From: Patescibacteria group bacterium
GTDB lineage: Bacteria; Patescibacteriota; Patescibacteriia; Patescibacteriales; UBA12465
Assembly (NCBI GenBank): GCA_021734135.1
Contig: JAIPJO010000001.1
Span: forward strand, 1-58,766
DNA: 58,766 nt
Direction: 5' to 3'
In this document: one piece after another, positions 1 to 58,766 of the stretch
Position numbering within the stretch: the first letter of the stretch is position 1
How the letters are laid out: each line of letters begins with the position of its first letter
Notes under the pieces: generated by a model
Seen by the model: only the letters and a program-made list of their open reading frames with translations
The model's database searches: none
Told to the model about the DNA's origin: nothing
Program-made: the position numbers and the translations under genes

Positions 1-908
1 TTGCAAATAGTAAAGATTATCAAAGACAAGCTTCTTCATTTTTAGATTTTGATTCTAAAAATCCTGCTACAGTAAAATATAATAGTGAGTGGAATGATAA
101 GTTGAGCTTTAAAGATTTAATTGAATTATCATCTAATTTTACCGTTCAGCAAATGTTGCAAAGGGATATGTTTCAAAAAAGACAAGAAGAGGAAAAGCCA
201 ATCTATCTTCATGAATTTCTATATCCATTAACTCAAGCATATGATAGTGTAGCTATGGATGTAGACTTAGAAATTGGTGGGAATGATCAGATGTTTAATA
301 TGATGTGTGGTAGAGATTTACTTAAAACTTTAAAAAATAAAGAAAAGTTTGTTCTAACAATGAAGCTTTTAGCTGATGAAAGCGGCAAGAAGATGGGTAA
401 AAGTGAAGGTAATGTTGTTTTTTTAGATGAAGAAGCTAGCGAAATATATGGAAAAGTAATGTCTTGGCCTGATGAGGTGATGTCAGTAGCTTTTGAGCTT
501 TGTACACAAATTACTTGGCAAGAAGTGCAAGAAATTCAAAAACAACTAAAAACCAAGGATGTTAATTTTAGGGATATGAAGATGAAACTAGCTAAAGAAA
601 TCACAGCTAGCATAAAGGGTGATAAAGAAGCGCAAGAAGCTGAAAAGCATTTTATTAAAACTATTCAAAAAAAGGAAGTACCTGATAATATAGAAGAAAT
701 CTCTTTAAAAAAAGATAATTTAAATATTTTAGAGCTTTTAGTTGTAACAAAATTAACAAATAGCAAAGGAGAAGCTAGAAGATTAATTAATCAAAATGGA
801 TTAAAGATTGATGGTGATATTGTTAGTAGTACAGATTTAGAGATAAATCTAGAAAAACCTAAATTAATACAAAAAGGTAAAAGACATTTTCTGAAAGTAA
901 AAAAATAA
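1..908 (+). CDS. tyrS: Tyrosyl-tRNA synthetase, C-terminal part (5' end outside the window)
   Basis: Frame is open from nt 3 to TAA at 906-908. Motifs: FLYPLTQAYDS, class I KMSKS-type loop KKMGKS, C-terminal S4-like RNA-binding domain (GEARRLINQNGLKIDGD). Confidence 0.85.
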   Translation, partial: ANSKDYQRQASSFLDFDSKNPATVKYNSEWNDKLSFKDLIELSSNFTVQQMLQRDMFQKRQEEEKPIYLHEFLYPLTQAYDSVAMDVDLEIGGNDQMFNMMCGRDLLKTLKNKEKFVLTMKLLADESGKKMGKSEGNVVFLDEEASEIYGKVMSWPDEVMSVAFELCTQITWQEVQEIQKQLKTKDVNFRDMKMKLAKEITASIKGDKEAQEAEKHFIKTIQKKEVPDNIEEISLKKDNLNILELLVVTKLTNSKGEARRLINQNGLKIDGDIVSSTDLEINLEKPKLIQKGKRHFLKVKK

Positions 909-909
909 T

Positions 910-2649
910 ATGAATATTTTAGAAAAGCTAAAACAAAATATAGTTATTGAGGTAAATGAAATATTTAGTGATAATAAAATTAGTATTACTGATATTGTTT
1001 TTCCACCTAAAAGTGAACAAGGAGATTTATGTTTTCCAACTTTTGTATTAGCTAAAAAAACTAAAAAAAACCCTGTTAAAATAGCAGATAGTTTAGAAAA
1101 TAAACTAGAAAAGATTGAAGGAGTTAAGGAAATAAAAGCACAAGGTCCTTATTTAAACTTTATTTTAGATAAAGATTACATAGTAACTGAAACATTAAGT
1201 GCTATTTTTAAAGAAAAAAACAAGTACGGAAAAAATCAAGACTTTAAAGGTAAAAGAATAATGATAGAGTTTGCTCATCCTAATCCCTTTAAAGCTTTTC
1301 ATATAGGTCATCTTAGAAATATTATTTTAGGTGAGTCACTAGTAAGAATATTTGAATTTAGCTCCGCGCAAGTAATACGTACTAATTACCAAGGTGATGT
1401 AGGTATGCATATAGCTAAATGTTTGTGGTCTTTTAGAAAAATAGATGAAGAAAATTACCCAGAAAATATTAATGAAAGAGTTTCTTTATTAGCTGATTGC
1501 TATAGTAGAGGTGCAAATGCTTTTGAAAATGATGCTGTAGCTAAAAATGAAATAGAAAATATTAATAAAGAAATATATGAACAAAAAGATAAGGAAATAA
1601 AAAAACTTTGGGACTTAGGTAAAAGATGGAGTTTAGATAAATTTGCACAAATATATAAAAGAGTAGATAGTCGCTTTGATCGTCAATATATGGAGTCAGA
1701 AGTAAAAGATGAGGCTATGCATTATATTGAAGAAGCTATACAAAAAGAAATATTAATTAGAAGTGAAGGAGCGGTAATATTTCCTGGAGATAAATACGGT
1801 TTAGAAACTAGAGTTTTTTTAAATTCTCAAGGACTGCCAACCTATGATGGTAAAGAGCTTGGCTTAGCATATAGAGAGTTTACTGATTTTGGAAAAATTG
1901 ATTTATGTATTCATAATGTAGCTGTGGAGCAGATTAGTTTTTTTAAAGTAAACTTTAAAGTACAAGAGCTTTTAGATCCACAAAGATTTAAAGATAAACA
2001 AAAACATAATGCTTATGAATTTGTTGGTCTAAAGAAAGGAAAAATGTCTTCACGTTTAGGGAAGGTGGTTTTAGCTGAGAAAGTTATTGATATAGCTAAG
2101 GATAAAATTAAAGAACTTATTCGCAATAGAGAGGCTAATGAGGATAATAATATTAGCATTACTAGTGAGATTGAAAAGATTTCAGAGAAATTGGCTATTA
2201 GTTCAATTAAATATGCTTTTTTAAAAATTAATCCTTTTAAATATTTTGCCTTTGACATAGAGGAAAGTATAAGTTTTTCAGGTAATTCAGGACCATATAT
2301 TAATTATACTTATGCTAGAATTAATAGTATGTTAAAAAAAGTAAAACTAGGGAGTTTAAGTAAAAATATATATAAATATTTAAATTTTGATGAAGAAAAA
2401 GATTTAATTGTGCATTTATCTAAATTTCCTCAAGTAATAACAGATTCAAGGATAGGATATAATCCCTCTGAATTGGTTAAATATTTATTTGAGCTTTCTA
2501 AAAAATTTAATGATTATTATCATAAAGTTCCAATTATTAAAGCAGGTGATAAAGAAAAAAAAGCTAGATTAAAATTAATACAGGCTATTAAGCAGGTTTT
2601 AGAAAATGGTACTTATCTTTTAGGATTCGAGTTAGTTGAAGATATGTAA
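910..2649 (+). CDS. argS: Arginyl-tRNA synthetase
   Basis: 579 aa. HIGH-type motif AHPNPFKAFHIGHLRN, ArgRS-type MSSR(L)G loop (KGKMSSRLGKVV), C-terminal anticodon-binding region. Start lies 2 nt after the tyrS stop. Confidence 0.9.
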   Translation: MNILEKLKQNIVIEVNEIFSDNKISITDIVFPPKSEQGDLCFPTFVLAKKTKKNPVKIADSLENKLEKIEGVKEIKAQGPYLNFILDKDYIVTETLSAIFKEKNKYGKNQDFKGKRIMIEFAHPNPFKAFHIGHLRNIILGESLVRIFEFSSAQVIRTNYQGDVGMHIAKCLWSFRKIDEENYPENINERVSLLADCYSRGANAFENDAVAKNEIENINKEIYEQKDKEIKKLWDLGKRWSLDKFAQIYKRVDSRFDRQYMESEVKDEAMHYIEEAIQKEILIRSEGAVIFPGDKYGLETRVFLNSQGLPTYDGKELGLAYREFTDFGKIDLCIHNVAVEQISFFKVNFKVQELLDPQRFKDKQKHNAYEFVGLKKGKMSSRLGKVVLAEKVIDIAKDKIKELIRNREANEDNNISITSEIEKISEKLAISSIKYAFLKINPFKYFAFDIEESISFSGNSGPYINYTYARINSMLKKVKLGSLSKNIYKYLNFDEEKDLIVHLSKFPQVITDSRIGYNPSELVKYLFELSKKFNDYYHKVPIIKAGDKEKKARLKLIQAIKQVLENGTYLLGFELVEDM

Positions 2650-2671
2650 ATATAGAGATTAATTAATATAT

Positions 2672-4060
2672 ATGACAAAAAATAACAAACAATTAGATAA
2701 AATTATAGCTTTAGCTAAAAGACGTGGTTTTGTTTATCCATCTTCAGAAATATATGGTGGTTTTGCTGCTATATATGATTTTGGACCATATGGATCTTTA
2801 TTAGCTAAAAACATAAAAGATTATTGGTGGAAAAAAATGACTCAAGAAAAAGAAAATATAGTTGGTCTTGATTCTGCTATATTTACTAGCCCTAAAGTTT
2901 GGGAGGCTAGTGGTCATGTTTCTGGTTTCAGTGATCCTTTAATGGAATGTAAAAATTGTAATGCTCGTTTAAGAGCTGATACTTTACTTGAAGAGGTGGG
3001 AGTTTTTGCTGATGAAAAAATGAGTGAAAAAGAAATTATAGAAATATTTTTAAATAATAAAGATAAACACAAATGTCCTAATTGTGGCAAAAAGGATTTT
3101 AGTGAACCTAAAAGTTTTAATCTATTAGTTAAGTCTAATCTTGGTAATTTTACTGGTGATTTTGAAAAAGACCCTGCCTATTTAAGAGGAGAAACTGCTC
3201 AAGGAATCTACATAAATTACAAAAATGTTATGGACACTAGTAGGGTTAAAATTCCATTTGGTATTGCTCAAATCGGAAAAGCTTTTAGGAATGAAATTAC
3301 AGCTCGTCAATTTATATTTAGAACTAGAGAATTTGAACAAATGGAAATGCAATATTTTATTCATCCAGACATGACCAAAGATGAGTATGAAAAATTAAAG
3401 AAAGAAAGATGGCAATTTTATCTTGATCTAGGAATTAAAGAAGATAATTTAAAGTGGAAGAAGCATGAAAAGTTAGCTTTTTATGCTAAAGAAGCTTATG
3501 ACATAGAATATAATTATCCTTTTGGTTTTAAGGAATTAGAAGGTATCCATGCTAGAGGTGATTATGATTTATCTCAACATAGTAAACATAGCGGACAAAG
3601 TTTAGAATACTTAGATCCTGAAACTAAAGAAAAATATATTCCTCATGTTATTGAAGCTTCTGGAGGTGTGGGTAGAGCTTTCTTAGCTATAATTTGCGAT
3701 GCTTATTGTGAAGAAGAATTAGAGAATGATACTAGAACAGTATTAAAAATAGATAAAAAAATAGCTCCTATTAAAGTAGCAATATTCCCACTTCTTAAAA
3801 ATAAAGAAAAGCTTTTTAATAAAGCTAAAGAGATATATAATAATTTAAAAAATCAATATTATTGTGAATTTGATAGCAGTGGTAATATTGGTAAGCGTTA
3901 CCGTAGGCAAGATGAAATTGGAACACCATATTGTGTAACAGTGGATTTTGATAGTTTAGAAAATGATGATGTTACTATTAGAGATAGAGATACTATGAAG
4001 CAACATAGAGTAAAGATAGAAGATCTAGAGACATTTTTAAAGGATAATCTTAATGTTTAA
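2672..4060 (+). CDS. glyQS: Glycyl-tRNA synthetase (dimeric class II type)
   Basis: 462 aa. N-terminus RRGFVYPSSEIYGG...YDFGPYG is typical of alpha2 GlyRS. Class II motif 2 (FRNEITARQFIFRTREFEQMEMQYF). C-terminal anticodon-binding domain. Confidence 0.9.
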   Translation: MTKNNKQLDKIIALAKRRGFVYPSSEIYGGFAAIYDFGPYGSLLAKNIKDYWWKKMTQEKENIVGLDSAIFTSPKVWEASGHVSGFSDPLMECKNCNARLRADTLLEEVGVFADEKMSEKEIIEIFLNNKDKHKCPNCGKKDFSEPKSFNLLVKSNLGNFTGDFEKDPAYLRGETAQGIYINYKNVMDTSRVKIPFGIAQIGKAFRNEITARQFIFRTREFEQMEMQYFIHPDMTKDEYEKLKKERWQFYLDLGIKEDNLKWKKHEKLAFYAKEAYDIEYNYPFGFKELEGIHARGDYDLSQHSKHSGQSLEYLDPETKEKYIPHVIEASGGVGRAFLAIICDAYCEEELENDTRTVLKIDKKIAPIKVAIFPLLKNKEKLFNKAKEIYNNLKNQYYCEFDSSGNIGKRYRRQDEIGTPYCVTVDFDSLENDDVTIRDRDTMKQHRVKIEDLETFLKDNLNV

Positions 4061-4090
4061 GTAAAGTAATAAAAGAAATATAATAAAAAA

Positions 4091-4120
4091 CAGAGTAATT
4101 TTAATTAGCTCTGTTTTTTT
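4091..4120 (+). terminator. Intrinsic terminator after glyQS
   Basis: Hairpin cagagtaatt/aattagctctg followed by a T7 run. Confidence 0.6.
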
Positions 4121-4227
4121 ATAAATATAAGTTTAATATTAAAATCTGTGTTTTAATGGTTAAAAACAATTGTTAATTTAGTAATTAAATTTAAAATAAA
4201 TTCATTCTTTTTTATTATACTTAAATA

Positions 4228-5037
4228 ATGAAGAAAGAAAAAAAATATCAAATTATTGTTTTAATTATATTTTTCCTTGTTTTAATTATATTTTTTAACA
4301 TTAATAAGTCTGAGAAAGTTGTTTTTATGGCAGTTGGACAAGGGGATGCTAGCTTAATATATACTAAAGATAGAACAATATTAATTGATGGTGGTCCTGA
4401 TTGGACTGTACTTTTAGAATTGGCTAAAGTTTTAAAATATAAAATGAAGATTAATGATATTGTTATTACTCACCCACATAGTGATCATTATTTTGGCTTA
4501 GCAGAGATACTTGATAGGTATGAAGTCGATAATATATATTATTATGGAGATAATATTGGTAGTGATAGTTATAATATTTTTATTAATAGTATTAAAGAAA
4601 GTAATATTAGACTAATTAATGTAGAAAGAGGTGATAAAATAAGTCTTAGAGATAATTGTTATTTATATTTTTTATGGCCAATAAAAGGAAAGGACAAAGA
4701 TTTTGATGCAAATGAGCTTTCAATTGTTAATTATTTTACTTGTGGAAAACAAAGAATACTTTTTACTGGCGATATTTCTGGGGCTGTGGAAAAACGGTTG
4801 ATAAGTATGGATAAAAACTTAGAATTTGAAGTTTTAAAATCTGCACATCATGGTTCAAATAAGAGTAATTCTTGGGATTTTTTAAGTTTTTTTAGTCCTA
4901 AAGAAATAGTAATAAGTGCTGGAAAAGACAATAAACATGGGCTTCCTAGCCCTGAAGCGATAAATAGAGCTAAGGCTCTTAGAATTGAAGTTCAAAGTTT
5001 AGTTGAAGGAAAATCTTATGAAGTTTTAATAAATTAA
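4228..5037 (+). CDS. Membrane-anchored metallo-beta-lactamase-fold protein (like the ComEC C-terminal domain)
   Basis: 269 aa. N-terminal TM helix, GQGDA, HPHSDH metal-binding motif, later SAHHGS. This layout matches the lactamase domain of ComEC/Rec2. Confidence 0.6.
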   Translation: MKKEKKYQIIVLIIFFLVLIIFFNINKSEKVVFMAVGQGDASLIYTKDRTILIDGGPDWTVLLELAKVLKYKMKINDIVITHPHSDHYFGLAEILDRYEVDNIYYYGDNIGSDSYNIFINSIKESNIRLINVERGDKISLRDNCYLYFLWPIKGKDKDFDANELSIVNYFTCGKQRILFTGDISGAVEKRLISMDKNLEFEVLKSAHHGSNKSNSWDFLSFFSPKEIVISAGKDNKHGLPSPEAINRAKALRIEVQSLVEGKSYEVLIN

Positions 5038-5047
5038 GCTCTAACTG

Positions 5048-5076
5048 TTGACAAGTCTGTTTTTCTTTGCTATACT
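5048..5076 (+). promoter_or_regulatory. Sigma70-type promoter for the downstream small RNA
   Basis: TTGACA (5048-5053), 17-nt spacer ending in TGc, TATACT (5071-5076). Confidence 0.55.
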
Positions 5077-5083
5077 TTCTAGA

Positions 5084-5233
5084 GTTAGAAAATTGAAAAT
5101 TTATAAGACCACTTGAAGCGGGTATGGCACACGACAAGCATGGGGAGGTCATCATCTTTGGTTTCTTAGGCTCAGGCTTAAGGACACCGAGAGTTGATTT
5201 TCTTGCCTTGCCCGCTTCAGGTGGTCTTTTTTT
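5084..5233 (+). ncRNA. Unclassified structured small RNA (GC-rich rod; possible SRP-RNA-like element)
   Basis: Has its own consensus promoter. The core at 5106-5227 is about half G+C in a very AT-rich context. A 17-bp closing stem (agaccacttgaagcggg / cccgcttcaggtggtct) extends by about 7 more pairs and is followed by a T7 run. No ORF. No downstream gene on this strand. Confidence 0.55.
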
Positions 5234-5278
5234 ATAGTTATATTATATATAACTATTTTTTATATTTAAGTCTTTAAT

Positions 5279-7162
5279 TTATTCACTACTTTCACTTTCT
5301 GGTTCAGTATTTTCTTCATTATTTTCATCAGTAATTACTTCTTCTGTAGAGGTAGCAGTTTTTTCCTCTTCTTTTCCTATTAGACAAACTTCTTGCCAAG
5401 GCATATAACGAGAATAAAATCTTCTTTCTTTGTTTTCTTTTTGATTATCATTACCTTCTGGGTATACAACAGTATAGTCAAAATAAGCATCGGCTCCATT
5501 GTGAGCACTTTCAGTACATTTTACCTTACCAGGTTCTAAATCTTCAGTTTCAACGTATTTAGTAGGTGGAGGTGATTTGATATTGTATATTACAGGGTAA
5601 GTAGTGCTAGCCTGTCTGCCATCATCAGTGCCCCAAAAATCAAAATACAAATCACTTCCTTCAATACGATATTGAATCATTATATGATTAGGGGTGTCAT
5701 TTAAAAATCTAAAATCAGGTTTAGGATCATAGATGGTTGCATCAGTACCAGCTGGTTCATAATAAGAAACTCTATAAGAATGGTTTCTTCTTTCAGTTAT
5801 TTCCAGTCCTGCATCTAAGGCTGTTCTAAAAACCGTTGTTCCAATCTGACAAAGACCACCACCGTATTCTGGTACAGTTTCATTTCCTTTAATAACTAGC
5901 TCAGGTAAGTAGTTATTTTCAGCATCTATATCTCCTAAAGACTGAACTAAAGAAAATTCTTGCCCAGGTTTAATAAGGAGGCCGTTTAAACTTTCTGCTC
6001 CCACTCTAATGTTATGTCTTCTGTTTGCAGGTGATCCTGCGTAGTTAGAATGGCCAGTACCAATAATTTCTTTGATACCTAGATTTAAATTATCTGAAGT
6101 GTCATAGTTAATACTTGAAACAACTAAATCAATTTTAGAGCTTTTATCTTTTATATTTTCTTTGATGATCTCTGTGGTTTTATCTATTTCTAAATTTAAC
6201 CCTTTTTCAGCTAATTGAAATTCTTGTACTTTTCCATTATCAATAACAAAATCTGCTTTTACAGGCTCCTTATCTATATTAGGAGCGATTTCTTTTGCTA
6301 AAAACTCTTTAATTTTATCTTTATTTATATCTATAATTATTTTTTTATTATTTTCTTTTTTTAAATTTAGCCATTTAGCAAAATCTTCTTTACTTGCTAG
6401 CCATTCTCGATTTTCATGGTATAAACTAATAGGACTTAGTTTTAGTAATTCATTAACTTCATTAATTTTGTTTTCTACATCCTCTTTGTATATTTGAGGA
6501 TAATCAGTTTGATCTTTAAGTTGAATAGAAATGTCTTGAGCTAAAGATAAGCCATTTTTTAAAGCAGAGATAGCTTTTTCATAATTTATGACCTTACCTA
6601 TTTTTTCTTTTTCTATATAAATATTGTTTTCTTTTTCATCTTCATCTTTATTAATTTCAATAATTAATTTTGCATCTTGAGCAGGATATTCAAGTTCTTG
6701 ATATTTACTTTTTAATAATTCTTTTATTTTTACTTCTTCTAGGTTATATATTAAATTAATTTCTTTACCATTAATTAAAGTGTTAAATCTTTTAACAATA
6801 TTTCTCAAAAAAGATTTATCTTTAGCAAAGTTGATTGCGTTTTCTGCAGTCTTTTTAGTATTAAAGGAGATTATAGGGTAGGCTAAATCTGGTTCAAATG
6901 ATGATATTGTAGGAGTGAAAGTAGTTTTTTTATCTTGGTAATAGAATGTTACACCTTCATTATTATATTTTTCTATTTCTTTATTTATTAAATTTTCAAT
7001 TTCTTGTTGTTCTCTACCAGAGAGGTTGTAGTTAGCAAAACTTAAGCCAGCAATAGCTTTATTTTTATAAAATTCATTATATGAAAAATAAGCAAACACA
7101 AGGCTTGCTATTATAACTATGAATATAATAAATTTAATTTTATGTTTAAGAAATAAATTCAT
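5279..7162 (-). CDS. VanW-domain protein with N-terminal membrane anchor
   Basis: 627 aa. TM helix at the N-terminus. VanW-like core (GGGLCQIGTTVFRTALDAGLEITERRNHSYRVSYY). Acidic C-terminal tail. Confidence 0.8.
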   Translation of the reverse strand: MNLFLKHKIKFIIFIVIIASLVFAYFSYNEFYKNKAIAGLSFANYNLSGREQQEIENLINKEIEKYNNEGVTFYYQDKKTTFTPTISSFEPDLAYPIISFNTKKTAENAINFAKDKSFLRNIVKRFNTLINGKEINLIYNLEEVKIKELLKSKYQELEYPAQDAKLIIEINKDEDEKENNIYIEKEKIGKVINYEKAISALKNGLSLAQDISIQLKDQTDYPQIYKEDVENKINEVNELLKLSPISLYHENREWLASKEDFAKWLNLKKENNKKIIIDINKDKIKEFLAKEIAPNIDKEPVKADFVIDNGKVQEFQLAEKGLNLEIDKTTEIIKENIKDKSSKIDLVVSSINYDTSDNLNLGIKEIIGTGHSNYAGSPANRRHNIRVGAESLNGLLIKPGQEFSLVQSLGDIDAENNYLPELVIKGNETVPEYGGGLCQIGTTVFRTALDAGLEITERRNHSYRVSYYEPAGTDATIYDPKPDFRFLNDTPNHIMIQYRIEGSDLYFDFWGTDDGRQASTTYPVIYNIKSPPPTKYVETEDLEPGKVKCTESAHNGADAYFDYTVVYPEGNDNQKENKERRFYSRYMPWQEVCLIGKEEEKTATSTEEVITDENNEENTEPESESSE

Positions 7163-7375
7163 TTATTTATTTTCACTAGTATTTAAGATTTCATTCAAAA
7201 TTTCTTTACTTAGATTTTTTTGATCTTCTTCTTTAAATATTTTTATATTTATCTCATCATCAATTTTTATATTTTCTGATAAGTTTTCTTTCTTGACTTT
7301 TAATTCTTCATTATCATTATTTTGTAAATGAATAAAATCATTTTCAATACTTTTAACTTTAAATTTAATTAACAT
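7163..7375 (-). CDS. Hypothetical small acidic protein
   Basis: 70-aa ORF packed exactly between hsp20 and the VanW gene; its stop abuts the VanW start. No recognisable motif. Confidence 0.4.
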   Translation of the reverse strand: MLIKFKVKSIENDFIHLQNNDNEELKVKKENLSENIKIDDEINIKIFKEEDQKNLSKEILNEILNTSENK

Positions 7376-7378
7376 ATA

Positions 7379-7780
7379 TTATTTTACTTTTACCTCTATT
7401 TTATCACTCCTTTTTAATTTAATTAATGTTATCGTTAAAACCCCATCTTCTAAGACAGCGTCAATTTTATCTTCATTTATTTCTGTAGGAAGAATTATTG
7501 TTCTAGAAAAAGGTCCCCAATAACATTCTTTGTAAATATTGTTATCATTATTTAATTCTTCGGGTAAATTTAAGTCACGACGTCCCTTAATGGTTAACAT
7601 ATCATTATGAAGTGAGATATTTAAATTTTCAGGTTTAGCACCAGCCATTGTTGATTTAATATAGATTTTTTTGTCTGTTTCATAAACATCTATAGACAAC
7701 TGTCCTTCACTGTAATCTTCATCTAACCACTTTTCATTATTTAAAGTATTTTGTTCTTGTTTTAGTTTACTTGAGTTCAT
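7379..7780 (-). CDS. Hsp20/alpha-crystallin family small heat-shock protein
   Basis: 133 aa. Alpha-crystallin domain signature (...FSRTIILPTEI...DGVLTITL). Confidence 0.85.
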   Translation of the reverse strand: MNSSKLKQEQNTLNNEKWLDEDYSEGQLSIDVYETDKKIYIKSTMAGAKPENLNISLHNDMLTIKGRRDLNLPEELNNDNNIYKECYWGPFSRTIILPTEINEDKIDAVLEDGVLTITLIKLKRSDKIEVKVK

Positions 7781-7822
7781 ATTATGATATAGATAAATTA
7801 ATTAATATCTTTAAATGGTGTG

Positions 7823-7897
7823 TGGGTTTACCCTGACTTGAACAGGGGACCTCTACGATGTCAACGTAGCGCTCTAACCAAACTGAGCTATAAACCC
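7823..7897 (-). tRNA. tRNA-Val (anticodon GAC)
   Basis: Hand-folded cloverleaf: acceptor GGGUUUA/UAAACCC, D arm GCUC/GAGC, anticodon stem CUACG/CGUAG with loop UUGACAU, T arm CCCUG-UUCAAGU-CAGGG. CCA is not encoded. Confidence 0.9.
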
Positions 7898-7950
7898 CTT
7901 TTATTATAAAATAGCAATATTTAAGTAAAAAGTAAATAATAGAATATATT

Positions 7951-7980
7951 AAAAATAACCACTTGGAAGTGGTTATTTTA
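7951..7980 (-). terminator. Hairpin plus U-tract between the two tRNA genes
   Basis: Minus-strand sense is aaaataaccacttccaagtggttattttt, a 9-bp stem followed by a U run. Confidence 0.45.
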
Positions 7981-7985
7981 TCGTG

Positions 7986-8058
7986 TGCGCCTAGATGGAT
8001 TTGAACCATCGACCCCTGCTTTATAAGAGCAGTGCTCTAACCCCTGAGCTATAGGCGC
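7986..8058 (-). tRNA. tRNA-Ile (anticodon UAU)
   Basis: Hand-folded cloverleaf: acceptor GCGCCUA/UAGGCGC, D arm GCUC/GAGC, anticodon stem CUGCU/AGCAG with loop CUUAUAA (positions 34-36 = UAU), T arm GAUGG-UUCAAAU-CCAUC. CCA is not encoded. Confidence 0.85.
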
Positions 8059-8109
8059 AAATAATCTAAAAAAACTATTATTAGATAATAGCTGTTTATT
8101 AATTTAGCA

Positions 8110-9294
8110 TTATAAAGACATTTTCGCAAGTTTGTTTTTAACTGTTTCTAGTACTTTATTTTTAGCAATATCTAATTTTTCCCTAACAATCCCTTGTGCT
8201 AATTTTTGAGATCCTTGCACTTGATATTCTTTAACAATCTCTAAAGAATTTATATTTTTAATAGAGAAAATAAAAAATTTAGTATTATTTTCATTATCTT
8301 TTTGAGGGTAAAATATTATAATAATTTTTGCTTTGGGAATACTAGCAATTAGCTCTTCAACTACTGACAATAGATGCTTGGAGTCTGCGCCGGTATCTTT
8401 AAAATCTTGAATTGTTAAGCTAGAATAGATAAGCTCTTCTTTGTTTAAAGATTTTAAGTTATTTAATACTTTACCCCAAAGTTTTAATGATTCTAAGGAT
8501 CTAGAACGATATAAATTATTAATTATTTCCTCTCTTCTAGCTCCTAAGTTAATTAATTGGGAGGTGTTGAGTAAAGTTTTAGGTGTTAAATTTGGAGTTT
8601 TAAAACTTTTACTCTTATAAATAATTCCAGTTAGAAGACAAGTGGCAATATCTTCATCAATTAAATCTACAGATTGACCTTTAAAAATATTAAAAATTAT
8701 CTCTGAACTAGCTATTGCATTTAAATTGACTATATTAATCTGTCCAAACTCTTCATTGCTAGCGTGGTGATCTATGTTAATTATTGGAGTTTTATAGAAA
8801 AACTCTACATTATTATCATAAGTTTTTCCTAGAGATTCTAAGTCCATAGCATCAATGGTGATAATTAAATCATATTTAAAGCCACTAGTGTGAGTGCTGA
8901 TGTCATTATCAGTAAAAAAGCCCTCCTTAGGAGAAACAATAAAGTTTAATTTATTTTTTTCTAAAGTGTATTTAATTTGATCAACTTTAGCATTAGAAAT
9001 ATCTAGAGAAACAATAAATTTTCTAACATTATCTATAGTATCTTTTATATTTGAAAAGCCAGGCAGGAAATTAAATATTTTTTCAGAAGAAATTTGCTCT
9101 GAATTGTGAGATAAACCTGAATCAGCAACAATATTAACTTGTTTTCCCATTTTTTTAAGTAACCAAAATAAAGCTAGGGAGCTTGATATTGCGTCCCCAT
9201 TAAAATCTACTGAGAAAGAAATTAAAACATTTTTTGCTTTATTTATTTCCTTAAAAAATTGTTCTTCTTTACTTAACATAAATTTATTAATCAA
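8110..9294 (-). CDS. DHH-family phosphoesterase (NrnA-like)
   Basis: 394 aa. DHH motif in INIDHHASN and N-terminal motif region (FNGDAISS). Size and layout fit NrnA-type oligoribonuclease/pAp phosphatases. Confidence 0.75.
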   Translation of the reverse strand: MINKFMLSKEEQFFKEINKAKNVLISFSVDFNGDAISSSLALFWLLKKMGKQVNIVADSGLSHNSEQISSEKIFNFLPGFSNIKDTIDNVRKFIVSLDISNAKVDQIKYTLEKNKLNFIVSPKEGFFTDNDISTHTSGFKYDLIITIDAMDLESLGKTYDNNVEFFYKTPIINIDHHASNEEFGQINIVNLNAIASSEIIFNIFKGQSVDLIDEDIATCLLTGIIYKSKSFKTPNLTPKTLLNTSQLINLGARREEIINNLYRSRSLESLKLWGKVLNNLKSLNKEELIYSSLTIQDFKDTGADSKHLLSVVEELIASIPKAKIIIIFYPQKDNENNTKFFIFSIKNINSLEIVKEYQVQGSQKLAQGIVREKLDIAKNKVLETVKNKLAKMSL

Positions 9295-9307
9295 AATGAA
9301 TTCTTTT

Positions 9308-9336
9308 AATATAGCTCAGTTATTATGTGCTGTCAA
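9308..9336 (-). promoter_or_regulatory. Promoter of the DHH gene
   Basis: Minus strand reads TTGACA-N17-TATATT. Confidence 0.5.
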
Positions 9337-9370
9337 GGCAAAAAAATTAATTTTTATCCTATAAAAAGCC

Positions 9371-9399
9371 TTGTCATACCTAAATTATTTTGATAGTCT
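9371..9399 (+). promoter_or_regulatory. Promoter of valS
   Basis: TTGTCA-N17-TAGTCT, 8 nt upstream of the ATG. Confidence 0.45.
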
Positions 9400-9407
9400 A
9401 ATTCTAT

Positions 9408-12014
9408 ATGGATAAAGCATACAATCCTCAAAAATACGAAAATGATATATATGATTATTGGCAAGAATCAGGGTTTTTTAATCCTGATAATTTAGATTTA
9501 CCTAAAAGTGCTAAAAATTATACTATTGTATTGCCTCCACCCAACGTGACAGATAAATTACACATGGGACATGCTTCTATAATAGCTATTGAAGATTTAC
9601 TTATTAGATACCATCGCTTGAAGGGTTATAAAGCTTTATGGTTACCAGGAACTGATCATGCAGCTATTGCCACTCAAAATGTAGTTGAAAAAAGGATATA
9701 CAAAGAAAGAGGAGAAACAAGACATGACTTGGGAAGAGAAAAATTTTTGCAAGAAGTTAATAATTTTGCTTTAAGTACTCAAAAAACTATAATATCACAA
9801 ATAAAAAAAATGGGAGCTTCGCTTGATTGGAGCAGATTAGCCTTTACTCTTGATGATACTAGACAAAAAGCTGTTAAAGAAATGTTTGTTAGGATGTATA
9901 ATGAGGGAGTTCTATATAGAGGAGAAAGGGTTGTTAATTGGTGCCCTAGATGTCATTCTACTTTAGCTGATGATGAAGTGGAATATAAAGGACAAAAAGC
10001 TAATCTTTATACTTTTAAATATAGCAAAGATTTTCCTTTTGCAATTTCTACTACTCGCCCAGAGACAAAATTAGGAGATACAGCTATAGCAGTAAATCCA
10101 AGTGATAAAAGATATAAAGATTACATAGGAAAAACATATAAAGTTAATTTTGTTGGTATTGATTTAAATATTAAAGTAATAGCTGATAAGAATGTAGACA
10201 TGAATTTTGGTACTGGTGCTTTAGGGGTTACTCCAGCTCATTCATTGATTGATTGGCAAATGGCACAAAAAGAAGGATTAGAAATGATTAAAGTTATAGA
10301 CGAAGATGCTAAAATCAAAGATGGATTTAAAAACTTTTCTGGTTTAAATGTTTATGAAGCTAGAAAAAAGATAATAGATAAATTAACAGATGAGGGCTTA
10401 ATTTTAGAAACTGAAGATATAAATAATAATCTTTCAATTTGTTATCGTTGTGATAGCCCCATTGAACCGCTTCCTTCTAAACAATGGTTTATAAATGTAG
10501 ATAAAAAAATCCCTAGATTAGATAATCAATCATTAAAAGAAAAAGCTTTAGCAGTTATTAAAACTAAAGAAATTAATTTTGTACCAGAGCGTTTTGAAAA
10601 AAGATATAAAGATTGGATGGAAAATCTTCATGATTGGTGTGTTTCTAGACAAATTTGGTATGGTCATAGAATACCGGCTTGGTATAGAGATGATGAAGTC
10701 TATGTAGGTAGAGAAGCTCCTAAAGAGGACGGTTGGAAACAAGATGAAGATACATTAGATACTTGGTTTTCATCAGGTATGTGGACCTTTTCTACTTTAG
10801 GTTGGCCTGAAAAAGCTAATGACTTAGATTTATATCACCCTACACAAGTTTTAGAAACTGGTTATGAAATAATAACTTTGTGGGTTTCACGTATGATTAT
10901 GATGAGTTATTTTGCTTTAGAGGAAGTGCCTTTTGAAAATGTCTACCTTCATGGCATGGTTTTAGATAAAAAAGGTAAAAAGATGAGTAAATCAAAAGGT
11001 AATGGTATTGACCCTGTTGATATTAAAGAGAAGTATGGCAGTGATTCTGCTAGACTTTCACTCTTAATTGGAAACACTGCTGGTAATGATTTAAAATTAG
11101 ATGAAGAAAAAATTGCTAGTTTTAGAAATTTTGTAAATAAAATTTGGAACATCTCTAGATATATTATTAGTTTTGTAGATAGAGTTGATTTAGAAAAAGA
11201 AAAATTAAATAAAAAAGATTTTACAATTTCAGATAAGTGGATTTTTAGTATTTTTAATGAATTAATCAAAGAAGTGGAGCTTGATTTAAGTAATTATCGT
11301 TTTTCTCAGGCTGGTGAGAAATTAAGAAACTTTACTTGGAATGATTTCGCAGATTGGTATTTAGAGATAAGTAAGTTTGAGAAAAATTCACAAAAACAAA
11401 TACTTTTAAATTATATTTTAGATAATCTCTTAAAATTATGGCACCCTTTTATGCCTTTTGTTAGTGAAGCTATATATCAAGAGCTTCATAAAAACAAGAA
11501 AATGTTGATGATAGCTAAATGGCCTGAAGTAGATGTGGATGCTGGTAATTTTAAAAAAGAGATTGAGTCTATGAATTTAATTAAAGATATTATTATAAAA
11601 ATTAGAGAAGCTCGTAGTATTAACAAGGTTGAGCCAGCTAACAAAATTAAAGCTTTAATTTATGGTCATAAACACTTTGAACAAATAAAAGAACAAGAAC
11701 ATTTAATTAAAAATCTAAAGACTGGCATTTCTGATTTAGATATTCAAGAAAATGGGGAGGATATTAAAGGTGAGATTAAAGCTACAGTTGGCGAGGTTGA
11801 GATATTTTTAATTGGAGCTATAGACAAGGAAAAAGAAAAAAATAGAAGAGAAAAAGAAATAAAAAATTTGGAAAAACAAGTTGAATTTTTAAATAAACAA
11901 TTACAAAACAAAGAGTTTGTTGATAAAGCACCTGAGGAAGTAGTTAAAAAACAAAAGGACAAATTAAATCAATTTAAAGTAGAATTAGAAAAACTTAAGG
12001 ATATAGACTTTTAA
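9408..12014 (+). CDS. valS: Valyl-tRNA synthetase
   Basis: 868 aa. HIGH region PPPNVTDKLHMGHA, KMSKS (GKKMSKSKGN), editing-domain insertion, C-terminal coiled coil. Confidence 0.95.
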   Translation: MDKAYNPQKYENDIYDYWQESGFFNPDNLDLPKSAKNYTIVLPPPNVTDKLHMGHASIIAIEDLLIRYHRLKGYKALWLPGTDHAAIATQNVVEKRIYKERGETRHDLGREKFLQEVNNFALSTQKTIISQIKKMGASLDWSRLAFTLDDTRQKAVKEMFVRMYNEGVLYRGERVVNWCPRCHSTLADDEVEYKGQKANLYTFKYSKDFPFAISTTRPETKLGDTAIAVNPSDKRYKDYIGKTYKVNFVGIDLNIKVIADKNVDMNFGTGALGVTPAHSLIDWQMAQKEGLEMIKVIDEDAKIKDGFKNFSGLNVYEARKKIIDKLTDEGLILETEDINNNLSICYRCDSPIEPLPSKQWFINVDKKIPRLDNQSLKEKALAVIKTKEINFVPERFEKRYKDWMENLHDWCVSRQIWYGHRIPAWYRDDEVYVGREAPKEDGWKQDEDTLDTWFSSGMWTFSTLGWPEKANDLDLYHPTQVLETGYEIITLWVSRMIMMSYFALEEVPFENVYLHGMVLDKKGKKMSKSKGNGIDPVDIKEKYGSDSARLSLLIGNTAGNDLKLDEEKIASFRNFVNKIWNISRYIISFVDRVDLEKEKLNKKDFTISDKWIFSIFNELIKEVELDLSNYRFSQAGEKLRNFTWNDFADWYLEISKFEKNSQKQILLNYILDNLLKLWHPFMPFVSEAIYQELHKNKKMLMIAKWPEVDVDAGNFKKEIESMNLIKDIIIKIREARSINKVEPANKIKALIYGHKHFEQIKEQEHLIKNLKTGISDLDIQENGEDIKGEIKATVGEVEIFLIGAIDKEKEKNRREKEIKNLEKQVEFLNKQLQNKEFVDKAPEEVVKKQKDKLNQFKVELEKLKDIDF

Positions 12015-12029
12015 TGATATAATTATTAT

Positions 12030-12419
12030 ATGACATTAAAAAATTATCTCACATTAATGATTGTAGCTACCTTGGCGTGTTGGGGTGCTTTTGTTTTTGT
12101 AATGAATACAGTTAATCCAGAAATAACTAACTGGTTAGGATTTGCACTTTTTTATTCTTCTTTGTTTTTAGCAGTAAGTGGTTTAGCATCTATAGTGGGT
12201 TTTTTAATAAGATTTTGGCTTTTAAAACAAAAATTAGCCTTTTATTCTGTAAATAGTGCTTTTAGACAATCATTTTTATTTGCTTTGCTTATAATTTCAA
12301 TATTAGTTCTTTTAGCAAATGAATTATTCACAATATTTAATGTACTACTTTTAATAATAATTATAACCCTTATTGAGTTTTTCTTAATCAGTCATCGTAA
12401 AAAACATTATGAAAAATAA
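12030..12419 (+). CDS. Hypothetical integral membrane protein
   Basis: 129 aa with four hydrophobic helices. Its 3' end overlaps the pheS start by 11 nt. Confidence 0.5.
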   Translation: MTLKNYLTLMIVATLACWGAFVFVMNTVNPEITNWLGFALFYSSLFLAVSGLASIVGFLIRFWLLKQKLAFYSVNSAFRQSFLFALLIISILVLLANELFTIFNVLLLIIIITLIEFFLISHRKKHYEK

Positions 12420-13452
12420 ATTAGAACAAATAAAAAATCAAGCTTTTACTGACCTACATGATTTAATGAATAAAAAAACTTCTCTTAATTTAGAGGAGAA
12501 TCTACGAACTTTACGTATTAAATATTTAGGCAGAAAAGGAGAATTATCACAAATCCTTAGGAATTTAAAGGATTTAAGTGTTACGGAAAAAAAAGAGTTA
12601 GGCGCTTTAGCAAATAGTATTAAAAAAGATTTAGAAGCTGTCTTTAAAGAGAAAGAAGATGAAATATTAGGTGGAAATAGCAAAGATTACGATCTTAGTT
12701 TACCAGGAAAGGAGATAAAAACTGGACATCTTCATCCTCTAACTTTAATACAAAGAGATTTAGAAGATATTTTTAAATCATTAGGTTTTTCAATACTCGA
12801 GGGTCCAGAACTTGAGAGTGATTATTACAATTTTGAAGCTTTAAATATTAGCAAGCATCATCCTGCTAGAGATATGCAAGACACTTTTTATGTTAATTGG
12901 GAGAAAAATAAAAAAGATGAAAAATTAGTAATGAGGACACATACCTCTCCTGTGCAAGTTAGAGCTATGCAAACATATGGCGCTCCACTTAAGGCAATTG
13001 TACCAGGAAAAGTATTTAGAAATGAAGCTATTGATGCTTCTCATGAACATACCTTTTATCAATTAGAGGGACTTATGATAGATAAAGATATATCTATCAC
13101 CAATATGATTGCCTTAATGAAAGAACTTTTAAAAGGTATATTTAAAAAAGAAGTACCAGTAAGAATTAGGCCAGGTTTTTTCCCTTTTGTTGAACCAGGA
13201 ATAGAATTAGATATTTCTTGTCAGCTTTGTGGTGGCGAAGGTTGTAGTGTTTGTAAGCAAAGTGGATGGCTTGAACTTTTTCCTGCTGGTATGGTTCACC
13301 CAAAAGTACTTGAGGCTGGAGGTATAGATAGTAAAAAATATTCAGGCTTTGCTTTTGGACTTGGTTTAACAAGACTTGTTATGATGAAATATCATATTAA
13401 CGATATTCGTTTATTTAATAGCGGAGACTTAAGATTCTTAGAACAATTTTAA
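12409..13452 (+). CDS. pheS: Phenylalanyl-tRNA synthetase alpha subunit
   Basis: 347 aa. Class II motif 2 (FRNEAIDASHEHTFYQLEGL) and motif 3 (GFAFGLGLTRL). Confidence 0.95.
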   Translation: MKNKLEQIKNQAFTDLHDLMNKKTSLNLEENLRTLRIKYLGRKGELSQILRNLKDLSVTEKKELGALANSIKKDLEAVFKEKEDEILGGNSKDYDLSLPGKEIKTGHLHPLTLIQRDLEDIFKSLGFSILEGPELESDYYNFEALNISKHHPARDMQDTFYVNWEKNKKDEKLVMRTHTSPVQVRAMQTYGAPLKAIVPGKVFRNEAIDASHEHTFYQLEGLMIDKDISITNMIALMKELLKGIFKKEVPVRIRPGFFPFVEPGIELDISCQLCGGEGCSVCKQSGWLELFPAGMVHPKVLEAGGIDSKKYSGFAFGLGLTRLVMMKYHINDIRLFNSGDLRFLEQF

Positions 13453-13456
13453 AATT

Positions 13457-15886
13457 ATGTTTATATCACTCAATTTATTAGAGGATTTTATTCCTTTAAG
13501 AAAAAAATACAAAGCTCAAAATTTAGCTCTAGATTTAACTATGCATACAGTCGAGATTGAAGGTTATCAAAATTTAGCAGATAAATATAAGCAAATAGTT
13601 ATTGGAGAAGTTTTAGAGGTAAAAAAACATCCTCAAGCAGATAGGTTAAATATTGCTCAAGTAGATGTAGCCAAAGAAAAACTTAGCATTGTTTGTGGTG
13701 CTAATAACCTAGAAAAAGGTCAAAAAGTGGCAGTGGCTCTTGTTGGTGCTACTTTGCCAATTGGACTTACTATCACAGAAGCTGAAATAAGAGGTGAAAA
13801 TTCAAAAGGAATGATTTGTGCTGAGGACGAACTTGGTTTAGGCGATGATCATAATGGTATTTTAGTTTTAGATAAAAAAGCTAAGCCTGGTTTGAGTTTA
13901 GCAAAACATTTAGGTCTGGATGATATAATTATTGAAATAGATAATAAGTCGCTTTCTAATAGACCTGATCTTTGGGGTCATTATGGTATTGCTAGAGAAA
14001 TAGCAGCTTTTTCTGATATTAAGTTAAAAGATTATGAAGAAATTTTTAAATCTGAAATTAAAATTGGAGAAGATAAGAATAATTTAAATATTAAGGTAGA
14101 AGATAATAATTTATGTCCTTATTACAGCGCTATAAAGGTAAAGAATATTAAAGTGAGCAAATCTCCTTTATGGCTTAGAAATAGATTGCTAGCTTCAGGA
14201 ATAAAACCTATTAATAATTTAGTTGATATTAGTAATTACGTTATGATTGAACTAGGTCAACCTCTTCACATATTTGATGCTAAAGACATTGACAAAATAT
14301 TAGTGCGAAAAGCTAAAGAAGCTGAAAAAATAGAACTTTTAGATAAAACAGAAAAAGAATTAAACTCAAACAATTTATTAATTACTAACGGAAAGAAACC
14401 CTTAGCTTTAGCTGGTATTATGGGAGGTTTAGATAGTGCTGTTAATGATGATACTAATGAAATAATTATAGAATCAGCTAATTTTGAAGCAGTTAATATT
14501 AGAAAAAGCTCTTTAAATTTAGGACTTAGAACTGATGCTTCAAGTCGCTATGAAAAATCATTAGATGTTAATTTGTGTCCTTTAGCGCTAAAGAGAGTTT
14601 TAGATTTAATGATACAAATTATTCCTGATCTTGAAATAGATTCTCAAATTACTACTAGCAGTGATATTAAAAATGAAATTAAAGTTATTGATTTAGATTT
14701 AAAGTGGTTAAACAAAAGAATAGGAACGGAGGTTGATAAAAAGAGAGTAATTGAAATACTTACAAGTCTTGGGTTTAAGATAGAAAGTGATGAAGATGAA
14801 AAGCTTCAAGTTAAAGTGCCTAGCTATAGAGCTACTAAAGATGTATCTATTGTTGAAGATCTCTTAGAGGAAGTAAGCAGGATGATTGGTTATGATAATT
14901 TAGAACCAGCTTCACCAAGTAGTGTTTTAGAAGTTCCTATTATTAGTCAAAATAACAAAATTATAGAGCAAGTGAAAAATATATTATCCAAAGATGTTAA
15001 TTTAACTGAGGTTCATAATTATTCATTTGTGGGAACAAAACAATTAAATAAATTAGGAATAAGTTATGATAATTATTTGACCTTAGCAAATCCTTTGACC
15101 GAGCATCATACTATGTTGAGACAAAATTTAATTGTGAATATTTTAGAAAATGTTAAAGTTAATCAGGCTAGATTTAAGGATATTGAAATATTTGAATTAG
15201 GTGAAGTATATTTAAATGTATCAGGTAAATTACAGCAAAGTAATTTACAAAAAAGCTATTTACCACATCAAGAAAAAAGATTGGCTATATGTTTAGCTTC
15301 AGATAATGAGCAATTGGAAAAAATTAAAGATATTTTACAAACTTTTGTAAATAAATTGTTAAATGTTAAAAAAGAACTTTCATTTCAAGCTTTTGAGTTT
15401 GTTCCTGCTTGGGCAAATAAACAAAAAAGTGTTTTAGTTAAATATGACTTTGAAGATCTTGGATATATTTATACTTTAAATAAAAAAACAGCTAAAGACT
15501 TAGGAATAAAAAAAGAAACTGTTATTAGTGAATTAAACTTTAATGCAATAAAGAATTTACTTAAAAAGCAAGATGATAAAGAGTATATTAGTCTTCCTAA
15601 ATTTCCTGCTTTAGAAAGAGATTTAGCTTTTTTAGTTGATAAAAAAGTACCTTATAAAGATTTAAAAGATGATATGAGTAGTTTTCATAAATGGATTGAA
15701 AATGTAGAACTTTTTGACGTTTATCAAGGGGAAAATATAGATGATGCTAGTAAAAGTTTAGCTTTTCATGTAAAATATAGGTTACAAGATAGAACGCTTG
15801 AATCTAAAGAAGTGGATGAAGTGCAGACAGAATTAATAAAGTATCTTCAGGAAAAATATAAAGCAAAAATTAGAGATTCTAAATAA
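13457..15886 (+). CDS. pheT: Phenylalanyl-tRNA synthetase beta subunit
   Basis: 809 aa. N-terminal tRNA-binding OB domain (GEVLEVKKHPQADRLNIAQVD), B3/4 and B5 regions, C-terminal FDX-ACB-like domain. Lies directly after pheS. Confidence 0.95.
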   Translation: MFISLNLLEDFIPLRKKYKAQNLALDLTMHTVEIEGYQNLADKYKQIVIGEVLEVKKHPQADRLNIAQVDVAKEKLSIVCGANNLEKGQKVAVALVGATLPIGLTITEAEIRGENSKGMICAEDELGLGDDHNGILVLDKKAKPGLSLAKHLGLDDIIIEIDNKSLSNRPDLWGHYGIAREIAAFSDIKLKDYEEIFKSEIKIGEDKNNLNIKVEDNNLCPYYSAIKVKNIKVSKSPLWLRNRLLASGIKPINNLVDISNYVMIELGQPLHIFDAKDIDKILVRKAKEAEKIELLDKTEKELNSNNLLITNGKKPLALAGIMGGLDSAVNDDTNEIIIESANFEAVNIRKSSLNLGLRTDASSRYEKSLDVNLCPLALKRVLDLMIQIIPDLEIDSQITTSSDIKNEIKVIDLDLKWLNKRIGTEVDKKRVIEILTSLGFKIESDEDEKLQVKVPSYRATKDVSIVEDLLEEVSRMIGYDNLEPASPSSVLEVPIISQNNKIIEQVKNILSKDVNLTEVHNYSFVGTKQLNKLGISYDNYLTLANPLTEHHTMLRQNLIVNILENVKVNQARFKDIEIFELGEVYLNVSGKLQQSNLQKSYLPHQEKRLAICLASDNEQLEKIKDILQTFVNKLLNVKKELSFQAFEFVPAWANKQKSVLVKYDFEDLGYIYTLNKKTAKDLGIKKETVISELNFNAIKNLLKKQDDKEYISLPKFPALERDLAFLVDKKVPYKDLKDDMSSFHKWIENVELFDVYQGENIDDASKSLAFHVKYRLQDRTLESKEVDEVQTELIKYLQEKYKAKIRDSK

Positions 15887-15936
15887 TTAACATAGTTAGG
15901 TCAGCTTGCAAAAGGTGGTCTGCTAATTAAAATTAT

Positions 15937-16290
15937 ATGTTTGAAACAAGTGGGGATATATTAAATTTAGTTATTGCTATATCAGTTTTGCTTTTTACAG
16001 TTTTTCTAGTTTGGACTATTTATTATGTTTTAGCTAGCTTAAAAAAAGTTTATAGAATTGTAAATGAGCTTGATCATGGAGTTAAAAAAGTTTTAGAGAC
16101 TATAGATACTATTAAACAAAAAGTAAACAAAAGTACCTCTTATTTGTATCTTGCTGGTGAAGTTGTTAAAAAAGCAATTGATTTAATGAAAGAAAAAGCC
16201 TCTACTAGTTATGAGGATAACGATATTGAAAAAAATAGTTCTAAAAATAAGTCCAGAAAATCTAAAAAGAAAAGTAAAAAAGAAAAGTAA
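15937..16290 (+). CDS. Hypothetical membrane-anchored protein with lysine-rich tail
   Basis: 117 aa. One TM helix and a KSKKKSKKEK C-terminus. Confidence 0.45.
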   Translation: MFETSGDILNLVIAISVLLFTVFLVWTIYYVLASLKKVYRIVNELDHGVKKVLETIDTIKQKVNKSTSYLYLAGEVVKKAIDLMKEKASTSYEDNDIEKNSSKNKSRKSKKKSKKEK

Positions 16291-16329
16291 TAAAATTATT
16301 AAGAAACAGATAAAAGAATTTAATAAATA

Positions 16330-16359
16330 AAAAAGTGGACAGCTATTGTCCACTTTTTA
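16330..16359. terminator. Bidirectional intrinsic terminator
   Basis: Hairpin gtggacagctattgtccac flanked by an A-run and a T-run. It sits between convergent genes. Confidence 0.6.
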
Positions 16360-16377
16360 TATGTAAGTTTTGTATAG

Positions 16378-18630
16378 TTATTTCTTTGCTTCACTATAAT
16401 CACAAGATTTATTACTACACTCTAAATTATCAGCTTTATCCAATAACAAATTATCACACTCAGGACATTTCTTGTTTACAGGTTTTTGTGAATAAATATT
16501 TTTGCAATCTGGGTAATTATCACAGGCGTAAAATGGCCCACGTTTACCAAACCTTTTAACAATTTTGCCTTTTTCGCACTTAGGACAAGTAATATCCTCT
16601 GTATTATCGCCTGGCTGTTTAATGTTTTGAATGTTTTTACATTTTGGGTAATTACTACATCCTTTAAAATATCCGTACTTACCTTTTTTTACTGTCATCT
16701 CAGAGCCACATTTTTCACATTTCTCTCCTTTAAATTGTTCTTTTAGTTTTTCTAATTCTTTATCTACTTTAGCTACACCACCTTTACCTAAAGGTTTAGC
16801 ATTTTTACAATCAGGAAAATTACCACAAGCTAAAAATTTGCCATAACGTCCAGTTTTAATAATCATTTTAGATCCGCATTTATCACAGATCTCTTTACTT
16901 TCTTCTTCAGGCATAATATCTTTTTTATTAATTTCATTATATTTTTTTTCTAAATTTTGATGGAAGTCTTTATAGAACTTATCAACTACTGGTACCCATT
17001 CTTTGTTACCTGAAGATATTTCATCTAAATCTTTTTCTAAATTAGCGGTAAATTTAAAATCTACAATTTGAGGAAAGTGATTTTTAAGAAGATCTATTAC
17101 TACAAAAGCAATGTCAGTAGGGAATAATCTTTTACTATCATCTCTGTTAACATAGTTTCTAGTAATTATTGTAGAGATAGTAGGGGCATAAGTTGAAGGC
17201 CTACCAATACCATATTTTTCCATTTCTTTAACTAGACCAGCATCACTGTAACGAGCTGGAGGTTGTGTAAAATGTTGCTTATCTTCCAGTTTTTCTAATT
17301 TTAATTCTTCTTCTTTTTCTAATTCAGGAAACTCTATTTGTTGACTTTTTTCTGGATATATTTCTAAGTAGCCTTTGAAAGTAGTAATTTGGCCAGTGCT
17401 TCTAAATTCATACGGAGTGTCTAGTGCTGTGATATCACATGTTGTTGAAAGAGTTTTAGCTGGATTCATTTGACTAGCAACAGATCTTTGCCATATTAAT
17501 TTATATAATTTGTATTGTTGAGGTGTCAATGAATTTTCTAATTGATCTGGACTTCTTAAAGCTGAAGTTGGTCTTATTGCTTCGTGAGCTTCTTGAGCTC
17601 CCTTAGACTTTGTTTTATAAACATTAGCTTTATTTGGTAAATACTTATCAGAAAACTTTTTATTTATATAATCCCTGGCTTCTTCAATGAAAGTCTTTGA
17701 AAGATTTAAAGAGTCTGTTCTCATGTAAGTAATCAAACCTGAGTGCCCCTCGCCTTTAATATCAATACCTTCATATAACTGCTGAGCTATCATCATAGTT
17801 TGTTTAGAACTAAAACCAAGCCAACGATTAGCGGTTTGTTGTAAAGTAGATGTGGTGAATGGTCTAGGTGGATTCTTTAAATTTTCTTTAGTGCTAATAT
17901 CTTTTATTTGATATTCTTTATCTTTTAAATTATTAGTTATTTCCTTGGCTTCCTTCTCAGTTTTAATAGTTATTTTGGAAATAGTTCTGTCATCTATTTT
18001 ATTAAGCTTAGATAAAAGAGGCATGCTTTCATCTTTCTTACTTCTAAAGTCAGCCTCAATAGTCCAGTATTCCTCCTCTTTAAAAGCTTGCCTTTCTTTT
18101 TCTCTTTCTACTACTAGTCTAACAGCTACACTTTGTACTCTTCCAGCACTAAGTCCTTTTACAACTTTTTTCCATAAAAAAGGTGAAAGCTCATAACCTA
18201 CTAATCTATCTAATATTCTTCTAGCTTGTTGAGCATCAACCATTTTGTGATCTATACCCTTAGGGTTTTTTAACGCCTCTTCAATTGCGGGTTTAGTAAT
18301 TTCATGAAAGACAATTCTTTTAGTTTCTTTTTCAGGTATTTTTAAAGCTTTAACTAAATGCCAGGCAATAGCTTCACCTTCACGGTCTTCATCTGAAGCT
18401 AAAATAATTTCATCTGCTTGTTCTGCTAGTTTTTTTAGTTTACTAACATTTTTCTTAGCTTTAGTAGGGATAATGTATTGAGGTTGATAATCATTTTCTA
18501 TATCAATACCCATTTTACTTTTTGGCAAATCTCTAATATGACCAAAAGATGATTCTAGTTTATAGTTAGAATCAATAAATTTTGTTATTGTTTTTGCCTT
18601 GGTTGGACTCTCTACTATTATTAATTTCAT
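16378..18630 (-). CDS. topA: DNA topoisomerase I
   Basis: Toprim N-terminus MKLIIVESPTKAKTI, active-site region LITYMRTDS, and four C-terminal C4 zinc ribbons. I prefer the ATG at 18630 over the upstream TTG at 18666 used by the ORF track. Confidence 0.9.
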   Translation of the reverse strand: MKLIIVESPTKAKTITKFIDSNYKLESSFGHIRDLPKSKMGIDIENDYQPQYIIPTKAKKNVSKLKKLAEQADEIILASDEDREGEAIAWHLVKALKIPEKETKRIVFHEITKPAIEEALKNPKGIDHKMVDAQQARRILDRLVGYELSPFLWKKVVKGLSAGRVQSVAVRLVVEREKERQAFKEEEYWTIEADFRSKKDESMPLLSKLNKIDDRTISKITIKTEKEAKEITNNLKDKEYQIKDISTKENLKNPPRPFTTSTLQQTANRWLGFSSKQTMMIAQQLYEGIDIKGEGHSGLITYMRTDSLNLSKTFIEEARDYINKKFSDKYLPNKANVYKTKSKGAQEAHEAIRPTSALRSPDQLENSLTPQQYKLYKLIWQRSVASQMNPAKTLSTTCDITALDTPYEFRSTGQITTFKGYLEIYPEKSQQIEFPELEKEEELKLEKLEDKQHFTQPPARYSDAGLVKEMEKYGIGRPSTYAPTISTIITRNYVNRDDSKRLFPTDIAFVVIDLLKNHFPQIVDFKFTANLEKDLDEISSGNKEWVPVVDKFYKDFHQNLEKKYNEINKKDIMPEEESKEICDKCGSKMIIKTGRYGKFLACGNFPDCKNAKPLGKGGVAKVDKELEKLKEQFKGEKCEKCGSEMTVKKGKYGYFKGCSNYPKCKNIQNIKQPGDNTEDITCPKCEKGKIVKRFGKRGPFYACDNYPDCKNIYSQKPVNKKCPECDNLLLDKADNLECSNKSCDYSEAKK

Positions 18631-18788
18631 GATTTTAAAATAAGTTTGTATAATCTTAGTGTACAATTTAAGTAATTATTGTCAAGCAAATATAGTTTAG
18701 CAATAAATTATTAGAAAAAAATAAAAAATATTTAAATATAATTTTTATAGAAAAATTAGTTATTATTTAATTAAAAAGCCGATCTTAC

Positions 18789-19349
18789 CTATAGGCCGGT
18801 TTTTTCTTGTATCTGTGGTTTTAAGTTGTTCCAAGCTGTTTTTATATTTTCAAATTCCTCTGCCTTTAACTTGCTTAACACATATTTTTCTGTAGGAATA
18901 TTTTGAGATGTAAGTGGTTTTTTTATACCTATTCTTATTCTAATAAAGTTTTTTGTTTTTATGTGAGAAATAATACTGGAAACTCCTTTGTGTCCTGCAC
19001 TGGAAGAATTTTCAGATATTTTTATCTTCCCTAATTCAATATCTAAATCATCATGTATTACAATTAGAACATCACTTAAATCATAATCCTTTTTTTGAAA
19101 AAGTCCCCAAGTCTTTGGGGTTAATTTAAAGTAATGCAAGGCTTTAGAAACAGCTTCACCAGATTTATTCATATAAGTTTGAGGCTTAATATATAAATTT
19201 CCACCTTCTTCATATGTTAGGCTGTTAAATTTTTTGTTTTCTTGCCATTTTGGTTCTTTTAAATACCAGTCTAAAATATCAAAACCAATGTTGTGTCGAG
19301 TTTTTTTATATTTATCACTAGGATTACCTAATCCAACTATTATTTTCAT
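18789..19349 (-). CDS. pth: Peptidyl-tRNA hydrolase
   Basis: 186 aa. GLGNPSDKYKKTRHNIGF signature. Confidence 0.9.
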   Translation of the reverse strand: MKIIVGLGNPSDKYKKTRHNIGFDILDWYLKEPKWQENKKFNSLTYEEGGNLYIKPQTYMNKSGEAVSKALHYFKLTPKTWGLFQKKDYDLSDVLIVIHDDLDIELGKIKISENSSSAGHKGVSSIISHIKTKNFIRIRIGIKKPLTSQNIPTEKYVLSKLKAEEFENIKTAWNNLKPQIQEKTGL

Positions 19350-19351
19350 AT

Positions 19352-20770
19352 TTATTTACGTTTTAACCAAGTTTTGATTGGTGTACCAATAAAGCCGTGA
19401 AATTTTCTTAATTGATTTTCTATAAAACGAAGGTAAGTAGGGTTTAGCGTGTCATTTGATCCAATAGTAATTTCAAATACAGGTGGACCTACTTCTCTTT
19501 GTCTAATAGTTTTAATATGAGGTCGTTTATAACCTTTACCTTTAGTTGGTTTATGTATTTTTACTATATTTAAAAGAAAGTCATGAAGTTCTTGAGTTTC
19601 TAGTTTTTGATTTCTTTCAGAATAGACTTGCATTATTAATTCTAAAAGAGAATATATTTTTTTAGAGATAATATCTTTATTTTTTTCTTCACCTTCAGCT
19701 TTGTTAGTTTTAACTATATCATTTATTTTAGATTGGCAAGAAATGAAGAGAATTGGAACCCAGGTAATAAAAGGGAGGTGTTTATATATTTCTGCTGTTT
19801 GTTCTTTGGTATCTTTATTATCAAATAAGTCCCATTTATTGGCAATAATAATTAAACTTTTTTGGTGTTCTATAATTTCATCTACTAATTTAGAATCTTG
19901 CATGGTAAGTCCTTCATTAACATCAATAACTAGAAGTACTATATCTGAGCGTCGCATAGCAGTTAAGGATTTACTAACACTACTTTTTCCCAAAACATTT
20001 AATTTTCTAAATTTCTTATTTATACCCGCAGTATCAACTAAAGTAATTTTATTATCTTTGTATTTAATAGGAGTGTCTTGAGGTTCCCTGGTAGTGTGAG
20101 CTGTTTCGCTTACAACTACTCTTTCATAGCCTAAAATTTTATTTAATAGTGATGATTTGCCAACATTTGGTTTTCCTAAAATACAAACCTTAACACCTTT
20201 ATCTTCTAGCTCAGGTATTTCGTTTTCATCAGGTGCTTTAATCATGTCAGTAACTTTATCTAAAAGATCTCCAGAGCCAGATCCAGTAGCTGCTGATACT
20301 GGCATTGGTTCATCAAGTCCAAGTTTATAGAATTGAGCACTTTCAGGTAAGTGTTTAAAATTATCTACCTTATTAACCACTAGTATAGTTTTTTTTCTAA
20401 GTTTTTTATGATTATTAATATATTTAGCTAATTGTGTGTCTTGAGACACCACTCCAGTGCGATTATCAACGGTAAAGAGTATTAAGTCTGCTTTTTTAAG
20501 ATAAAATTCAGCTTGTTTTTTTAAACCTTCTTCTATACTTCCTTTATCTTTTTTAGATCCAGGGCTATAGTCCCAACCTGCTAAATCAATTAGTTGAAAT
20601 ATTTTTCCTTGCCATTTAGATATAGTAATATTAGAATCTCTGGTGGTACCAGGAATCTCTGAAATTAAAGCTTTATTTTTTTCAGCTAAGCGATTAAATA
20701 AAGTTGACTTTCCAACATTTGTGCGACCAAAAATTACCACTAAAGGCAACTTTGTTTTTGTATTTTTCAT
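19352..20770 (-). CDS. der: Ribosome-associated GTPase Der/EngA
   Basis: 472 aa. Two tandem GTPase domains with P-loops GRTNVGKST and GKPNVGKSS, NKVD/NKWD motifs and a KH-like C-terminus. Confidence 0.9.
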   Translation of the reverse strand: MKNTKTKLPLVVIFGRTNVGKSTLFNRLAEKNKALISEIPGTTRDSNITISKWQGKIFQLIDLAGWDYSPGSKKDKGSIEEGLKKQAEFYLKKADLILFTVDNRTGVVSQDTQLAKYINNHKKLRKKTILVVNKVDNFKHLPESAQFYKLGLDEPMPVSAATGSGSGDLLDKVTDMIKAPDENEIPELEDKGVKVCILGKPNVGKSSLLNKILGYERVVVSETAHTTREPQDTPIKYKDNKITLVDTAGINKKFRKLNVLGKSSVSKSLTAMRRSDIVLLVIDVNEGLTMQDSKLVDEIIEHQKSLIIIANKWDLFDNKDTKEQTAEIYKHLPFITWVPILFISCQSKINDIVKTNKAEGEEKNKDIISKKIYSLLELIMQVYSERNQKLETQELHDFLLNIVKIHKPTKGKGYKRPHIKTIRQREVGPPVFEITIGSNDTLNPTYLRFIENQLRKFHGFIGTPIKTWLKRK

Positions 20771-20777
20771 ATATAAA

Positions 20778-22274
20778 TTAATTAGCTCCTAAAATAATAA
20801 TTAAATCAGGTTTAATGATATCTTCTTCTTGTGCTCTATTGCTAATATAATCTTTAAGCCATTTAGGTAATATAGTACTAGAGCTAGCTGAGAATTCTTC
20901 TTCTAATATTGTAAGGGAATTTTTTTTATTACCAAAACTTAAATCATATATCTTAGTACCATTGTTATTGGCTTGAGGGGAATTGTCAATGTTTGTGACT
21001 ATTAAATTCATATTTTCAAGATTTTCAGCAGTCTCAGAGGCTAGTCCATTAACATTAGTACCATTTAATACTTCCACTTTTGTATCTTCATCTATTTTTA
21101 TTTCTTTTTCTGATTCAGGTTTTTCAGGTTCAATGAAAGTTTTTTGACTATATTCACTGTGAGTGTTTTCAGTATCACCAAATACATCTTGTATTAAATC
21201 AGCTATTTTTTTATAATTACCTGTTTTTGGTACTAAAATATAAGCTCCGTTAGTACTTCTAGTAGCATGAAGATAGTTGTCAGGGGCATCATTTAATATA
21301 TAATTATTAATGTTTTCTGAGTTTGTATCTTTAAATAAATCCCACATTTTTACTATCTCTGAAATACTAAAGTTAGTTTCTAGGTTGTTATCTAAATGAT
21401 TTATTATTCTAGAAATTAATCCAGGTTTAAGATAAATATGACTAGAAAATACTTTATCTTTTATAGCTTCAATAATTTTTTGTTGTCTTTTAGCTCTAGC
21501 AAAATCAGAACCCTCTATACCTTGAGCGTGCCTTGAGCGTGCATATTTTAGAGCTAGAGTTCCATCCATTGTCTGTGGTCCCTCTTCTATGTGTAAATGC
21601 TCATAGCGACTGTAATAATTGGAATTGTCTTCTTGTCCTGAGATAGGGTATTTATAATCATCAAGGGTGTTTTCTACATCAACTTCTAAACCTCCTAGTT
21701 CATCAACAATTTTTACAAATCCTTCAAAATCTATTTTTATATTATAATGTATGTCAATATTGAATAATTTTTCTAAAGTATTGTTTAATTCATATAGACC
21801 TGTACCTTCTTGATTAGATTCGCCGTAGGCATTAATATTATTTATTTTTGTCCAACCATGATCAGGCCAAGGTACAGACATGTCTCTAGGAATAGAAACC
21901 ATGGCTACTTCTTGAGTTGAAGGTTTCATACTTACTAAAATAATAGTATCAGTTAACTGAGCTCCATCATGTCCAGCTCCACCAATTCCAGTTAAAAGCA
22001 CATTAATACGATCTTCATTTTCGCCAGCTAAACTTTTTTCACTAGTAGTTGCTAAATGTTTTATTTTTCCCCAAAAAGACATGTTGGATAACCAAGATTG
22101 AGAGCTTTGACTAGAAATAAGTGCTGTGCTGGAGAAAATAAAAAAACCTATCACTACAAATATTAATAGATATGAAAAAAGTCTTAAACTGCGTTTAAAT
22201 CTATTATTTTTAGGTTTTTCTTCTTCTTGCCAAGATTTTTCTTGGGTTTCCATTTTTTCTTGAAAGTCTATCAT
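20778..22274 (-). CDS. LytR-CpsA-Psr (LCP) family cell-envelope transferase with C-terminal LytR_C-like domain
   Basis: 498 aa. N-terminal TM anchor and LCP core (INVLLTGIGGAGHDGAQLTDTIILVS...SIPRD). Confidence 0.8.
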   Translation of the reverse strand: MIDFQEKMETQEKSWQEEEKPKNNRFKRSLRLFSYLLIFVVIGFFIFSSTALISSQSSQSWLSNMSFWGKIKHLATTSEKSLAGENEDRINVLLTGIGGAGHDGAQLTDTIILVSMKPSTQEVAMVSIPRDMSVPWPDHGWTKINNINAYGESNQEGTGLYELNNTLEKLFNIDIHYNIKIDFEGFVKIVDELGGLEVDVENTLDDYKYPISGQEDNSNYYSRYEHLHIEEGPQTMDGTLALKYARSRHAQGIEGSDFARAKRQQKIIEAIKDKVFSSHIYLKPGLISRIINHLDNNLETNFSISEIVKMWDLFKDTNSENINNYILNDAPDNYLHATRSTNGAYILVPKTGNYKKIADLIQDVFGDTENTHSEYSQKTFIEPEKPESEKEIKIDEDTKVEVLNGTNVNGLASETAENLENMNLIVTNIDNSPQANNNGTKIYDLSFGNKKNSLTILEEEFSASSSTILPKWLKDYISNRAQEEDIIKPDLIIILGAN

Positions 22275-22306
22275 AAAAAAATTAAAGTCTATACTTAGGT
22301 TTGTTT

Positions 22307-22335
22307 ATTATATAAGTAATATACTTTTTTGACAA
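22307..22335 (-). promoter_or_regulatory. Promoter of the LCP-der-pth unit
   Basis: Minus strand reads TTGTCA-N17-TATAAT. Confidence 0.5.
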
Positions 22336-22339
22336 CTTT

Positions 22340-22348
22340 TGCTAAAAT
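22340..22348 (+). promoter_or_regulatory. Extended -10 promoter (TGcTAAAAT) for the candidate small RNA
   Basis: The string tttgctaaaatag occurs here and again at 22591-22603, in front of the next ORF. Confidence 0.4.
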
Positions 22349-22354
22349 AGAAGT

Positions 22355-22570
22355 AACTCCATTAAAATATTTAAGTTTTAGACAAATTATTTTAGTTTAA
22401 CTTGGAAATTTAGAAGGTCTTGGCCTTTTAAAAACAAGTGAATGGATTAAAACAATTATTTTAAGATTCAAGAAGGTTACCTACTTTTTTAAACCTTAAA
22501 TTAATTTATCTTTACTGGCTTCCATTTGTTTTTAGCTAAAATCTTAAATAAACTTTAATGGAGTTTTTTA
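22355..22570 (+). ncRNA. Candidate ~215-nt rod-like small RNA (6S-like architecture, class unknown)
   Basis: The 5' arm at 22356-22387 pairs with the 3' arm at 22524-22564 in blocks of 11, 8, 6 and 6 bp separated by small bulges. A T6 run follows immediately. An extended -10 element lies about 7 nt upstream. No ORF. Confidence 0.4.
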
Positions 22571-22639
22571 TTTGTCTTTATACCTAGTTTTTTGCTAAAA
22601 TAGTATATATAATAATAATCAATTATTAATTTAAAAAAT

Positions 22640-22939
22640 ATGGATAGTGAAGATGATAAAAACATTGAAGTTATTGAAGAAGATGACTTAAATGCAGAAA
22701 AGGAACTTAGATGTACTAAAAAGGGAATTGAAAAAGAATCTTGGTCTGATGTTGATGGTTGTTTAAATAAGTTTTTGATAAAATTTCAAGATCAAGACAA
22801 TAGTGAAGAAGATGTAAAAACTTTTAGAAAAATATTTTTAGAAGTTAAAGAGCTTTTAGCTACTAAAAAAATACCAAAAAAAGATAAATATAGAATTGAT
22901 AGTACTATAGAACATATCAATAGACTTTTAGAGTTTTAA
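22640..22939 (+). CDS. Hypothetical small acidic protein
   Basis: 99-aa ORF with its own TTGTCT-N18-TAAAAT promoter (22572-22601), 23 nt upstream of trpS. Confidence 0.45.
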   Translation: MDSEDDKNIEVIEEDDLNAEKELRCTKKGIEKESWSDVDGCLNKFLIKFQDQDNSEEDVKTFRKIFLEVKELLATKKIPKKDKYRIDSTIEHINRLLEF

Positions 22940-22962
22940 TATTGTTTAAGTTATAAAAAAAT

Positions 22963-23949
22963 ATGGATAATAAAAAGATAATTTTCTCAGGAGTTCAACC
23001 TAGTGGAAATATTCATTTAGGTAATTATTTAGGAGCTATAAAAAATTGGATTAAACTTCAGGACGAATATCAATGTCTTTTTTGTGTTGTTGATTATCAT
23101 GCAATTACTGTCAAACAAGATCCAAAAGAATTAAAAAAGAAAATTATTGAAATAGCAAAAATATATTTAGCTAGTGGTATTGATCCTAAAAAAAGCGTTA
23201 TCTTTCAGCAATCACAAATTAGTGAACACACTGAATTAACTTGGATGTTAAATTGTGTTAGCGCTAGAATGAGTGATTTAAATAAAATGACTCAATATAA
23301 AGATAAAGCAGGGGATAATGAGAATGTAAGTGTTGGTCTTTTTGACTATCCTGTTCTCATGGCTTCTGATATTCTACTCTATCAAACAGATTTAGTGCCA
23401 GTAGGTGAAGATCAAAAACAACATATTGAGCTAACGAGAGTCTTAGCTAAAAGATTTAATAATGAATACGGAAAAGTTTTTAAAATTCCTGAGGTAGTAA
23501 TTAAAAAAGAAGGGGCTAGAATAATGGGACTTGATGATGCTAGTAAGAAAATGAGTAAATCTGCTAGTTCAGAGTTTAATTACATTGCTTTATTAGATGA
23601 CTCTGACAGAGCTAAAAAGAAAATAATGAAAGCAGTTACAGACTCTGAAGGAGTTGTTAAGTATGATGTGAAGAATAAACCTGAAGTTTCTAACCTTTTA
23701 ACAGTCTATTCACTTCTTAGTGGTTATTCAGTGAAAGACTTAGAGGATAAATACAAGGGCAGTGGTTATGGTGATTTTAAAAAAGATTTAGCAGAATTAG
23801 TGGCACAGTTTTTAATTAGTTTTCAAGAGAAATACAACAATATCAAAGATGAAGATGTAGAGAAGATATTAGAAAAAGGAGCTAAGGAATTAAAGTCTGT
23901 TGCTAATACAACTTTGAATAATGCAAAAGAGAAGATTGGTTTAAATTAA
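22963..23949 (+). CDS. trpS: Tryptophanyl-tRNA synthetase
   Basis: 328 aa. SGVQPSGNIHLGNYLG (HIGH-type), KMSKS (SKKMSKS). Confidence 0.95.
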   Translation: MDNKKIIFSGVQPSGNIHLGNYLGAIKNWIKLQDEYQCLFCVVDYHAITVKQDPKELKKKIIEIAKIYLASGIDPKKSVIFQQSQISEHTELTWMLNCVSARMSDLNKMTQYKDKAGDNENVSVGLFDYPVLMASDILLYQTDLVPVGEDQKQHIELTRVLAKRFNNEYGKVFKIPEVVIKKEGARIMGLDDASKKMSKSASSEFNYIALLDDSDRAKKKIMKAVTDSEGVVKYDVKNKPEVSNLLTVYSLLSGYSVKDLEDKYKGSGYGDFKKDLAELVAQFLISFQEKYNNIKDEDVEKILEKGAKELKSVANTTLNNAKEKIGLN

Positions 23950-24009
23950 ATTTAGATTATAATTTAATTAAAATAAAGCATTAATTAAAAATAGAAATAT
24001 AGATAAAAC

Positions 24010-24036
24010 AAAAACAACCCTTAAAGGGTTGTTTTT
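24010..24036. terminator. Bidirectional terminator between trpS and the 16S rRNA gene
   Basis: aaaaacaaccctttaagggttgttttt: a perfect hairpin flanked by an A-run and a T-run. Confidence 0.65.
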
Positions 24037-24042
24037 GATTAT

Positions 24043-24089
24043 TTTAAATTTGGTAAAGTTTGATTTCTTGATCCAAGTAGGCATCAATC
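24043..24089 (-). other. 3' half of the 16S precursor processing stem
   Basis: ttgatccaagtaggcatcaatc (24068-24089) and ttttaaatttggt are complementary to 26592-26634 on the other side of the 16S gene. Confidence 0.6.
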
Positions 24090-24701
24090 ACTTACCTCTT
24101 GCGAGATAAGCCGACCTTAATTAATAATCATTGACTATTAATTAAATCTCCCTAGAAAGGAGGTGATCCATCCACAGCTTCCGCTACAGATGCCTTGTTA
24201 CGACTTCGTCCTTGTCACCAGTCTTACCTTCGGCCCTTAAAAAAGGGACTTCGGGTACTACCAGCTCCCCTGACGTGACGGGCGGTGAGTACAAGACCCG
24301 AGAACGTATTCACCGTAGTATAGCTGACCTACGATTACTAGCGATTCCAACTTCATGAGGTCGAATTTCAGACCTCAATCCGAACTGAGAGAAAGTTTAA
24401 GGGATTAGCTCCACCTTACGGTTTGGCAGCCCTTTGTCTTTCCCATTGTAGCACGTGTGTAGCCCAAGGTGTAAGAACCATGCTGATTTGACGTCATCCC
24501 ACCTTCCTCCCACTTAAAGCGGGCAGTCTCCCATGACACATAAAACATGGAAAAAGGGTTGCGCTCGTTTTCCGACTAAACGGTACATTTCACAACACGA
24601 GCTGACGGCAACCATGCAGCATCTGTTAGGCACCCTCGAAGGCTTCCCTGTTTCCAGGGCGTGCAGCCTAATGTCAAACCTTGGTGAGGTTCTTCGGTTA
24701 T

Positions 24702-24746
<45 letters not shown>

Positions 24747-25159
24747 TATTCCTTTGAGTTTTAAGCTTGCGCTCGTACTCCCCAGGCGGGATGCTTAACG
24801 GGTTACCTTAAATTAACAGCACTGAAAGGGTCGATACTTCCAATGCTTAGCATCCAGCGTTTACGGCGTGGACTACGAGGGTATCTAATCCTCTTCGCTC
24901 CCCACGCTTTCGTCCTTGAACGTCAGGCGCGTTCTAGCAAGCTGCCTTCGCATTTGGCGTTCCTGCTGATATTAACGGATTTAACCCCTACACCAGCAAT
25001 TCCGCTTGCCTCTACCGGCCTCTAGTCTATTCATCTCTCCCGCAGCCTCCAGGTTGAGCCTGAAGATTTAACAGGAGATGCAACAGACCGCCTACGGACC
25101 CTTTACGCCCAATAAATCCGGATAACGCTTGGGGCCCTCGTATTACCGCTGCTGCTGGC

Positions 25160-26055
25160 CAATTAACTAAATAATTGTTGTTGGACTATATCTTCATCCT
25201 TTTAAAGGATGCTCGGCGTGTTATAGCAGTGTTAATTTTCTTTTAATAAAGAAGTAATGCTATCTCTCCACTTAAGGATCAGTCTCTGAAGGGTTAATTA
25301 TAACGGAGGAATTTTATGATTGAAACATTCAAGTATATAAGGTTGGATTGTAGATAAAAATTTATTTATACCTTCTTTACCTATATATAATCTTGGATAT
25401 CTCTTTCCTCTGCATAATGGATTTTGCACTGTTGAAAAAATTTGAAAATTTTTCTTAAGAGCAATACTTAATAAGCTTGCTTCTCTTAACGAAAAGCAAT
25501 TTACACTTAAACTAAAAGCAAAATGATCTTTTGGTCTCCAATCTAATGTTCCGTCATCCATATACCAAATGGCTAAGGATAAAGGATCATTTAATAACTC
25601 TGAAATAATTGAGGGAATTATTTTTTTATCTTTGGGATAAAAAATATTTCTTAGCTCCGTTAATTCAGTAGTATATCTTGTTCCAAAAAACCATTGACTA
25701 CCGTCTTTACGTTTATTGGGAGGGCTTTTACATAAATTATTTAATTCATTGTAAAGCCAAAATACATATGTTTTGTATTTTTGACATTGCTTTATTTGAA
25801 TTCTAGTGCCTTTATAGCCGTTGAATTCTAAATGCGCATCGCCAAGAATACCACCAATAATAATAGCTTTTTGCTTTTTGGTAAGTTTAAATTCCATTAT
25901 ACTATTATAACAACTTCCCTGCTGATTGTCTAACTACTAAGCAACAGATTATTGCAGTTAGAGTTTCCAGCATATAAGCCAAGTATTCATCTTAATGTTA
26001 CCACTAAGAGTCGCGCTTCGTTGTAATACAAGATTGTTGCTAACTTTTTATGTTC
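25160..26055 (-). mobile_element. Group I intron in the 16S rRNA at E. coli position 516/517, carrying a homing endonuclease gene
   Basis: The exons rejoin to ...CUAACCUCGU|GCCAGCAGCAGCGGUAAUAC. The 5' exon ends in U and the intron ends in G. Core R-like element CUUCAGAGACUGA (25281-25293) and S element AAGAUAUAGUCC (25183-25194). Candidate guide sequence GCGA pairs with exon UCGU. Confidence 0.85.
25298..25897 (-). CDS. LAGLIDADG homing endonuclease (double-motif), intron-encoded
   Basis: 199 aa. Motif 1 IIIGGILGDAHL and motif 2 LAIWYMDDGTL. The ORF lies wholly inside the 16S insertion, and its stop is 4 nt upstream of the R element. Confidence 0.85.
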   Translation of the reverse strand: MEFKLTKKQKAIIIGGILGDAHLEFNGYKGTRIQIKQCQKYKTYVFWLYNELNNLCKSPPNKRKDGSQWFFGTRYTTELTELRNIFYPKDKKIIPSIISELLNDPLSLAIWYMDDGTLDWRPKDHFAFSLSVNCFSLREASLLSIALKKNFQIFSTVQNPLCRGKRYPRLYIGKEGINKFLSTIQPYILECFNHKIPPL

Positions 26056-26488
26056 ACGAGGTTAGCAGCCCCTTATTCATTAGGTACAGTCATTAGTTCT
26101 TCCCTAATAAAAGCAGTTTACACTCCGAAAAGCGTCTTCCTGCACGCGACGTCGCTCCTTCAGCCTTGCGGCCATTGAGGAATATTCGTGACTGCAGCCT
26201 CCCGTAGGAGTCTGGGCAGTGTCTCAGTCCCAGTGAGGCGGGTCATGCTCTCACACCCGCTATCCGTCATTGCCTTGGTAAGCTATTACCTTACCAACAA
26301 GCTGATAGACCATAGACCCCTCTTGAAGCACCGGAGTTTTAAATAAAGAACTTAAGTTCTTTATTACTATCGGGTATTACTCTCGCTTTCGCAAGGTTAT
26401 CCCCGTCTTCAAGGTAGGTTATCAATGTGTTACTCTCCCGTTTGCCAAGCTAGTAAACTAGCTTTCGACTTGCATGCCTTAGCCACGT

Positions 26489-26523
<35 letters not shown>

Positions 26524-26591
26524 AATAAAATATATAGAGAATTTGAAAGCCTAAGCTTTCAAATAAACAATTCTTGTTTTTGTGTTATCCA

Positions 26592-26634
26592 GATTGATGC
26601 CTACTGGCATCAAAAAATCTCACCAAATTTAAAA
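26592..26634 (-). other. 5' half of the 16S precursor processing stem
   Basis: gattgatgcctactggcatcaa and accaaatttaaaa are complementary to 24043-24089. Confidence 0.6.
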
Positions 26635-26724
26635 ATAATGTAAAGAACTTTCAACAGAGATAAAAACAGTAATAATCAATATCACTGTTTTACAAATTTA
26701 TTTCTGTTTTATCGTATATCGCCT

Positions 26725-26753
26725 ATATTATACTATAAGAATAAAGCTGTCAA
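26725..26753 (-). promoter_or_regulatory. 16S rRNA promoter
   Basis: Minus strand reads TTGACA (26748-26753), 17-nt spacer, TAATAT (26725-26730). Confidence 0.55.
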
Positions 26754-26790
26754 GCCCTTTATAATTTTTAAATAAAAATTAGTTTAAGCC

Positions 26791-26819
26791 TTGAAATAGA
26801 AGGATAATTTTGATATACT
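26791..26819 (+). promoter_or_regulatory. Promoter of the 26848 ORF (divergent from the rRNA promoter)
   Basis: TTGAAA-N17-TATACT. Confidence 0.5.
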
Positions 26820-26847
26820 GTTAATAATAAAAATAAGGTTTAATTAT

Positions 26848-27279
26848 ATGAAAAATAATAATTTTAATAAAAATAATATAATTGAAAATCACGATGATAT
26901 TGATTATGAGAAAGAAGAACAGTCACAAGCTTTGGAAATGAGAATTAATACAAGTGAAAAATTAAGCAAAGATCATTATGAGTTTTTAAAAAATTCAGGC
27001 CTTGAAGGAATATCAATTACAGATAAAAGTTTGGAGGTTGTTGATTCAGATTTTGAAGAAGATTTAATTATTAATATTTTAAAGAATCCAGAGTTGGTCG
27101 ATTCTTTTGATGATATAAAAGATTTAGATGTTAATGTAATTAAAGCTATGGTAGCTGAAGGTAGTACTGAAATTTCTTCTTTAGACTTTGATGAAGATTC
27201 TGCTGAGATAGCTAATTCTAAATTAGGAAATTTGAATAGTTCACAATTAGATGATAAGGAAATTGAAGAAAAAGAATAA
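26848..27279 (+). CDS. Hypothetical highly acidic protein
   Basis: 143 aa, very D/E-rich, no signal peptide. It has its own promoter and terminator. Confidence 0.5.
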   Translation: MKNNNFNKNNIIENHDDIDYEKEEQSQALEMRINTSEKLSKDHYEFLKNSGLEGISITDKSLEVVDSDFEEDLIINILKNPELVDSFDDIKDLDVNVIKAMVAEGSTEISSLDFDEDSAEIANSKLGNLNSSQLDDKEIEEKE

Positions 27280-27317
27280 AAAGAAGTAATTAAATTATTT
27301 GAGTATTAGTTTTTTAA

Positions 27318-27343
27318 ATAGATATTAAATATATCTATTTTTA
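27318..27343 (+). terminator. Intrinsic terminator
   Basis: 8-bp stem atagatat/atatctat, 5-nt loop, then a T-run. Confidence 0.5.
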
Positions 27344-27371
27344 TTTTAAAGTGTATAAACCCTATTTGCTG

Positions 27372-27400
27372 TTGACAATTATATATATTGATGATAATCT
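27372..27400 (+). promoter_or_regulatory. Promoter of the 27458 ORF
   Basis: TTGACA-N17-TAATCT. Confidence 0.5.
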
Positions 27401-27457
27401 TATATATTAAATTGATATTTTAAAATTGAATATAAACAAACGAAAAAAATAGAAGAC

Positions 27458-28528
27458 ATGAAAACAAAAATCTTATTTTTAGCTATTTTAACTGTATTTT
27501 TTGCAGTTAATGTTCAGGCACAAAGTCAACACACTTTGCGTAATCAGTTCGATAAGAATGTATTGGTTGAAATTCCTAGCAATGGAATTAGAGAATATTT
27601 AGGACCAATTAATTCAAGTTCTAATACTTCTAGTCATTTGTTTTATGGCTCAACTGTAAAAATGAAAATCACAGTTGACTATAAAGAACCCGTAGAGGTG
27701 CTCGTTAATTTGGGTGGAGAGTATATTGATATTAATCAAGATCTTCTTGATCAAGCAGATTCTTCATCTTCTGAAATTGATATTGTTGAAGAAGATGATT
27801 ATCAAAGCTCTTCTGATAATAGTAAGTCAGTTTCCAGTGCTAAAGAAGTTTTATTCATTAACACTACCGATTACAAAATGGTTGGCAAAACCGGTGCTGT
27901 TAAAGGTTTGACCTTAATGCCAGGAGATACTATTGATAATGCTATCATTAGATTGAATAAAGTATTGAGGTACAATCTTTTTGAAGGTAATTATATTGAT
28001 AATAATAACACTGTGTTAGAAAAAGATAATGCAGATAAATTATTAGCTTTATATAATTCCAGCGCTAAAATTAAATGGCTCAATCCTGGTGTCTATGAAG
28101 AAAACTTTAAAGTATTTCTTAGTAAGTCCGGCGAAAGAGACAATATTGGAGCTTTGTTAATTCTTCAATTTAAAGTTGATGATAAAACTGGACATGTTAT
28201 TATCGATGAAGAAGAGGTAAGTAGGAATTTACCTCACGGAGAGAAAATACCAAGAGATATCATTAACAAAAGTTACAAAAAGATTCAACTAACTATTGGT
28301 GGTACACAGAAAGTTATTTCTTCTGCAGAAGGGAGAAGATTTTCTAAACTGGAGATGGCAGAAAAATTAGCTAACGGCTATTACTACATCACAGTGTCTT
28401 TAATTACTAACAAAGCAATACAAAGAGATTTATTGCTTTTAATTGATGAAAATCAAAGACATTTTGTTATTGAGCAAGATGATGTTGATAAAATTATCAA
28501 CTCAGATTATCAAGGACAAGGTCTTTAA
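27458..28528 (+). CDS. Hypothetical secreted protein
   Basis: 356 aa. Signal peptide MKTKILFLAILTVFFAVNVQA|QS. Ser/Asp-rich linker. No recognisable domain. Confidence 0.55.
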   Translation: MKTKILFLAILTVFFAVNVQAQSQHTLRNQFDKNVLVEIPSNGIREYLGPINSSSNTSSHLFYGSTVKMKITVDYKEPVEVLVNLGGEYIDINQDLLDQADSSSSEIDIVEEDDYQSSSDNSKSVSSAKEVLFINTTDYKMVGKTGAVKGLTLMPGDTIDNAIIRLNKVLRYNLFEGNYIDNNNTVLEKDNADKLLALYNSSAKIKWLNPGVYEENFKVFLSKSGERDNIGALLILQFKVDDKTGHVIIDEEEVSRNLPHGEKIPRDIINKSYKKIQLTIGGTQKVISSAEGRRFSKLEMAEKLANGYYYITVSLITNKAIQRDLLLLIDENQRHFVIEQDDVDKIINSDYQGQGL

Positions 28529-28537
28529 AAAAATTAT

Positions 28538-28575
28538 AATGCGCTAATTGCAATAAGCAAGAAGCGCATTTTTTA
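28538..28575 (+). terminator. Intrinsic terminator
   Basis: aatgcgc...gcgcatt hairpin followed by a T-run. Confidence 0.6.
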
Positions 28576-28608
28576 TTTATCAATTTATTTTTTATCTAAT
28601 TAATTAGA

Positions 28609-28637
28609 TTGACCAGCAGTTTTTTCTTTGTTATACT
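28609..28637 (+). promoter_or_regulatory. Promoter of the MBL-ndk unit
   Basis: TTGACC-N17-TATACT. Confidence 0.5.
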
Positions 28638-28722
28638 ATTAGTATATATATGAGTTTATTGTAGTTCTCGTAGCCTGTAATTAGGCTAATTTTTATATTT
28701 AAATATTTTAAACATAAGTTTT

Positions 28723-29373
28723 ATGATTATTTCTTGGCAAGGGCAATCTTGTTTTAAAATTCAAGATAAAATTGGTCCAGATGGTATTACTGTAGCCACT
28801 GATCCTTTTGATAAATCAGTGGGATTAAAGGTCCCAAACTTTGAAGCAGATATAGTAACAGTAAGTCATGATCACTCTGATCATAATAATGTGCAATCTT
28901 TAAGAAGTGATCCTTTCGTTGCTAGCATGGCTGGAGAATATGATGTAAAAGGAGTTTTAATTGAAGGTATTGAATCATATCATGATGATAAAAAAGGTGA
29001 AGAAAGAGGTAAAAACATTATCTATAGAATTGAGATGGAAGATATTAGTATTGTGCATTTAGGAGATTTAGGTCATAGTTTAGATAATTCACAGTTAGCT
29101 AAATTAGAAGCTACTGATATATTGATGATACCAGTGGGAGGTAAATATACTTTAGATGCTAAGAAAGCTGTGGAGGTAATAGCCCAATTAGAGCCAAGAA
29201 TTATTATTCCTATGCACTATAAAATACCAGGACTTAAAATTGATATTGAAGGTGTAGATGCTTTTGTTAAAGAATTAGGTTTAACAGCTACTAAAGAAGA
29301 AAAGTTAAAAATAAGTAAAAAAGAATTACCATCTGAAGACACTGAATTGGTAATTTTTGATTATAAAAATTAA
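28723..29373 (+). CDS. Metallo-beta-lactamase-fold hydrolase (UPF0173-like)
   Basis: 216 aa. Begins MIISWQGQSCFKI. VSHDHSDH metal motif. Confidence 0.75.
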   Translation: MIISWQGQSCFKIQDKIGPDGITVATDPFDKSVGLKVPNFEADIVTVSHDHSDHNNVQSLRSDPFVASMAGEYDVKGVLIEGIESYHDDKKGEERGKNIIYRIEMEDISIVHLGDLGHSLDNSQLAKLEATDILMIPVGGKYTLDAKKAVEVIAQLEPRIIIPMHYKIPGLKIDIEGVDAFVKELGLTATKEEKLKISKKELPSEDTELVIFDYKN

Positions 29374-29387
29374 GTATAAATAAAATT

Positions 29388-29990
29388 ATGTCACATCCAC
29401 AGAAAGAGAGATCACTAGTAATATTAAAACCAGATGCTATTCAGCGTGGTTTAATTGGTGAATTAATTAAAAGAATTGAACAAAGTGGTTTAAAAATAAT
29501 TGCTTTAAAAATAGTAAACGCCACTGAAGATCAATGTTGGACACATTATAATAAAGATGAAGCTTGGTTTAAAGAAAAGGGTGAAAAAGTTGCAAAAAAT
29601 CGTGAAGCTAGAGGTTTAGAACTTGAAAAAGAGCCTATTGAGTATGGTAAAGATATTATTAAAGCCTTGGTAAGTTTTATGACTTGTGGTCCAATTATTC
29701 CTATGATTATTGAAGGTAATCAATCAGTAGCAATAGTAAAGAAGTTAGTAGGTGGTACAGAGCCAACTACATCTGATGTAGGAACAATAAGAGGAGATTT
29801 AACCGTTGATTCTTATGAGTTAGCTAATAGGGATGAGAGAGCTATTAGAAATTTAATACATTGTTCAGACGAGCCAGAGGAAGCTAAAAGAGAAATAGAT
29901 ATTTGGTTTAATAAAGAAGAAATTCTTTCATACAAATTAGCTATGGAAAGAATATTGTATGATGTTAATTTAGATGGTATTAAAGAATAG
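29388..29990 (+). CDS. ndk: Nucleoside diphosphate kinase (long form with internal insertion)
   Basis: 200 aa. ERSLVILKPDAIQRGLIGELI N-terminus. Active-site region NLIHCSD (usually N-x-x-H-G/A-S-D). Confidence 0.8.
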   Translation: MSHPQKERSLVILKPDAIQRGLIGELIKRIEQSGLKIIALKIVNATEDQCWTHYNKDEAWFKEKGEKVAKNREARGLELEKEPIEYGKDIIKALVSFMTCGPIIPMIIEGNQSVAIVKKLVGGTEPTTSDVGTIRGDLTVDSYELANRDERAIRNLIHCSDEPEEAKREIDIWFNKEEILSYKLAMERILYDVNLDGIKE

Positions 29991-30002
29991 ATAATATATG
30001 AT

Positions 30003-30536
30003 ATGGGTAAAAAACTAAAAAGAGATAATAAAAATAGGGATGTTAGTGGTGATGAAAAAGATAAAAAATTACTACTTTACTCAGCAGTTATTTTCTTTTT
30101 GGTTTTAATTATGTTTTTTTGGATTTTTAATTTATCATCTATACTTAGTTCTAAAACCATAGAGGAAGAAGAGGTAGATAATTTTAATTGGAATAAAATA
30201 TCTGACACTTTAAAAAATACCTGGTCAAATTTTAGTGATAATTGGAATGAAGCTAGTGTAGAGCTTGAGAATAAAGCAGAAAATAACCCAGATATATTTG
30301 TCTCTAGTACCAGCACAGAAGATGTGTCTACTAGCACTGTAGACGTAGAGGAGTTTGAAGATATGCAATCAGAGCTTAAAAAATTAGAAGAAGCCTTAGA
30401 AGAGGCACAAATTGAAAAACAAAATCCTAACAATTGTCCTGAGTGGGTAAATTGTATGCCAACATATGGCGATTCTGGTCCAAGGAATTGTGTGATTCCA
30501 CCGGGCTGTGAAGGTATAACTGAAAAAGTATATTAA
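30003..30536 (+). CDS. Hypothetical membrane-anchored protein with Cys-containing C-terminus
   Basis: 177 aa. One TM helix, acidic coiled region, C-terminal CPEWVNCMPTYGDSGPRNCVIPPGC. Confidence 0.45.
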   Translation: MGKKLKRDNKNRDVSGDEKDKKLLLYSAVIFFLVLIMFFWIFNLSSILSSKTIEEEEVDNFNWNKISDTLKNTWSNFSDNWNEASVELENKAENNPDIFVSSTSTEDVSTSTVDVEEFEDMQSELKKLEEALEEAQIEKQNPNNCPEWVNCMPTYGDSGPRNCVIPPGCEGITEKVY

Positions 30537-30542
30537 TATTAT

Positions 30543-33500
30543 ATGACTACAAAAAATACAGACAAAAATACAGAGCAAGAACCTCAGGATGAGGGGATTA
30601 AAAAAAATGATGAAAATGAGTTAACTGCTTATGGTTTAATTAAAAACCAGTCTTTAGTAGATGAAATGAGTCAATCATATCTTGATTATGCTATGAGTGT
30701 CATTGTTTCTCGTGCCTTACCGGATGTGAGAGATGGTTTAAAACCAGTTCACAGACGTATATTATATGCGATGTGGAGCATTGGTTTAAAATCAACTGCT
30801 AAGTTTAGAAAATCAGCCACTGTAGTTGGTGAGGTTTTAGGTAAATATCATCCTCATGGAGATAGTGCTGTATATGATTCAATGGTTAGAATGGCGCAAG
30901 ATTTTTCTATGCGTTATCAATTGGTTAATGGACAGGGTAATTTTGGTTCAATGGATGGAGATAGCCCGGCAGCTATGAGATACTGTGTTACTGGTGATAC
31001 TTTAATTTTAAGTAATAAAGGAATTTTACCTATTGAAAAGATTTCAAATAAAATAGAAGAGAAAATTAATTTAAATATTTTAAATTATCAAGGTAAAGTT
31101 AAAAAAGCAGATAGGTTTTTTAATTCAGGTAAACATAAAATTAGACAGGTTGTTACTGAGCAGGGTTATCAAATTAAAGGATCTTTGAATCATCCTTTAA
31201 TGGTTTGGTCTCAAGATGAGTTTAGTAGACCTGCTATTTCTTGGAAAATTTTGGCAGATCTTAGAGAAGAAGACACAGTTTTGATTAATAGAAATTTTTC
31301 TCTTTTTTCTAAAATTAATACTAATTTAGAAAAATATTACTTACCTTTAAAAAAGAAACAAACTAAAGTAGTTTTACCTAAAACTATGAATAAGGACTTA
31401 GCTTTTTTGCTAGGAGCTTTAGTTTCTGAGGGTAGTTATCATAAAGGGCAAATATTATTTTGTAATTCTGATAAAGTTTTTTATGATAAAGTAAAAAATA
31501 TAATTTTAAAACAATTTAAAGGAGTTAAATTGTATGAAAGAGATATACAAGGTGGTTGTCGTGAATTAAGCTTATACCATCAGCAAGCGGTTAATTTTTT
31601 AGAGAGCATAGGGTTATCATTTAAGCGTTCTGATAAAAAAGAAATACCTTTTACAGTTCTTGAGTCTAAGAAAGAAATAATCTCATCATTTATACAAGCC
31701 TTATTTGAAGGTGATGGTTCTGTAATTTACAAAAAAGATAAAAGACATGATGGTGAGTCTATTGAACTTACTTATAATAGTAAAAGTGAGAAATTAATTG
31801 AGCAATTAAAAACAACTTTACTTGGTTTTCAAATTATAACGACTAATCCTTATCAAGATAAAAGAAATTCTTGTTATAAATTAATTATTTCTGGAGTTGA
31901 AAGTATTAATAATTTTTATAAGCAAATTAATTTTTATTCTCAGCGTAAAAAAGAGGTTTTAACTAATATTGAAAATATTAATAATACTCGTTTAAGTAAA
32001 ACTGATTATATACCTTATATTAGTGAGTATTTAAGAAAAAATTATAATCAAAGTTTTTTAAAGAAAAATAATTTTGATCGTTACTCTAAATTAGAAAAAA
32101 ACTATTCACAATTAGTAAAAATATTAAAGCCAGCTGATAAAGAAATAATAGATTGGTTATTAAAACATAAGTTTTTCTTTAATAAAATAAAAACTATTAC
32201 AGATCTTAAAAACAAAGAAACAGTTTATTCTGTAAGGGTAGATAGTAATTGCCATTCATTTATTGCCAACGGTTTTGTTAATCATAATACAGAAGCTAAG
32301 CTACAAAATATTTCTGATGAACTTTTAATTGATATAGAAAAGAAAACAGTTGATTTTCGTCCTAACTTTGATGGTTCTCATGATGAACCTAGTGTTTTAC
32401 CAGCTAAACTACCTAACCTACTTTTAAACGGTACTATGGGTATTGCTGTAGGTATGGCTACAAATATTCCTCCTCATAATTTACATGAATTATCACAAGC
32501 TATAATACACTTAATTGAAAATCCTGAAGCTAGCATTGAAGATCTAACTGCTTTTGTTAAAGGACCAGATTTTCCTACTGGTGGAATTATTTATAATCAA
32601 AAAGATATTGCTCAGGCCTATGCTACTGGTAAAGGTGGAATTGTGGTAAGGGGTAAGGCGGAAATTGTTGAGAATAAAGCTAATGATTTTAAAATTATTA
32701 TCACAGAAATTCCTTATCAAGTAAATAAAGCTAATTTAGTAACGAAAATTGCTGAATTAGTTAAAGATAAAAAGATTGATAGTATTAAAGATTTAAGAGA
32801 TGAATCTGATAAAGATGGTGTTAGAGTAGTTATTGATCTTAAAAAAGATGCTTATCCTAAAAAGGTGTTAAACACTTTATATAAAAATACACAACTTCAA
32901 GAAACTTTTCATGTTAATATGTTAGCTTTAATAGATGGCTTGCAACCAAAAGTGCTTACATTAAAAATGATACTTGAAGAATATATTAAGCATCGTTTGG
33001 AAGTAGTTAGAAGAAGAACTCAGTTTGATTTGGATAAAGCTAAGGATAGAGCCCATATCTTAGAAGGTCTTGTTATTGCTTTAAAAAATATTGATGAAGT
33101 TATTAAAACTATTAAAGCTTCAAAAGATAAAGAAGTAGCGAAGTTAAGTTTAATTAAAAAGTTTAAACTTTCAGAGCGTCAAGCAGTAGCCATTCTAGAA
33201 ATGAAATTGCAGAATTTAGCAAATCTGGAAGGAAAGAAGATAGAAGATGAATTAAAAGAAAAACAAAAATTAATTAAAGAATTAGAAAGTATTTTAGGGT
33301 CTAAAACTAAGATGAGAAATATTATTAAACAAGAAGTGGTAGACCTTGAAAAGAAATATGGAGACGAAAGAAGAACTAAAGTTGTAAGTAGAGGAATAAA
33401 AGACTTTAATATTGAAGATTTAGTACCAAATGAAGAAACCATGATCATGATGACTAAAGATGGTTATATTAAAAGACTTGATCCTAGTAATTTTAAAGTT

Positions 33501-34376
33501 CAGGCTAGAGGTGGAAAAGGTGTTATTGGTTTAAGCACTAAAGAAGAGGATTTGGTACAATTTATGTTTACCACTAATACTCATAGTGACCTCCTTTTCT
33601 TTACTACAAAAGGTAGAGTTTTTCAATTAAAATCATATGAAATTCCCCAGGCCTCTAGAACTGCTAAAGGTACAGCTATAGTTAATTTTTTACAACTCAT
33701 GAGCAATGAGCAAGTTACTTCAATATTACCTTTAGATAAAATTTCTAATCAAAAATATCTATTCTTTACTACTGAAAAAGGTATAGTTAAAAAAGTTTCT
33801 TTAGATTCCTTTGCTAATGTTAGAAGGTCAGGACTTATAGCTATTAAGATTAAAAATGAAGATAGACTTATTTGGGCTAAACCAACTAGTGGTGACGATG
33901 AAGTAATATTGATTACAGCTAATGGACAAGCTATTAGATTTAAAGAAAAAGATGTTAGAGAAATGGGAAGATCTGCAGCCGGCGTTTATGGAATGCGCTT
34001 AAAGAAGGATGATAAAGTTATTGGCATGGGAGTAGCTAATCAAAAAGCAATTAAAGAAAAAGATTATCAAGTAATGACTATTATGGCTAATGGTTTTGGT
34101 AAAAGAACAGCTTTTGATCTGTATAAAATTCAAAAAAGAGGTGGCTCTGGCATTAAAACTGCTAAAGTTACAAACAAGACTGGTCTTATAGTCAATGCTT
34201 ATTTAATGGATTACAAGATTATGAAAGAAAAAGATATTGTTGCCATTTCAGCTAAAGGTCAAGTAATTCGTTTATCCTTTGCTTCTATTAATAAAACAGG
34301 TAGAGATACGCAAGGAGTGAAACTTATGAGATTAAAAAATGATAATGATAGTGTTGCTGGGGTAACTTGGGTATAA
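30543..34376 (+). CDS. gyrA: DNA gyrase subunit A, interrupted by an intein
   Basis: 1277 aa. Extein motifs: [46 protein letters not shown]|...|TEAKL, and C-terminal beta-pinwheel repeats. About 842 aa remain after removing the intein. Confidence 0.95.
30984..32288 (+). mobile_element. GyrA intein (435 aa) with LAGLIDADG homing-endonuclease domain
   Basis: Starts with Cys ([10 protein letters not shown]) directly after the active-site Tyr. Block B SLNHPL. LAGLIDADG motifs [14 protein letters not shown] and [12 protein letters not shown]. Ends ...GFVNHN, followed by Thr (+1). Confidence 0.9.
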
Positions 34377-34391
34377 TAATAAAACAAATTT

Positions 34392-35426
34392 ATGATTATA
34401 GATATAATTACAATCGTATTACTTCTGGCAATACTAGTTTTAGCTTGGTATTTTTTTCAAAGAAAACAAAATGATAAAGGTATGACTTTAATGCAGGAAC
34501 GTTTAAAGAACTTATCTGAAATCAATACTTTACTTAGACAAGAGCTTGATAAAAAATTATCAGAAGTACATCAAAGTAATCGTGAACAGTTTGGGCAAAG
34601 TGCTAAACTTATTTCTAACATCACTGAAAGACTGACTAAATTAGATGAAACTAATAGGCAAGTGGTTAACTTCTCTGAACAACTTCAAAACTTGCAAGAT
34701 ATATTAAAAAATCCTAAGCATCGTGGTGTGTTAGGTGAATATTATTTAGAAGAAACCTTAAAAAATGTTTTATCTCCCAATTCATACAAAATGCAATATA
34801 GTTTTAAAGATGGCGATATAGTTGATGCTGTTGTGTTTGTAAAAGATAAAGTAATTCCGGTAGATTCAAAGTTTAGTTTAGAAAATTATGAGAAATTATT
34901 AAATTGCAGAGATAAAGAACAAAGGACAAGATTAGAAAGGGCCTTTAAGGCTGATTTAAAGGCTAGAATAGATGAAACAGCTAAATATATAAAGCCATCA
35001 GAAAAAACACTTGATTTTGCTTTTATGTTTATTCCTTCAGAGGCTATATATTACGATCTTTTAGTAGGAAAAATTGGTATTGTTCACCGTGATTTAATTG
35101 AATATGCTTTTAAAGAAAAGAAAGTAGTAATTGTTTCACCAACATCTTTCCTTGCTTATTTGCAGACCGTTTTGCAAGGCCTTAGAGCTATGCAAATAGA
35201 AGAATCAGCTCAAGAAATTAAAAAGAATGTTGAAAAATTAGGGCGTCATATTCTAAGTTATGATAATTATTTACAGAAATTAGGCAATACTCTTTCAACT
35301 AGTGTTAATCATTACAATAGTGCTTATAAAGAATTTAAAAAAATAGATAAAGATGTAACTAAAATTTCAAATAAAAAGGAAGAGGTAGAAACAATGGAAA
35401 TAGATAAACCTAAACAAGAAGATTAA
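34392..35426 (+). CDS. rmuC: DNA recombination protein RmuC
   Basis: 344 aa. N-terminal TM helix, long coiled coil, and a C-terminal nuclease-like region typical of RmuC (GVLGEYYLEE...DAVVF...PVDSKF). Confidence 0.75.
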   Translation: MIIDIITIVLLLAILVLAWYFFQRKQNDKGMTLMQERLKNLSEINTLLRQELDKKLSEVHQSNREQFGQSAKLISNITERLTKLDETNRQVVNFSEQLQNLQDILKNPKHRGVLGEYYLEETLKNVLSPNSYKMQYSFKDGDIVDAVVFVKDKVIPVDSKFSLENYEKLLNCRDKEQRTRLERAFKADLKARIDETAKYIKPSEKTLDFAFMFIPSEAIYYDLLVGKIGIVHRDLIEYAFKEKKVVIVSPTSFLAYLQTVLQGLRAMQIEESAQEIKKNVEKLGRHILSYDNYLQKLGNTLSTSVNHYNSAYKEFKKIDKDVTKISNKKEEVETMEIDKPKQED

Positions 35427-35430
35427 TAAT

Positions 35431-36384
35431 ATGTTAGAAGATTCAAACATCAATTTAAACAAAGCAATTGTATCTACAATTGCTTTTTTTGATATTTTTT
35501 CTTATCCACTTAGTGCTTTTGAAGTTTATAAATACTTACAGATAGAATCTTCATATTCTCAAGTTGTTTTAGCATTAGAAAATTTAGAAGCTAGAAATAT
35601 TATTAGTTCTAAAAATAGCTTTTATTGTTTAAAAGATAAGGAAGATAATTTTGCAATTAGGCAAAGAAGATATAATTATAGTAAGAAAAAGATGAAAATA
35701 GCTAAGAAATGGGCAAAAGTATTTAGATTATTTACTAGCTTAAAACTTGTGGCGATAAGTAATGGTAAGGGTTTATATAATTTAAGAAAAGAAGGAGATA
35801 TAGATTTAATTATTATCACTAAAGAAAATAAAATTTGGACCACAAGATTTATTTTAGCTACAATTGCTAAGTTATTTAATTTAAGACCTAGCCCTAAAAA
35901 CAAGAAAGATAAACTTTGTTTAAGTTTTTTTGTAAGTGAATATAATTTAAATTTACAAAATTATACTAAAGAAAATGACTTAGATTTTTTCTATTGGTTA
36001 GTTAATTTTAGCTCTATTTATGATGAAGATAATTATTTAAATAAATTATTAGCAGAAAATATTTGGTTAAAAAAATATTTACCCAATTATTTTAAAGTTA
36101 TAGATGTAAATAATAAAAAAAATTATTTTAAAGTAGAAAAAGAAGTAGATAAAAAAGAAATTAAAAAATCTTTTTATAATAAAAATAGAAATAATGGATT
36201 TATTGAAAATTTTTTAAAAAAAATACAATGGCATTTATTTCCTCAGGAAATTAAAAATAAAGCCAATAAAGGTAATGAAGTTATTATAAATGATGAAATT
36301 TTAAAACTTCATGTTTTAGATAAAAGGCAGTATTATTATCAAAAATATTTAGAAAAAATGAGAGTTTATGAAGATAAATTATAA
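35431..36384 (+). CDS. Hypothetical protein; possible winged-helix plus Pol-beta-type nucleotidyltransferase fold
   Basis: 317 aa. G-x...-GDIDL motif (GKGLYNLRKEGDIDLIIIT). Its 3' end overlaps the next gene by 17 nt. Confidence 0.4.
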   Translation: MLEDSNINLNKAIVSTIAFFDIFSYPLSAFEVYKYLQIESSYSQVVLALENLEARNIISSKNSFYCLKDKEDNFAIRQRRYNYSKKKMKIAKKWAKVFRLFTSLKLVAISNGKGLYNLRKEGDIDLIIITKENKIWTTRFILATIAKLFNLRPSPKNKKDKLCLSFFVSEYNLNLQNYTKENDLDFFYWLVNFSSIYDEDNYLNKLLAENIWLKKYLPNYFKVIDVNNKKNYFKVEKEVDKKEIKKSFYNKNRNNGFIENFLKKIQWHLFPQEIKNKANKGNEVIINDEILKLHVLDKRQYYYQKYLEKMRVYEDKL

Positions 36385-37723
36385 GCTAAAAAAATTAAAT
36401 ATTTTGAATGTAAAAAAGCTAGTTAAATATCTATTGTATTTTGTAGTTTTTATTCTACCTTTACAAACTAGATATATTGTCAGCGCCTGGACTGAAGATG
36501 GTTTTTCTCTAGAGTTTCATGCTATTAGTTTTTATTTTACAGATTTATTAATAATAATTTTAGTATTATTAACACTTAGTGCATATTTTAAAACTATTAG
36601 TGCTCAGATTAAAAATAGATTATGGTATTTTCTGGGAGTCTTTGAAATATTTATTATTATCTCAATTATAGTTTCGTATAATTATAACTTATCTTTATTA
36701 CATTATTTTTGGTTTATAATTTTTTCTTTATTAATTTGGGTTTTAATAACAGCTCAGTATAATAAGCTAAAGCTTTTATTTTGGTTTTTAGGAGCTTCAT
36801 TGTTGCAAGGTATTTTAGGAATTTCACAGTTTATTTCACAAAGTTCATTTAGCAGTAAATATTTAGGTATGGCTAAACACAGTGCTTCTGATTTAGGGCA
36901 AGCTGTTATAGAAACAGTTTCTGGACGTTGGCTTAGAGCTTATGGAGGACTTGATCATCCCAACATCTTTGGTGTCTTAATGGCTACTAGTTTAATTATT
37001 TCACTATATTTATTATTAGCTCAAAATAAAAAGATTAAAAGTTTTAAAAAATTAAGATTATCTTTATTTCTCTGGGCTAGCATTTTAATATCATTTATGG
37101 CCTTACTAGTTTCTTTTTCAAGGCTAGCAATAGGGGCTGGATTTATCGGTGCTTTATTAATAGTTTTATATTATTTATTTTATAAAAAAAATTATAAACA
37201 AATAATTAAAGTTATTTCAGCTTTAACTCTTTTAGCTGTTATTATAATTAGTGTCTATAGTCAATTGTTTTTCTCAAGACTAGATACTGATAATCGTTTA
37301 GAAAAAAAGTCTATCAATGAAAGACAAGAGCAAATAGTTGAGACTAAAACAATTATCAAAGATAATTTGTATTTTGGAGTAGGCGTTGGTAATTATAGCT
37401 TAGCTTTATATGAATATTATCCAGATAAAGAAATATATGAATTACAGCCAGTACACAATAGTTTTTTACTTCTTATAGCTGAAGTTGGCATCTTTGGCTT
37501 TATAGCTTTCTTGATGTTTTTTCTATATCTATTTGCTATAGCCTATAGCAGAAAACAAGTCTTATATGTTTCTTTATGGTTAATGCTTCTAATAATAATG
37601 TTAGCAGAGCATTGGTTAATATCACTTCACTTTGGTTGGCTTATACTAGCTTTAATTTCAGGTTTAATATTAAGACCTGTTAGTGTAGGTGATGGCATTA
37701 AAAAAAAGAGATTGAAAAATTAA
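36368..37723 (+). CDS. O-antigen ligase/Wzy_C-like polytopic membrane protein
   Basis: 451 aa with about 10 or more TM helices and an external loop with conserved LDHPNIFG...PVHNSFLLLIAEVGIFGF. Confidence 0.7.
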   Translation: MKINYKLKKLNILNVKKLVKYLLYFVVFILPLQTRYIVSAWTEDGFSLEFHAISFYFTDLLIIILVLLTLSAYFKTISAQIKNRLWYFLGVFEIFIIISIIVSYNYNLSLLHYFWFIIFSLLIWVLITAQYNKLKLLFWFLGASLLQGILGISQFISQSSFSSKYLGMAKHSASDLGQAVIETVSGRWLRAYGGLDHPNIFGVLMATSLIISLYLLLAQNKKIKSFKKLRLSLFLWASILISFMALLVSFSRLAIGAGFIGALLIVLYYLFYKKNYKQIIKVISALTLLAVIIISVYSQLFFSRLDTDNRLEKKSINERQEQIVETKTIIKDNLYFGVGVGNYSLALYEYYPDKEIYELQPVHNSFLLLIAEVGIFGFIAFLMFFLYLFAIAYSRKQVLYVSLWLMLLIIMLAEHWLISLHFGWLILALISGLILRPVSVGDGIKKKRLKN

Positions 37724-38094
37724 TTAAATAATTTATCAATATCAAAAGTCACCCTTAAAGCTTTAAAGATATTGTCATAGTAGTTTTTTTCTAAGTCTCC
37801 TATTTTTTTTATTAATCTATCTTTATCTATAACTCTTATTTGTTCACATTTTAATTTAGAGGTTGTTTGTAGTCCATTTTTCTTAGAAGAAGAAACCTTT
37901 ATCTCAAAGGGATATATGTTTTCTAGCTTTTTACTACTAAATGGCGCTATTATGGTAGTTTGAGCCTTAGGTCCACTAGCATTTGTTTGCATGATTAAAC
38001 AAGGCCTTATACCTTTTTGTTCTGATCCTTTTGTAGGGTTTAAGTTAGTTTGCCAAATCTCAAATTGATTTATAGGTTTATTCATTTTTTTCAA
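37720..38094 (-). CDS. MazF/PemK-family type II toxin (endoribonuclease)
   Basis: 124 aa. FEIWQTNLNPTKGSEQKGIRPCLIMQ is typical of PemK/MazF. Confidence 0.75.
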   Translation of the reverse strand: MKKMNKPINQFEIWQTNLNPTKGSEQKGIRPCLIMQTNASGPKAQTTIIAPFSSKKLENIYPFEIKVSSSKKNGLQTTSKLKCEQIRVIDKDRLIKKIGDLEKNYYDNIFKALRVTFDIDKLFN

Positions 38095-38317
38095 TTAATG
38101 TTAGATAATTAGAAAAATCAGAGTTAGCTAGCTCTAAATCATTCTGATCTTGAGCTGAGAAACCTGCTTCTATTTCCTTTTTTAACAGATATTTTCTGTA
38201 TTCACTTAAGATTTTGTCGATAAGTTCTGAGCGATTCTTTTTCTTTGTTTTGGAGGTCTGTTCCAGGAAATCAAAGTTATCTTTATTTATTGTAATAGAT
38301 AATTGTTTGCTATTCAT
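38078..38317 (-). CDS. Putative antitoxin (ribbon-helix-helix-like)
   Basis: 79 aa, immediately upstream of the toxin gene and overlapping it by 17 nt. N-terminal beta-strand/helix pattern with NRSELIDKIL. Confidence 0.55.
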   Translation of the reverse strand: MNSKQLSITINKDNFDFLEQTSKTKKKNRSELIDKILSEYRKYLLKKEIEAGFSAQDQNDLELANSDFSNYLTLIEKNE

Positions 38318-38348
38318 ATTATATAATTATATTATTAAATTATATTAT

Positions 38349-38377
38349 AATTATATACTATATATTTTTTTTGTCAA
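38349..38377 (-). promoter_or_regulatory. Promoter of the toxin-antitoxin pair
   Basis: Minus strand reads TTGACA-N16-TATAAT. Confidence 0.5.
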
Positions 38378-38378
38378 G

Positions 38379-38624
38379 TTAGCTCTTATTTTTTTCTATA
38401 ATCCTATAATTCTCCTGCAAATAAACAAGATCCCTCGCTAGGCTTTTTAATATATTTTTAATCTCTTTTTCTGTGAGGTTATTGCTTTGAGATAATAGGT
38501 TTAAAATAGTTGCTAGACTGCCAAAATAGTCTTTAGCTTTAACATGAAAATTAGTACTTTTTTTATCACATATCAAATTGTGATATTTTTTTAGATAGTT
38601 TTTGTAATTATTTGTATAAATCAT
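38379..38624 (-). CDS. Hypothetical small protein
   Basis: 81-aa ORF between radC and the TA pair. No motif recognised. Confidence 0.35.
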   Translation of the reverse strand: MIYTNNYKNYLKKYHNLICDKKSTNFHVKAKDYFGSLATILNLLSQSNNLTEKEIKNILKSLARDLVYLQENYRIIEKNKS

Positions 38625-38664
38625 AATTCTTAGATTAATTAATTTAATTATTATTTATATTTAT

Positions 38665-39387
38665 TTAATAATTGTCTTCATTATTAATATTTAAATTAAT
38701 ACTTTGATAGCTGTTTTTGGTAATAATGATATGATCTAAAACTTCAATACCTAAAATATTTCCAGCTTTAATTAAGTTAGCACTAACCTTAATATCTTCT
38801 AGACTAGGGCTAGTATCACCTGAGGGATGGTTGTGAGCTAATACTATGGCGGTAGCACTATATTCAATGGCCGGTTGAAAGACTTCTCTGGGGTGAACTA
38901 TTGAGCAATCCAAGGTCCCTAGTGATATAATTTCATCGTGTATAATTTTTGCTCTGCTATTTAGATAAAGACCTCTAAATTGTTCTTTATTTAAACTCTT
39001 CATATCTTGAAGATAGTTATAGACATCTTTAGCGTTTTTAATAGTTTTCATTATTCCTTGATTTTCTTTAAATAATCTTTTCCCTAGTTCAAAACAAGCG
39101 ATAAGTTGAGAAGATTTAACAATAGGTAAATCAAATTGTTTACTTAATATTTGAGGATCTGTTTGCTCAGATATTGCTTTATTTCCATATTCTTTAAGTA
39201 ATCTTGAGCTCATATTAATTATGTTTTCTTTTTTAGTGCCAGTTTGTAATATAATGGCTATTAATTCTGACATAGATAATATATCAGGACCTTTTTCTAA
39301 AAGTTTTTCTCTAGGTTTCTCATGTGTGGGTAAATCTTTAATTTTTATAACTTTTTCTTTGTTATTTTTTAAACAATATTTTTTCAT
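38665..39387 (-). CDS. radC: RadC-like JAB/MPN-domain protein
   Basis: 240 aa. N-terminal HhH-like region (LSMSELIAIIL). JAMM motif HNHPSGDTSPSLEDI. Confidence 0.85.
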   Translation of the reverse strand: MKKYCLKNNKEKVIKIKDLPTHEKPREKLLEKGPDILSMSELIAIILQTGTKKENIINMSSRLLKEYGNKAISEQTDPQILSKQFDLPIVKSSQLIACFELGKRLFKENQGIMKTIKNAKDVYNYLQDMKSLNKEQFRGLYLNSRAKIIHDEIISLGTLDCSIVHPREVFQPAIEYSATAIVLAHNHPSGDTSPSLEDIKVSANLIKAGNILGIEVLDHIIITKNSYQSINLNINNEDNY

Positions 39388-39481
39388 TTTAAGTAATATT
39401 TGTTTATTTTAATATTTCTTAATTTGAATTATAGCTGATATGTGTTAAATTTAAGATATATTAATAATAAATAATTACTAT

Positions 39482-40756
39482 ATGAATAATTACAAAATAG
39501 ATAAGTTAAAAAATGATTTAGAAATTATAAAGATTCCTGACAGTAGCTCTAAAACCGTAACTGCTTTAATTATGGTAGGAACAGGTTCTAGAAATGAAAG
39601 CAGAACTAATAATGGTATTAGTCATTTCTTAGAGCACATGATGTTTAAGGGTACAGAAAAATATCCTGATGCCCTTAGTTTAGCTTCAGCCTTAGATGCT
39701 GTAGGAGGGGAGTTTAATGCCTTTACCTCTAAAGAATATACTGGTTATTATATAAAACTTAGAGCTGATAAATTAGAAATAGCCTTAGAGATACTTAGTG
39801 ATATGTTATCTAACTCAACTTTTAAACAAGAGGAGGTTGATAAGGAAAGAGGTGTTATTTTAGAAGAAATTAATATGTATAGAGCTAACCCCATGATGAG
39901 ATTAGATGATGTTTTTGAGTCATGTTTATATGGTGACAATAGTGCAGGCTGGGAAGTTATTGGTACTAAAGATAATATTAAGAAATTTCAAAGAAAAGAT
40001 TTTGTTGACTATTATAGAAAGCAATATGGAGCTAATAATCTTCATTTAGTTTTAGCCGGTAATTTACCTAAAAATATTAATAGTTTAAGTAGTAAATATT
40101 TTGCTGATTTTTCTAAAAATAAAAAGAAAGAGCCAGCTAAAATTAATCTTAAACAAAGTGCACCACAGATAAAAGTAGAGTATAAAGAAAACGATCAAAT
40201 TAATTTAGCACTTGGTGTAAGAGCTTTTGCAATTGATAATAAAAGAGAGGCTACTTTAAAATTAATGCAAGTTATTTTAGGTGGATCTATGAGCTCTCGT
40301 CTTTTTACAGAGATTAGAGAGAAAAGAGGTTTAGCTTATTATGTTAAAGCTGTTACTGAATTATATAAAGATTCAGGTTATTTAGCAGTAGAGGCAGGAC
40401 TTAAAAATGAAGCAGTTTATGAAGCCATTAAAGTTATACTAGAAGAATTTAAAAAATTAGCCTTTGAGCCAGTTTTAGCTAAAGAACTGAAAAGAAATAA
40501 GGAGATGATAAAAGGACGTATGGCTTTAAGTTTGGAAGGTTCTGACGCTATTGCTAGTTTTTATGCTCGTCAATCTGTGACTAGAAAATCATTTAAGAAA
40601 CCCAAAGACTTTTTAGCTGAAATAAATAAAGTTAGTAGTGCTGATATACAAAAATTAGCTAAAGATTTATTTGTTAATGATAGATTAAACTTAGCAATTA
40701 TTGGGCCTATGAAAAAGAATGCTAAGTTAAAGAAAATTGTAGATTTAAGTAAATAA
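39482..40756 (+). CDS. M16-family (pitrilysin/insulinase-like) zinc peptidase
   Basis: 424 aa. Inverted zinc motif HFLEHMMFKGT (HxxEH). Confidence 0.8.
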   Translation: MNNYKIDKLKNDLEIIKIPDSSSKTVTALIMVGTGSRNESRTNNGISHFLEHMMFKGTEKYPDALSLASALDAVGGEFNAFTSKEYTGYYIKLRADKLEIALEILSDMLSNSTFKQEEVDKERGVILEEINMYRANPMMRLDDVFESCLYGDNSAGWEVIGTKDNIKKFQRKDFVDYYRKQYGANNLHLVLAGNLPKNINSLSSKYFADFSKNKKKEPAKINLKQSAPQIKVEYKENDQINLALGVRAFAIDNKREATLKLMQVILGGSMSSRLFTEIREKRGLAYYVKAVTELYKDSGYLAVEAGLKNEAVYEAIKVILEEFKKLAFEPVLAKELKRNKEMIKGRMALSLEGSDAIASFYARQSVTRKSFKKPKDFLAEINKVSSADIQKLAKDLFVNDRLNLAIIGPMKKNAKLKKIVDLSK

Positions 40757-40784
40757 TATTTAATTGATAATAAAATATATAACT

Positions 40785-43742
40785 ATGAAAGTAGATTTTT
40801 CTCATTTAAATAAAGAACAAAGACAAGCAATAGAACATGAAAATGGTCCTTTGCTTTTAGTGGCTGGAGCTGGTACTGGTAAAACATCAGTGCTTATTAG
40901 TAGGATGATTTATTTAATGAATGAGAAAAAAGTTAATACTGAAGAAATATTACTTTTAACCTTTACGGAAAAAGCAGCAGCTGAAATGGAAGAAAGAGCT
41001 TTAGAAGCTTTACCTTATGGTTATTTTGATTTGTGGATTAGTACTTTTCATAGTTTTTGCGAAAGAGTTCTTAGAGATCATGGTTTAGAGATTGGTTTAC
41101 CAATAGATTTTGAATTGTTAACTCAAACACAGCAATGGATTTTTATTTATAATAATTTAAATAAATTTGAGCTCGATTATTATAAGCCACTTGGTAATTC
41201 AACTAAGTTCATTCAAGAGTTAATTAAACACTTTTCAAGATTAAAAGATGAAGAGATTTCTCCACAAAACTATCTTGATTATGCTGAAAGTTTAGAACTT
41301 AATAAGGATAATAGTTTAAACAATGAGGAGGCTAAAGAACAAGAACAAGAAATAGCACGTTATAAAGAGTTAGCTAATGCATATTATACTTATAATCAAT
41401 TACTTCTTGATAATTCTTATTTAGATTTTGGAGATTTAATTACTTATACTTTAAAACTTTTTAAAGAAAGACCTCATATACTTAATAAATATCAAAATAA
41501 GTTTAAGCAAGTAATGGTTGATGAGTTTCAAGACACTAATTGGGCTCAATATGAATTAATCAAATTACTTATTAAGTCTCACCAAAACCTTACTGTAGTG
41601 GGAGATGATGATCAAAGTATATATCGTTTTCGTGGTTCTTCGATTTTTAATATTATGCAGTTTAAAGATGATTTTCCTACAGCTAAACAAATAGTTTTAA
41701 CTAAGAACTATCGTTCAGGACAAAAAATACTAGATAAAGCTTATGAACTTGTTAAACATAATAATCCTAATCGTTTAGAAGAAAAAATTAATGTTAACAA
41801 AGAATTAAAGGCGCAAAAACCAATAGATGCAAAAGTAGAACATTGGCATTTGCAAAATGAAGAGTCAGAAACTACTTTTGTTAGAGAAAAAATAGAAACT
41901 ATATATAAAACTAATAAAAACAGTAAATGGTCTGACTTTGCTATCTTAGTTAGAGCTAATGATGCAGCGGACAAGTTTGTTAAAGAATTAAATCGTCATG
42001 GCATTCCTAATCAATTTGTTTCTTTAAAAGGTTTGTATTTTAAGCCTTTAATATTAAATGCTATAGCATACTTTAAACTTTTAGATAATTATCATGAATC
42101 TTCAGCTTTGTTTAGAGTGTTAAACTTTGATTATTTTTCTTTACCATATAAAGATATTTTAGAATTAAATAAATTAGCTAGAAGAAAGACCTGGTCATTA
42201 TATGAAGCTTTAGAAAATATTCATATTTTAAATGATTTAGATAGTGAGTCATATAAAAAAATTAATGAACTTCTTAGTTTAATTAAGAAGCATAGTGAAA
42301 TGGCTAAAAAGGAAAATCCTAGTAAGATATTTTTAGAATATGTAAAAGCTTTTGCAATTACTAAAAAATTAGATCAAGATAGGGACAAGGAAAAATTTTC
42401 TTGGTTGAATCAGTTTTATAAGAAAATAAAAGAATTTGAAAGTGCTGATAAAGAAGCTAAATTAAAAGATTTTGTTAACTATTTAAATTTAGAACTTGAA
42501 GCTGGAGAAAGTGGTTCTTTGTTTTTAGAATTTGAAGATCCTGAAGTAGTTAAAATAATGACAGTACATTCTGCTAAGGGTTTAGAATTTAATTATGTTT
42601 TTGTTTGTAATTTGGTTGATAAACGTTTTCCTACTATTTCTAGAACAGATAAAATAACAATTCCGGATGATTTAATTAAAGAGAAAGTTGAATCAGATAA
42701 AGATTTTCACGTAGAAGAGGAAAGAAGATTATTTTATGTAGCTATTACTAGAGCTAAGGAAAGTCTTTATTTAACCAGCGCTAAAGATTATGGTGGTAAG
42801 TTAGAAAAAAAGCCCTCACTTTTTCTTGAGGAAATGAATTTAAATGCTAAAGAAAAATTTAGTGCTGATTATCAAGCTTTAAATGAATTGGAAAAAGATT
42901 TATACAAGGAAGAAGCAAAAAGTTTAAGCAAGACAAACAAAAGTCAACTCAGTTTACCTAACAAATTTTCTTTTTCACAATTAGAGTCATACAGCAAATG
43001 TCCTTGGCAGTATCGTTATGCTTTTATACTTAAAGTTCCTGCTCCTGAAAAAGCTAGTCTATCTTTTGGTAGATCCTTACATAACACTTTATATCAATTT
43101 ATGTACCCATTGTTAGAAATAGGCCAAGCTCAAACTAGTTTATTTGCAGAAACTAAAAAAAGAAAAGAGGAGATTACAAGTCAGATAAATTTAGATAGAT
43201 TAATGGATTTATATAATGATTACTGGCAAGAAGGAGGTTATGAAAGCAAAAAAGAAAAAGAAGCGTATTATAAAAAGGGTAAAGAATCATTAATTAATTT
43301 CTATAATAATTTATTAGAAGAAAAAAATGTAAGACCAGTGATGTTGGAGAAAAATTTTGTTTTGAAAGTTGGTCAAGATTCAATTAAAGGTGCTATTGAT
43401 AGAGTGGATAAATTAGAAGATGGCACAGTGGAAGTAATCGATTATAAAACAGGTAGAGTTAAAGATAAGTTGGATACTAAAGATAAAAGACAATTAATGA
43501 TATATCAACTAGCACTGGAAAACGTTTTACATCTTAAAGTATCAAAATTAAGTTATTATTTTTTAGACAAAGAAGGTCACAAACTTTCTTTTTCAGCTAC
43601 AGATAAACAGTTAGAAAAATTACAAGAACAATTACAAGAAGAAATAGAGCAAATTAAATCAATGAATTTCGCCCCCACCCCTAGCCCTCAAAAATGTTCT
43701 TATTGTGATTTTAATAGTATTTGTGAGTTTAGAAAATTTTAG
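40785..43742 (+). CDS. UvrD/PcrA-type SF1 helicase fused to a C-terminal PD-(D/E)xK nuclease with a Cas4/AddB-like four-Cys cluster
   Basis: Walker A GAGTGKTS, DEFQDT, VGDDDQSIYRFRG, TVHSAKGLEF. C-terminus has SKCPWQYRY ... IDRVD ... DYKTG ... CSYCDFNSIC. I prefer the ATG at 40785 over the TTG at 40764. Confidence 0.8.
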   Translation: MKVDFSHLNKEQRQAIEHENGPLLLVAGAGTGKTSVLISRMIYLMNEKKVNTEEILLLTFTEKAAAEMEERALEALPYGYFDLWISTFHSFCERVLRDHGLEIGLPIDFELLTQTQQWIFIYNNLNKFELDYYKPLGNSTKFIQELIKHFSRLKDEEISPQNYLDYAESLELNKDNSLNNEEAKEQEQEIARYKELANAYYTYNQLLLDNSYLDFGDLITYTLKLFKERPHILNKYQNKFKQVMVDEFQDTNWAQYELIKLLIKSHQNLTVVGDDDQSIYRFRGSSIFNIMQFKDDFPTAKQIVLTKNYRSGQKILDKAYELVKHNNPNRLEEKINVNKELKAQKPIDAKVEHWHLQNEESETTFVREKIETIYKTNKNSKWSDFAILVRANDAADKFVKELNRHGIPNQFVSLKGLYFKPLILNAIAYFKLLDNYHESSALFRVLNFDYFSLPYKDILELNKLARRKTWSLYEALENIHILNDLDSESYKKINELLSLIKKHSEMAKKENPSKIFLEYVKAFAITKKLDQDRDKEKFSWLNQFYKKIKEFESADKEAKLKDFVNYLNLELEAGESGSLFLEFEDPEVVKIMTVHSAKGLEFNYVFVCNLVDKRFPTISRTDKITIPDDLIKEKVESDKDFHVEEERRLFYVAITRAKESLYLTSAKDYGGKLEKKPSLFLEEMNLNAKEKFSADYQALNELEKDLYKEEAKSLSKTNKSQLSLPNKFSFSQLESYSKCPWQYRYAFILKVPAPEKASLSFGRSLHNTLYQFMYPLLEIGQAQTSLFAETKKRKEEITSQINLDRLMDLYNDYWQEGGYESKKEKEAYYKKGKESLINFYNNLLEEKNVRPVMLEKNFVLKVGQDSIKGAIDRVDKLEDGTVEVIDYKTGRVKDKLDTKDKRQLMIYQLALENVLHLKVSKLSYYFLDKEGHKLSFSATDKQLEKLQEQLQEEIEQIKSMNFAPTPSPQKCSYCDFNSICEFRKF

Positions 43743-43825
43743 AAATATTTTAACATTTTACGATTTAGATAATATAATATAATATATAGAGAAGTATTCT
43801 TGTATAAATATTATTATATAAATAT

Positions 43826-44845
43826 ATGGAAGAGACAGATAGAATTATAAGTTCTAATGAAAACTCCGAAGATAAAGCTTGGGATAGTTCTTTGCGTCCT
43901 CAGCACTTACATGAATATGTTGGCCAAGAAAAAGTAAAGGATAATTTAAAGATAAGTATTGAAGCTGCAAAAAAAAGATCAGAAGCCTTAGAACATGTTC
44001 TTTTATATGGTGCCCCTGGACTTGGTAAAACTACCCTAGCTCATGTTATTGCTAAGGAAACAGGTGCTAACTTAAGAATTACCTCCGGACCAGCTATTGA
44101 AAAAGGAGGAGATTTAGCTGCTATTTTAACTAACATTGCTGAAAATGATATTTTATTTATTGATGAAATTCATCGTTTAAATAGAAGTATTGAAGAAATA
44201 CTTTATCCAGCTATGGAAGATTATGCCCTAGATATTATTATGGGAAAAGGTGCTAGTGCTAGAACTTTACGTTTAGACCTCCCACGCTTTACCATTATTG
44301 GAGCCACTACTAAAGCCAGTCACTTATCTGCCCCACTTAGAGATAGGTTTGGTTTAGTTCATCACCTAAACTTTTATGAAGAAAGTGATATTGAAAAAAT
44401 TGTACAAAGAAGTGCTAGTATTTTAAAGATAAATATTGATAAAGCTTCTAGTAAAGCAATAAGTAGCCGTTCTCGTCGCACTCCTAGAGTTGCTAATAGA
44501 TTGCTCAAAAGAGTTAGAGATTATTGTCAGGTAAAGGGAACTGGTGAAATTACTGAAAAAGACTGCTTAAATTCTTTTAAAATGTTAGAGGTGGATAATT
44601 TAGGTTTAGATTTTATTGATAGAAAGATACTAGAAATTATTGTTGATAAATTTAATGGTGGTCCTGTAGGTCTTAATACTTTGTCTGCTGCTTCTGGAGA
44701 GGAAATGTCAACAATAGAAGATGTTTATGAACCATATTTAATGCAACTTGGCTTTTTAGAAAGATCTGCTAGAGGTAGAATGGTAACGGCTAGAGGTTAT
44801 GAGCATTTAGGGAAGAATCAAGTTGGTCAGAATAATTTGATTTAA
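43826..44845 (+). CDS. ruvB: Holliday-junction branch-migration helicase RuvB
   Basis: 339 aa. [15 protein letters not shown], Walker [12 protein letters not shown], Walker B IDEIHRL, sensor [15 protein letters not shown]. Confidence 0.95.
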
Positions 44846-44974
44846 AAATAAAATTTAAATATATTGAGATAATTTTAGTATTTAATATCTATTAATATTA
44901 TATACATCTATTAAAATATAGGTGTATTTTTATTTTATATAATAAATAATATAAATAATATTAATATAATAAAC

Positions 44975-44998
44975 TGTGTAAATAAAACTATTGACACA
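44975..44998. promoter_or_regulatory. Imperfect inverted repeat overlapping the -35 box; candidate LexA-like operator
   Basis: TGTGTAAAT-N6-ATTGACACA, with 8 of 9 positions symmetric. Confidence 0.35.
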
Positions 44999-45019
44999 TT
45001 TTATTCTATGCTTTATAAT
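44991..45019 (+). promoter_or_regulatory. Promoter of the lexA-like gene
   Basis: Perfect consensus TTGACA-N17-TATAAT. Confidence 0.6.
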
Positions 45020-45048
45020 ATTTATATAATAATTATTAATATAAATAT

Positions 45049-45690
45049 ATGCATGATAATCAAAGAAAAATTCTTGATTTAGCCAAGAAGAAAAATCTTA
45101 ACTCAATGACTTATCGTGAGATAGGAAAAGAATTAAATATTAAAAATCCACAAACCGTTATTTATCATATTGATAAGTTAAGAGATAAAGGTTTGATTTA
45201 TCTAGACTCCAAAAAGGATACAACTAAAGTATCTTCTGGTGAAGCTTTTGTTATTGATGAGTTATTCAATTTACCTATTTTAGGTTTAGCTAATTGTGGG
45301 CAAGCCCTACAAATTGCTCAGCAGGATATTTTAGGTTACATGAAGATATCACCTAAAGTATTAAATAGGAAAAGAGATCCTAAAGATCTTTTTATTGTTA
45401 AAGCAGTGGGAAAATCATTAAATAAAGCTAACATTAATGGAAAAAGTGTAAAAGATGGTGATTATGTTGTTATTGATAATGGTTTACAACCAAGAAATGG
45501 AGATTATGTTTTATCTATTATTGATGGTCTAGCTAATATTAAGCGCTTTTACGAAGATAGAGATAGTAATGAAATTAGATTGGTTTCTGAATCAAGTTTA
45601 AAAATACCACCAATTGTTTTACATAAGGAAGATTTAGATTCTTTAGGATATACTATAAATGGTGTGGTTACTAAGGTTATTAGGGCATAA
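45049..45690 (+). CDS. lexA: LexA-like repressor (winged helix plus S24 peptidase domain)
   Basis: 213 aa. N-terminal wHTH (MTYREIGKELNIKNPQTVIYHIDKLRDKGLI). S24-like C-terminus with Ser in VGKSL, Lys in ANIKRFY, and DGDYVVID. Confidence 0.65.
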   Translation: MHDNQRKILDLAKKKNLNSMTYREIGKELNIKNPQTVIYHIDKLRDKGLIYLDSKKDTTKVSSGEAFVIDELFNLPILGLANCGQALQIAQQDILGYMKISPKVLNRKRDPKDLFIVKAVGKSLNKANINGKSVKDGDYVVIDNGLQPRNGDYVLSIIDGLANIKRFYEDRDSNEIRLVSESSLKIPPIVLHKEDLDSLGYTINGVVTKVIRA

Positions 45691-45710
45691 TATAGTAAAT
45701 ATTTTATCAC

Positions 45711-45739
45711 TTGATTTTGTGATTAAAAAATGCTATAAT
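45711..45739 (+). promoter_or_regulatory. Promoter of lepB
   Basis: TTGATT-N17 (ending TGc)-TATAAT. Confidence 0.55.
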
Positions 45740-45773
45740 TAGTTTACTTTTATTGCAATAAATAAATAATTTT

Positions 45774-46334
45774 ATGTTTAAAAAGTTTTTTAGCTTCTTT
45801 TTTGAAGTTTTAAAGATAGTATTAATATCTCTAGCTATTATTGTTCCAGTTAGATATTTTTTAATACAACCTTTCTATGTGAAAGGAGCATCAATGGAGC
45901 CTAGCTTTCATGATTATGAATATTTAATAATTGATGAGATAAGTTATCGTTTTAATGAACCTAAAAGAGGTGAAGTGGTGGTTTTCCGTTATCCTAGACA
46001 TCCGCAAGAGTATTTTATTAAAAGAATAATTGCTTTACCAGGAGAAAGAGTGGAAGTAAAAAATGGTTTAGTTTATATTTATAATGATGATAATTCTAGA
46101 GGGTTTTTATTAGATGAAAAGTATTTACCCAATGGTACACAAACCTATGGTTTAAAAAATGAAGAAGTGGAATTAAAAGAAGATGAGTATTATGTTTTAG
46201 GAGATAATCGTACTGCATCTAAGGATTCTCGTAGTTTTGGTCCTGTTAATGAAAGTTTTATTGTTGGTAAGGTATGGATTAGAGGTTGGCCAATAGATAA
46301 ATTTGAAGTTTTTAAATATGATATAAATTATTAA
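45774..46334 (+). CDS. lepB: Signal peptidase I
   Basis: 186 aa. TM anchor, catalytic boxes GASMEPS, FIKRIIALPGE, GDNRTASKDSR. Confidence 0.9.
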   Translation: MFKKFFSFFFEVLKIVLISLAIIVPVRYFLIQPFYVKGASMEPSFHDYEYLIIDEISYRFNEPKRGEVVVFRYPRHPQEYFIKRIIALPGERVEVKNGLVYIYNDDNSRGFLLDEKYLPNGTQTYGLKNEEVELKEDEYYVLGDNRTASKDSRSFGPVNESFIVGKVWIRGWPIDKFEVFKYDINY

Positions 46335-46345
46335 TAACTATATAT

Positions 46346-47680
46346 ATGCCCAAACAAAGAAATCAAAAAAATAGAAATAATAAAAAAAATGTAAATATTA
46401 AACCAGGAAAAAACTTTTCTCGTATATTAGGGACTAAAGATGTTACAGTAAAGGATTTTGATAATTGGGAGATAGTTAAAAATAATATTACTGATTTTTT
46501 ACATAGGTACGGTTTTAAACAAATAGAAACGCCAATACTTGAGAAAGCAGAATTATTTAAGAGTTCTTTTCGTAATAATGATCCTAAAGAATTTTATAGT
46601 TTTATTAGTGATAAAAAAGAAAAGGTTGTTTTGAGACCAGAGTTAACACAAGGGATACTTAGAGCATATCAGGAATATAATTTAGAAGAAGAAATGCCAC
46701 ATCCAGTTCGTTTATTTTCAGTTGGACCTGTTTTTAGACAAGAAAAATTACAAAATGGACGTTATAGACAATTTAATCAAGTAAATGCAGAGGTTATTGG
46801 AGAAGATAAGCCAGTTTCTGAAGTATTACTTATGGTTACTGCTTATAACATGTTTAAAGATTTAGGTTTAAATGTTGAGGTGCAAATTAATAGTTTGGGT
46901 GATAAAGATTGTCAGAAAGAATATAAAAATAAACTAACAGCTTTTTATAAAGAAAGAGGTAAACGTAGTAAATTATGTAATTCTTGTAAAAAGTTATTAG
47001 AAAAGGATCCATTAGCATTACTAGATTGTAAAGAAAAAGAATGTATGGAGATTAGAAAAGATGCTCCACAAATTGCTGATTTTTTAAGTGAAGATAGTAG
47101 GGAACATTTTAGTAAGGTTGTTGAATATCTTGATGAATTAGATATTCGTTATAACTTTGATCCTTATTTAGTTAGAGGTTTAAGTTATTATAATGATACT
47201 GTTTTTGAAATTTGGCCATTAGATGAAAAAGAAAATGCTCAGTTTAGATATTCTCTTGGTGGTGGTGGTCGCTATGATAATTTAGTAGAAAAATTAGGAA
47301 ATAAAGCAACACCAGCTGTTGGTATGGCTATTGGTTTAGAAAGAGCTTTAACAAAAATTAAAGAACAGGGCTTGATTTTATTTCCAAAACCATATAATCT
47401 TATCTTTATTGCTCAAATAAGTGAACAGGCTAAAATTAAATCTTTACAGATATTTGAAGAACTTAGAAAGGAAGGTTATAATGTTAGACACTCTTTTGCT
47501 ACTAATAGTTTAAAAACTCAATTAGAAGAAGCAAAAGAATTAGATGCTAGATTATCTTTAATTATTGGTAAAAAGGAATTAAACGATGATACCATACTTC
47601 TTAGAGATATGGATTCTGGGGTACAAGAAATAATACCACAGAAAAAAATTAAAAGTGATATTAATAAAAAATTAAAATAA
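46346..47680 (+). CDS. hisS: Histidyl-tRNA synthetase (with a basic N-terminal extension)
   Basis: 444 aa. Motif 2 RYRQFNQVNAEVIG, motif 3 GGGGRYDNL, anticodon-binding C-terminus. About 25 K/N/R-rich residues precede the core. Confidence 0.9.
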   Translation: MPKQRNQKNRNNKKNVNIKPGKNFSRILGTKDVTVKDFDNWEIVKNNITDFLHRYGFKQIETPILEKAELFKSSFRNNDPKEFYSFISDKKEKVVLRPELTQGILRAYQEYNLEEEMPHPVRLFSVGPVFRQEKLQNGRYRQFNQVNAEVIGEDKPVSEVLLMVTAYNMFKDLGLNVEVQINSLGDKDCQKEYKNKLTAFYKERGKRSKLCNSCKKLLEKDPLALLDCKEKECMEIRKDAPQIADFLSEDSREHFSKVVEYLDELDIRYNFDPYLVRGLSYYNDTVFEIWPLDEKENAQFRYSLGGGGRYDNLVEKLGNKATPAVGMAIGLERALTKIKEQGLILFPKPYNLIFIAQISEQAKIKSLQIFEELRKEGYNVRHSFATNSLKTQLEEAKELDARLSLIIGKKELNDDTILLRDMDSGVQEIIPQKKIKSDINKKLK

Positions 47681-47747
47681 TTATTAAATATTAATATAAA
47701 TATTAATAATATAATAAATTATATAAATAGAAAGGAAGGTGTTAATT

Positions 47748-47975
47748 ATGGCAGATTTTAAGCGTAAGACAGGTGAAAATTTTGAAAGTTTTTTAAGAAG
47801 ATTTAAGAAAGGACTTAGAAATTCTAAACGTTTGGATAAAGCAAGAGAAAAACGTTATTACCAAGGTAAAAAATCTAAAAGAGAACAGAAGAAGTATGCT
47901 TTAACTAGTTTAGAATTAGGAAAGAAAAATGAGTATTTGCGTAAAATTGGCAAATTAACTGATGATAGAAAATAG
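47748..47975 (+). CDS. rpsU: 30S ribosomal protein S21
   Basis: 75 aa. MADFKRKTGENFESFLRRFKK... Shine-Dalgarno AAGGAAGG lies 8 nt upstream of the ATG at 47748; the ORF track starts at a GTG 9 nt earlier. Confidence 0.85.
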   Translation: MADFKRKTGENFESFLRRFKKGLRNSKRLDKAREKRYYQGKKSKREQKKYALTSLELGKKNEYLRKIGKLTDDRK

Positions 47976-47995
47976 TGTGCTATATCTGAAATAAT

Positions 47996-48028
47996 TAAAA
48001 AGAGACATCTATATGATGTCTCTTTTTG
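47996..48028. terminator. Bidirectional terminator between rpsU and rel
   Basis: agagacatc-tatat-gatgtctct hairpin flanked by an A-run and a T-run. Confidence 0.65.
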
Positions 48029-48035
48029 TATGTTA

Positions 48036-49538
48036 TTATTTATTATTTTTATGATGTTTTTTATGTTTGTGTTCTTTTTGATTTCCTTTGATAAGGTCTT
48101 TAATATTATTGAAGGCTGTTTTTTTAGAGTTTTGTTTAATTCTTTCTTTAGCCTTTTTAGTTTTAACAAATTTTAACCAATTTTTATTTGGATACTTACG
48201 ATTTCTGTCGATTACAATTTCTACAATATCACCATTTCCCAGAGGATGTTCTAAGCTAGCTATTTTGTCATTAATTAAAGCTCTAACAGCTTTGTTTCCT
48301 ATATCTGTATGTACAGCGTAGGCAAAATCAATTGGTGTTGCTTTTTCAGGAAGTTCAAATATGTCTCCTTTAGGGGAATGAACAAATATTCGATTGCGAA
48401 AAATATCTAGTTTAATTTCATCAATGAAATTTTTAGTATTAAGATTTTTTTGAATTTTAAGAATTTCTTTAATCCAATATGGTTGTCTAGCACTTTTATC
48501 ACTACCTTTTCCTTTGTAATACCAATGAGCAGATAATCCATAGATAGATTCATCATGCATTTCTTGGGTTCTTATTTGAAATTCTATATTTTTACCTTCA
48601 GGACCAAAAACAGTAGTGTGTAGTGAGCGGTAACCATTTGGTTTAGGCATTGCAATGTAATCTTTGAATCGATTTGTTTTTGGTTTCCAGATAGTATGTA
48701 TAACTCCTAGAGTTTTATAGCAATCATCAATAGAGGGAACAATAATTCTTAAAGCAAAAACATCATATATTTCATCAAAACGACGATCTTTTTTCTTCAT
48801 TTTTTGATAAATACTGTATAAATGCTTAAAACGAACTTCCATTTCATAGTTTTTTATTCCACTTTCACTTAATTTATCATATAATATGTTTTTAATTTTC
48901 AAAAAATATTGATTTCTTTCTGCCTTTTTTTCTATTTCATATTTATGTTCTAATTTTCTATACTCTTCATTTTGTAAAATTTTGAAACAAATATCTTCCA
49001 TTTGCCATTTTAAACGCCACATTCCTAAAAGTCCTGCTATAGGTGCATAAATTTCTAAGGTTTCTTTAGCTATACGATTTTGTTTGTTAGGTGGTAATGC
49101 CTCTAAAGTGCGTAAATTATGTAATCTATCACAAAATTTAATAAATATTACCCTAACATCTTTAGCCATAGCTACGAACATTTTTTTAAGATTTTCTCTA
49201 TATTTTTCTTCACCTCTATATTTAATTGTTCCTAGTTTTGTTACCCCATTAACTAAATTATATATATCATCTCCGAATTTTTGCTTTATTTCTTTTAAAG
49301 TATATTTAGTATCTTCTGGAACATCATGAAGTATACCGGCTGCTACAGTATTTATATCAGCTTTAATTTGAGTTAAAACGTAAGCAGTATGTAAACTGTG
49401 TTGTATGTAATCTTCACCACTTTTTCTTTTTTGTCCTTGGTGTGCTTTATTTGCTAATTGATAAGCTGAAAAGAGTAAAGCAGTGTTAACTCCAGGATGA
49501 ATTTCTTTAAATTTTTTAATAATTCTTTCTATAGTCAT
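48036..49538 (-). CDS. rel: RelA/SpoT-homolog (p)ppGpp synthetase/hydrolase, short form
   Basis: 500 aa. HD hydrolase motif (HDVPEDT), synthetase core (GYRSLHTTV), TGS domain (IFVHSPKGDIFELPEKATPIDFAYAVHTDIG). No C-terminal ACT/RRM region. Basic His/Lys tail. Confidence 0.85.
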   Translation of the reverse strand: MTIERIIKKFKEIHPGVNTALLFSAYQLANKAHQGQKRKSGEDYIQHSLHTAYVLTQIKADINTVAAGILHDVPEDTKYTLKEIKQKFGDDIYNLVNGVTKLGTIKYRGEEKYRENLKKMFVAMAKDVRVIFIKFCDRLHNLRTLEALPPNKQNRIAKETLEIYAPIAGLLGMWRLKWQMEDICFKILQNEEYRKLEHKYEIEKKAERNQYFLKIKNILYDKLSESGIKNYEMEVRFKHLYSIYQKMKKKDRRFDEIYDVFALRIIVPSIDDCYKTLGVIHTIWKPKTNRFKDYIAMPKPNGYRSLHTTVFGPEGKNIEFQIRTQEMHDESIYGLSAHWYYKGKGSDKSARQPYWIKEILKIQKNLNTKNFIDEIKLDIFRNRIFVHSPKGDIFELPEKATPIDFAYAVHTDIGNKAVRALINDKIASLEHPLGNGDIVEIVIDRNRKYPNKNWLKFVKTKKAKERIKQNSKKTAFNNIKDLIKGNQKEHKHKKHHKNNK

Positions 49539-49679
49539 TTTATATTGAAAAGTTTAATTGTCCCTTTTTTATTTTATTAATTATGTGTTATAATATGAAA
49601 AAGAAGATAATTATATTTAATTTATTATACTATATACATAGCTTGCAGTCAAAGCTAAAAAAGTATTTATTTTACTATA

Positions 49680-52331
49680 ATGAAATTTAAATTTTTCATT
49701 TTCATATTTGGACTAGCAGTATTAGGTTTTGTTTTTTTTGCATCTCCAGTATCAGCTTTAGATACTGGTGTTAATGCTGTGAACAATTCAATCGAATTAT
49801 CACAAGAAGATCCTAGAACTGTGGTGGGTAGAATTATTAATATAGCTATATTGTTTTTAGGTGTTATTGCGGTAGGTATTATAATTATTGCTGGTTTCAA
49901 ATGGATGATGGCTGGAGGAGATGAAGAGAAAATTAATAGTGCTAAAAAACTATTAAAAAATGGAGTTATTGGTTTAGTTATAGTTTTATCCTCTTGGGGT
50001 ATAGCTACTTTTATTTTAAACAGATTATTGGGCGCTACTGATAATGGTGGTATAAACATGGGCACAGATGATGGTAATAGTGGTATAATAGGGTCTGGTG
50101 CTATTGGTTCATGTTCAGTGCAAAGTGTGTATCCTGAACCCTCACAGAAAGATGTAGCTAGAAATACAGCCATACTTATAGAATTTAAAGAAGAATTAAA
50201 TTTAGAAACTTTTTGTTTAGATACTAATGGAGATGGTGATTACTGCAATAGTGGTGATAAAATAAATCCTGAAAATATACATATATATGAGCAAAACAAT
50301 GGAGATGCTTGTGATGATGGAGATTGTAATAATAATATAACAGATGTTTATGCTACAGTTTCTGATAATGGCTTATCTTTTGCTTTAGCGCCAGCTAATC
50401 ATTTGGGTTCATCAGATTCAAAAACTTGGCATACAGTCTATTTGTCAAATGCTATAGAAAAAGCTGATCAAGGTAATATATTTGATAATTGTAGCACTGA
50501 TTATTTAGAGTGGAGTTTTGAAGTGGGTACTTTTTTAGATTTAACACCTCCTCAGGTAACTAGTGTTTTTCCAGCACCTGATAATGGCAAAGATAGTGTT
50601 AGTAGTACTAGTTATCAGGCGGCTACTGGCAGTATTACAGTTTTAGGTGAATTAGATACTTATACTTCAGCTAGTGTTGATAGTGTTGTTAAAAATGATG
50701 AAGGTGAAGGTGCTAATTGGGACGAGGCTAGTGCTGAAATTTCTGAAGATTACCATCAACAAATCGAAATTTTTACTGTTCAAGTTACAAATGGAGGTTC
50801 TCAAGCTGCATTATATGATAATAATAGTAATTTGGTAGCGCAAGGTGTTTTTAATAATAATGAAGTAGTTTTTGATAATTATTTTACTCTTACCGTTAGT
50901 GGTGATACTTATTCAGATGGTAGTTCTTGGTTAGTTAATGTTACACCCGAAGTGTTAGCAGATTCTTTAACTGTTGGTTCTCAAACTTATGTTGTAAGTG
51001 AAGATGAAGGTGCTAATAAAATTGAACTTAGTAGTGATGTTAATGAACAAGCTCAAAATATTTATATTACTTTAAGTGGACATCCTAATGTAGAAGCTTC
51101 ACATGATGGCGATACAATTAATTTAGAGGCAAAAGTTCAAGGTGAAGAGGGTAATAATATTATTTTAAATAGTTCAGCTACTAATTTAGATATTACTTCA
51201 ATGTCTGGAGGTGTAACAGGGCAAGAGATACAAAATACTGATGATAAAAAAGATCAACCTCGTAATTCAATTATACAAATTAATTTTAATGAAGCTATAA
51301 ATCCAGCTACAATCTCTGGCTCTGCTTCTAATATTTCTAATTTTCTAAGGATTATTAATTTTAAAAATGGCGCATCTAATTCCGGTAATACTTGTGTAGA
51401 TGATAGTGATTGCTTGTCATATAATTGTAATGAAAATATTTGTGAAGGTGATTATTTAGATGGTAATTTTGTGGTTTCTAATCAATTTAAAACAGTAGAA
51501 TTTATTTCTAATAACGAATGTGGTGTTAATGGCTGTGGTGAAACTATTTATTGTCTTCCTGGCTCTAGCAATCTAGCAGTGGTTTTAGTAGCTTCTGATT
51601 TGAAGAGTTGTGCTAGTGATAATGATTGTGTTTCTCATTCTCCATTTAATAATTGTGAAGATACTGGATTAGATGATAATGTTTGTCAAGATGATGAAGG
51701 TAGTAATTATCCCGCTAGTGATCCAGGTGATGGATTAACTGGTATTTTAGATGCAGCCCTTAATTCTTTAGACGGAAATAGTGATGGTGTGGCTGATGGG
51801 CCTTTAAGTTTTTACTATGAAAACATTGAAACTAGTGAAGGTAAAGATAATTATATGTGGAGCTTTTATATTAACGATAATATTGAAATTTCTGCACCTA
51901 AAATAAATACTATTAGTCCTGAACTTGACGATGAAGGTGTAAATTTAGATGATCCAGTGGTGGTAGAATTTGATAAATTAATGAGTAGTACTTCCTTAAA
52001 AAGTGGTAGTACAATAATTAAACAAGGTGATAAAGAATATGAGCATCAATTAATTAATCTTAGAGGTTCTAGCCCATATGGTTTGGGTTATTGGATTAAT
52101 ACCGAAAATACAGATATAGCTCCTTTAGACGGACAAGCAGATGTCACTTCCGCTATTATTAAGCATTCATTATTTAGTGATGCTTTAACTCATATTGCAG
52201 AAGTTGGTTCTGGAGTAAGAGATATATATCAAAATTGTTATAAACCAAGCAGTGGTCCTGATTGTGTTGCTAGTGATTTAAATCCAAGTTGTTGCTCTGG
52301 TGTAGCTAGTGAAAATTGTGATAATAATTAA
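49680..52331 (+). CDS. Large surface protein: signal peptide, VirB2/TrbC-pilin-like two-helix module, then Ig-like (SbsA/Big_5-type) and Cys-rich ectodomain
   Basis: 883 aa. SP ...ASPVSA|LD. Helix-loop-helix VVGRIINIAILFLGVIAVGIIIIAGFKWMM-GGDEEKINSAKKLLKNG-VIGLVIVLSSWGIATF. Repeated P-x-(D/N)-x-x-x-V-x-x-x-x-x-I-x-I-x-F segments (e.g. QPRNSIIQINFNEAINPATI). Cys clusters. Confidence 0.75.
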   Translation: MKFKFFIFIFGLAVLGFVFFASPVSALDTGVNAVNNSIELSQEDPRTVVGRIINIAILFLGVIAVGIIIIAGFKWMMAGGDEEKINSAKKLLKNGVIGLVIVLSSWGIATFILNRLLGATDNGGINMGTDDGNSGIIGSGAIGSCSVQSVYPEPSQKDVARNTAILIEFKEELNLETFCLDTNGDGDYCNSGDKINPENIHIYEQNNGDACDDGDCNNNITDVYATVSDNGLSFALAPANHLGSSDSKTWHTVYLSNAIEKADQGNIFDNCSTDYLEWSFEVGTFLDLTPPQVTSVFPAPDNGKDSVSSTSYQAATGSITVLGELDTYTSASVDSVVKNDEGEGANWDEASAEISEDYHQQIEIFTVQVTNGGSQAALYDNNSNLVAQGVFNNNEVVFDNYFTLTVSGDTYSDGSSWLVNVTPEVLADSLTVGSQTYVVSEDEGANKIELSSDVNEQAQNIYITLSGHPNVEASHDGDTINLEAKVQGEEGNNIILNSSATNLDITSMSGGVTGQEIQNTDDKKDQPRNSIIQINFNEAINPATISGSASNISNFLRIINFKNGASNSGNTCVDDSDCLSYNCNENICEGDYLDGNFVVSNQFKTVEFISNNECGVNGCGETIYCLPGSSNLAVVLVASDLKSCASDNDCVSHSPFNNCEDTGLDDNVCQDDEGSNYPASDPGDGLTGILDAALNSLDGNSDGVADGPLSFYYENIETSEGKDNYMWSFYINDNIEISAPKINTISPELDDEGVNLDDPVVVEFDKLMSSTSLKSGSTIIKQGDKEYEHQLINLRGSSPYGLGYWINTENTDIAPLDGQADVTSAIIKHSLFSDALTHIAEVGSGVRDIYQNCYKPSSGPDCVASDLNPSCCSGVASENCDNN
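49755..50015 (+). repeat. Copy 1 of a ~260-nt direct repeat encoding the pilin-like module
   Basis: By eye roughly 85-90% identical to 52424-52690, with identical runs of about 35-45 nt (e.g. taatagtgctaaaaaactattaaaaaatggagttattggttta). Confidence 0.8.
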
Positions 52332-52342
52332 TAAAAAGCACA

Positions 52343-55300
52343 ATGTTTAAGCGAAAAATTCATATATTAATATTACTAATTATAGCTTTAGCTTTATTTT
52401 TAGTACCAGCTGAAACTGTGGAAGCTTTAGATACTGGTGTTAATGCTGTAAATAACAGTGTTGAATTGGGACAAGAAGACCCTAGAACTGTGGTAGGTAG
52501 GATTATTAATATAGCCATATTATTTTTAGGTATTATTGCGGTAGGTATTATAATTATTGCTGGTTTTAAGTGGATGATGGCAGAAGGAGAAGAGGAAAAG
52601 GTTAATAGTGCTAAAAAACTATTAAAAAATGGAGTTATTGGTTTAATTATAGTTTTATCTTCTTGGGGTATAGCTACTTTTGTTTTATCAAGAGTAATGA
52701 ACTCTACTGGTAATTCTAACCCATCAAATACAGGATGTAGTGATGGTGAAGTAATTGAGTGTGGTTGTGGTGGAACTAGAGTTTGCATTGATGGTTCTTG
52801 GGGGCTTTGTGTTGGCTCTGATTGTAGTTCTGATAGTAATAAATCTTGTGATGGAAACACTTTAACTGATGTTTGTAATCAAGATAATAGTATTTGTGAT
52901 GATAATTCATTTTGTAATCAAGATTGTTTTTGTGAAGAGCTAGGAGGAATTGGTGATGCTTGCGAGGCTGATATTCAAAGTGAAGAAGGTGTTTGTAGTC
53001 AACCAAGTGATGAAATGTGTGGAAATTATTTGACCTGTGATGCGGATACTTGTACTTGCCAAGGTTCACCTGTAATTACATCAATTAGTCCTTATGGAGG
53101 GTTTTGTGAAAATGATGTTAATTCTCCATGTGTTCAAGATTCAGATTGTGGCACTGAAGGAGAAGTTTGTAATTTAGAAACACCAAATGGTGCCAGTGGT
53201 AATTTAATTAGCATACACGGACATAATTTTTCAACTAGCACAGAACTTATATTTCTTGGTGATTTAAATAATGAAAATGATAATACTTTGGCTGTTGATC
53301 CTAATCAAGTAAATTCAAATTGTAGTGGAGTTCTAAGTGATAATTTAATTATTGCAGTAGTTCCAAGTGGAGCTAATTCAGGACCTATTGCAGTAAGGAG
53401 TATTGATGATAATTTATCTGATAATACTTATAACGATTTAGGTCCATATATAGATGATTTTGTAATTAATAATATTGAACGACCTGGACTTTGTACTTTA
53501 GATCCTAAGCAAGGCGTCTTAACTGATGAGATACAATATCAAGGTTTGAGATTAAATTCTAGTGATGCTTATTTTGGAACTTATAATCAAAAATCTAGAG
53601 GTCTAAGTTCTAGTTTTTCTCAAACTAGTGGTACAAGTTTGGTTCCTAATATTCAAGAGGGGAAAATGACAACTTTCGTTATTAAAGATTTTAGTGGATT
53701 TCCGGTAAAAAGTAATTATCTTGATTTTACTAAAGAACCTGAGGCTGATGCAGGTCCATATATTACTTCTTTGTCACCAGAAATTGGAGCTCCAGGTCAG
53801 TATGTTACTATTACAGGTTCTGGTTTTGGAAATGTTAGAGGTTTTAATCAAGTACTTTTTGGTAATTATGAAGCTAGTTATGATTTCCCTAGTGTTTGTC
53901 AGTCTTCAGTTTGGACTGATAAAGAAGTGATTGTAAAAGTGCCTGAAAATGCTGAAGATGGTACTTATGCTATTAACATGGAAATAGATGAATGGGAAAT
54001 TAATTCTAATGAAGCTAATCCTAATGCCTTTATTGTAGATAGTAGTCAAAATTTAAAACCTAGTTTATGTAAAATTGAACCAATTAGAGGGCCTACAAAT
54101 TCTCCGGTAACTTTATATGGAGAATATTTTGGTGAAATAAATACGCAAGCTATAGTTGATTTTTATTATAATAAAAGAGAAAATTCAGAAATTTTAGCTG
54201 AAAATGATTATTTATATTTAGAAACTCAAGTTCCTCAAAATGCTAGTACTGGACCTGTTAAGGTAATAAAAGATTCTGAAGCAGGTAATTCTTTGGATTT
54301 TTCTGTTGAACAATGTGAAGTTAATGATGATTGTGGTAATCAAATATGTTGTCCTGCAGGAACATACAAAGAAGGAAGATGTGAGAATGAAGGTACTAAT
54401 AGTATTTATGAGAATTGTTATGTAGATATTCCTAGTTCAATGTATCAATGGAATTTTAGTACTGGTTGGGAAAATCCTGATAATTATTATAGTTGTGAAG
54501 GAATGGCTAAGGCTATGGGAGCTTGTCAGGTAGATGAGTTTTGCCCTAATTCACCTGGAAAGTGTTCTATATATCCTGGAGGTGGTCAAACTGTCTCTAG
54601 TGAGTGTGATTACAGCTGTGACTCTTATCCTGGTTGTGAAGATGAAAATAATTGTCTTTATAATGATGGTTTAGATAAATGTGTGCTTGAGGGTAGTAGT
54701 TGTTATTTATCAGAACAAATTTCATATAGTTTAGGAGATGAAACATATTATACTTATCAAACTTGCCAAGAATATGAAGGAGAAAATGGAACTGCTAATC
54801 GTTTACATATTAATGTAGATAGTTCTTGTCCTGAGAATTGGACTAATATTGGTGATGGTGTTTGTGTTAATGAAAATGAAACATGTTCAGTTTGTGAGGA
54901 TGATAATTTGAGCTGTGTTAATAATGGTCAAGGTGGTGGTGTTTGCGCTACTGATACTATTTGTGATAATGGTGCAATTTGTACTTCTGATGATGTTTGT
55001 GTAATAGATGATGAGGCTACTTGTGAATGTTGTTGTGAGATTGGTGAAGATGAAAGGGATTGTTGTGCACCTTTAAATTGTGATAATTCTTGTGGTAGTG
55101 ATAGAGAGGGTGAAGATACTGATACTTATGGTTATTGTTCGGGTTGTGCCTTTGCTGGAGGTACTCAAGCGGAACAAGATGAAGCTTGTAATTGTTTTCA
55201 TACTAGTGGTAAGTTTTGTGATGTCAGTGAATACTCTGAAGGTATTTGTGTAGATTGTGAAGAATTATCAACACCAGAGCTTTGTAACGCACATGTCGGT

Positions 55301-57844
55301 AGTTGCTGTTATGATGGAGAAAATGATACTTGTAGAGGCATTGATGAAGGTGGAGTTGTTGAGGACACAGATAGTGATTTTACTGGCTATTGTGCTTATT
55401 ATGATTGTAATCAAACTAGTGGAGAATGTAATGTTGGTAATCCTAGTCATGAAGGAGATTATAGTAATCCTTCAACTTGTGAAGAAAATTGTGCTAGTGA
55501 GGACCCTTGTTTAGGTTTAGATGCAACTACTTGTGCAAATAATAGTGATTGTTGTTTTGATGTTAATGGAGTAGATGTAGAAGATGGAGAATGTAGATCA
55601 GGTGAGGATATGGGCGGTGAAGGAGATGATGCATCTTATTGTGCTTATTATAATTGTCAAGAAAATAATAATCTATGTGATTTAGGTAATCCTAATCCTA
55701 ATTTTGAATATGAGGATAAGTTAACATGTCAAGATAATTGTGAAAAAGATCCTTCTAATTTAGGGGCTAGTTGTTCTAGTGAGGAAGAAGGTATTTGTGA
55801 TACTTTTATTTGTGGATCACCTTTTGCTTGTTTAGCGCAAGATGGTAGTGGTGGCAGTAGTAGTGATTGTGGTTTTTGTTGTTGTAATCCTGATAATATT
55901 AATGATGATCCTGAAGCTCCTGATTATGATAGTTGTTTAGATATTAATAGTAATTTAAATTGTGAAGCTAATAGAACTCCTTGTGATGGAGAAAATAGGG
56001 GTTTATGTTGTGGTTGTAGTGCTGATAGTGAATGTGGTGATGAGGGTTTAGTGGGTTGTGGTCTTGATACTTGCTGTAGAAATAGACCACAAGTTGATAC
56101 AGATAAAGGTGTAAATCCTAGTAATATGCAGTCTGATGTATGTAGAAATGTCTTAATTACTGTTCCTTTTGATCAAAAAATGGATAGAACTAGTTTTAAT
56201 AATAATTTAGTTTTACTTGCAGAATATGATTATGGAAGTACTTGTCCTGCAGGTACATTTTTAGCTAATAAAGATTTAGAGGCACCTAAATTTGTGTGGT
56301 GGAAAAAAATAAAATCAAATATTAGTAAAACTTTAAGTCCAATTTTGGCTAGACTAAATTTAAATAGTGCTAGTAGTGCTTTAGCTGAGTGGAATTCTGT
56401 GCCTACTGAAAATGATTTATATTGTTTAGTCCCTGGTACTGTTAGTTATGAAAATAGTCCTAATGGAAATACTACTTTAACTTATTCTTCAAACAAAGTG
56501 CTTGATGCTGATACAGTACATTATGCAATTGTTAAAGGTGATGAAAACCTTGATAGTAATACTGGTGTGAAAAGCTATCAAGATATAGGAATGAATGGTG
56601 AAGGTCTTTGGAGTATTAATGATTCTGGATATATTGAGGGAGAAAATCTTAGTTTTAATGGTATCAATTATCCTAATGCATATATCTGGAAATTTGAGAC
56701 TTTAGATGATCAGGGAGATGATCCAGGTATTTGTAAGGTTGATTATGTAAGAACAGAACCTGATTCATATTTATTTAGTACTACTCAAAATAGTTTAATA
56801 GAAGATGATACTAATCCTGCTGATAATAGTTATGATACGATAAAAGATAGAGATAAAGAATATCATGCTAAAGCTTTTAGTAGCAATGGTCAAAGATTAG
56901 CTAGAACAAGTCAGTATGATTGGGATTGGAATTGGTATATAGATAATATTGATGTGGTTAAATTTATTAATCAAAACTCATCTCAATTTACAGTTTCTAA
57001 TAATAAACAGTTAATAGGTACAGCTGATAATGTTAGTGACGGACAAACATTTGTAAAAGCTACTGTAGACATGAGTAGTTATACTAACAATATTACCAGT
57101 GATGGTGATGGGACTTCTCATGCTGTGCCAGCTTATGTGTTTATTTGTAATAATCCTTGGCCTGCTCCAGATCCAAATACTAATGCTTGGAGTCCTTGGA
57201 TGGATAATTCTCAAAATTGTTTACCGGGTGAGGAATGTGATAGTTATAATTATAATTTTTATTACTGCAGAGATGCGGGTGAAGAAGGAACTCATGATGA
57301 CCTACCAGCTATTATTGATGAAGATGCTGTAATTAGAGGTTCTAGCAAGGTTTGCTCAGATGGTAGTGGTCCTTGTTCTAATGATAGTGATTGTGGAGGC
57401 GCTCAATGTATTTGGGATGTTTTAAAAGAGTCATATTTCTTTAGAGAAAAAGTTCCAGGCATTGGTACAATCTCAGAAGTAGATGATTTAGAAACAGGTG
57501 GTACTTTAAAAGTTTCTTGGTCTTCAGATTCTTATTTAGTTAATAATTACATTTTATATTACAGAGATAAACAAAGTCAGACCTATAGTTTTGCAGAAGT
57601 AGAATTAGATGATAGTTCTAATCCTGATAATCCTAATGCTGGACAAGCTTGTAATGAGCTTGGAGGTGAATATATTTGTAATTATGTAATAAATAATTTA
57701 GAAAATAATAAAACATATTATTTTAAAATAAGTGCTGTTACTAATACAGGAGCAGAAAGTCCTTTATCTAATCAAGTTGTTGGAATACCTACTGATAAAC
57801 AAGCTCCTACAACTCCAATGGGTTTAGGCGCTGAAAGTAATTAA
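52343..57844 (+). CDS. Giant surface protein: same pilin-like N-terminal module, three IPT/TIG-like domains, ~600-aa cysteine-rich region, Ig-like region, C-terminal FN3
   Basis: 1833 aa. SP ...AETVEA|LD. IPT-like starts SPVITSISPYGG, GPYITSLSPEIGAPGQYVTITGSGFG, PSLCKIEPIRGPTNSPVTLYGEYFG. FN3-like end (LKVSWSS...YYFKISAVTNTGAESPLS). Confidence 0.8.
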   Translation: MFKRKIHILILLIIALALFLVPAETVEALDTGVNAVNNSVELGQEDPRTVVGRIINIAILFLGIIAVGIIIIAGFKWMMAEGEEEKVNSAKKLLKNGVIGLIIVLSSWGIATFVLSRVMNSTGNSNPSNTGCSDGEVIECGCGGTRVCIDGSWGLCVGSDCSSDSNKSCDGNTLTDVCNQDNSICDDNSFCNQDCFCEELGGIGDACEADIQSEEGVCSQPSDEMCGNYLTCDADTCTCQGSPVITSISPYGGFCENDVNSPCVQDSDCGTEGEVCNLETPNGASGNLISIHGHNFSTSTELIFLGDLNNENDNTLAVDPNQVNSNCSGVLSDNLIIAVVPSGANSGPIAVRSIDDNLSDNTYNDLGPYIDDFVINNIERPGLCTLDPKQGVLTDEIQYQGLRLNSSDAYFGTYNQKSRGLSSSFSQTSGTSLVPNIQEGKMTTFVIKDFSGFPVKSNYLDFTKEPEADAGPYITSLSPEIGAPGQYVTITGSGFGNVRGFNQVLFGNYEASYDFPSVCQSSVWTDKEVIVKVPENAEDGTYAINMEIDEWEINSNEANPNAFIVDSSQNLKPSLCKIEPIRGPTNSPVTLYGEYFGEINTQAIVDFYYNKRENSEILAENDYLYLETQVPQNASTGPVKVIKDSEAGNSLDFSVEQCEVNDDCGNQICCPAGTYKEGRCENEGTNSIYENCYVDIPSSMYQWNFSTGWENPDNYYSCEGMAKAMGACQVDEFCPNSPGKCSIYPGGGQTVSSECDYSCDSYPGCEDENNCLYNDGLDKCVLEGSSCYLSEQISYSLGDETYYTYQTCQEYEGENGTANRLHINVDSSCPENWTNIGDGVCVNENETCSVCEDDNLSCVNNGQGGGVCATDTICDNGAICTSDDVCVIDDEATCECCCEIGEDERDCCAPLNCDNSCGSDREGEDTDTYGYCSGCAFAGGTQAEQDEACNCFHTSGKFCDVSEYSEGICVDCEELSTPELCNAHVGSCCYDGENDTCRGIDEGGVVEDTDSDFTGYCAYYDCNQTSGECNVGNPSHEGDYSNPSTCEENCASEDPCLGLDATTCANNSDCCFDVNGVDVEDGECRSGEDMGGEGDDASYCAYYNCQENNNLCDLGNPNPNFEYEDKLTCQDNCEKDPSNLGASCSSEEEGICDTFICGSPFACLAQDGSGGSSSDCGFCCCNPDNINDDPEAPDYDSCLDINSNLNCEANRTPCDGENRGLCCGCSADSECGDEGLVGCGLDTCCRNRPQVDTDKGVNPSNMQSDVCRNVLITVPFDQKMDRTSFNNNLVLLAEYDYGSTCPAGTFLANKDLEAPKFVWWKKIKSNISKTLSPILARLNLNSASSALAEWNSVPTENDLYCLVPGTVSYENSPNGNTTLTYSSNKVLDADTVHYAIVKGDENLDSNTGVKSYQDIGMNGEGLWSINDSGYIEGENLSFNGINYPNAYIWKFETLDDQGDDPGICKVDYVRTEPDSYLFSTTQNSLIEDDTNPADNSYDTIKDRDKEYHAKAFSSNGQRLARTSQYDWDWNWYIDNIDVVKFINQNSSQFTVSNNKQLIGTADNVSDGQTFVKATVDMSSYTNNITSDGDGTSHAVPAYVFICNNPWPAPDPNTNAWSPWMDNSQNCLPGEECDSYNYNFYYCRDAGEEGTHDDLPAIIDEDAVIRGSSKVCSDGSGPCSNDSDCGGAQCIWDVLKESYFFREKVPGIGTISEVDDLETGGTLKVSWSSDSYLVNNYILYYRDKQSQTYSFAEVELDDSSNPDNPNAGQACNELGGEYICNYVINNLENNKTYYFKISAVTNTGAESPLSNQVVGIPTDKQAPTTPMGLGAESN
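52424..52690 (+). repeat. Copy 2 of the direct repeat encoding the pilin-like module
   Basis: See 49755-50015. Confidence 0.8.
55283..55760 (+). repeat. Two tandem 249-nt (83-aa) cysteine-rich modules inside the giant gene
   Basis: Module 1 has C..CCYDG...CRG...GYCAYYDCNQTSGECNVGNPSHEGDYSNPSTCEENC. Module 2 has C..CCFDV...CRS...SYCAYYNCQENNNLCDLGNPNPNFEYEDKLTCQDNC. tgtgcttatta recurs at 55391 and 55640. Confidence 0.75.
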
Positions 57845-57847
57845 TAT

Positions 57848-58540
57848 ATGAAAAAGAAAATATATAAAAGTTATTTAATATTATCTTTAGCTATTTTAAG
57901 TATTTTAGTTATAAGTTTTTTTGCTTTTTCTAATTTAGAAAACATTGATAATGATAATTTGGGTTTTCAAGCTGTTTGGGCACAGGATGGTGAGACTATA
58001 AAGTTTACTTGGGCTGAAAACAGTGATGAAGATGTTTCTTCGTACAAACTTTATCATGGTGTAAACAGTGGACAATATGGAGAGTCTTTAAAAACAGAGG
58101 GATCTAATAATTTCTTAGTTTTAGATGTTAGTGATTTTAGTGAGGATAAACATTATTTTGCGGTATCAGCTCTTGATAAAGCAGGTAATGAGAGTAATAA
58201 ATCTACTGAATTAGTTATAGATTTAAGTATTGATGTAAGTAATGAAGATGTTGATACTTGTGGTAACGGTATAGTTGAAACAGATAGAGGAGAGATATGT
58301 GATTCTAATGGTCGCTTATGTGAAGCAGGTTCTGGCTATTTAGGAGAGATGTATTGTAAAAATGATTGTTCTGGTTATCTTTCTACTTGTATAGCTATAG
58401 AAAGATGTGGAGATGGTATTATAAATGGTAATGAAGAATGTGAAGGTACAAATACTGATATTGTTTGCACTGATGGTGTAGATTTAGGTACTTTAACTTG
58501 TAATAATTGTCAGATTGGTAGTTGTGATATTGGTAATTAA
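57848..58540 (+). CDS. Membrane-anchored FN3 protein with C-terminal CGxG(I/V)-type cysteine-rich repeats
   Basis: 230 aa. Signal-anchor helix, FN3-like domain (IKFTWAEN...YFAVSALDKAGNES), then CGNGIVETDRGEICD and CGDGIINGNEECEG repeats. Start is 3 nt after the giant gene's stop. Confidence 0.7.
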   Translation: MKKKIYKSYLILSLAILSILVISFFAFSNLENIDNDNLGFQAVWAQDGETIKFTWAENSDEDVSSYKLYHGVNSGQYGESLKTEGSNNFLVLDVSDFSEDKHYFAVSALDKAGNESNKSTELVIDLSIDVSNEDVDTCGNGIVETDRGEICDSNGRLCEAGSGYLGEMYCKNDCSGYLSTCIAIERCGDGIINGNEECEGTNTDIVCTDGVDLGTLTCNNCQIGSCDIGN

Positions 58541-58696
58541 ATTTGTGCTAATGATTTTGTAGTAAAACAAATAGTTGTTCTAAATGATTATAGTAGTTGT
58601 GTAAATTAGATGATATATAATTTAAAATAAGTTACAGTCTAGAATCTAACGCAACACCCTTGGCACTTAGTGCTAAAGGTGATATATTAGATTTCT

Positions 58697-58766
58697 ATGA
58701 AAAATTATAAAAGATTAAGTTCTTTTGAGCGAGAAGAGATTAGCAGAATGCTGGCTCAAAAGCATT
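58697..58766 (+). mobile_element. Start of an IS30-family-like transposase gene (truncated by the window edge)
   Basis: MKNYKRLSSFEREEISRMLAQKH resembles the N-terminal HTH (Y-K-x-L-x-x-E-E-R-x-x-I) of IS30 transposases. Only 23 codons are visible. Confidence 0.4.

Follow-up and report, generated by a model that had tools for sequence, protein, structure and literature searches.

A probable mobile group I intron with a LAGLIDADG endonuclease gene at position 516 of a Patescibacteria 16S rRNA gene

The 16S rRNA gene considered here is interrupted in the 530 loop by a segment of 896 nt that contains an open reading frame (ORF), which raises the questions of what this segment is, whether it would be removed from the RNA, and how it came to occupy this site. 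All positions are those of the window, by which we mean the whole stretch of 58,766 nt that was analysed. We conclude that the segment is very probably a mobile group I intron with an IA-type periphery, between positions 516 and 517 of the contig's only 16S gene, in a host of the Parcubacteria group (CPR/Patescibacteria). The TrpRS encoded next to the 16S gene is 86% identical to a protein labelled "Parcubacteria group bacterium".

The interrupted gene and its empty allele

The Rfam model SSU_rRNA_bacteria matches two separate segments of the minus strand (26521-25996 and 25321-24156), which together delimit a gene at 26521-24156; a second copy was looked for, and this is the one SSU gene on the contig. 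Reading of the sequence places the insertion at 26055-25160, between E. coli positions U516 and G517, with the junctions ...GCUGCUAACCUCGU / GAACAU...UUAAUUG / GCCAGCAGCAGCGGUAAUAC (exon / intron / exon). The gene is divided as follows:

26056-26521, minus strand: 16S 5' exon (E. coli ~9-516, last base U516; Rfam SSU_rRNA_bacteria, 404.9 bits)
25160-26055, minus strand: group I intron of 896 nt at S516 (breakpoints exact against the intron-less allele L172)
24156-25159, minus strand: 16S 3' exon, from G517 to the anti-Shine-Dalgarno sequence (Rfam, 907.9 bits)

The boundaries are established by comparison with L172, an intron-less allele from a close relative. It passes through the junction uninterrupted, with letters identical to those of the joined exons (junction GCUAACCUCGU/GCCAGCAGCAGCGG; sequence around the empty site GGGGCUGCUAACCUCGUGCCAGCAGCAGCGGUAAUACGAGG), and is 99.25% identical to them over all 1470 nt. 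Removal of 25160-26055 restores the 530 loop, as predicted, and the exon length, given earlier as about 1478 nt, is corrected to the 1470 nt counted here; the 3' end (...GGAUCACCUCCUUU) is intact. U is the last base of the 5' exon and G that of the insertion, in agreement with the group I boundary rules that had been invoked. A boundary moved by one base, such that the exon would end at G517, was also considered; it is ruled out for the window by the invariant U516·G pair described below.

Since metagenome assemblies often go wrong at rRNA genes and mobile elements, and since two related contigs (L160 and L161) end inside the intron, the interruption might be thought an assembly chimera, or the gene a dead 16S copy. 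Either is hardly credible, because independent assemblies of several samples (L160-L162, L163-L168) show identical junctions, because the exons are full length (405 and 908 bits), keep the anti-Shine-Dalgarno end and are nearly identical to an intron-less allele that lies among the same neighbouring genes, and because there is no second 16S gene on the contig. The insertion splits the 515F primer site, so that organisms of this kind would be missed or mis-sized in amplicon surveys.

Fold of the ribozyme and removal from the rRNA

A complete group I fold, from P1 to P9 and with P7.1 and P7.2 hairpins of the IA type, is present in the insertion, and includes the conserved core (P3-P4-P6, P7-P3'-P8, the P3/P7 pseudoknot, and the R and S elements). 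From the 5' to the 3' end of the intron, its elements are:

26011-26015, minus strand: internal guide sequence CGCGA, forming P1 with exon UCGU and intron G1 (26059-26055), U516·G being at the splice site
25990-26009, minus strand: P2 hairpin UCUUAGUG/CAUUAAGA, with a GUAA tetraloop (26001-25998)
25978-25983, minus strand: P3 5' strand CUUGGC (covariation)
25920-25972, minus strand: P4-P5 domain (P4 UGCUGG/UCAGCA, P5 UCUAACU/AGUUAGA, and a tip hairpin; Rfam half-match, 28.5 bits)
25904-25914, minus strand: P6 5' strand GUUGUUAUAAU (covariation; TGnTATAAT inside)
25293-25304, minus strand: P6 3' strand GUUAUAAUUAAC, with the ORF stop codon inside
25279-25293, minus strand: R element CCCUUCAGAGACUGA, with the P7 5' strand G(A)GACU at 25286-25281 (invariant in 32 sequences)
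25279-25266 and 25263-25223, minus strand: P7.1 and P7.2, peripheral hairpins between P7 and P3'
25212-25217, minus strand: P3 3' strand GCCGAG
25195-25211, minus strand: P8 hairpin CAUCCUU/AAGGAUG (covariation and minimum free energy fold)
25183-25194, minus strand: S element AAGAUAUAGUCC, comprising J8/7 and the P7 3' strand AGUCC, the G-binding helix (fits the Rfam consensus; invariant)
25160-25177, minus strand: P9-like 3' terminal hairpin CAAUUA/UAAUUG, ending in the terminal G (omega-G) at 25160 (from sequence)

The fold was assessed across 32 homologous introns at S516, with slid pairing partners and 500 shuffles as controls. Overall, 81.4% of the cells are paired, as compared to 33-44% for the slid controls, and none of the shuffles scored as high. 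Among the core helices, P4 and P7 are fully paired (100%), followed by P3 (90%), P6 (85%) and P8 (70%), with slid controls of at most 44% each. Compensatory pairs are numerous in P2 (8 of 8 pairs; 90% paired), P3 (4 of 6), P6 (10 of 11) and P7.2 (4 of 6; 98% paired), and P7.1 appears compensatory by eye, its variants being UCC/GGA, GUCC/GGAC, GAUUC/GAAUC and GGUC/GACC. P5 is paired in 71% of cells; its tip hairpin (45%) and the P9-like terminal hairpin (37%) both lack family support. The minimum free energy fold of the ORF-trimmed intron independently gives P2, P3, P4, P5, P6, P7.2 and P8. The alternative P8 of the Rfam alignment (AUCCUU.../...AAGGAU) was rejected, as the relatives favour a local P8 together with P7.1, P7.2 and P3'. 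The R and S elements of the original prediction were located at 25293-25279 and 25194-25183, and both are invariant in the family.

On the whole window, the Rfam model RF00028 (Intron_gpI; gathering score 50 bits) gives no match at the gathering score, and its two partial matches, which flank the ORF, are both below threshold (28.5 bits, E 4.5e-5; 24.7 bits, E 6e-4). We attribute the shortfall to the 600-nt ORF in the P6 loop, which splits the ribozyme, and natural ORF-less relatives were therefore scanned as a stand-in for an ORF-deleted window. The sister-population copy L174, which lacks the ORF and shows 98.6% identity over the ribozyme parts, reaches 61.1 bits (E 2e-13, model positions 1-253); an ORF-less intron at the same site (L065) scores 75.6 bits, and L019 scores 52.9 bits. 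The Rfam check proposed earlier thus fails for the window itself and succeeds for its near-identical ORF-less twin, and the latter result, together with the covarying fold, bears out the predicted group I identity. The extra P7.1 and P7.2 hairpins between P7 and P3' place the intron in subgroup IA; both hairpins are absent from four relatives (L008, L065, L011 and L018).

These data also bear on the alternative that the insertion is not spliced at all, and is either an expansion segment retained in the mature 16S rRNA or an intervening sequence that RNase III excises to leave a fragmented 16S. Such intervening sequences exist in bacterial rRNA, and are proposed for some CPR insertions (PMC11270868). 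For this insertion we consider it very improbable, given that the site is the universally conserved 530 loop rather than a variable helix tip, that a full covarying group I core is present with the U·G pair and the terminal G exactly at the exon borders, that the ORF-less twin fits the Rfam group I model, and that the fold has no long, extended terminal stem of the RNase III type.

The P1 helix, predicted from a GCGA segment and exon UCGU, is confirmed by the family: it is 96.8% paired with compensatory changes in 3 of 5 pairs, U516·G occurs in all 32 introns, and the adjoining pairs covary (CG in 23 and UA in 9; GC in 24 and AU in 7). P1 is only 4-5 bp long, and P10 with the 3' exon has at most 2 bp in the window's intron. 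The omega-G is present at 25160 in the window, and A or C is found instead in about 10 of the 32 relatives. Unaided self-splicing in vitro could be weak, and a protein helper may be needed, in view of the short P1 and P10 and the non-conserved terminal hairpin.

A further pairing, here called Px, was found between the intron and the 5' exon:

26061-26067, minus strand: Px 5' exon strand UGCUAAC (E. coli 505-511)
26038-26044, minus strand: Px intron strand GUUAGCA (intron nt 12-18)

Px lies just upstream of the very short P1, and its intron strand is in the P1 loop, so that it would cross P1 and form a pseudoknot. It is 95.8% paired with compensatory changes in 5 of 9 pairs, and none of 500 shuffles is as high; in 10 relatives it extends to 7-10 bp, with compensatory changes that track differing exon variants.

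Splicing as deduced from the fold would proceed along the standard group I route. The intron in the pre-rRNA would fold into the ribozyme, with the short P1 displaying the U516·G wobble, at which free guanosine bound in P7 would attack. The released 5' exon would be held by P1, and probably also by the 7 bp of Px, until the terminal G (25160) enters the G site and exon ligation restores the 530 loop.

The endonuclease gene and mobility of the intron

The ORF and a promoter-like site that precedes it are located as follows:

25298-25897, minus strand: homing endonuclease gene, 199 aa, in the P6 loop (Pfam, I-SceI alignment, structure model, dN/dS)
25904-25932, minus strand: promoter-like site TAGACA, 17 nt, TG-n-TATAAT, inside the intron and ending 6 nt before the ORF ATG

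From the stop codon it is 6 nt to CUUCAGAG, or 3-4 nt to CCCUUCAG; the original prediction gave 4 nt to the R element. The product matches Pfam LAGLIDADG_2 (PF03161) at 2.9e-34 (118.9 bits, cut-off 25), and aligns with I-SceI at 1.7e-11 over both motifs (GDA and MDDG), with about 27% protein identity. In one chain, ILGDA (D20) and YMDDG (D114/D115) are the aligned counterparts of the two I-SceI motifs, and D20, D114 and D115 are invariant in 29 homologues. The predicted structure (pLDDT 95) has a TM score of 0.83 to I-SceI, and the ORF is under purifying selection (dN/dS 0.14-0.17). The family and fold of the predicted 199-aa double-motif LAGLIDADG protein are thus established, and by sequence and structure model it is a monomeric two-motif LAGLIDADG_2 enzyme of the I-SceI family, with a presumed cleavage activity and target. 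An exact-sequence look-up found no identical entry. A metagenome scan with the protein as sole query missed the 94% relative, which was found by a contig search for the encoding DNA.

The protein could have a different role if the intron is group I by descent but no longer self-splicing, and either needs a LAGLIDADG maturase or host factor, or is inefficiently removed. The short P1 and P10 (4-5 bp and ~2 bp) and the non-conserved 3' terminal helix would fit such an intron, purifying selection on the ORF is also compatible with a maturase, and the bI3 maturase is among the structural neighbours of the model, though far below I-SceI. We consider this unlikely, as every core helix, the G-binding P7 included, is intact and covarying, the catalytic aspartates are conserved, and ORF-less copies persist in sister populations (L174/L175, L065), which means that the RNA is evidently removable without the intron's own protein.

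No Shine-Dalgarno sequence was found upstream of the ORF. The promoter-like site has 11 of 12 matches plus an extended -10, and of 34 relatives, 22 have the TATAAT hexamer upstream of the start codon at a distance of exactly 6 nt. We tentatively suggest that Px evolved as a second exon-binding site in the branch with a minimal P1, and that the endonuclease is expressed as a leaderless mRNA from its own TGnTATAAT box in the P6 stem. If real, Px would correspond in function to the EBS2-IBS2 pairing in group II introns; to our knowledge, the canonical group I model has no such pairing. A literature search for second exon pairings in group I introns gave nothing relevant, which is weak evidence of absence. 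Px and the conserved TATAAT box may be new, and if confirmed would only refine the group I model.

Returning to the preferred reading of a mobile intron, three states occur among relatives with 98-99% identical 16S genes, namely an empty site, the intron with the ORF, and the intron without it, and presence/absence polymorphism at the exact site is therefore demonstrated. The same intron lacks the ORF in L174/L175 and contains it in L160-L162, whose flanks are 100% identical to those of L174/L175, and ORFs have decayed in several relatives. Homologous intron/endonuclease pairs at S516 were found in at least 20 Patescibacteria species genomes and in many metagenome contigs. Homology and these population data point to mobility, in which the endonuclease would presumably cleave, at 516/517, those 16S alleles that lack the intron, and repair of the cut would copy the intron in. 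The meeting of DNA from different cells that such homing entails is presumed in this proposal. The enzyme is a compact relative of I-SceI, predicted to recognize the universal 515-530 rDNA sequence, and the coexistence, in almost identical populations, of alleles with no intron, with the intron and its ORF, and with the intron alone offers a natural setting in which homing and the turnover of endonuclease genes can readily be studied in uncultured bacteria.

Comparison with known introns

The phage T4 td intron is a IA intron with P7.1 and P7.2, in which the I-TevI ORF is looped out of P6 and has its own intron-internal promoter. The window's intron resembles it in the IA periphery, in the ORF in the P6 loop, and in the intron-internal promoter (only a promoter-like site in the window), and differs from it in that td has a protein-coding host gene and a GIY-YIG enzyme; we know of no second exon pairing in td. 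The yeast mitochondrial LSU (omega) intron with I-SceI is likewise a group I intron of an rRNA gene, and its endonuclease is of the same family with the same monomeric two-motif fold, but gene (LSU), site and host compartment are different, and endonuclease identity is about 27%. Introns in giant sulfur bacteria, studied by Salman and co-workers, reportedly occupy sites other than S516. These 16S rRNA introns (Salman et al. 2012, as cited in PMC4853749 and PMC11270868) belong to a host phylum different from that of the window's intron.

The original prediction had likened the insertion to the S516 introns of Naegleria. The eukaryotic nuclear S516 introns (Naegleria Nae.S516 and myxomycete S516; PMC1464144, PMC9223047) share the identical SSU insertion site and go through the same cycle, in which introns are gained, their endonuclease genes decay and the introns are lost, so the likeness holds for the site. 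It does not extend to the ribozyme or the enzyme, since the eukaryotic introns belong to subgroup IC1, include some twin-ribozyme introns and encode His-Cys box endonucleases (PMC9223047), while the window's intron combines P7.1/P7.2 of the IA type with a LAGLIDADG_2 gene located in P6. The common site looks like independent colonization.

The closest comparison is with introns of the host clade itself. Group I introns with LAGLIDADG genes were reportedly described in CPR/Patescibacteria rRNA genes by Brown and co-workers in 2015. According to the accessible text of a more recent catalogue (PMC11270868, Tsurumaki et al. 2024), CPR 16S genes often bear group I introns with LAGLIDADG_2 genes, at highly conserved sites and with ORFs of about 200-210 aa, and, as in the S516 family, ORF-containing and ORF-less versions with near-identical ribozyme parts occur at one site. 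The same text names the sites 16IS4-7 without coordinates, and presents nothing essentially different from the window's intron; the only enzyme characterized in it is I-ShaI, a homodimeric LAGLIDADG_1 protein from a 23S intron. The original view that such an intron is striking in a bacterial 16S gene is therefore not sustained, as the S516 family is widespread in CPR bacteria and the window's intron is an unexceptional example of a known phenomenon. Such CPR rRNA introns are already in the literature, and current understanding is unchanged; what the window's intron adds is a clean annotated example of CPR bacteria tolerating mobile introns in the decoding centre of a single 16S gene.

The interrupted 16S gene and its surroundings

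The window contains a single bacterial SSU rRNA gene, on the minus strand, which Rfam matches in two pieces, 26521-25996 (model 9-546) and 25321-24156 (to model 1533). Reading the minus strand across both junctions gives ...GGGGCUGCUAACCUCGU / GAACAUAAAAAGUUAGC ... UUUAGUUAAUUG / GCCAGCAGCAGCGGUAAUACGAGG, and the insertion is therefore 26055-25160, or 896 nt. U is the last base of the 5' exon and G that of the insertion, and the site lies between what we take to be the equivalents of E. coli U516 and G517 (S516, in the 530 loop; numbering anchored on the 515F primer site). These are the coordinates and terminal bases of the original prediction, which had proposed a group I intron here and is accurate in both respects. 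The joined exons comprise 1470 nt with the 3' end GGAUCACCUCCUUU; the 16S is full length, and there is no other 16S on the contig.

Downstream of the 16S, within 22963-24156, lies an opposite-strand TrpRS gene that starts about 200 nt past the 16S 3' end. Since the 16S is followed by TrpRS and not by a 23S gene, the rRNA genes are unlinked; relatives L169-L175 are arranged in the same way, with no adjacent 23S. The TrpRS shares 86% identity with a "Parcubacteria group bacterium" protein, the next named matches being Pacebacteria, Falkowbacteria and Patescibacteria, and the G+C content of the window is 29%. Elsewhere, at 42687-42784 (plus strand), Rfam n00280 ("C. difficile sRNA included into helicase gene") scores 66.0 against a gathering score of 65.2; this match sits within a UvrD/PD-(D/E)XK helicase-nuclease ORF (40764-43742), and conservation of the coding sequence is its most likely cause.

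The group I core and its exon pairings

At the Rfam gathering score the window gives no intron match. With permissive thresholds (25100-26120), Intron_gpI gives partial matches to the P4-P6 region (28.5 bits, E 4.5e-5) and the P7-P9 region (24.7 bits, E 6e-4), the latter including an S element that equals the model consensus letter for letter, and the 600-nt ORF stands between these two halves. What keeps the window below threshold is solely the ORF, which divides the ribozyme. An ORF-less copy at a syntenic locus (L174) reaches 61.1 bits (gathering score 50; E 2e-13; model positions 1-253), and the homologous introns of L065 (ORF-less) and L019 score 75.6 and 52.9 bits. Thus these introns do match the group I model, although for the window the match holds through its natural ORF-less proxy and not for the interrupted sequence itself.

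We aligned 32 distinct introns, with the ORF loop trimmed and the window sequence as anchor, and counted pairs for the structure drawn on the window intron. Standard pairs occupy 81.4% of cells overall, versus 33-44% after displacement of the 3' partners by 1-3 columns, and none of 500 shuffles reached the observed pairing values.

Elements of the window intron (minus strand), with pairing and compensatory changes across the 32 introns
P1: exon UCGU + intron G1 (26059-26055) / CGCGA (26015-26011); 96.8% paired; U516·G 32/32; position -3 CG 23/UA 9; position +1 GC 24/AU 7
P2: 26009-25990, capped by a GUAA tetraloop; 90% paired; compensatory at 8/8 pairs
P3: 25983-25978 / 25217-25212; 90% paired; compensatory at 4/6
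P4: 25972-25967 / 25925-25920; 100% paired; compensatory at 1/6
P5: 25962-25929; 71% paired; compensatory at 7/7
P6: 25914-25904 / 25304-25293, closing the ORF loop; 85% paired; compensatory at 10/11
Endonuclease ORF: 25897-25298, 199 aa
P7: G(A)GACU (25286-25281) / AGUCC (25187-25183); 100% paired; invariant
P7.1: 25279-25266
P7.2: 25263-25223; 98% paired; compensatory at 4/6
P8: 25211-25195; 70% paired; compensatory at 6/7
Terminal G (omega-G): 25160

Folding the ORF-trimmed window intron on energy alone independently recovered P2, P3, P4, P5, P6, P7.2 and P8. Across the 32 introns, there was no family support for the window's P9-like terminal hairpin (37% paired) or for the hairpin at the tip of P5 (45%). 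The assignment to group I is upheld by the pairing of the core helices in all this material and by the Rfam score of the ORF-less twin. P7.1 and P7.2, located between P7 and P3', are the hallmark of subgroup IA (PMC3984707); the periphery of the window intron is IA-type, and the subgroup call goes no further. Both elements are absent from four relatives.

P10 with the 3' exon comprises at most 2 bp in the window intron, and 4 bp in relatives that have UGGC before the guide sequence. About one third of the homologous S516 introns have A or C at the 3' end and not the canonical terminal G (non-G ends: L001, L002, L005, L006, L007, L020, L084, L086, L088 and L093). Where the last base is C, moving both boundaries over by one would recover a terminal G, but would take the splice site off the U·G pair.

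We use the term Px to refer to an additional pairing between intron and 5' exon, outside of the canonical P1. In the window, intron nt 12-18 (GUUAGCA, 26044-26038) can base-pair with nt 505-511 of the 5' exon (26067-26061), minus strand; the intron strand lies in the loop of P1 and the exon strand, E. coli 505-511, is upstream of the minimal P1. Pairings of this type, 7-10 bp in length, occur in ten relatives, all with a P1 of 4-5 bp, and are absent from relatives with a 6-bp P1. Four other exon variants are each matched by a corresponding change in the intron strand (GCUCCUAAC with GUUAGGAG, GUCACAAAA with UUUUGUGAU, GUGGCUAA with UUAGUCAC, and GUUGCUAAA with UUUAGUAGC), and the per-sequence shuffle p is ≤0.004 for eight of the ten relatives. 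In eight sequences aligned without forcing, 95.8% of Px cells are paired versus 15-56% in slid controls, with compensatory changes at 5/9 pairs and 0/500 shuffles reaching the observed value. Because Px crosses P1, it would be either a pseudoknot or an alternative structure; we read it as a putative second exon-binding site that would keep the 5' exon in place.

The endonuclease gene

The ORF matches Pfam LAGLIDADG_2 (118.9 bits, E 2.9e-34) and aligns with I-SceI, the yeast mitochondrial homing endonuclease, over residues 11-197, including both motifs (ILGDA and YMDDG). Its AlphaFold model (pLDDT 95.3, pTM 0.91) has I-SceI and I-WcaI as top structural matches (TM 0.83-0.84, E about 1e-14). Together these identify a single-chain, two-motif enzyme, in agreement with the double-motif LAGLIDADG protein of the original prediction. 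Residues D20, D114 and D115 do not vary among 29 homologues, and dN/dS is 0.14-0.17 versus three relatives, so the protein is under purifying selection. A second homing element of the window is the intein, at about 31005-32290, that interrupts GyrA (30543-34376, plus strand, 1277 aa; Pfam Intein_splicing at residues 155-582, LAGLIDADG_3 endonuclease domain at 380-463).

The ORF's stop codon lies within the 3' strand of P6. Ahead of its ATG (25897), a promoter-like sequence is found inside the intron at 25904-25932, minus strand (TAGACA, 17 nt, TG-n-TATAAT). In 22 of 34 relatives a TATAAT-like hexamer, resembling a -10 box, ends exactly 6 nt before the endonuclease start codon (7 nt in three more), a position that suggests a leaderless endonuclease mRNA. 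The hexamer doubles as the 5' strand of an extended P6 stem, so the promoter and stem explanations are not separated.

Distribution, allele states and known systems

A protein search gave 212 homologues of the ORF (48-94% identity among the 120 of 212 matches listed). Scanning a single genome for each bacterial species yielded 79 loci, of which 21, almost all labelled Patescibacteria, have an insertion exactly at S516 (L001, L002, L004-L020, L024 and L065); two more (L003, L027) are cut by the contig end, and further copies came from metagenomes and contig look-ups. All collected S516 insertions share the Q element (AAUCAGCAGGGAAG) and R element (CCCYUCAGAGACU), separated by 595-672 nt in most relatives and by only 11-25 nt in L065, L020 and L024. 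Five loci with a Patescibacteria-type 16S or these endonuclease genes (L015, L019, L025, L034, L048) are on contigs of MAGs labelled Nanoarchaeota or Gammaproteobacteria, probably through binning or labelling errors in public records. L020 also has a group II intron domain match in its 16S region (5056-5137; group-II-D1D4-1, 46.7 bits), consistent with reports of group II insertions around position 1400 in CPR (Patescibacteria) 16S.

Syntenic loci of close relatives were fetched with TrpRS, chosen because it adjoins the 16S. Four kinds of allele are found among them, intron-less ones included. In L172 the 16S is uninterrupted, with 99.25% identity across the full 1470 nt, and its alignment with the window breaks at exactly 25159/26056. 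L170 is also empty at S516; near exon position 1037 it carries 850 nt of inserted sequence that include another LAGLIDADG_2 gene, at a site where L174 has a 284-nt insertion without an ORF and the window is uninterrupted. L174 and L175 have an ORF-less intron of 314 nt at S516, 98.6% identical to nt 1-150 plus 754-896 of the window intron. L160-L162 carry the ORF-containing form, in which the ORF shares 94% identity with that of the window; their flanks are 100% identical to those of L174/L175, and the two forms differ only where a 603-nt ORF cassette replaces 20 nt. Among sister populations whose 16S genes are 98-99% identical, S516 is thus empty, or is occupied by the intron with or without its ORF. 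In several more distant relatives the ORF is broken (longest 35-143 aa), with tblastn alignments still nearly full length. These allele states and broken ORFs make up the classic cycle in which an intron invades, its endonuclease decays and the intron is lost.

In the working that we propose, pre-16S would be transcribed from a candidate promoter (TTGACA-17-TAATAT, 26753-26725), and the ribozyme would fold within it. Guanosine would attack the U516/G junction, the terminal G would then take its place in the G site, and exon ligation would restore the 530 loop. The endonuclease would cleave empty alleles, and repair would copy the intron into the cut allele, presumably following DNA exchange between cells.

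The eukaryotic S516 introns, which are IC1 ribozymes with His-Cys box genes (PMC9223047), share only the insertion site with the window intron. PMC11270868 describes insertions in 48% of CPR 16S genes, 35% of those insertions being classed as group I, with 43 group I insertions carrying LAGLIDADG_2 ORFs of about 210 aa, and with conserved sites that occur both with and without the ORF in the insertion; the same phenomenon is mentioned in PMC8172020 and PMC11809585. The window element is real and was correctly interpreted in the original prediction, it fits the description in the text of PMC11270868 in every respect, and its kind is already known and common.

Follow-up and report, generated by a model that had tools for sequence, protein, structure and literature searches.

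The first two genes of a three-gene locus in a Patescibacteria group bacterium (UBA12465) encode proteins, P1 and P2, in which giant ectodomains are carried on pilin modules of the PF18895 family. We put the probability at roughly 0.5 that P1 and P2, which are conserved as a pair, act as "modular" VirB2-type pilins that would dock onto the pilin pool or pilus machinery and form part of a core surface contact apparatus. PF18895 pilins are already known as stand-alone proteins, and it is the giant ectodomains attached to them that are new; a literature search found no published description of such a fusion, in line with an initial sequence-only reading of this DNA, which knew of no described system with this architecture.

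The locus lies on the 58,766-nt contig JAIPJO010000001.1 of assembly GCA_021734135.1, the whole of which is referred to below as the window. The ORF calls match exactly the three co-oriented genes reported initially, with products of 883, 1833 and 230 aa and intergenic gaps of 11 and 3 nt (Table 1). Their deposited records are MCF7794771.1 ("pilin", P1), MCF7794772.1 ("IPT/TIG domain-containing protein", P2) and MCF7794773.1 ("hypothetical protein", P3). The contig end comes shortly 3′ of gene 3, and what the window contains is just the beginning of a longer operon, which in relatives continues downstream with genes for Cys-rich Ig-domain proteins (He_PIG; VWA in the window's clade), small proteins with one transmembrane (TM) segment, and TSP3 proteins. 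The position of the ~1100-aa VWA/He_PIG gene of relatives is occupied here by the partial ORF in the window tail, and a promoter-like site is seen upstream of that ORF, at 58660-58688.

Table 1. Features of the locus, in window coordinates
Feature	Position	Strand	Basis
Gene 1 (P1; pilin module and Ig-like Big_5 chain)	49680..52331	+	ORF, 883 aa, Pfam
P1 Sec-type signal peptide, aa 1-26 (...SPVSA↓LD), cleavage predicted	49680..49757	+	hydropathy, AF2, sequence
P1 mature VirB2-like pilin hairpin, aa 27-116	49758..50027	+	PF18895, NF045849, conservation
P1 ectodomain, aa 134-883	50079..52328	+	AF2 pLDDT mostly >90
Gene 2 (P2; pilin module and Cys-rich, IPT/TIG, Big_5-like, FN3)	52343..57844	+	ORF, 1833 aa, Pfam
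P2 signal peptide, aa 1-28 (...ETVEA↓LD)	52343..52426	+	hydropathy, sequence
P2 mature VirB2-like pilin hairpin, aa 29-118	52427..52696	+	PF18895, NF045849
P2 best IPT/TIG domain, aa 472-550	53756..53992	+	Pfam TIG, E 2.9e-13
P2 Cys-rich region, aa 641-1300	54263..56242	+	79 Cys, 1 in 8.4
P2 C-terminal FN3-like domain, aa 1718-1812	57494..57778	+	sub-threshold Pfam fn3 and Pur_ac_phosph_N
Gene 3 (P3; TM anchor, FN3, two Cys-rich acidic repeats)	57848..58540	+	ORF, 230 aa
Partial ORF (MKNYKRLSSFEREEISRMLAQKH...), called unrelated, cut by contig end	58697..58766	+	translation of window tail

P1 and P2 begin with the same module, as had been noticed initially, and its mature part is 91% identical between the two proteins. 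Hydropathy gives three segments in each protein, a signal peptide at about aa 5-25, helix 1 at about 45-80 and helix 2 at about 95-116, and AF2 places helices of the module at aa 2-20, 45-77 and 82-119/121, followed by a disordered linker at 118-133. The hydrophobic peak of the signal peptide spans aa 10-19 in P1 and 10-21 in P2; in P1, the AF2 helix of the signal peptide is followed by a disordered stretch, and the residues at -3/-1 read V-x-A. The P1 hairpin consists, in order, of a DPR motif, helix 1, a GGDEEK..AKK loop and helix 2, and the loop between the hairpin helices carries 4 K+R and 3-4 D+E. Over the first ~135-137 codons, the two genes share 76% DNA identity, which excludes recent gene conversion or assembly duplication.

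On the module alone, PF18895 (T4SS_pilin) scores 47.7 bits in P1 and 44.9 bits in P2 (cutoff 26.6), and on the whole proteins 43 and 39.7 bits, while NCBIfam NF045849 is at its cutoff of 40 on the module (40.3 and 41.5 bits) and under it on the whole proteins (35.4 and 35.5 bits). Stand-alone pilins have 23 columns of at least 85% conservation, and the P1 and P2 families share the majority residue in 22 of them, the exception being K74, which is often L in fused modules; the conservation profiles of fused and stand-alone modules agree with a rho of 0.65-0.71. By these profile and residue comparisons, the N-terminal module genuinely belongs to the VirB2-like pilins of Patescibacteria. Its relation to classical VirB2, judged in the same way, is weak: the initial assignment to TrbC/VirB2-type pilins holds with respect to PF18895, but PF04956 (TrbC/VirB2) stays under threshold, at 17.8 and 18.6 bits (cutoff 27.9). 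A PDB profile search with the module matched VirB2 (8cue) at E 1.8, and hhalign against Agrobacterium tumefaciens VirB2 gave a probability of 50% and E 1.6e-4 with an approximate VirB2 sequence, the residues 46-90 of which are consistent with the alignment from the PDB profile search. F-pilin did not match the module, and Foldseek with the hairpin returned nothing specific. The classical TrbC/VirB2/TraA pilins (PF04956; T-pilus 8cue, F-pilus) do resemble the module in having a two-helix hairpin behind a long leader, and its helix-1 motif DP...G(F/I)xWM aligns with A. tumefaciens VirB2, but the similarity is sub-threshold throughout and, to our knowledge, classical conjugative pilins are never fused to large domains.

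The nearest relatives of the module are stand-alone pilins of 113-146 aa (~126 aa) with 50-70% identity, which stop 5-20 aa past the module, whereas P1 continues for ~765 aa and P2 for ~1715 aa. In three genomes, the nearest of them is encoded by the lead gene of a six-pilin array with conserved synteny; in one Falkowbacteria genome, this lead pilin is 53% identical to the fused modules of the same genome, as compared with 30-45% for the other array members. The question arises whether P1 and/or P2 hairpins could themselves polymerise into a homopolymeric VirB2-type filament fully covered by ectodomains. Their pilin module is intact, and F-type pilins expose their C-terminus on the outside of the pilus and accept short peptides fused to it, but there would be little surface per subunit, making domains of 750-1700 aa sterically implausible; moreover, the same genomes encode stand-alone pilins closely resembling the module, and no assembly ATPase is found nearby, so that we regard such a fibre as very improbable.

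Like the fused modules, the Southlakia pilins SEML1_0014-0019 are PF18895 members, and this stand-alone array is essential in Southlakia epibionticum (PMC10633639). Stand-alone PF18895 pilins of this kind share with the modules the Pfam family, the layout of signal peptide, helix, charged loop and helix, and the signature residues; they are 110-190 aa long, often form tandem arrays and are frequently located near virB4, whereas P1 and P2 extend at the C-terminus into ectodomains of 750 and 1700 aa and form a fixed two-gene pair in housekeeping surroundings devoid of T4SS genes. Indeed, when the suggested search for VirB4, VirB6 and VirD4 was carried out in the 58.7-kb window and within 10 kb of the locus in relatives, neither these nor other T4SS genes were found. 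No virB4 adjoins the six-pilin arrays in the three genomes either, and a survey of the stand-alone VirB2-like pilins of Patescibacteria reports many assemblies in which pilins lie apart from virB4 (PMC12102498).

Directly behind helix 2, the module gives way to a Gly/Asn/Ser-rich linker, which is disordered in the AF2 model of P1 (pLDDT 33 at aa 118-133). The hairpin could accordingly be an export or sorting signal, with cleavage in the linker releasing the ectodomain as a free secreted protein and leaving an ordinary pilin, a scheme reminiscent of how TrbC/VirB2 is processed at its C-terminus before cyclisation. Classical TrbC/VirB2 pilins are C-terminally trimmed or cyclised, and the stand-alone pilins end at about the same place; however, the linker consensus is variable and shows no obvious conserved cleavage motif, the surroundings yielded no TraF-like peptidase, and signal peptidase I, which is encoded upstream of the locus, sits within a housekeeping block. 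We consider such processing unlikely.

As initially reported, the module is fused in both proteins to large ectodomains. That of P1 is an acidic chain of multiple beta-sandwiches (D+E 122 vs K+R 27) with a conserved Cys-rich insert and a C-terminal YQNC(F/Y)KPS motif; the AF2 model of P1 has a mean pLDDT of 87.5, 12 Cys are invariant across 108 sequences, and Pfam detects Big_5 in three stretches, in agreement with the SbsA/Big_5-like Ig repeats proposed for this locus. Three IPT/TIG-like domains had been proposed for the ectodomains; in P2, Pfam finds two significant TIG stretches, while the neighbours of the best copy, at about aa 270-355 and 570-640, are TIG-like but weakly similar to it. 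The long Cys-rich stretch of P2 is somewhat less dense than the one Cys in seven over ~600 aa estimated initially (1 in 8.2 over aa 701-1300), and a second Cys-rich block occupies aa 121-300; of the 118 Cys in P2, all but two (116) show ≥90% conservation across 92 orthologs. The anticipated FN3 domain is present as an FN3-like region, which scores 22.6 bits for fn3 (cutoff 25) and 24.8 bits for Pur_ac_phosph_N (cutoff 30). Gene 3 is restricted to one clade and arose by fission from the last FN3 of P2; the copy here is truncated. P3 has the composition described for it, with an N-terminal TM segment (aa 4-33), an FN3-like domain (aa 38-128) and two acidic CGxG..EC repeats; TIGR02232 scores 19.7 on P3 (cutoff 20.8). 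The FN3 of P3 shares 45-50% identity with the last FN3 of ~1940-aa P2 orthologs. P3 orthologs occur only in loci L001, L002 and L006 and are 332 aa long; relative to them, the 230-aa protein is 3′-truncated.

The Ig, TIG and Cys-rich content would require an extracellular location for both ectodomains, which is supported by the conserved Cys of P2, the Ig/TIG/FN3 domains and the confident beta-sandwich model of P1. Neither protein has a further hydrophobic segment beyond the signal peptide, helix 1 and helix 2. A motif search of the proteins found no LPXTG motif, lipobox or type IV prepilin leader, and the Pfam scan found no SLH or CWB wall-binding domains, confirming their absence as first described. 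A type IV modular pilin can be dismissed, as the G↓F(T/S)L(I/L)E site is lacking and two helices follow a Sec-type leader, and so can a sortase-anchored adhesin or pilus, or a lipoprotein, as there is no LPXTG-like motif and no Cys before aa 132-145 in P1 or P2 that could serve a lipobox. P1 and P2 also lack the wall-anchoring SLH/CWB2 module by which S-layer proteins are recognised.

The fusion architecture is by no means confined to this contig, and a census turned up >100 full-length ortholog clusters of P1 (860-930 aa) and >120 of P2 (1800-2400 aa), nearly all of the latter carrying precomputed Pfam annotation of PF18895, and BLAST found the pilin module in 120 of 120 P2 clusters. In ~80 GTDB species, most of them Falkowbacteria-like, the P1-P2 pair is found in one and the same setting of housekeeping genes, always beside RelA/SpoT, HisRS and signal peptidase I. 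Of the 80 loci in which a downstream gene was called, 65 have P2 directly 3′ of P1; in 10 loci, P1 is kept without P2 at the same position. Within one genome, P1 and P2 modules are slightly more alike (median identity 67%) than are orthologous modules across genomes (60-62%). The "duplicated" module of the sequence-only reading is not a recent duplication; P1-P2 is an ancient syntenic gene pair, neither an artefact nor a one-off. A conjugation adhesin of a mobile element, or an assembly or gene-calling artefact, might be suspected from the Pfam and NCBIfam names, which refer to conjugation pilins, and from the contig ending just past gene 3, but is effectively refuted by the identical synteny with RuvB, signal peptidase I, HisRS, bS21 and RelA on the chromosomes of ~80 species in independent assemblies and by continuous ORFs in >200 ortholog clusters of P1 and P2 together; nor is there any relaxase, integrase or VirB4 in the window or near the locus.

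Both ectodomains are evenly conserved and constant in length, with no hypervariable region, which is unlike a typical host-range or host-specific adhesin; this uniformity is as compatible with a core surface machine or an S-layer-like coat as with an adhesin. It is possible, if doubtful, that the hairpin is nothing but a two-helix membrane anchor, unrelated to T4SS pili or host recognition, and that P1, P2 and the downstream secreted proteins form a constitutive structural coat or pseudo-periplasmic scaffold. The strongly acidic ectodomains, their constancy across ~80 species, the housekeeping surroundings and the retention of P1 where P2 is absent would all suit a coat, as would the top PDB fold match of the P1 model, the S-layer protein SbsC (4uic; E 2.5e-5, probability 0.96), with the Nitrosopumilus S-layer (8c8m) also among the matches. 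These S-layer proteins share with the P1 ectodomain an acidic character and serial Big_5-type Ig-like domains; however, the SbsC alignments have very low TM-scores (0.11-0.13) and thus point to a generic Ig-domain chain, and S-layer proteins are usually Cys-poor, whereas P2 alone has 118 Cys, P1 and P2 would be held in the membrane by a pilin hairpin and no wall-binding module is present. A passive anchor needs neither the DPR motif nor the GG-EEK-AKK loop, yet both are kept, and the module is the best-conserved block in P1 and in P2 (0.63-0.64 vs 0.29-0.62 elsewhere). Since the hairpin retains the signature residues of stand-alone pilins and is itself the best-conserved part of each protein, it is probably more than a passive anchor.

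We accordingly return to modular pilins as the preferred reading. P1 and P2 would be exported by Sec and their signal peptides removed by signal peptidase I, leaving a helical hairpin in the cytoplasmic membrane with both ends outside, as in VirB2/TraA propilin, a topology suggested by the family and the ectodomain content. Helix 2 would act as a signal-anchor and thereby place the disulfide-rich Ig/TIG/FN3 ectodomain of 750 or 1700 aa outside the cell via the ~15-aa flexible linker. The hairpin would then most likely dock the ectodomains onto the pool of stand-alone pilins or the pilus machinery, either at the base or tip or as sparsely placed minor subunits. Alongside the secreted VWA/Ig and TSP3 proteins encoded downstream in relatives, P1 and P2 would make up a core apparatus for cell-surface contact in Falkowbacteria-like Patescibacteria. 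Against this speak the lack of T4SS genes around the locus, the weak link to classical VirB2, the even conservation of the ectodomains and the steric difficulty of placing such a domain on each subunit of a VirB2-type helical filament. Host attachment and polymerisation, as proposed initially, would go further. A more specific and rather speculative version is that P1 and P2 co-assemble with the lead stand-alone pilin into the T4SS-type pilus of Patescibacteria or the tube-like conduit observed between epibiont and host, decorated or capped by the giant disulfide-rich adhesive domains.

In this respect, it is worth mentioning the modular type IV pilins of Streptococcus sanguinis, in which PilB reportedly carries a VWA module and PilC a lectin module. 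The design logic, an N-terminal pilin module followed by a C-terminal adhesive module, is the same, although type IV pilins belong to an unrelated superfamily, have a single N-terminal helix and are matured by a prepilin peptidase that cuts their class III leader, and the ectodomains of P1 and P2 are 5-10 times larger. The PrgB-type adhesins of Gram-positive conjugative T4SSs are, like P1 and P2, large surface proteins proposed for the contact of a monoderm T4SS, but there is no sequence match and no LPXTG anchoring in P1 and P2. PrgB homologues are reported absent from Patescibacteria, and with no PrgB-type adhesin in that T4SS survey (PMC12102498), an adhesin is missing from the current picture of these systems.

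If the more specific, co-assembling version is correct, P1 and P2 would be the first "modular" pilins of the conjugative (VirB2) class and would supply the adhesin not yet found for Patescibacteria T4SSs, tying the pilus directly to host contact. Stand-alone members of the family are essential to the parasitic lifestyle of a cultured relative, Southlakia epibionticum (PMC10633639), and the fusion could be how ultra-small cells attach adhesive domains to the membrane or the pilus.

The three co-oriented ORFs at the 3′ end of the window, whose products we call P1, P2 and P3, have the coordinates, the lengths (883, 1833 and 230 aa) and the intergenic gaps (11 and 3 nt) that the sequence-only reading had ascribed to them. 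By hydropathy, P1 and P2 each contain three hydrophobic segments and no others, the first being a Sec-type leader that ends in VSA before LD in P1 and in VEA before LD in P2, followed in both proteins by a long helix, a short mixed-charge loop (AGGDEEKINSAKKLLKNG) and a second helix. AlphaFold2 reproduces this layout, placing helices at residues 2-20, 45-77 and 82-119 and a disordered linker at 118-133. The same module, i.e. leader plus two-helix hairpin, does open both proteins, as had been claimed: the mature cores share 91% protein identity, while DNA identity over the first ~135-137 codons is only 76%, indicating that the likeness is held by selection and not by recent conversion. Recent gene conversion between the two modules, rejected on this ground, is also contradicted in other clades, where identity between the two modules is 60-70% and P1 modules cluster with their counterparts from P1 orthologs. 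Within-genome identity of the P1 and P2 modules exceeds that between genomes only mildly (67% versus 60-62%).

Coordinates of the genes and other features discussed in the text (window positions, except for the pilin arrays, which are numbered within the respective loci of relatives)
Feature	Position	Strand	Remarks
P1 gene	49680-52331	+	883 aa; MCF7794771.1 'pilin'
P2 gene	52343-57844	+	1833 aa; MCF7794772.1 'IPT/TIG domain-containing protein'
P3 gene	57848-58540	+	230 aa; MCF7794773.1 'hypothetical protein'
ORF (MKNYKRLSSFEREEISRMLAQKH...)	starts 58697		putative; runs off contig end at 58766; stands where relatives have the VWA/He_PIG gene
16S rRNA gene	24156-26521	-	two Rfam matches, split by ~670-nt insertion at about 25322-25995
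LAGLIDADG_2 homing-endonuclease ORF	25298-25897		carried by the 16S rRNA insertion
GyrA	30543-34376	+	1277 aa; contains intein with LAGLIDADG_3 endonuclease domain
Six-pilin array, L005	10001-12552
Six-pilin array, L085	10001-12595
Six-pilin array, L086	10001-12472

We sought the family to which the module belongs. With 47.7 and 44.9 bits, it passes the curated threshold of 26.6 set for Pfam PF18895 (T4SS_pilin), and for NCBIfam NF045849 (pilin-like conjugal transfer protein) its scores fall at the threshold. The proposed identity as a TrbC/VirB2-type pilin is thereby upheld for the Patescibacteria family PF18895, but not for the classical TrbC/VirB2 family PF04956, for which the score falls below the cutoff. 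The six essential pilins SEML1_0014-0019 of the Southlakia T4SS cluster (PMC10633639) also fall in PF18895, so that the module belongs to the VirB2-like pilin family of Patescibacteria, and at this level sequence comparison supports the assignment. A tie to classical VirB2 is plausible, but the match is sub-threshold and the evidence weak: when the module profile was compared with A. tumefaciens VirB2 (a sequence whose residues 46-90 agree with the PDB alignment), both helices were aligned with a probability of 50% and a pairwise E of 1.6e-4, and VirB2 was the sole, non-significant, match in a PDB profile search with the module. No relationship of the module to F-pilin TraA was seen by hhalign, a phmmer search for its solved-structure relatives yielded none, and Foldseek with the AlphaFold2 hairpin returned only generic helical hairpins, which is uninformative, as expected of two helices.

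A search with the module as sole query returned 86 proteins, almost all of them stand-alone pilins (small PF18895 proteins without any ectodomain) of 113-146 aa with 50-70% identity; stand-alone pilins end 5-20 residues past the second helix. The fused modules keep the residues conserved in the stand-alone pilins, and the two conservation profiles are correlated (rho 0.65-0.71). In three genomes, the closest stand-alone relative is the lead pilin, the first gene of a syntenic tandem six-pilin array, which is flanked by SMC/SBP/HTH/methyltransferase genes and by PPDK/Lgt genes, with a seventh pilin ~4.5 kb upstream and no virB4 near the arrays in any of the three. In one Falkowbacteria genome, the lead pilin shares 53% identity with the fused modules of the same genome; the remaining array members share 30-45% with those modules and 24-44% among themselves. 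The pilin profile finds 90,376 matches at E <= 1e-3 among 1.84 billion cluster representatives, so that the family is very large. Its top matches (database proteins P0327-P0345 and others) are single chains in which PF18895 occurs 2-17 times in tandem, such as P0334, with 17 PF18895 stretches in 1775 aa; these may be genuine poly-pilin genes, or else tandem arrays that stop-codon read-through or a wrong genetic code has joined.

The remainder of P1 and P2, or ectodomain, is of a different nature in each. In its AlphaFold2 model (mean pLDDT 87.5, mostly >90 in the ectodomain), P1 forms a chain of beta-sandwich domains, and the S-layer protein SbsC leads its PDB matches (E 2.5e-5), followed by alpha2-macroglobulin, cadherins and an archaeal S-layer protein, with TM-scores low throughout; as modelled, the P1 ectodomain is a generic multi-Ig rod. 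PDB sequence searches returned nothing for the P1 ectodomain and only the IPT-like domains of cyclodextrin glycosyltransferase for that of P2. Of the three IPT/TIG-like domains proposed for P2, two correspond to significant stretches but the third is weak, and the proposed FN3 is present as an fn3 match but below threshold. The stretch described as having one Cys in seven residues is indeed Cys-rich, although the proportion is about one in eight and there are two blocks (aa 121-300 and 641-1300); in 92 orthologs sharing only about 40% identity, conservation reaches 90% or more for 116 of the 118 P2 cysteines. Both ectodomains are very acidic. Paralogy between them was rejected, their sole common element being one Big_5-like start motif (E 0.001), and, judged from their sequences, they are different proteins behind the same module. 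Both P1 and P2 are evenly conserved along their length and lack any hypervariable segment; conservation is highest in the pilin module.

A census of the fusion architecture shows it to be conserved, old and widespread, with at least ~120 ortholog clusters for P1 and as many for P2 among the matches listed. Significant full-length matches numbered 136 for P1 and 296 for P2; among those listed, P1 orthologs are mostly 860-930 aa long and carry PF18895 and Big_5, P2 orthologs are 1800-2400 aa long with PF18895, TIG and sometimes Big_5 or fn3, and the N-terminal module is present in 238/240. A scan of one genome per GTDB species gave 575 matching stretches, the best 80 of which are full-length P1 genes, located in MAGs labelled Falkowbacteria, Parcubacteria or Patescibacteria and in the complete chromosomes CP066698.1 and OW818634.1. 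The fusion is ancient and has been kept in roughly 80 or more species.

Gene order was compared over 84 loci, in which ORFs were called de novo and clustered. P1 is preceded by a conserved series comprising UvrD-like helicase, RuvB, (QueA or LexA), signal peptidase I, HisRS, bS21 and, on the opposite strand, RelA/SpoT, and, of the 80 loci at which a downstream gene was called, 65 have P2 next. In relatives, P2 is followed by a ~1050-aa signal-peptide-bearing Cys-rich protein with He_PIG/PKD Ig-like domains, to which VWA is added in the closest relatives of the window, and further downstream by a ~108-aa protein with one TM and then by TSP3-repeat membrane proteins of 250-350 aa, indicating that the surface-protein operon is longer and that the window covers no more than its beginning. 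Ten species (L040, L043, L056, L062, L066, L068-L070, L075 and L076) have P1 without P2 at this position, RecA and housekeeping genes coming directly after P1, and P1 of this subclade is shorter (830-894 aa). The MAG ERP113451_co4_182 has two separate P1-P2 loci (L010 and L036) on different contigs, which could be a real duplication or strain mixture.

Orthologs of P3 are confined to the clade of the window (the window itself, L001, L002 and L006). P3 looks like a fission product that gained a membrane anchor of its own, since its FN3 shares 45-50% identity with the FN3 that comes last in the ~1940-aa P2 orthologs. In the window P3 is 3′-truncated, to 230 aa from the 332 aa found in L002 and L006, and similarity to relatives ends after it; the ~1100-aa VWA/He_PIG gene of relatives is missing there. 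Ahead of the putative ORF at the contig end lies a promoter-like site (58660-58688). Promoter and terminator scans gave a signal no better than shuffled sequence. The arrangement at 58541-58766 could reflect an insertion element that caused the contig break.

In other respects the window is a typical stretch of CPR chromosome, with a GC content of ~28% and genes for many aminoacyl-tRNA synthetases, TopA, Der and RuvB, and the 16S rRNA insertion is an rRNA intron of the kind typical of CPR. An Rfam match to the C. difficile sRNA n00280 at 42687-42784 (+; 66 bits, gathering score 65.2) falls within the UvrD-like helicase gene (40764-43742) and is probably conserved coding sequence, since the Rfam entry itself locates this family inside a helicase gene. 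At 7822-8058 (-), tRNA-Val(GAC) adjoins a tRNA-Ile with anticodon TAT; UAU is an uncommon anticodon for Ile in bacteria, the usual alternative being modified CAU.

The disulfide-rich Ig, TIG and FN3 content of the large domains would force them outside the cell, which, together with the predicted cleavage of the leader, implies that the hairpin is N-out, loop-in and C-out, the topology known for VirB2/TraA propilins. P1 and P2 may be viewed as modular pilins of the VirB2 type, with a design that parallels the modular type IV pilins of Streptococcus sanguinis; the hairpin of P1 and P2 would still contact stand-alone pilins or their assembly machinery in the pilin fashion. Such contacts are proposed in view of the strict retention of pilin features, the closeness of the fused modules to the lead pilin, and the fact that the P1 and P2 modules co-vary slightly within genomes (67% versus 60-62%). 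A serious rival is that the hairpin is an anchor only, and that P1 and P2 have an envelope or S-layer-like role. The search for T4SS genes was negative: no T4SS, relaxase or integrase gene occurs among all window ORFs of at least 100 aa, and the window contains no stand-alone pilin. What keeps this rival serious is the lack of T4SS genes around the P1-P2 locus, together with the even conservation of the ectodomains and the steric difficulty of placing 750-1700-aa domains on filament subunits. The host-attachment role suggested for P1 and P2 is a plausible hypothesis.

Patescibacteria account for a large part of bacterial diversity, and their mode of life appears to be attachment to other cells. 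In the only species amenable to genetics, a T4SS with a VirB2-like pilin array is essential, and no adhesin is known to be linked to the pilus. A survey of Patescibacteria T4SSs (PMC12102498) counted both PF18895 and PF04956 matches as VirB2, reported pilin arrays of 2-11 and did not detect PrgB-like adhesins; it makes no mention of pilin-ectodomain fusions. Other relevant literature includes the Southlakia Tn-seq paper (PMC10633639), a T4SS review, a structure-universe preprint in which PF18895 dominates freshwater-specific clusters, a metatranscriptome paper with 'T4SS pilin' proteins among the expressed proteins, and a cryo-ET paper in which a ~8.6-nm tube joins a patescibacterium to its host. 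Full-text searches found no description of the fusion family, in agreement with the view that the architecture is not a described system; its members are annotated in databases as 'pilin', 'TrbC/VirB2 family protein' or 'IPT/TIG domain-containing protein'. Stand-alone PF18895 pilins were already known, and the fusion of a VirB2-like pilin module to giant ectodomains appears to be new. It should be kept in mind that counts of 'VirB2 homologues' based on PF18895 include 900- and 1900-aa proteins, which are not ordinary pilins. P1 and P2 are concrete candidates for coupling a conjugation-type pilin system to surface contact or, alternatively, may exemplify a novel means of anchoring envelope proteins in a monoderm cell.
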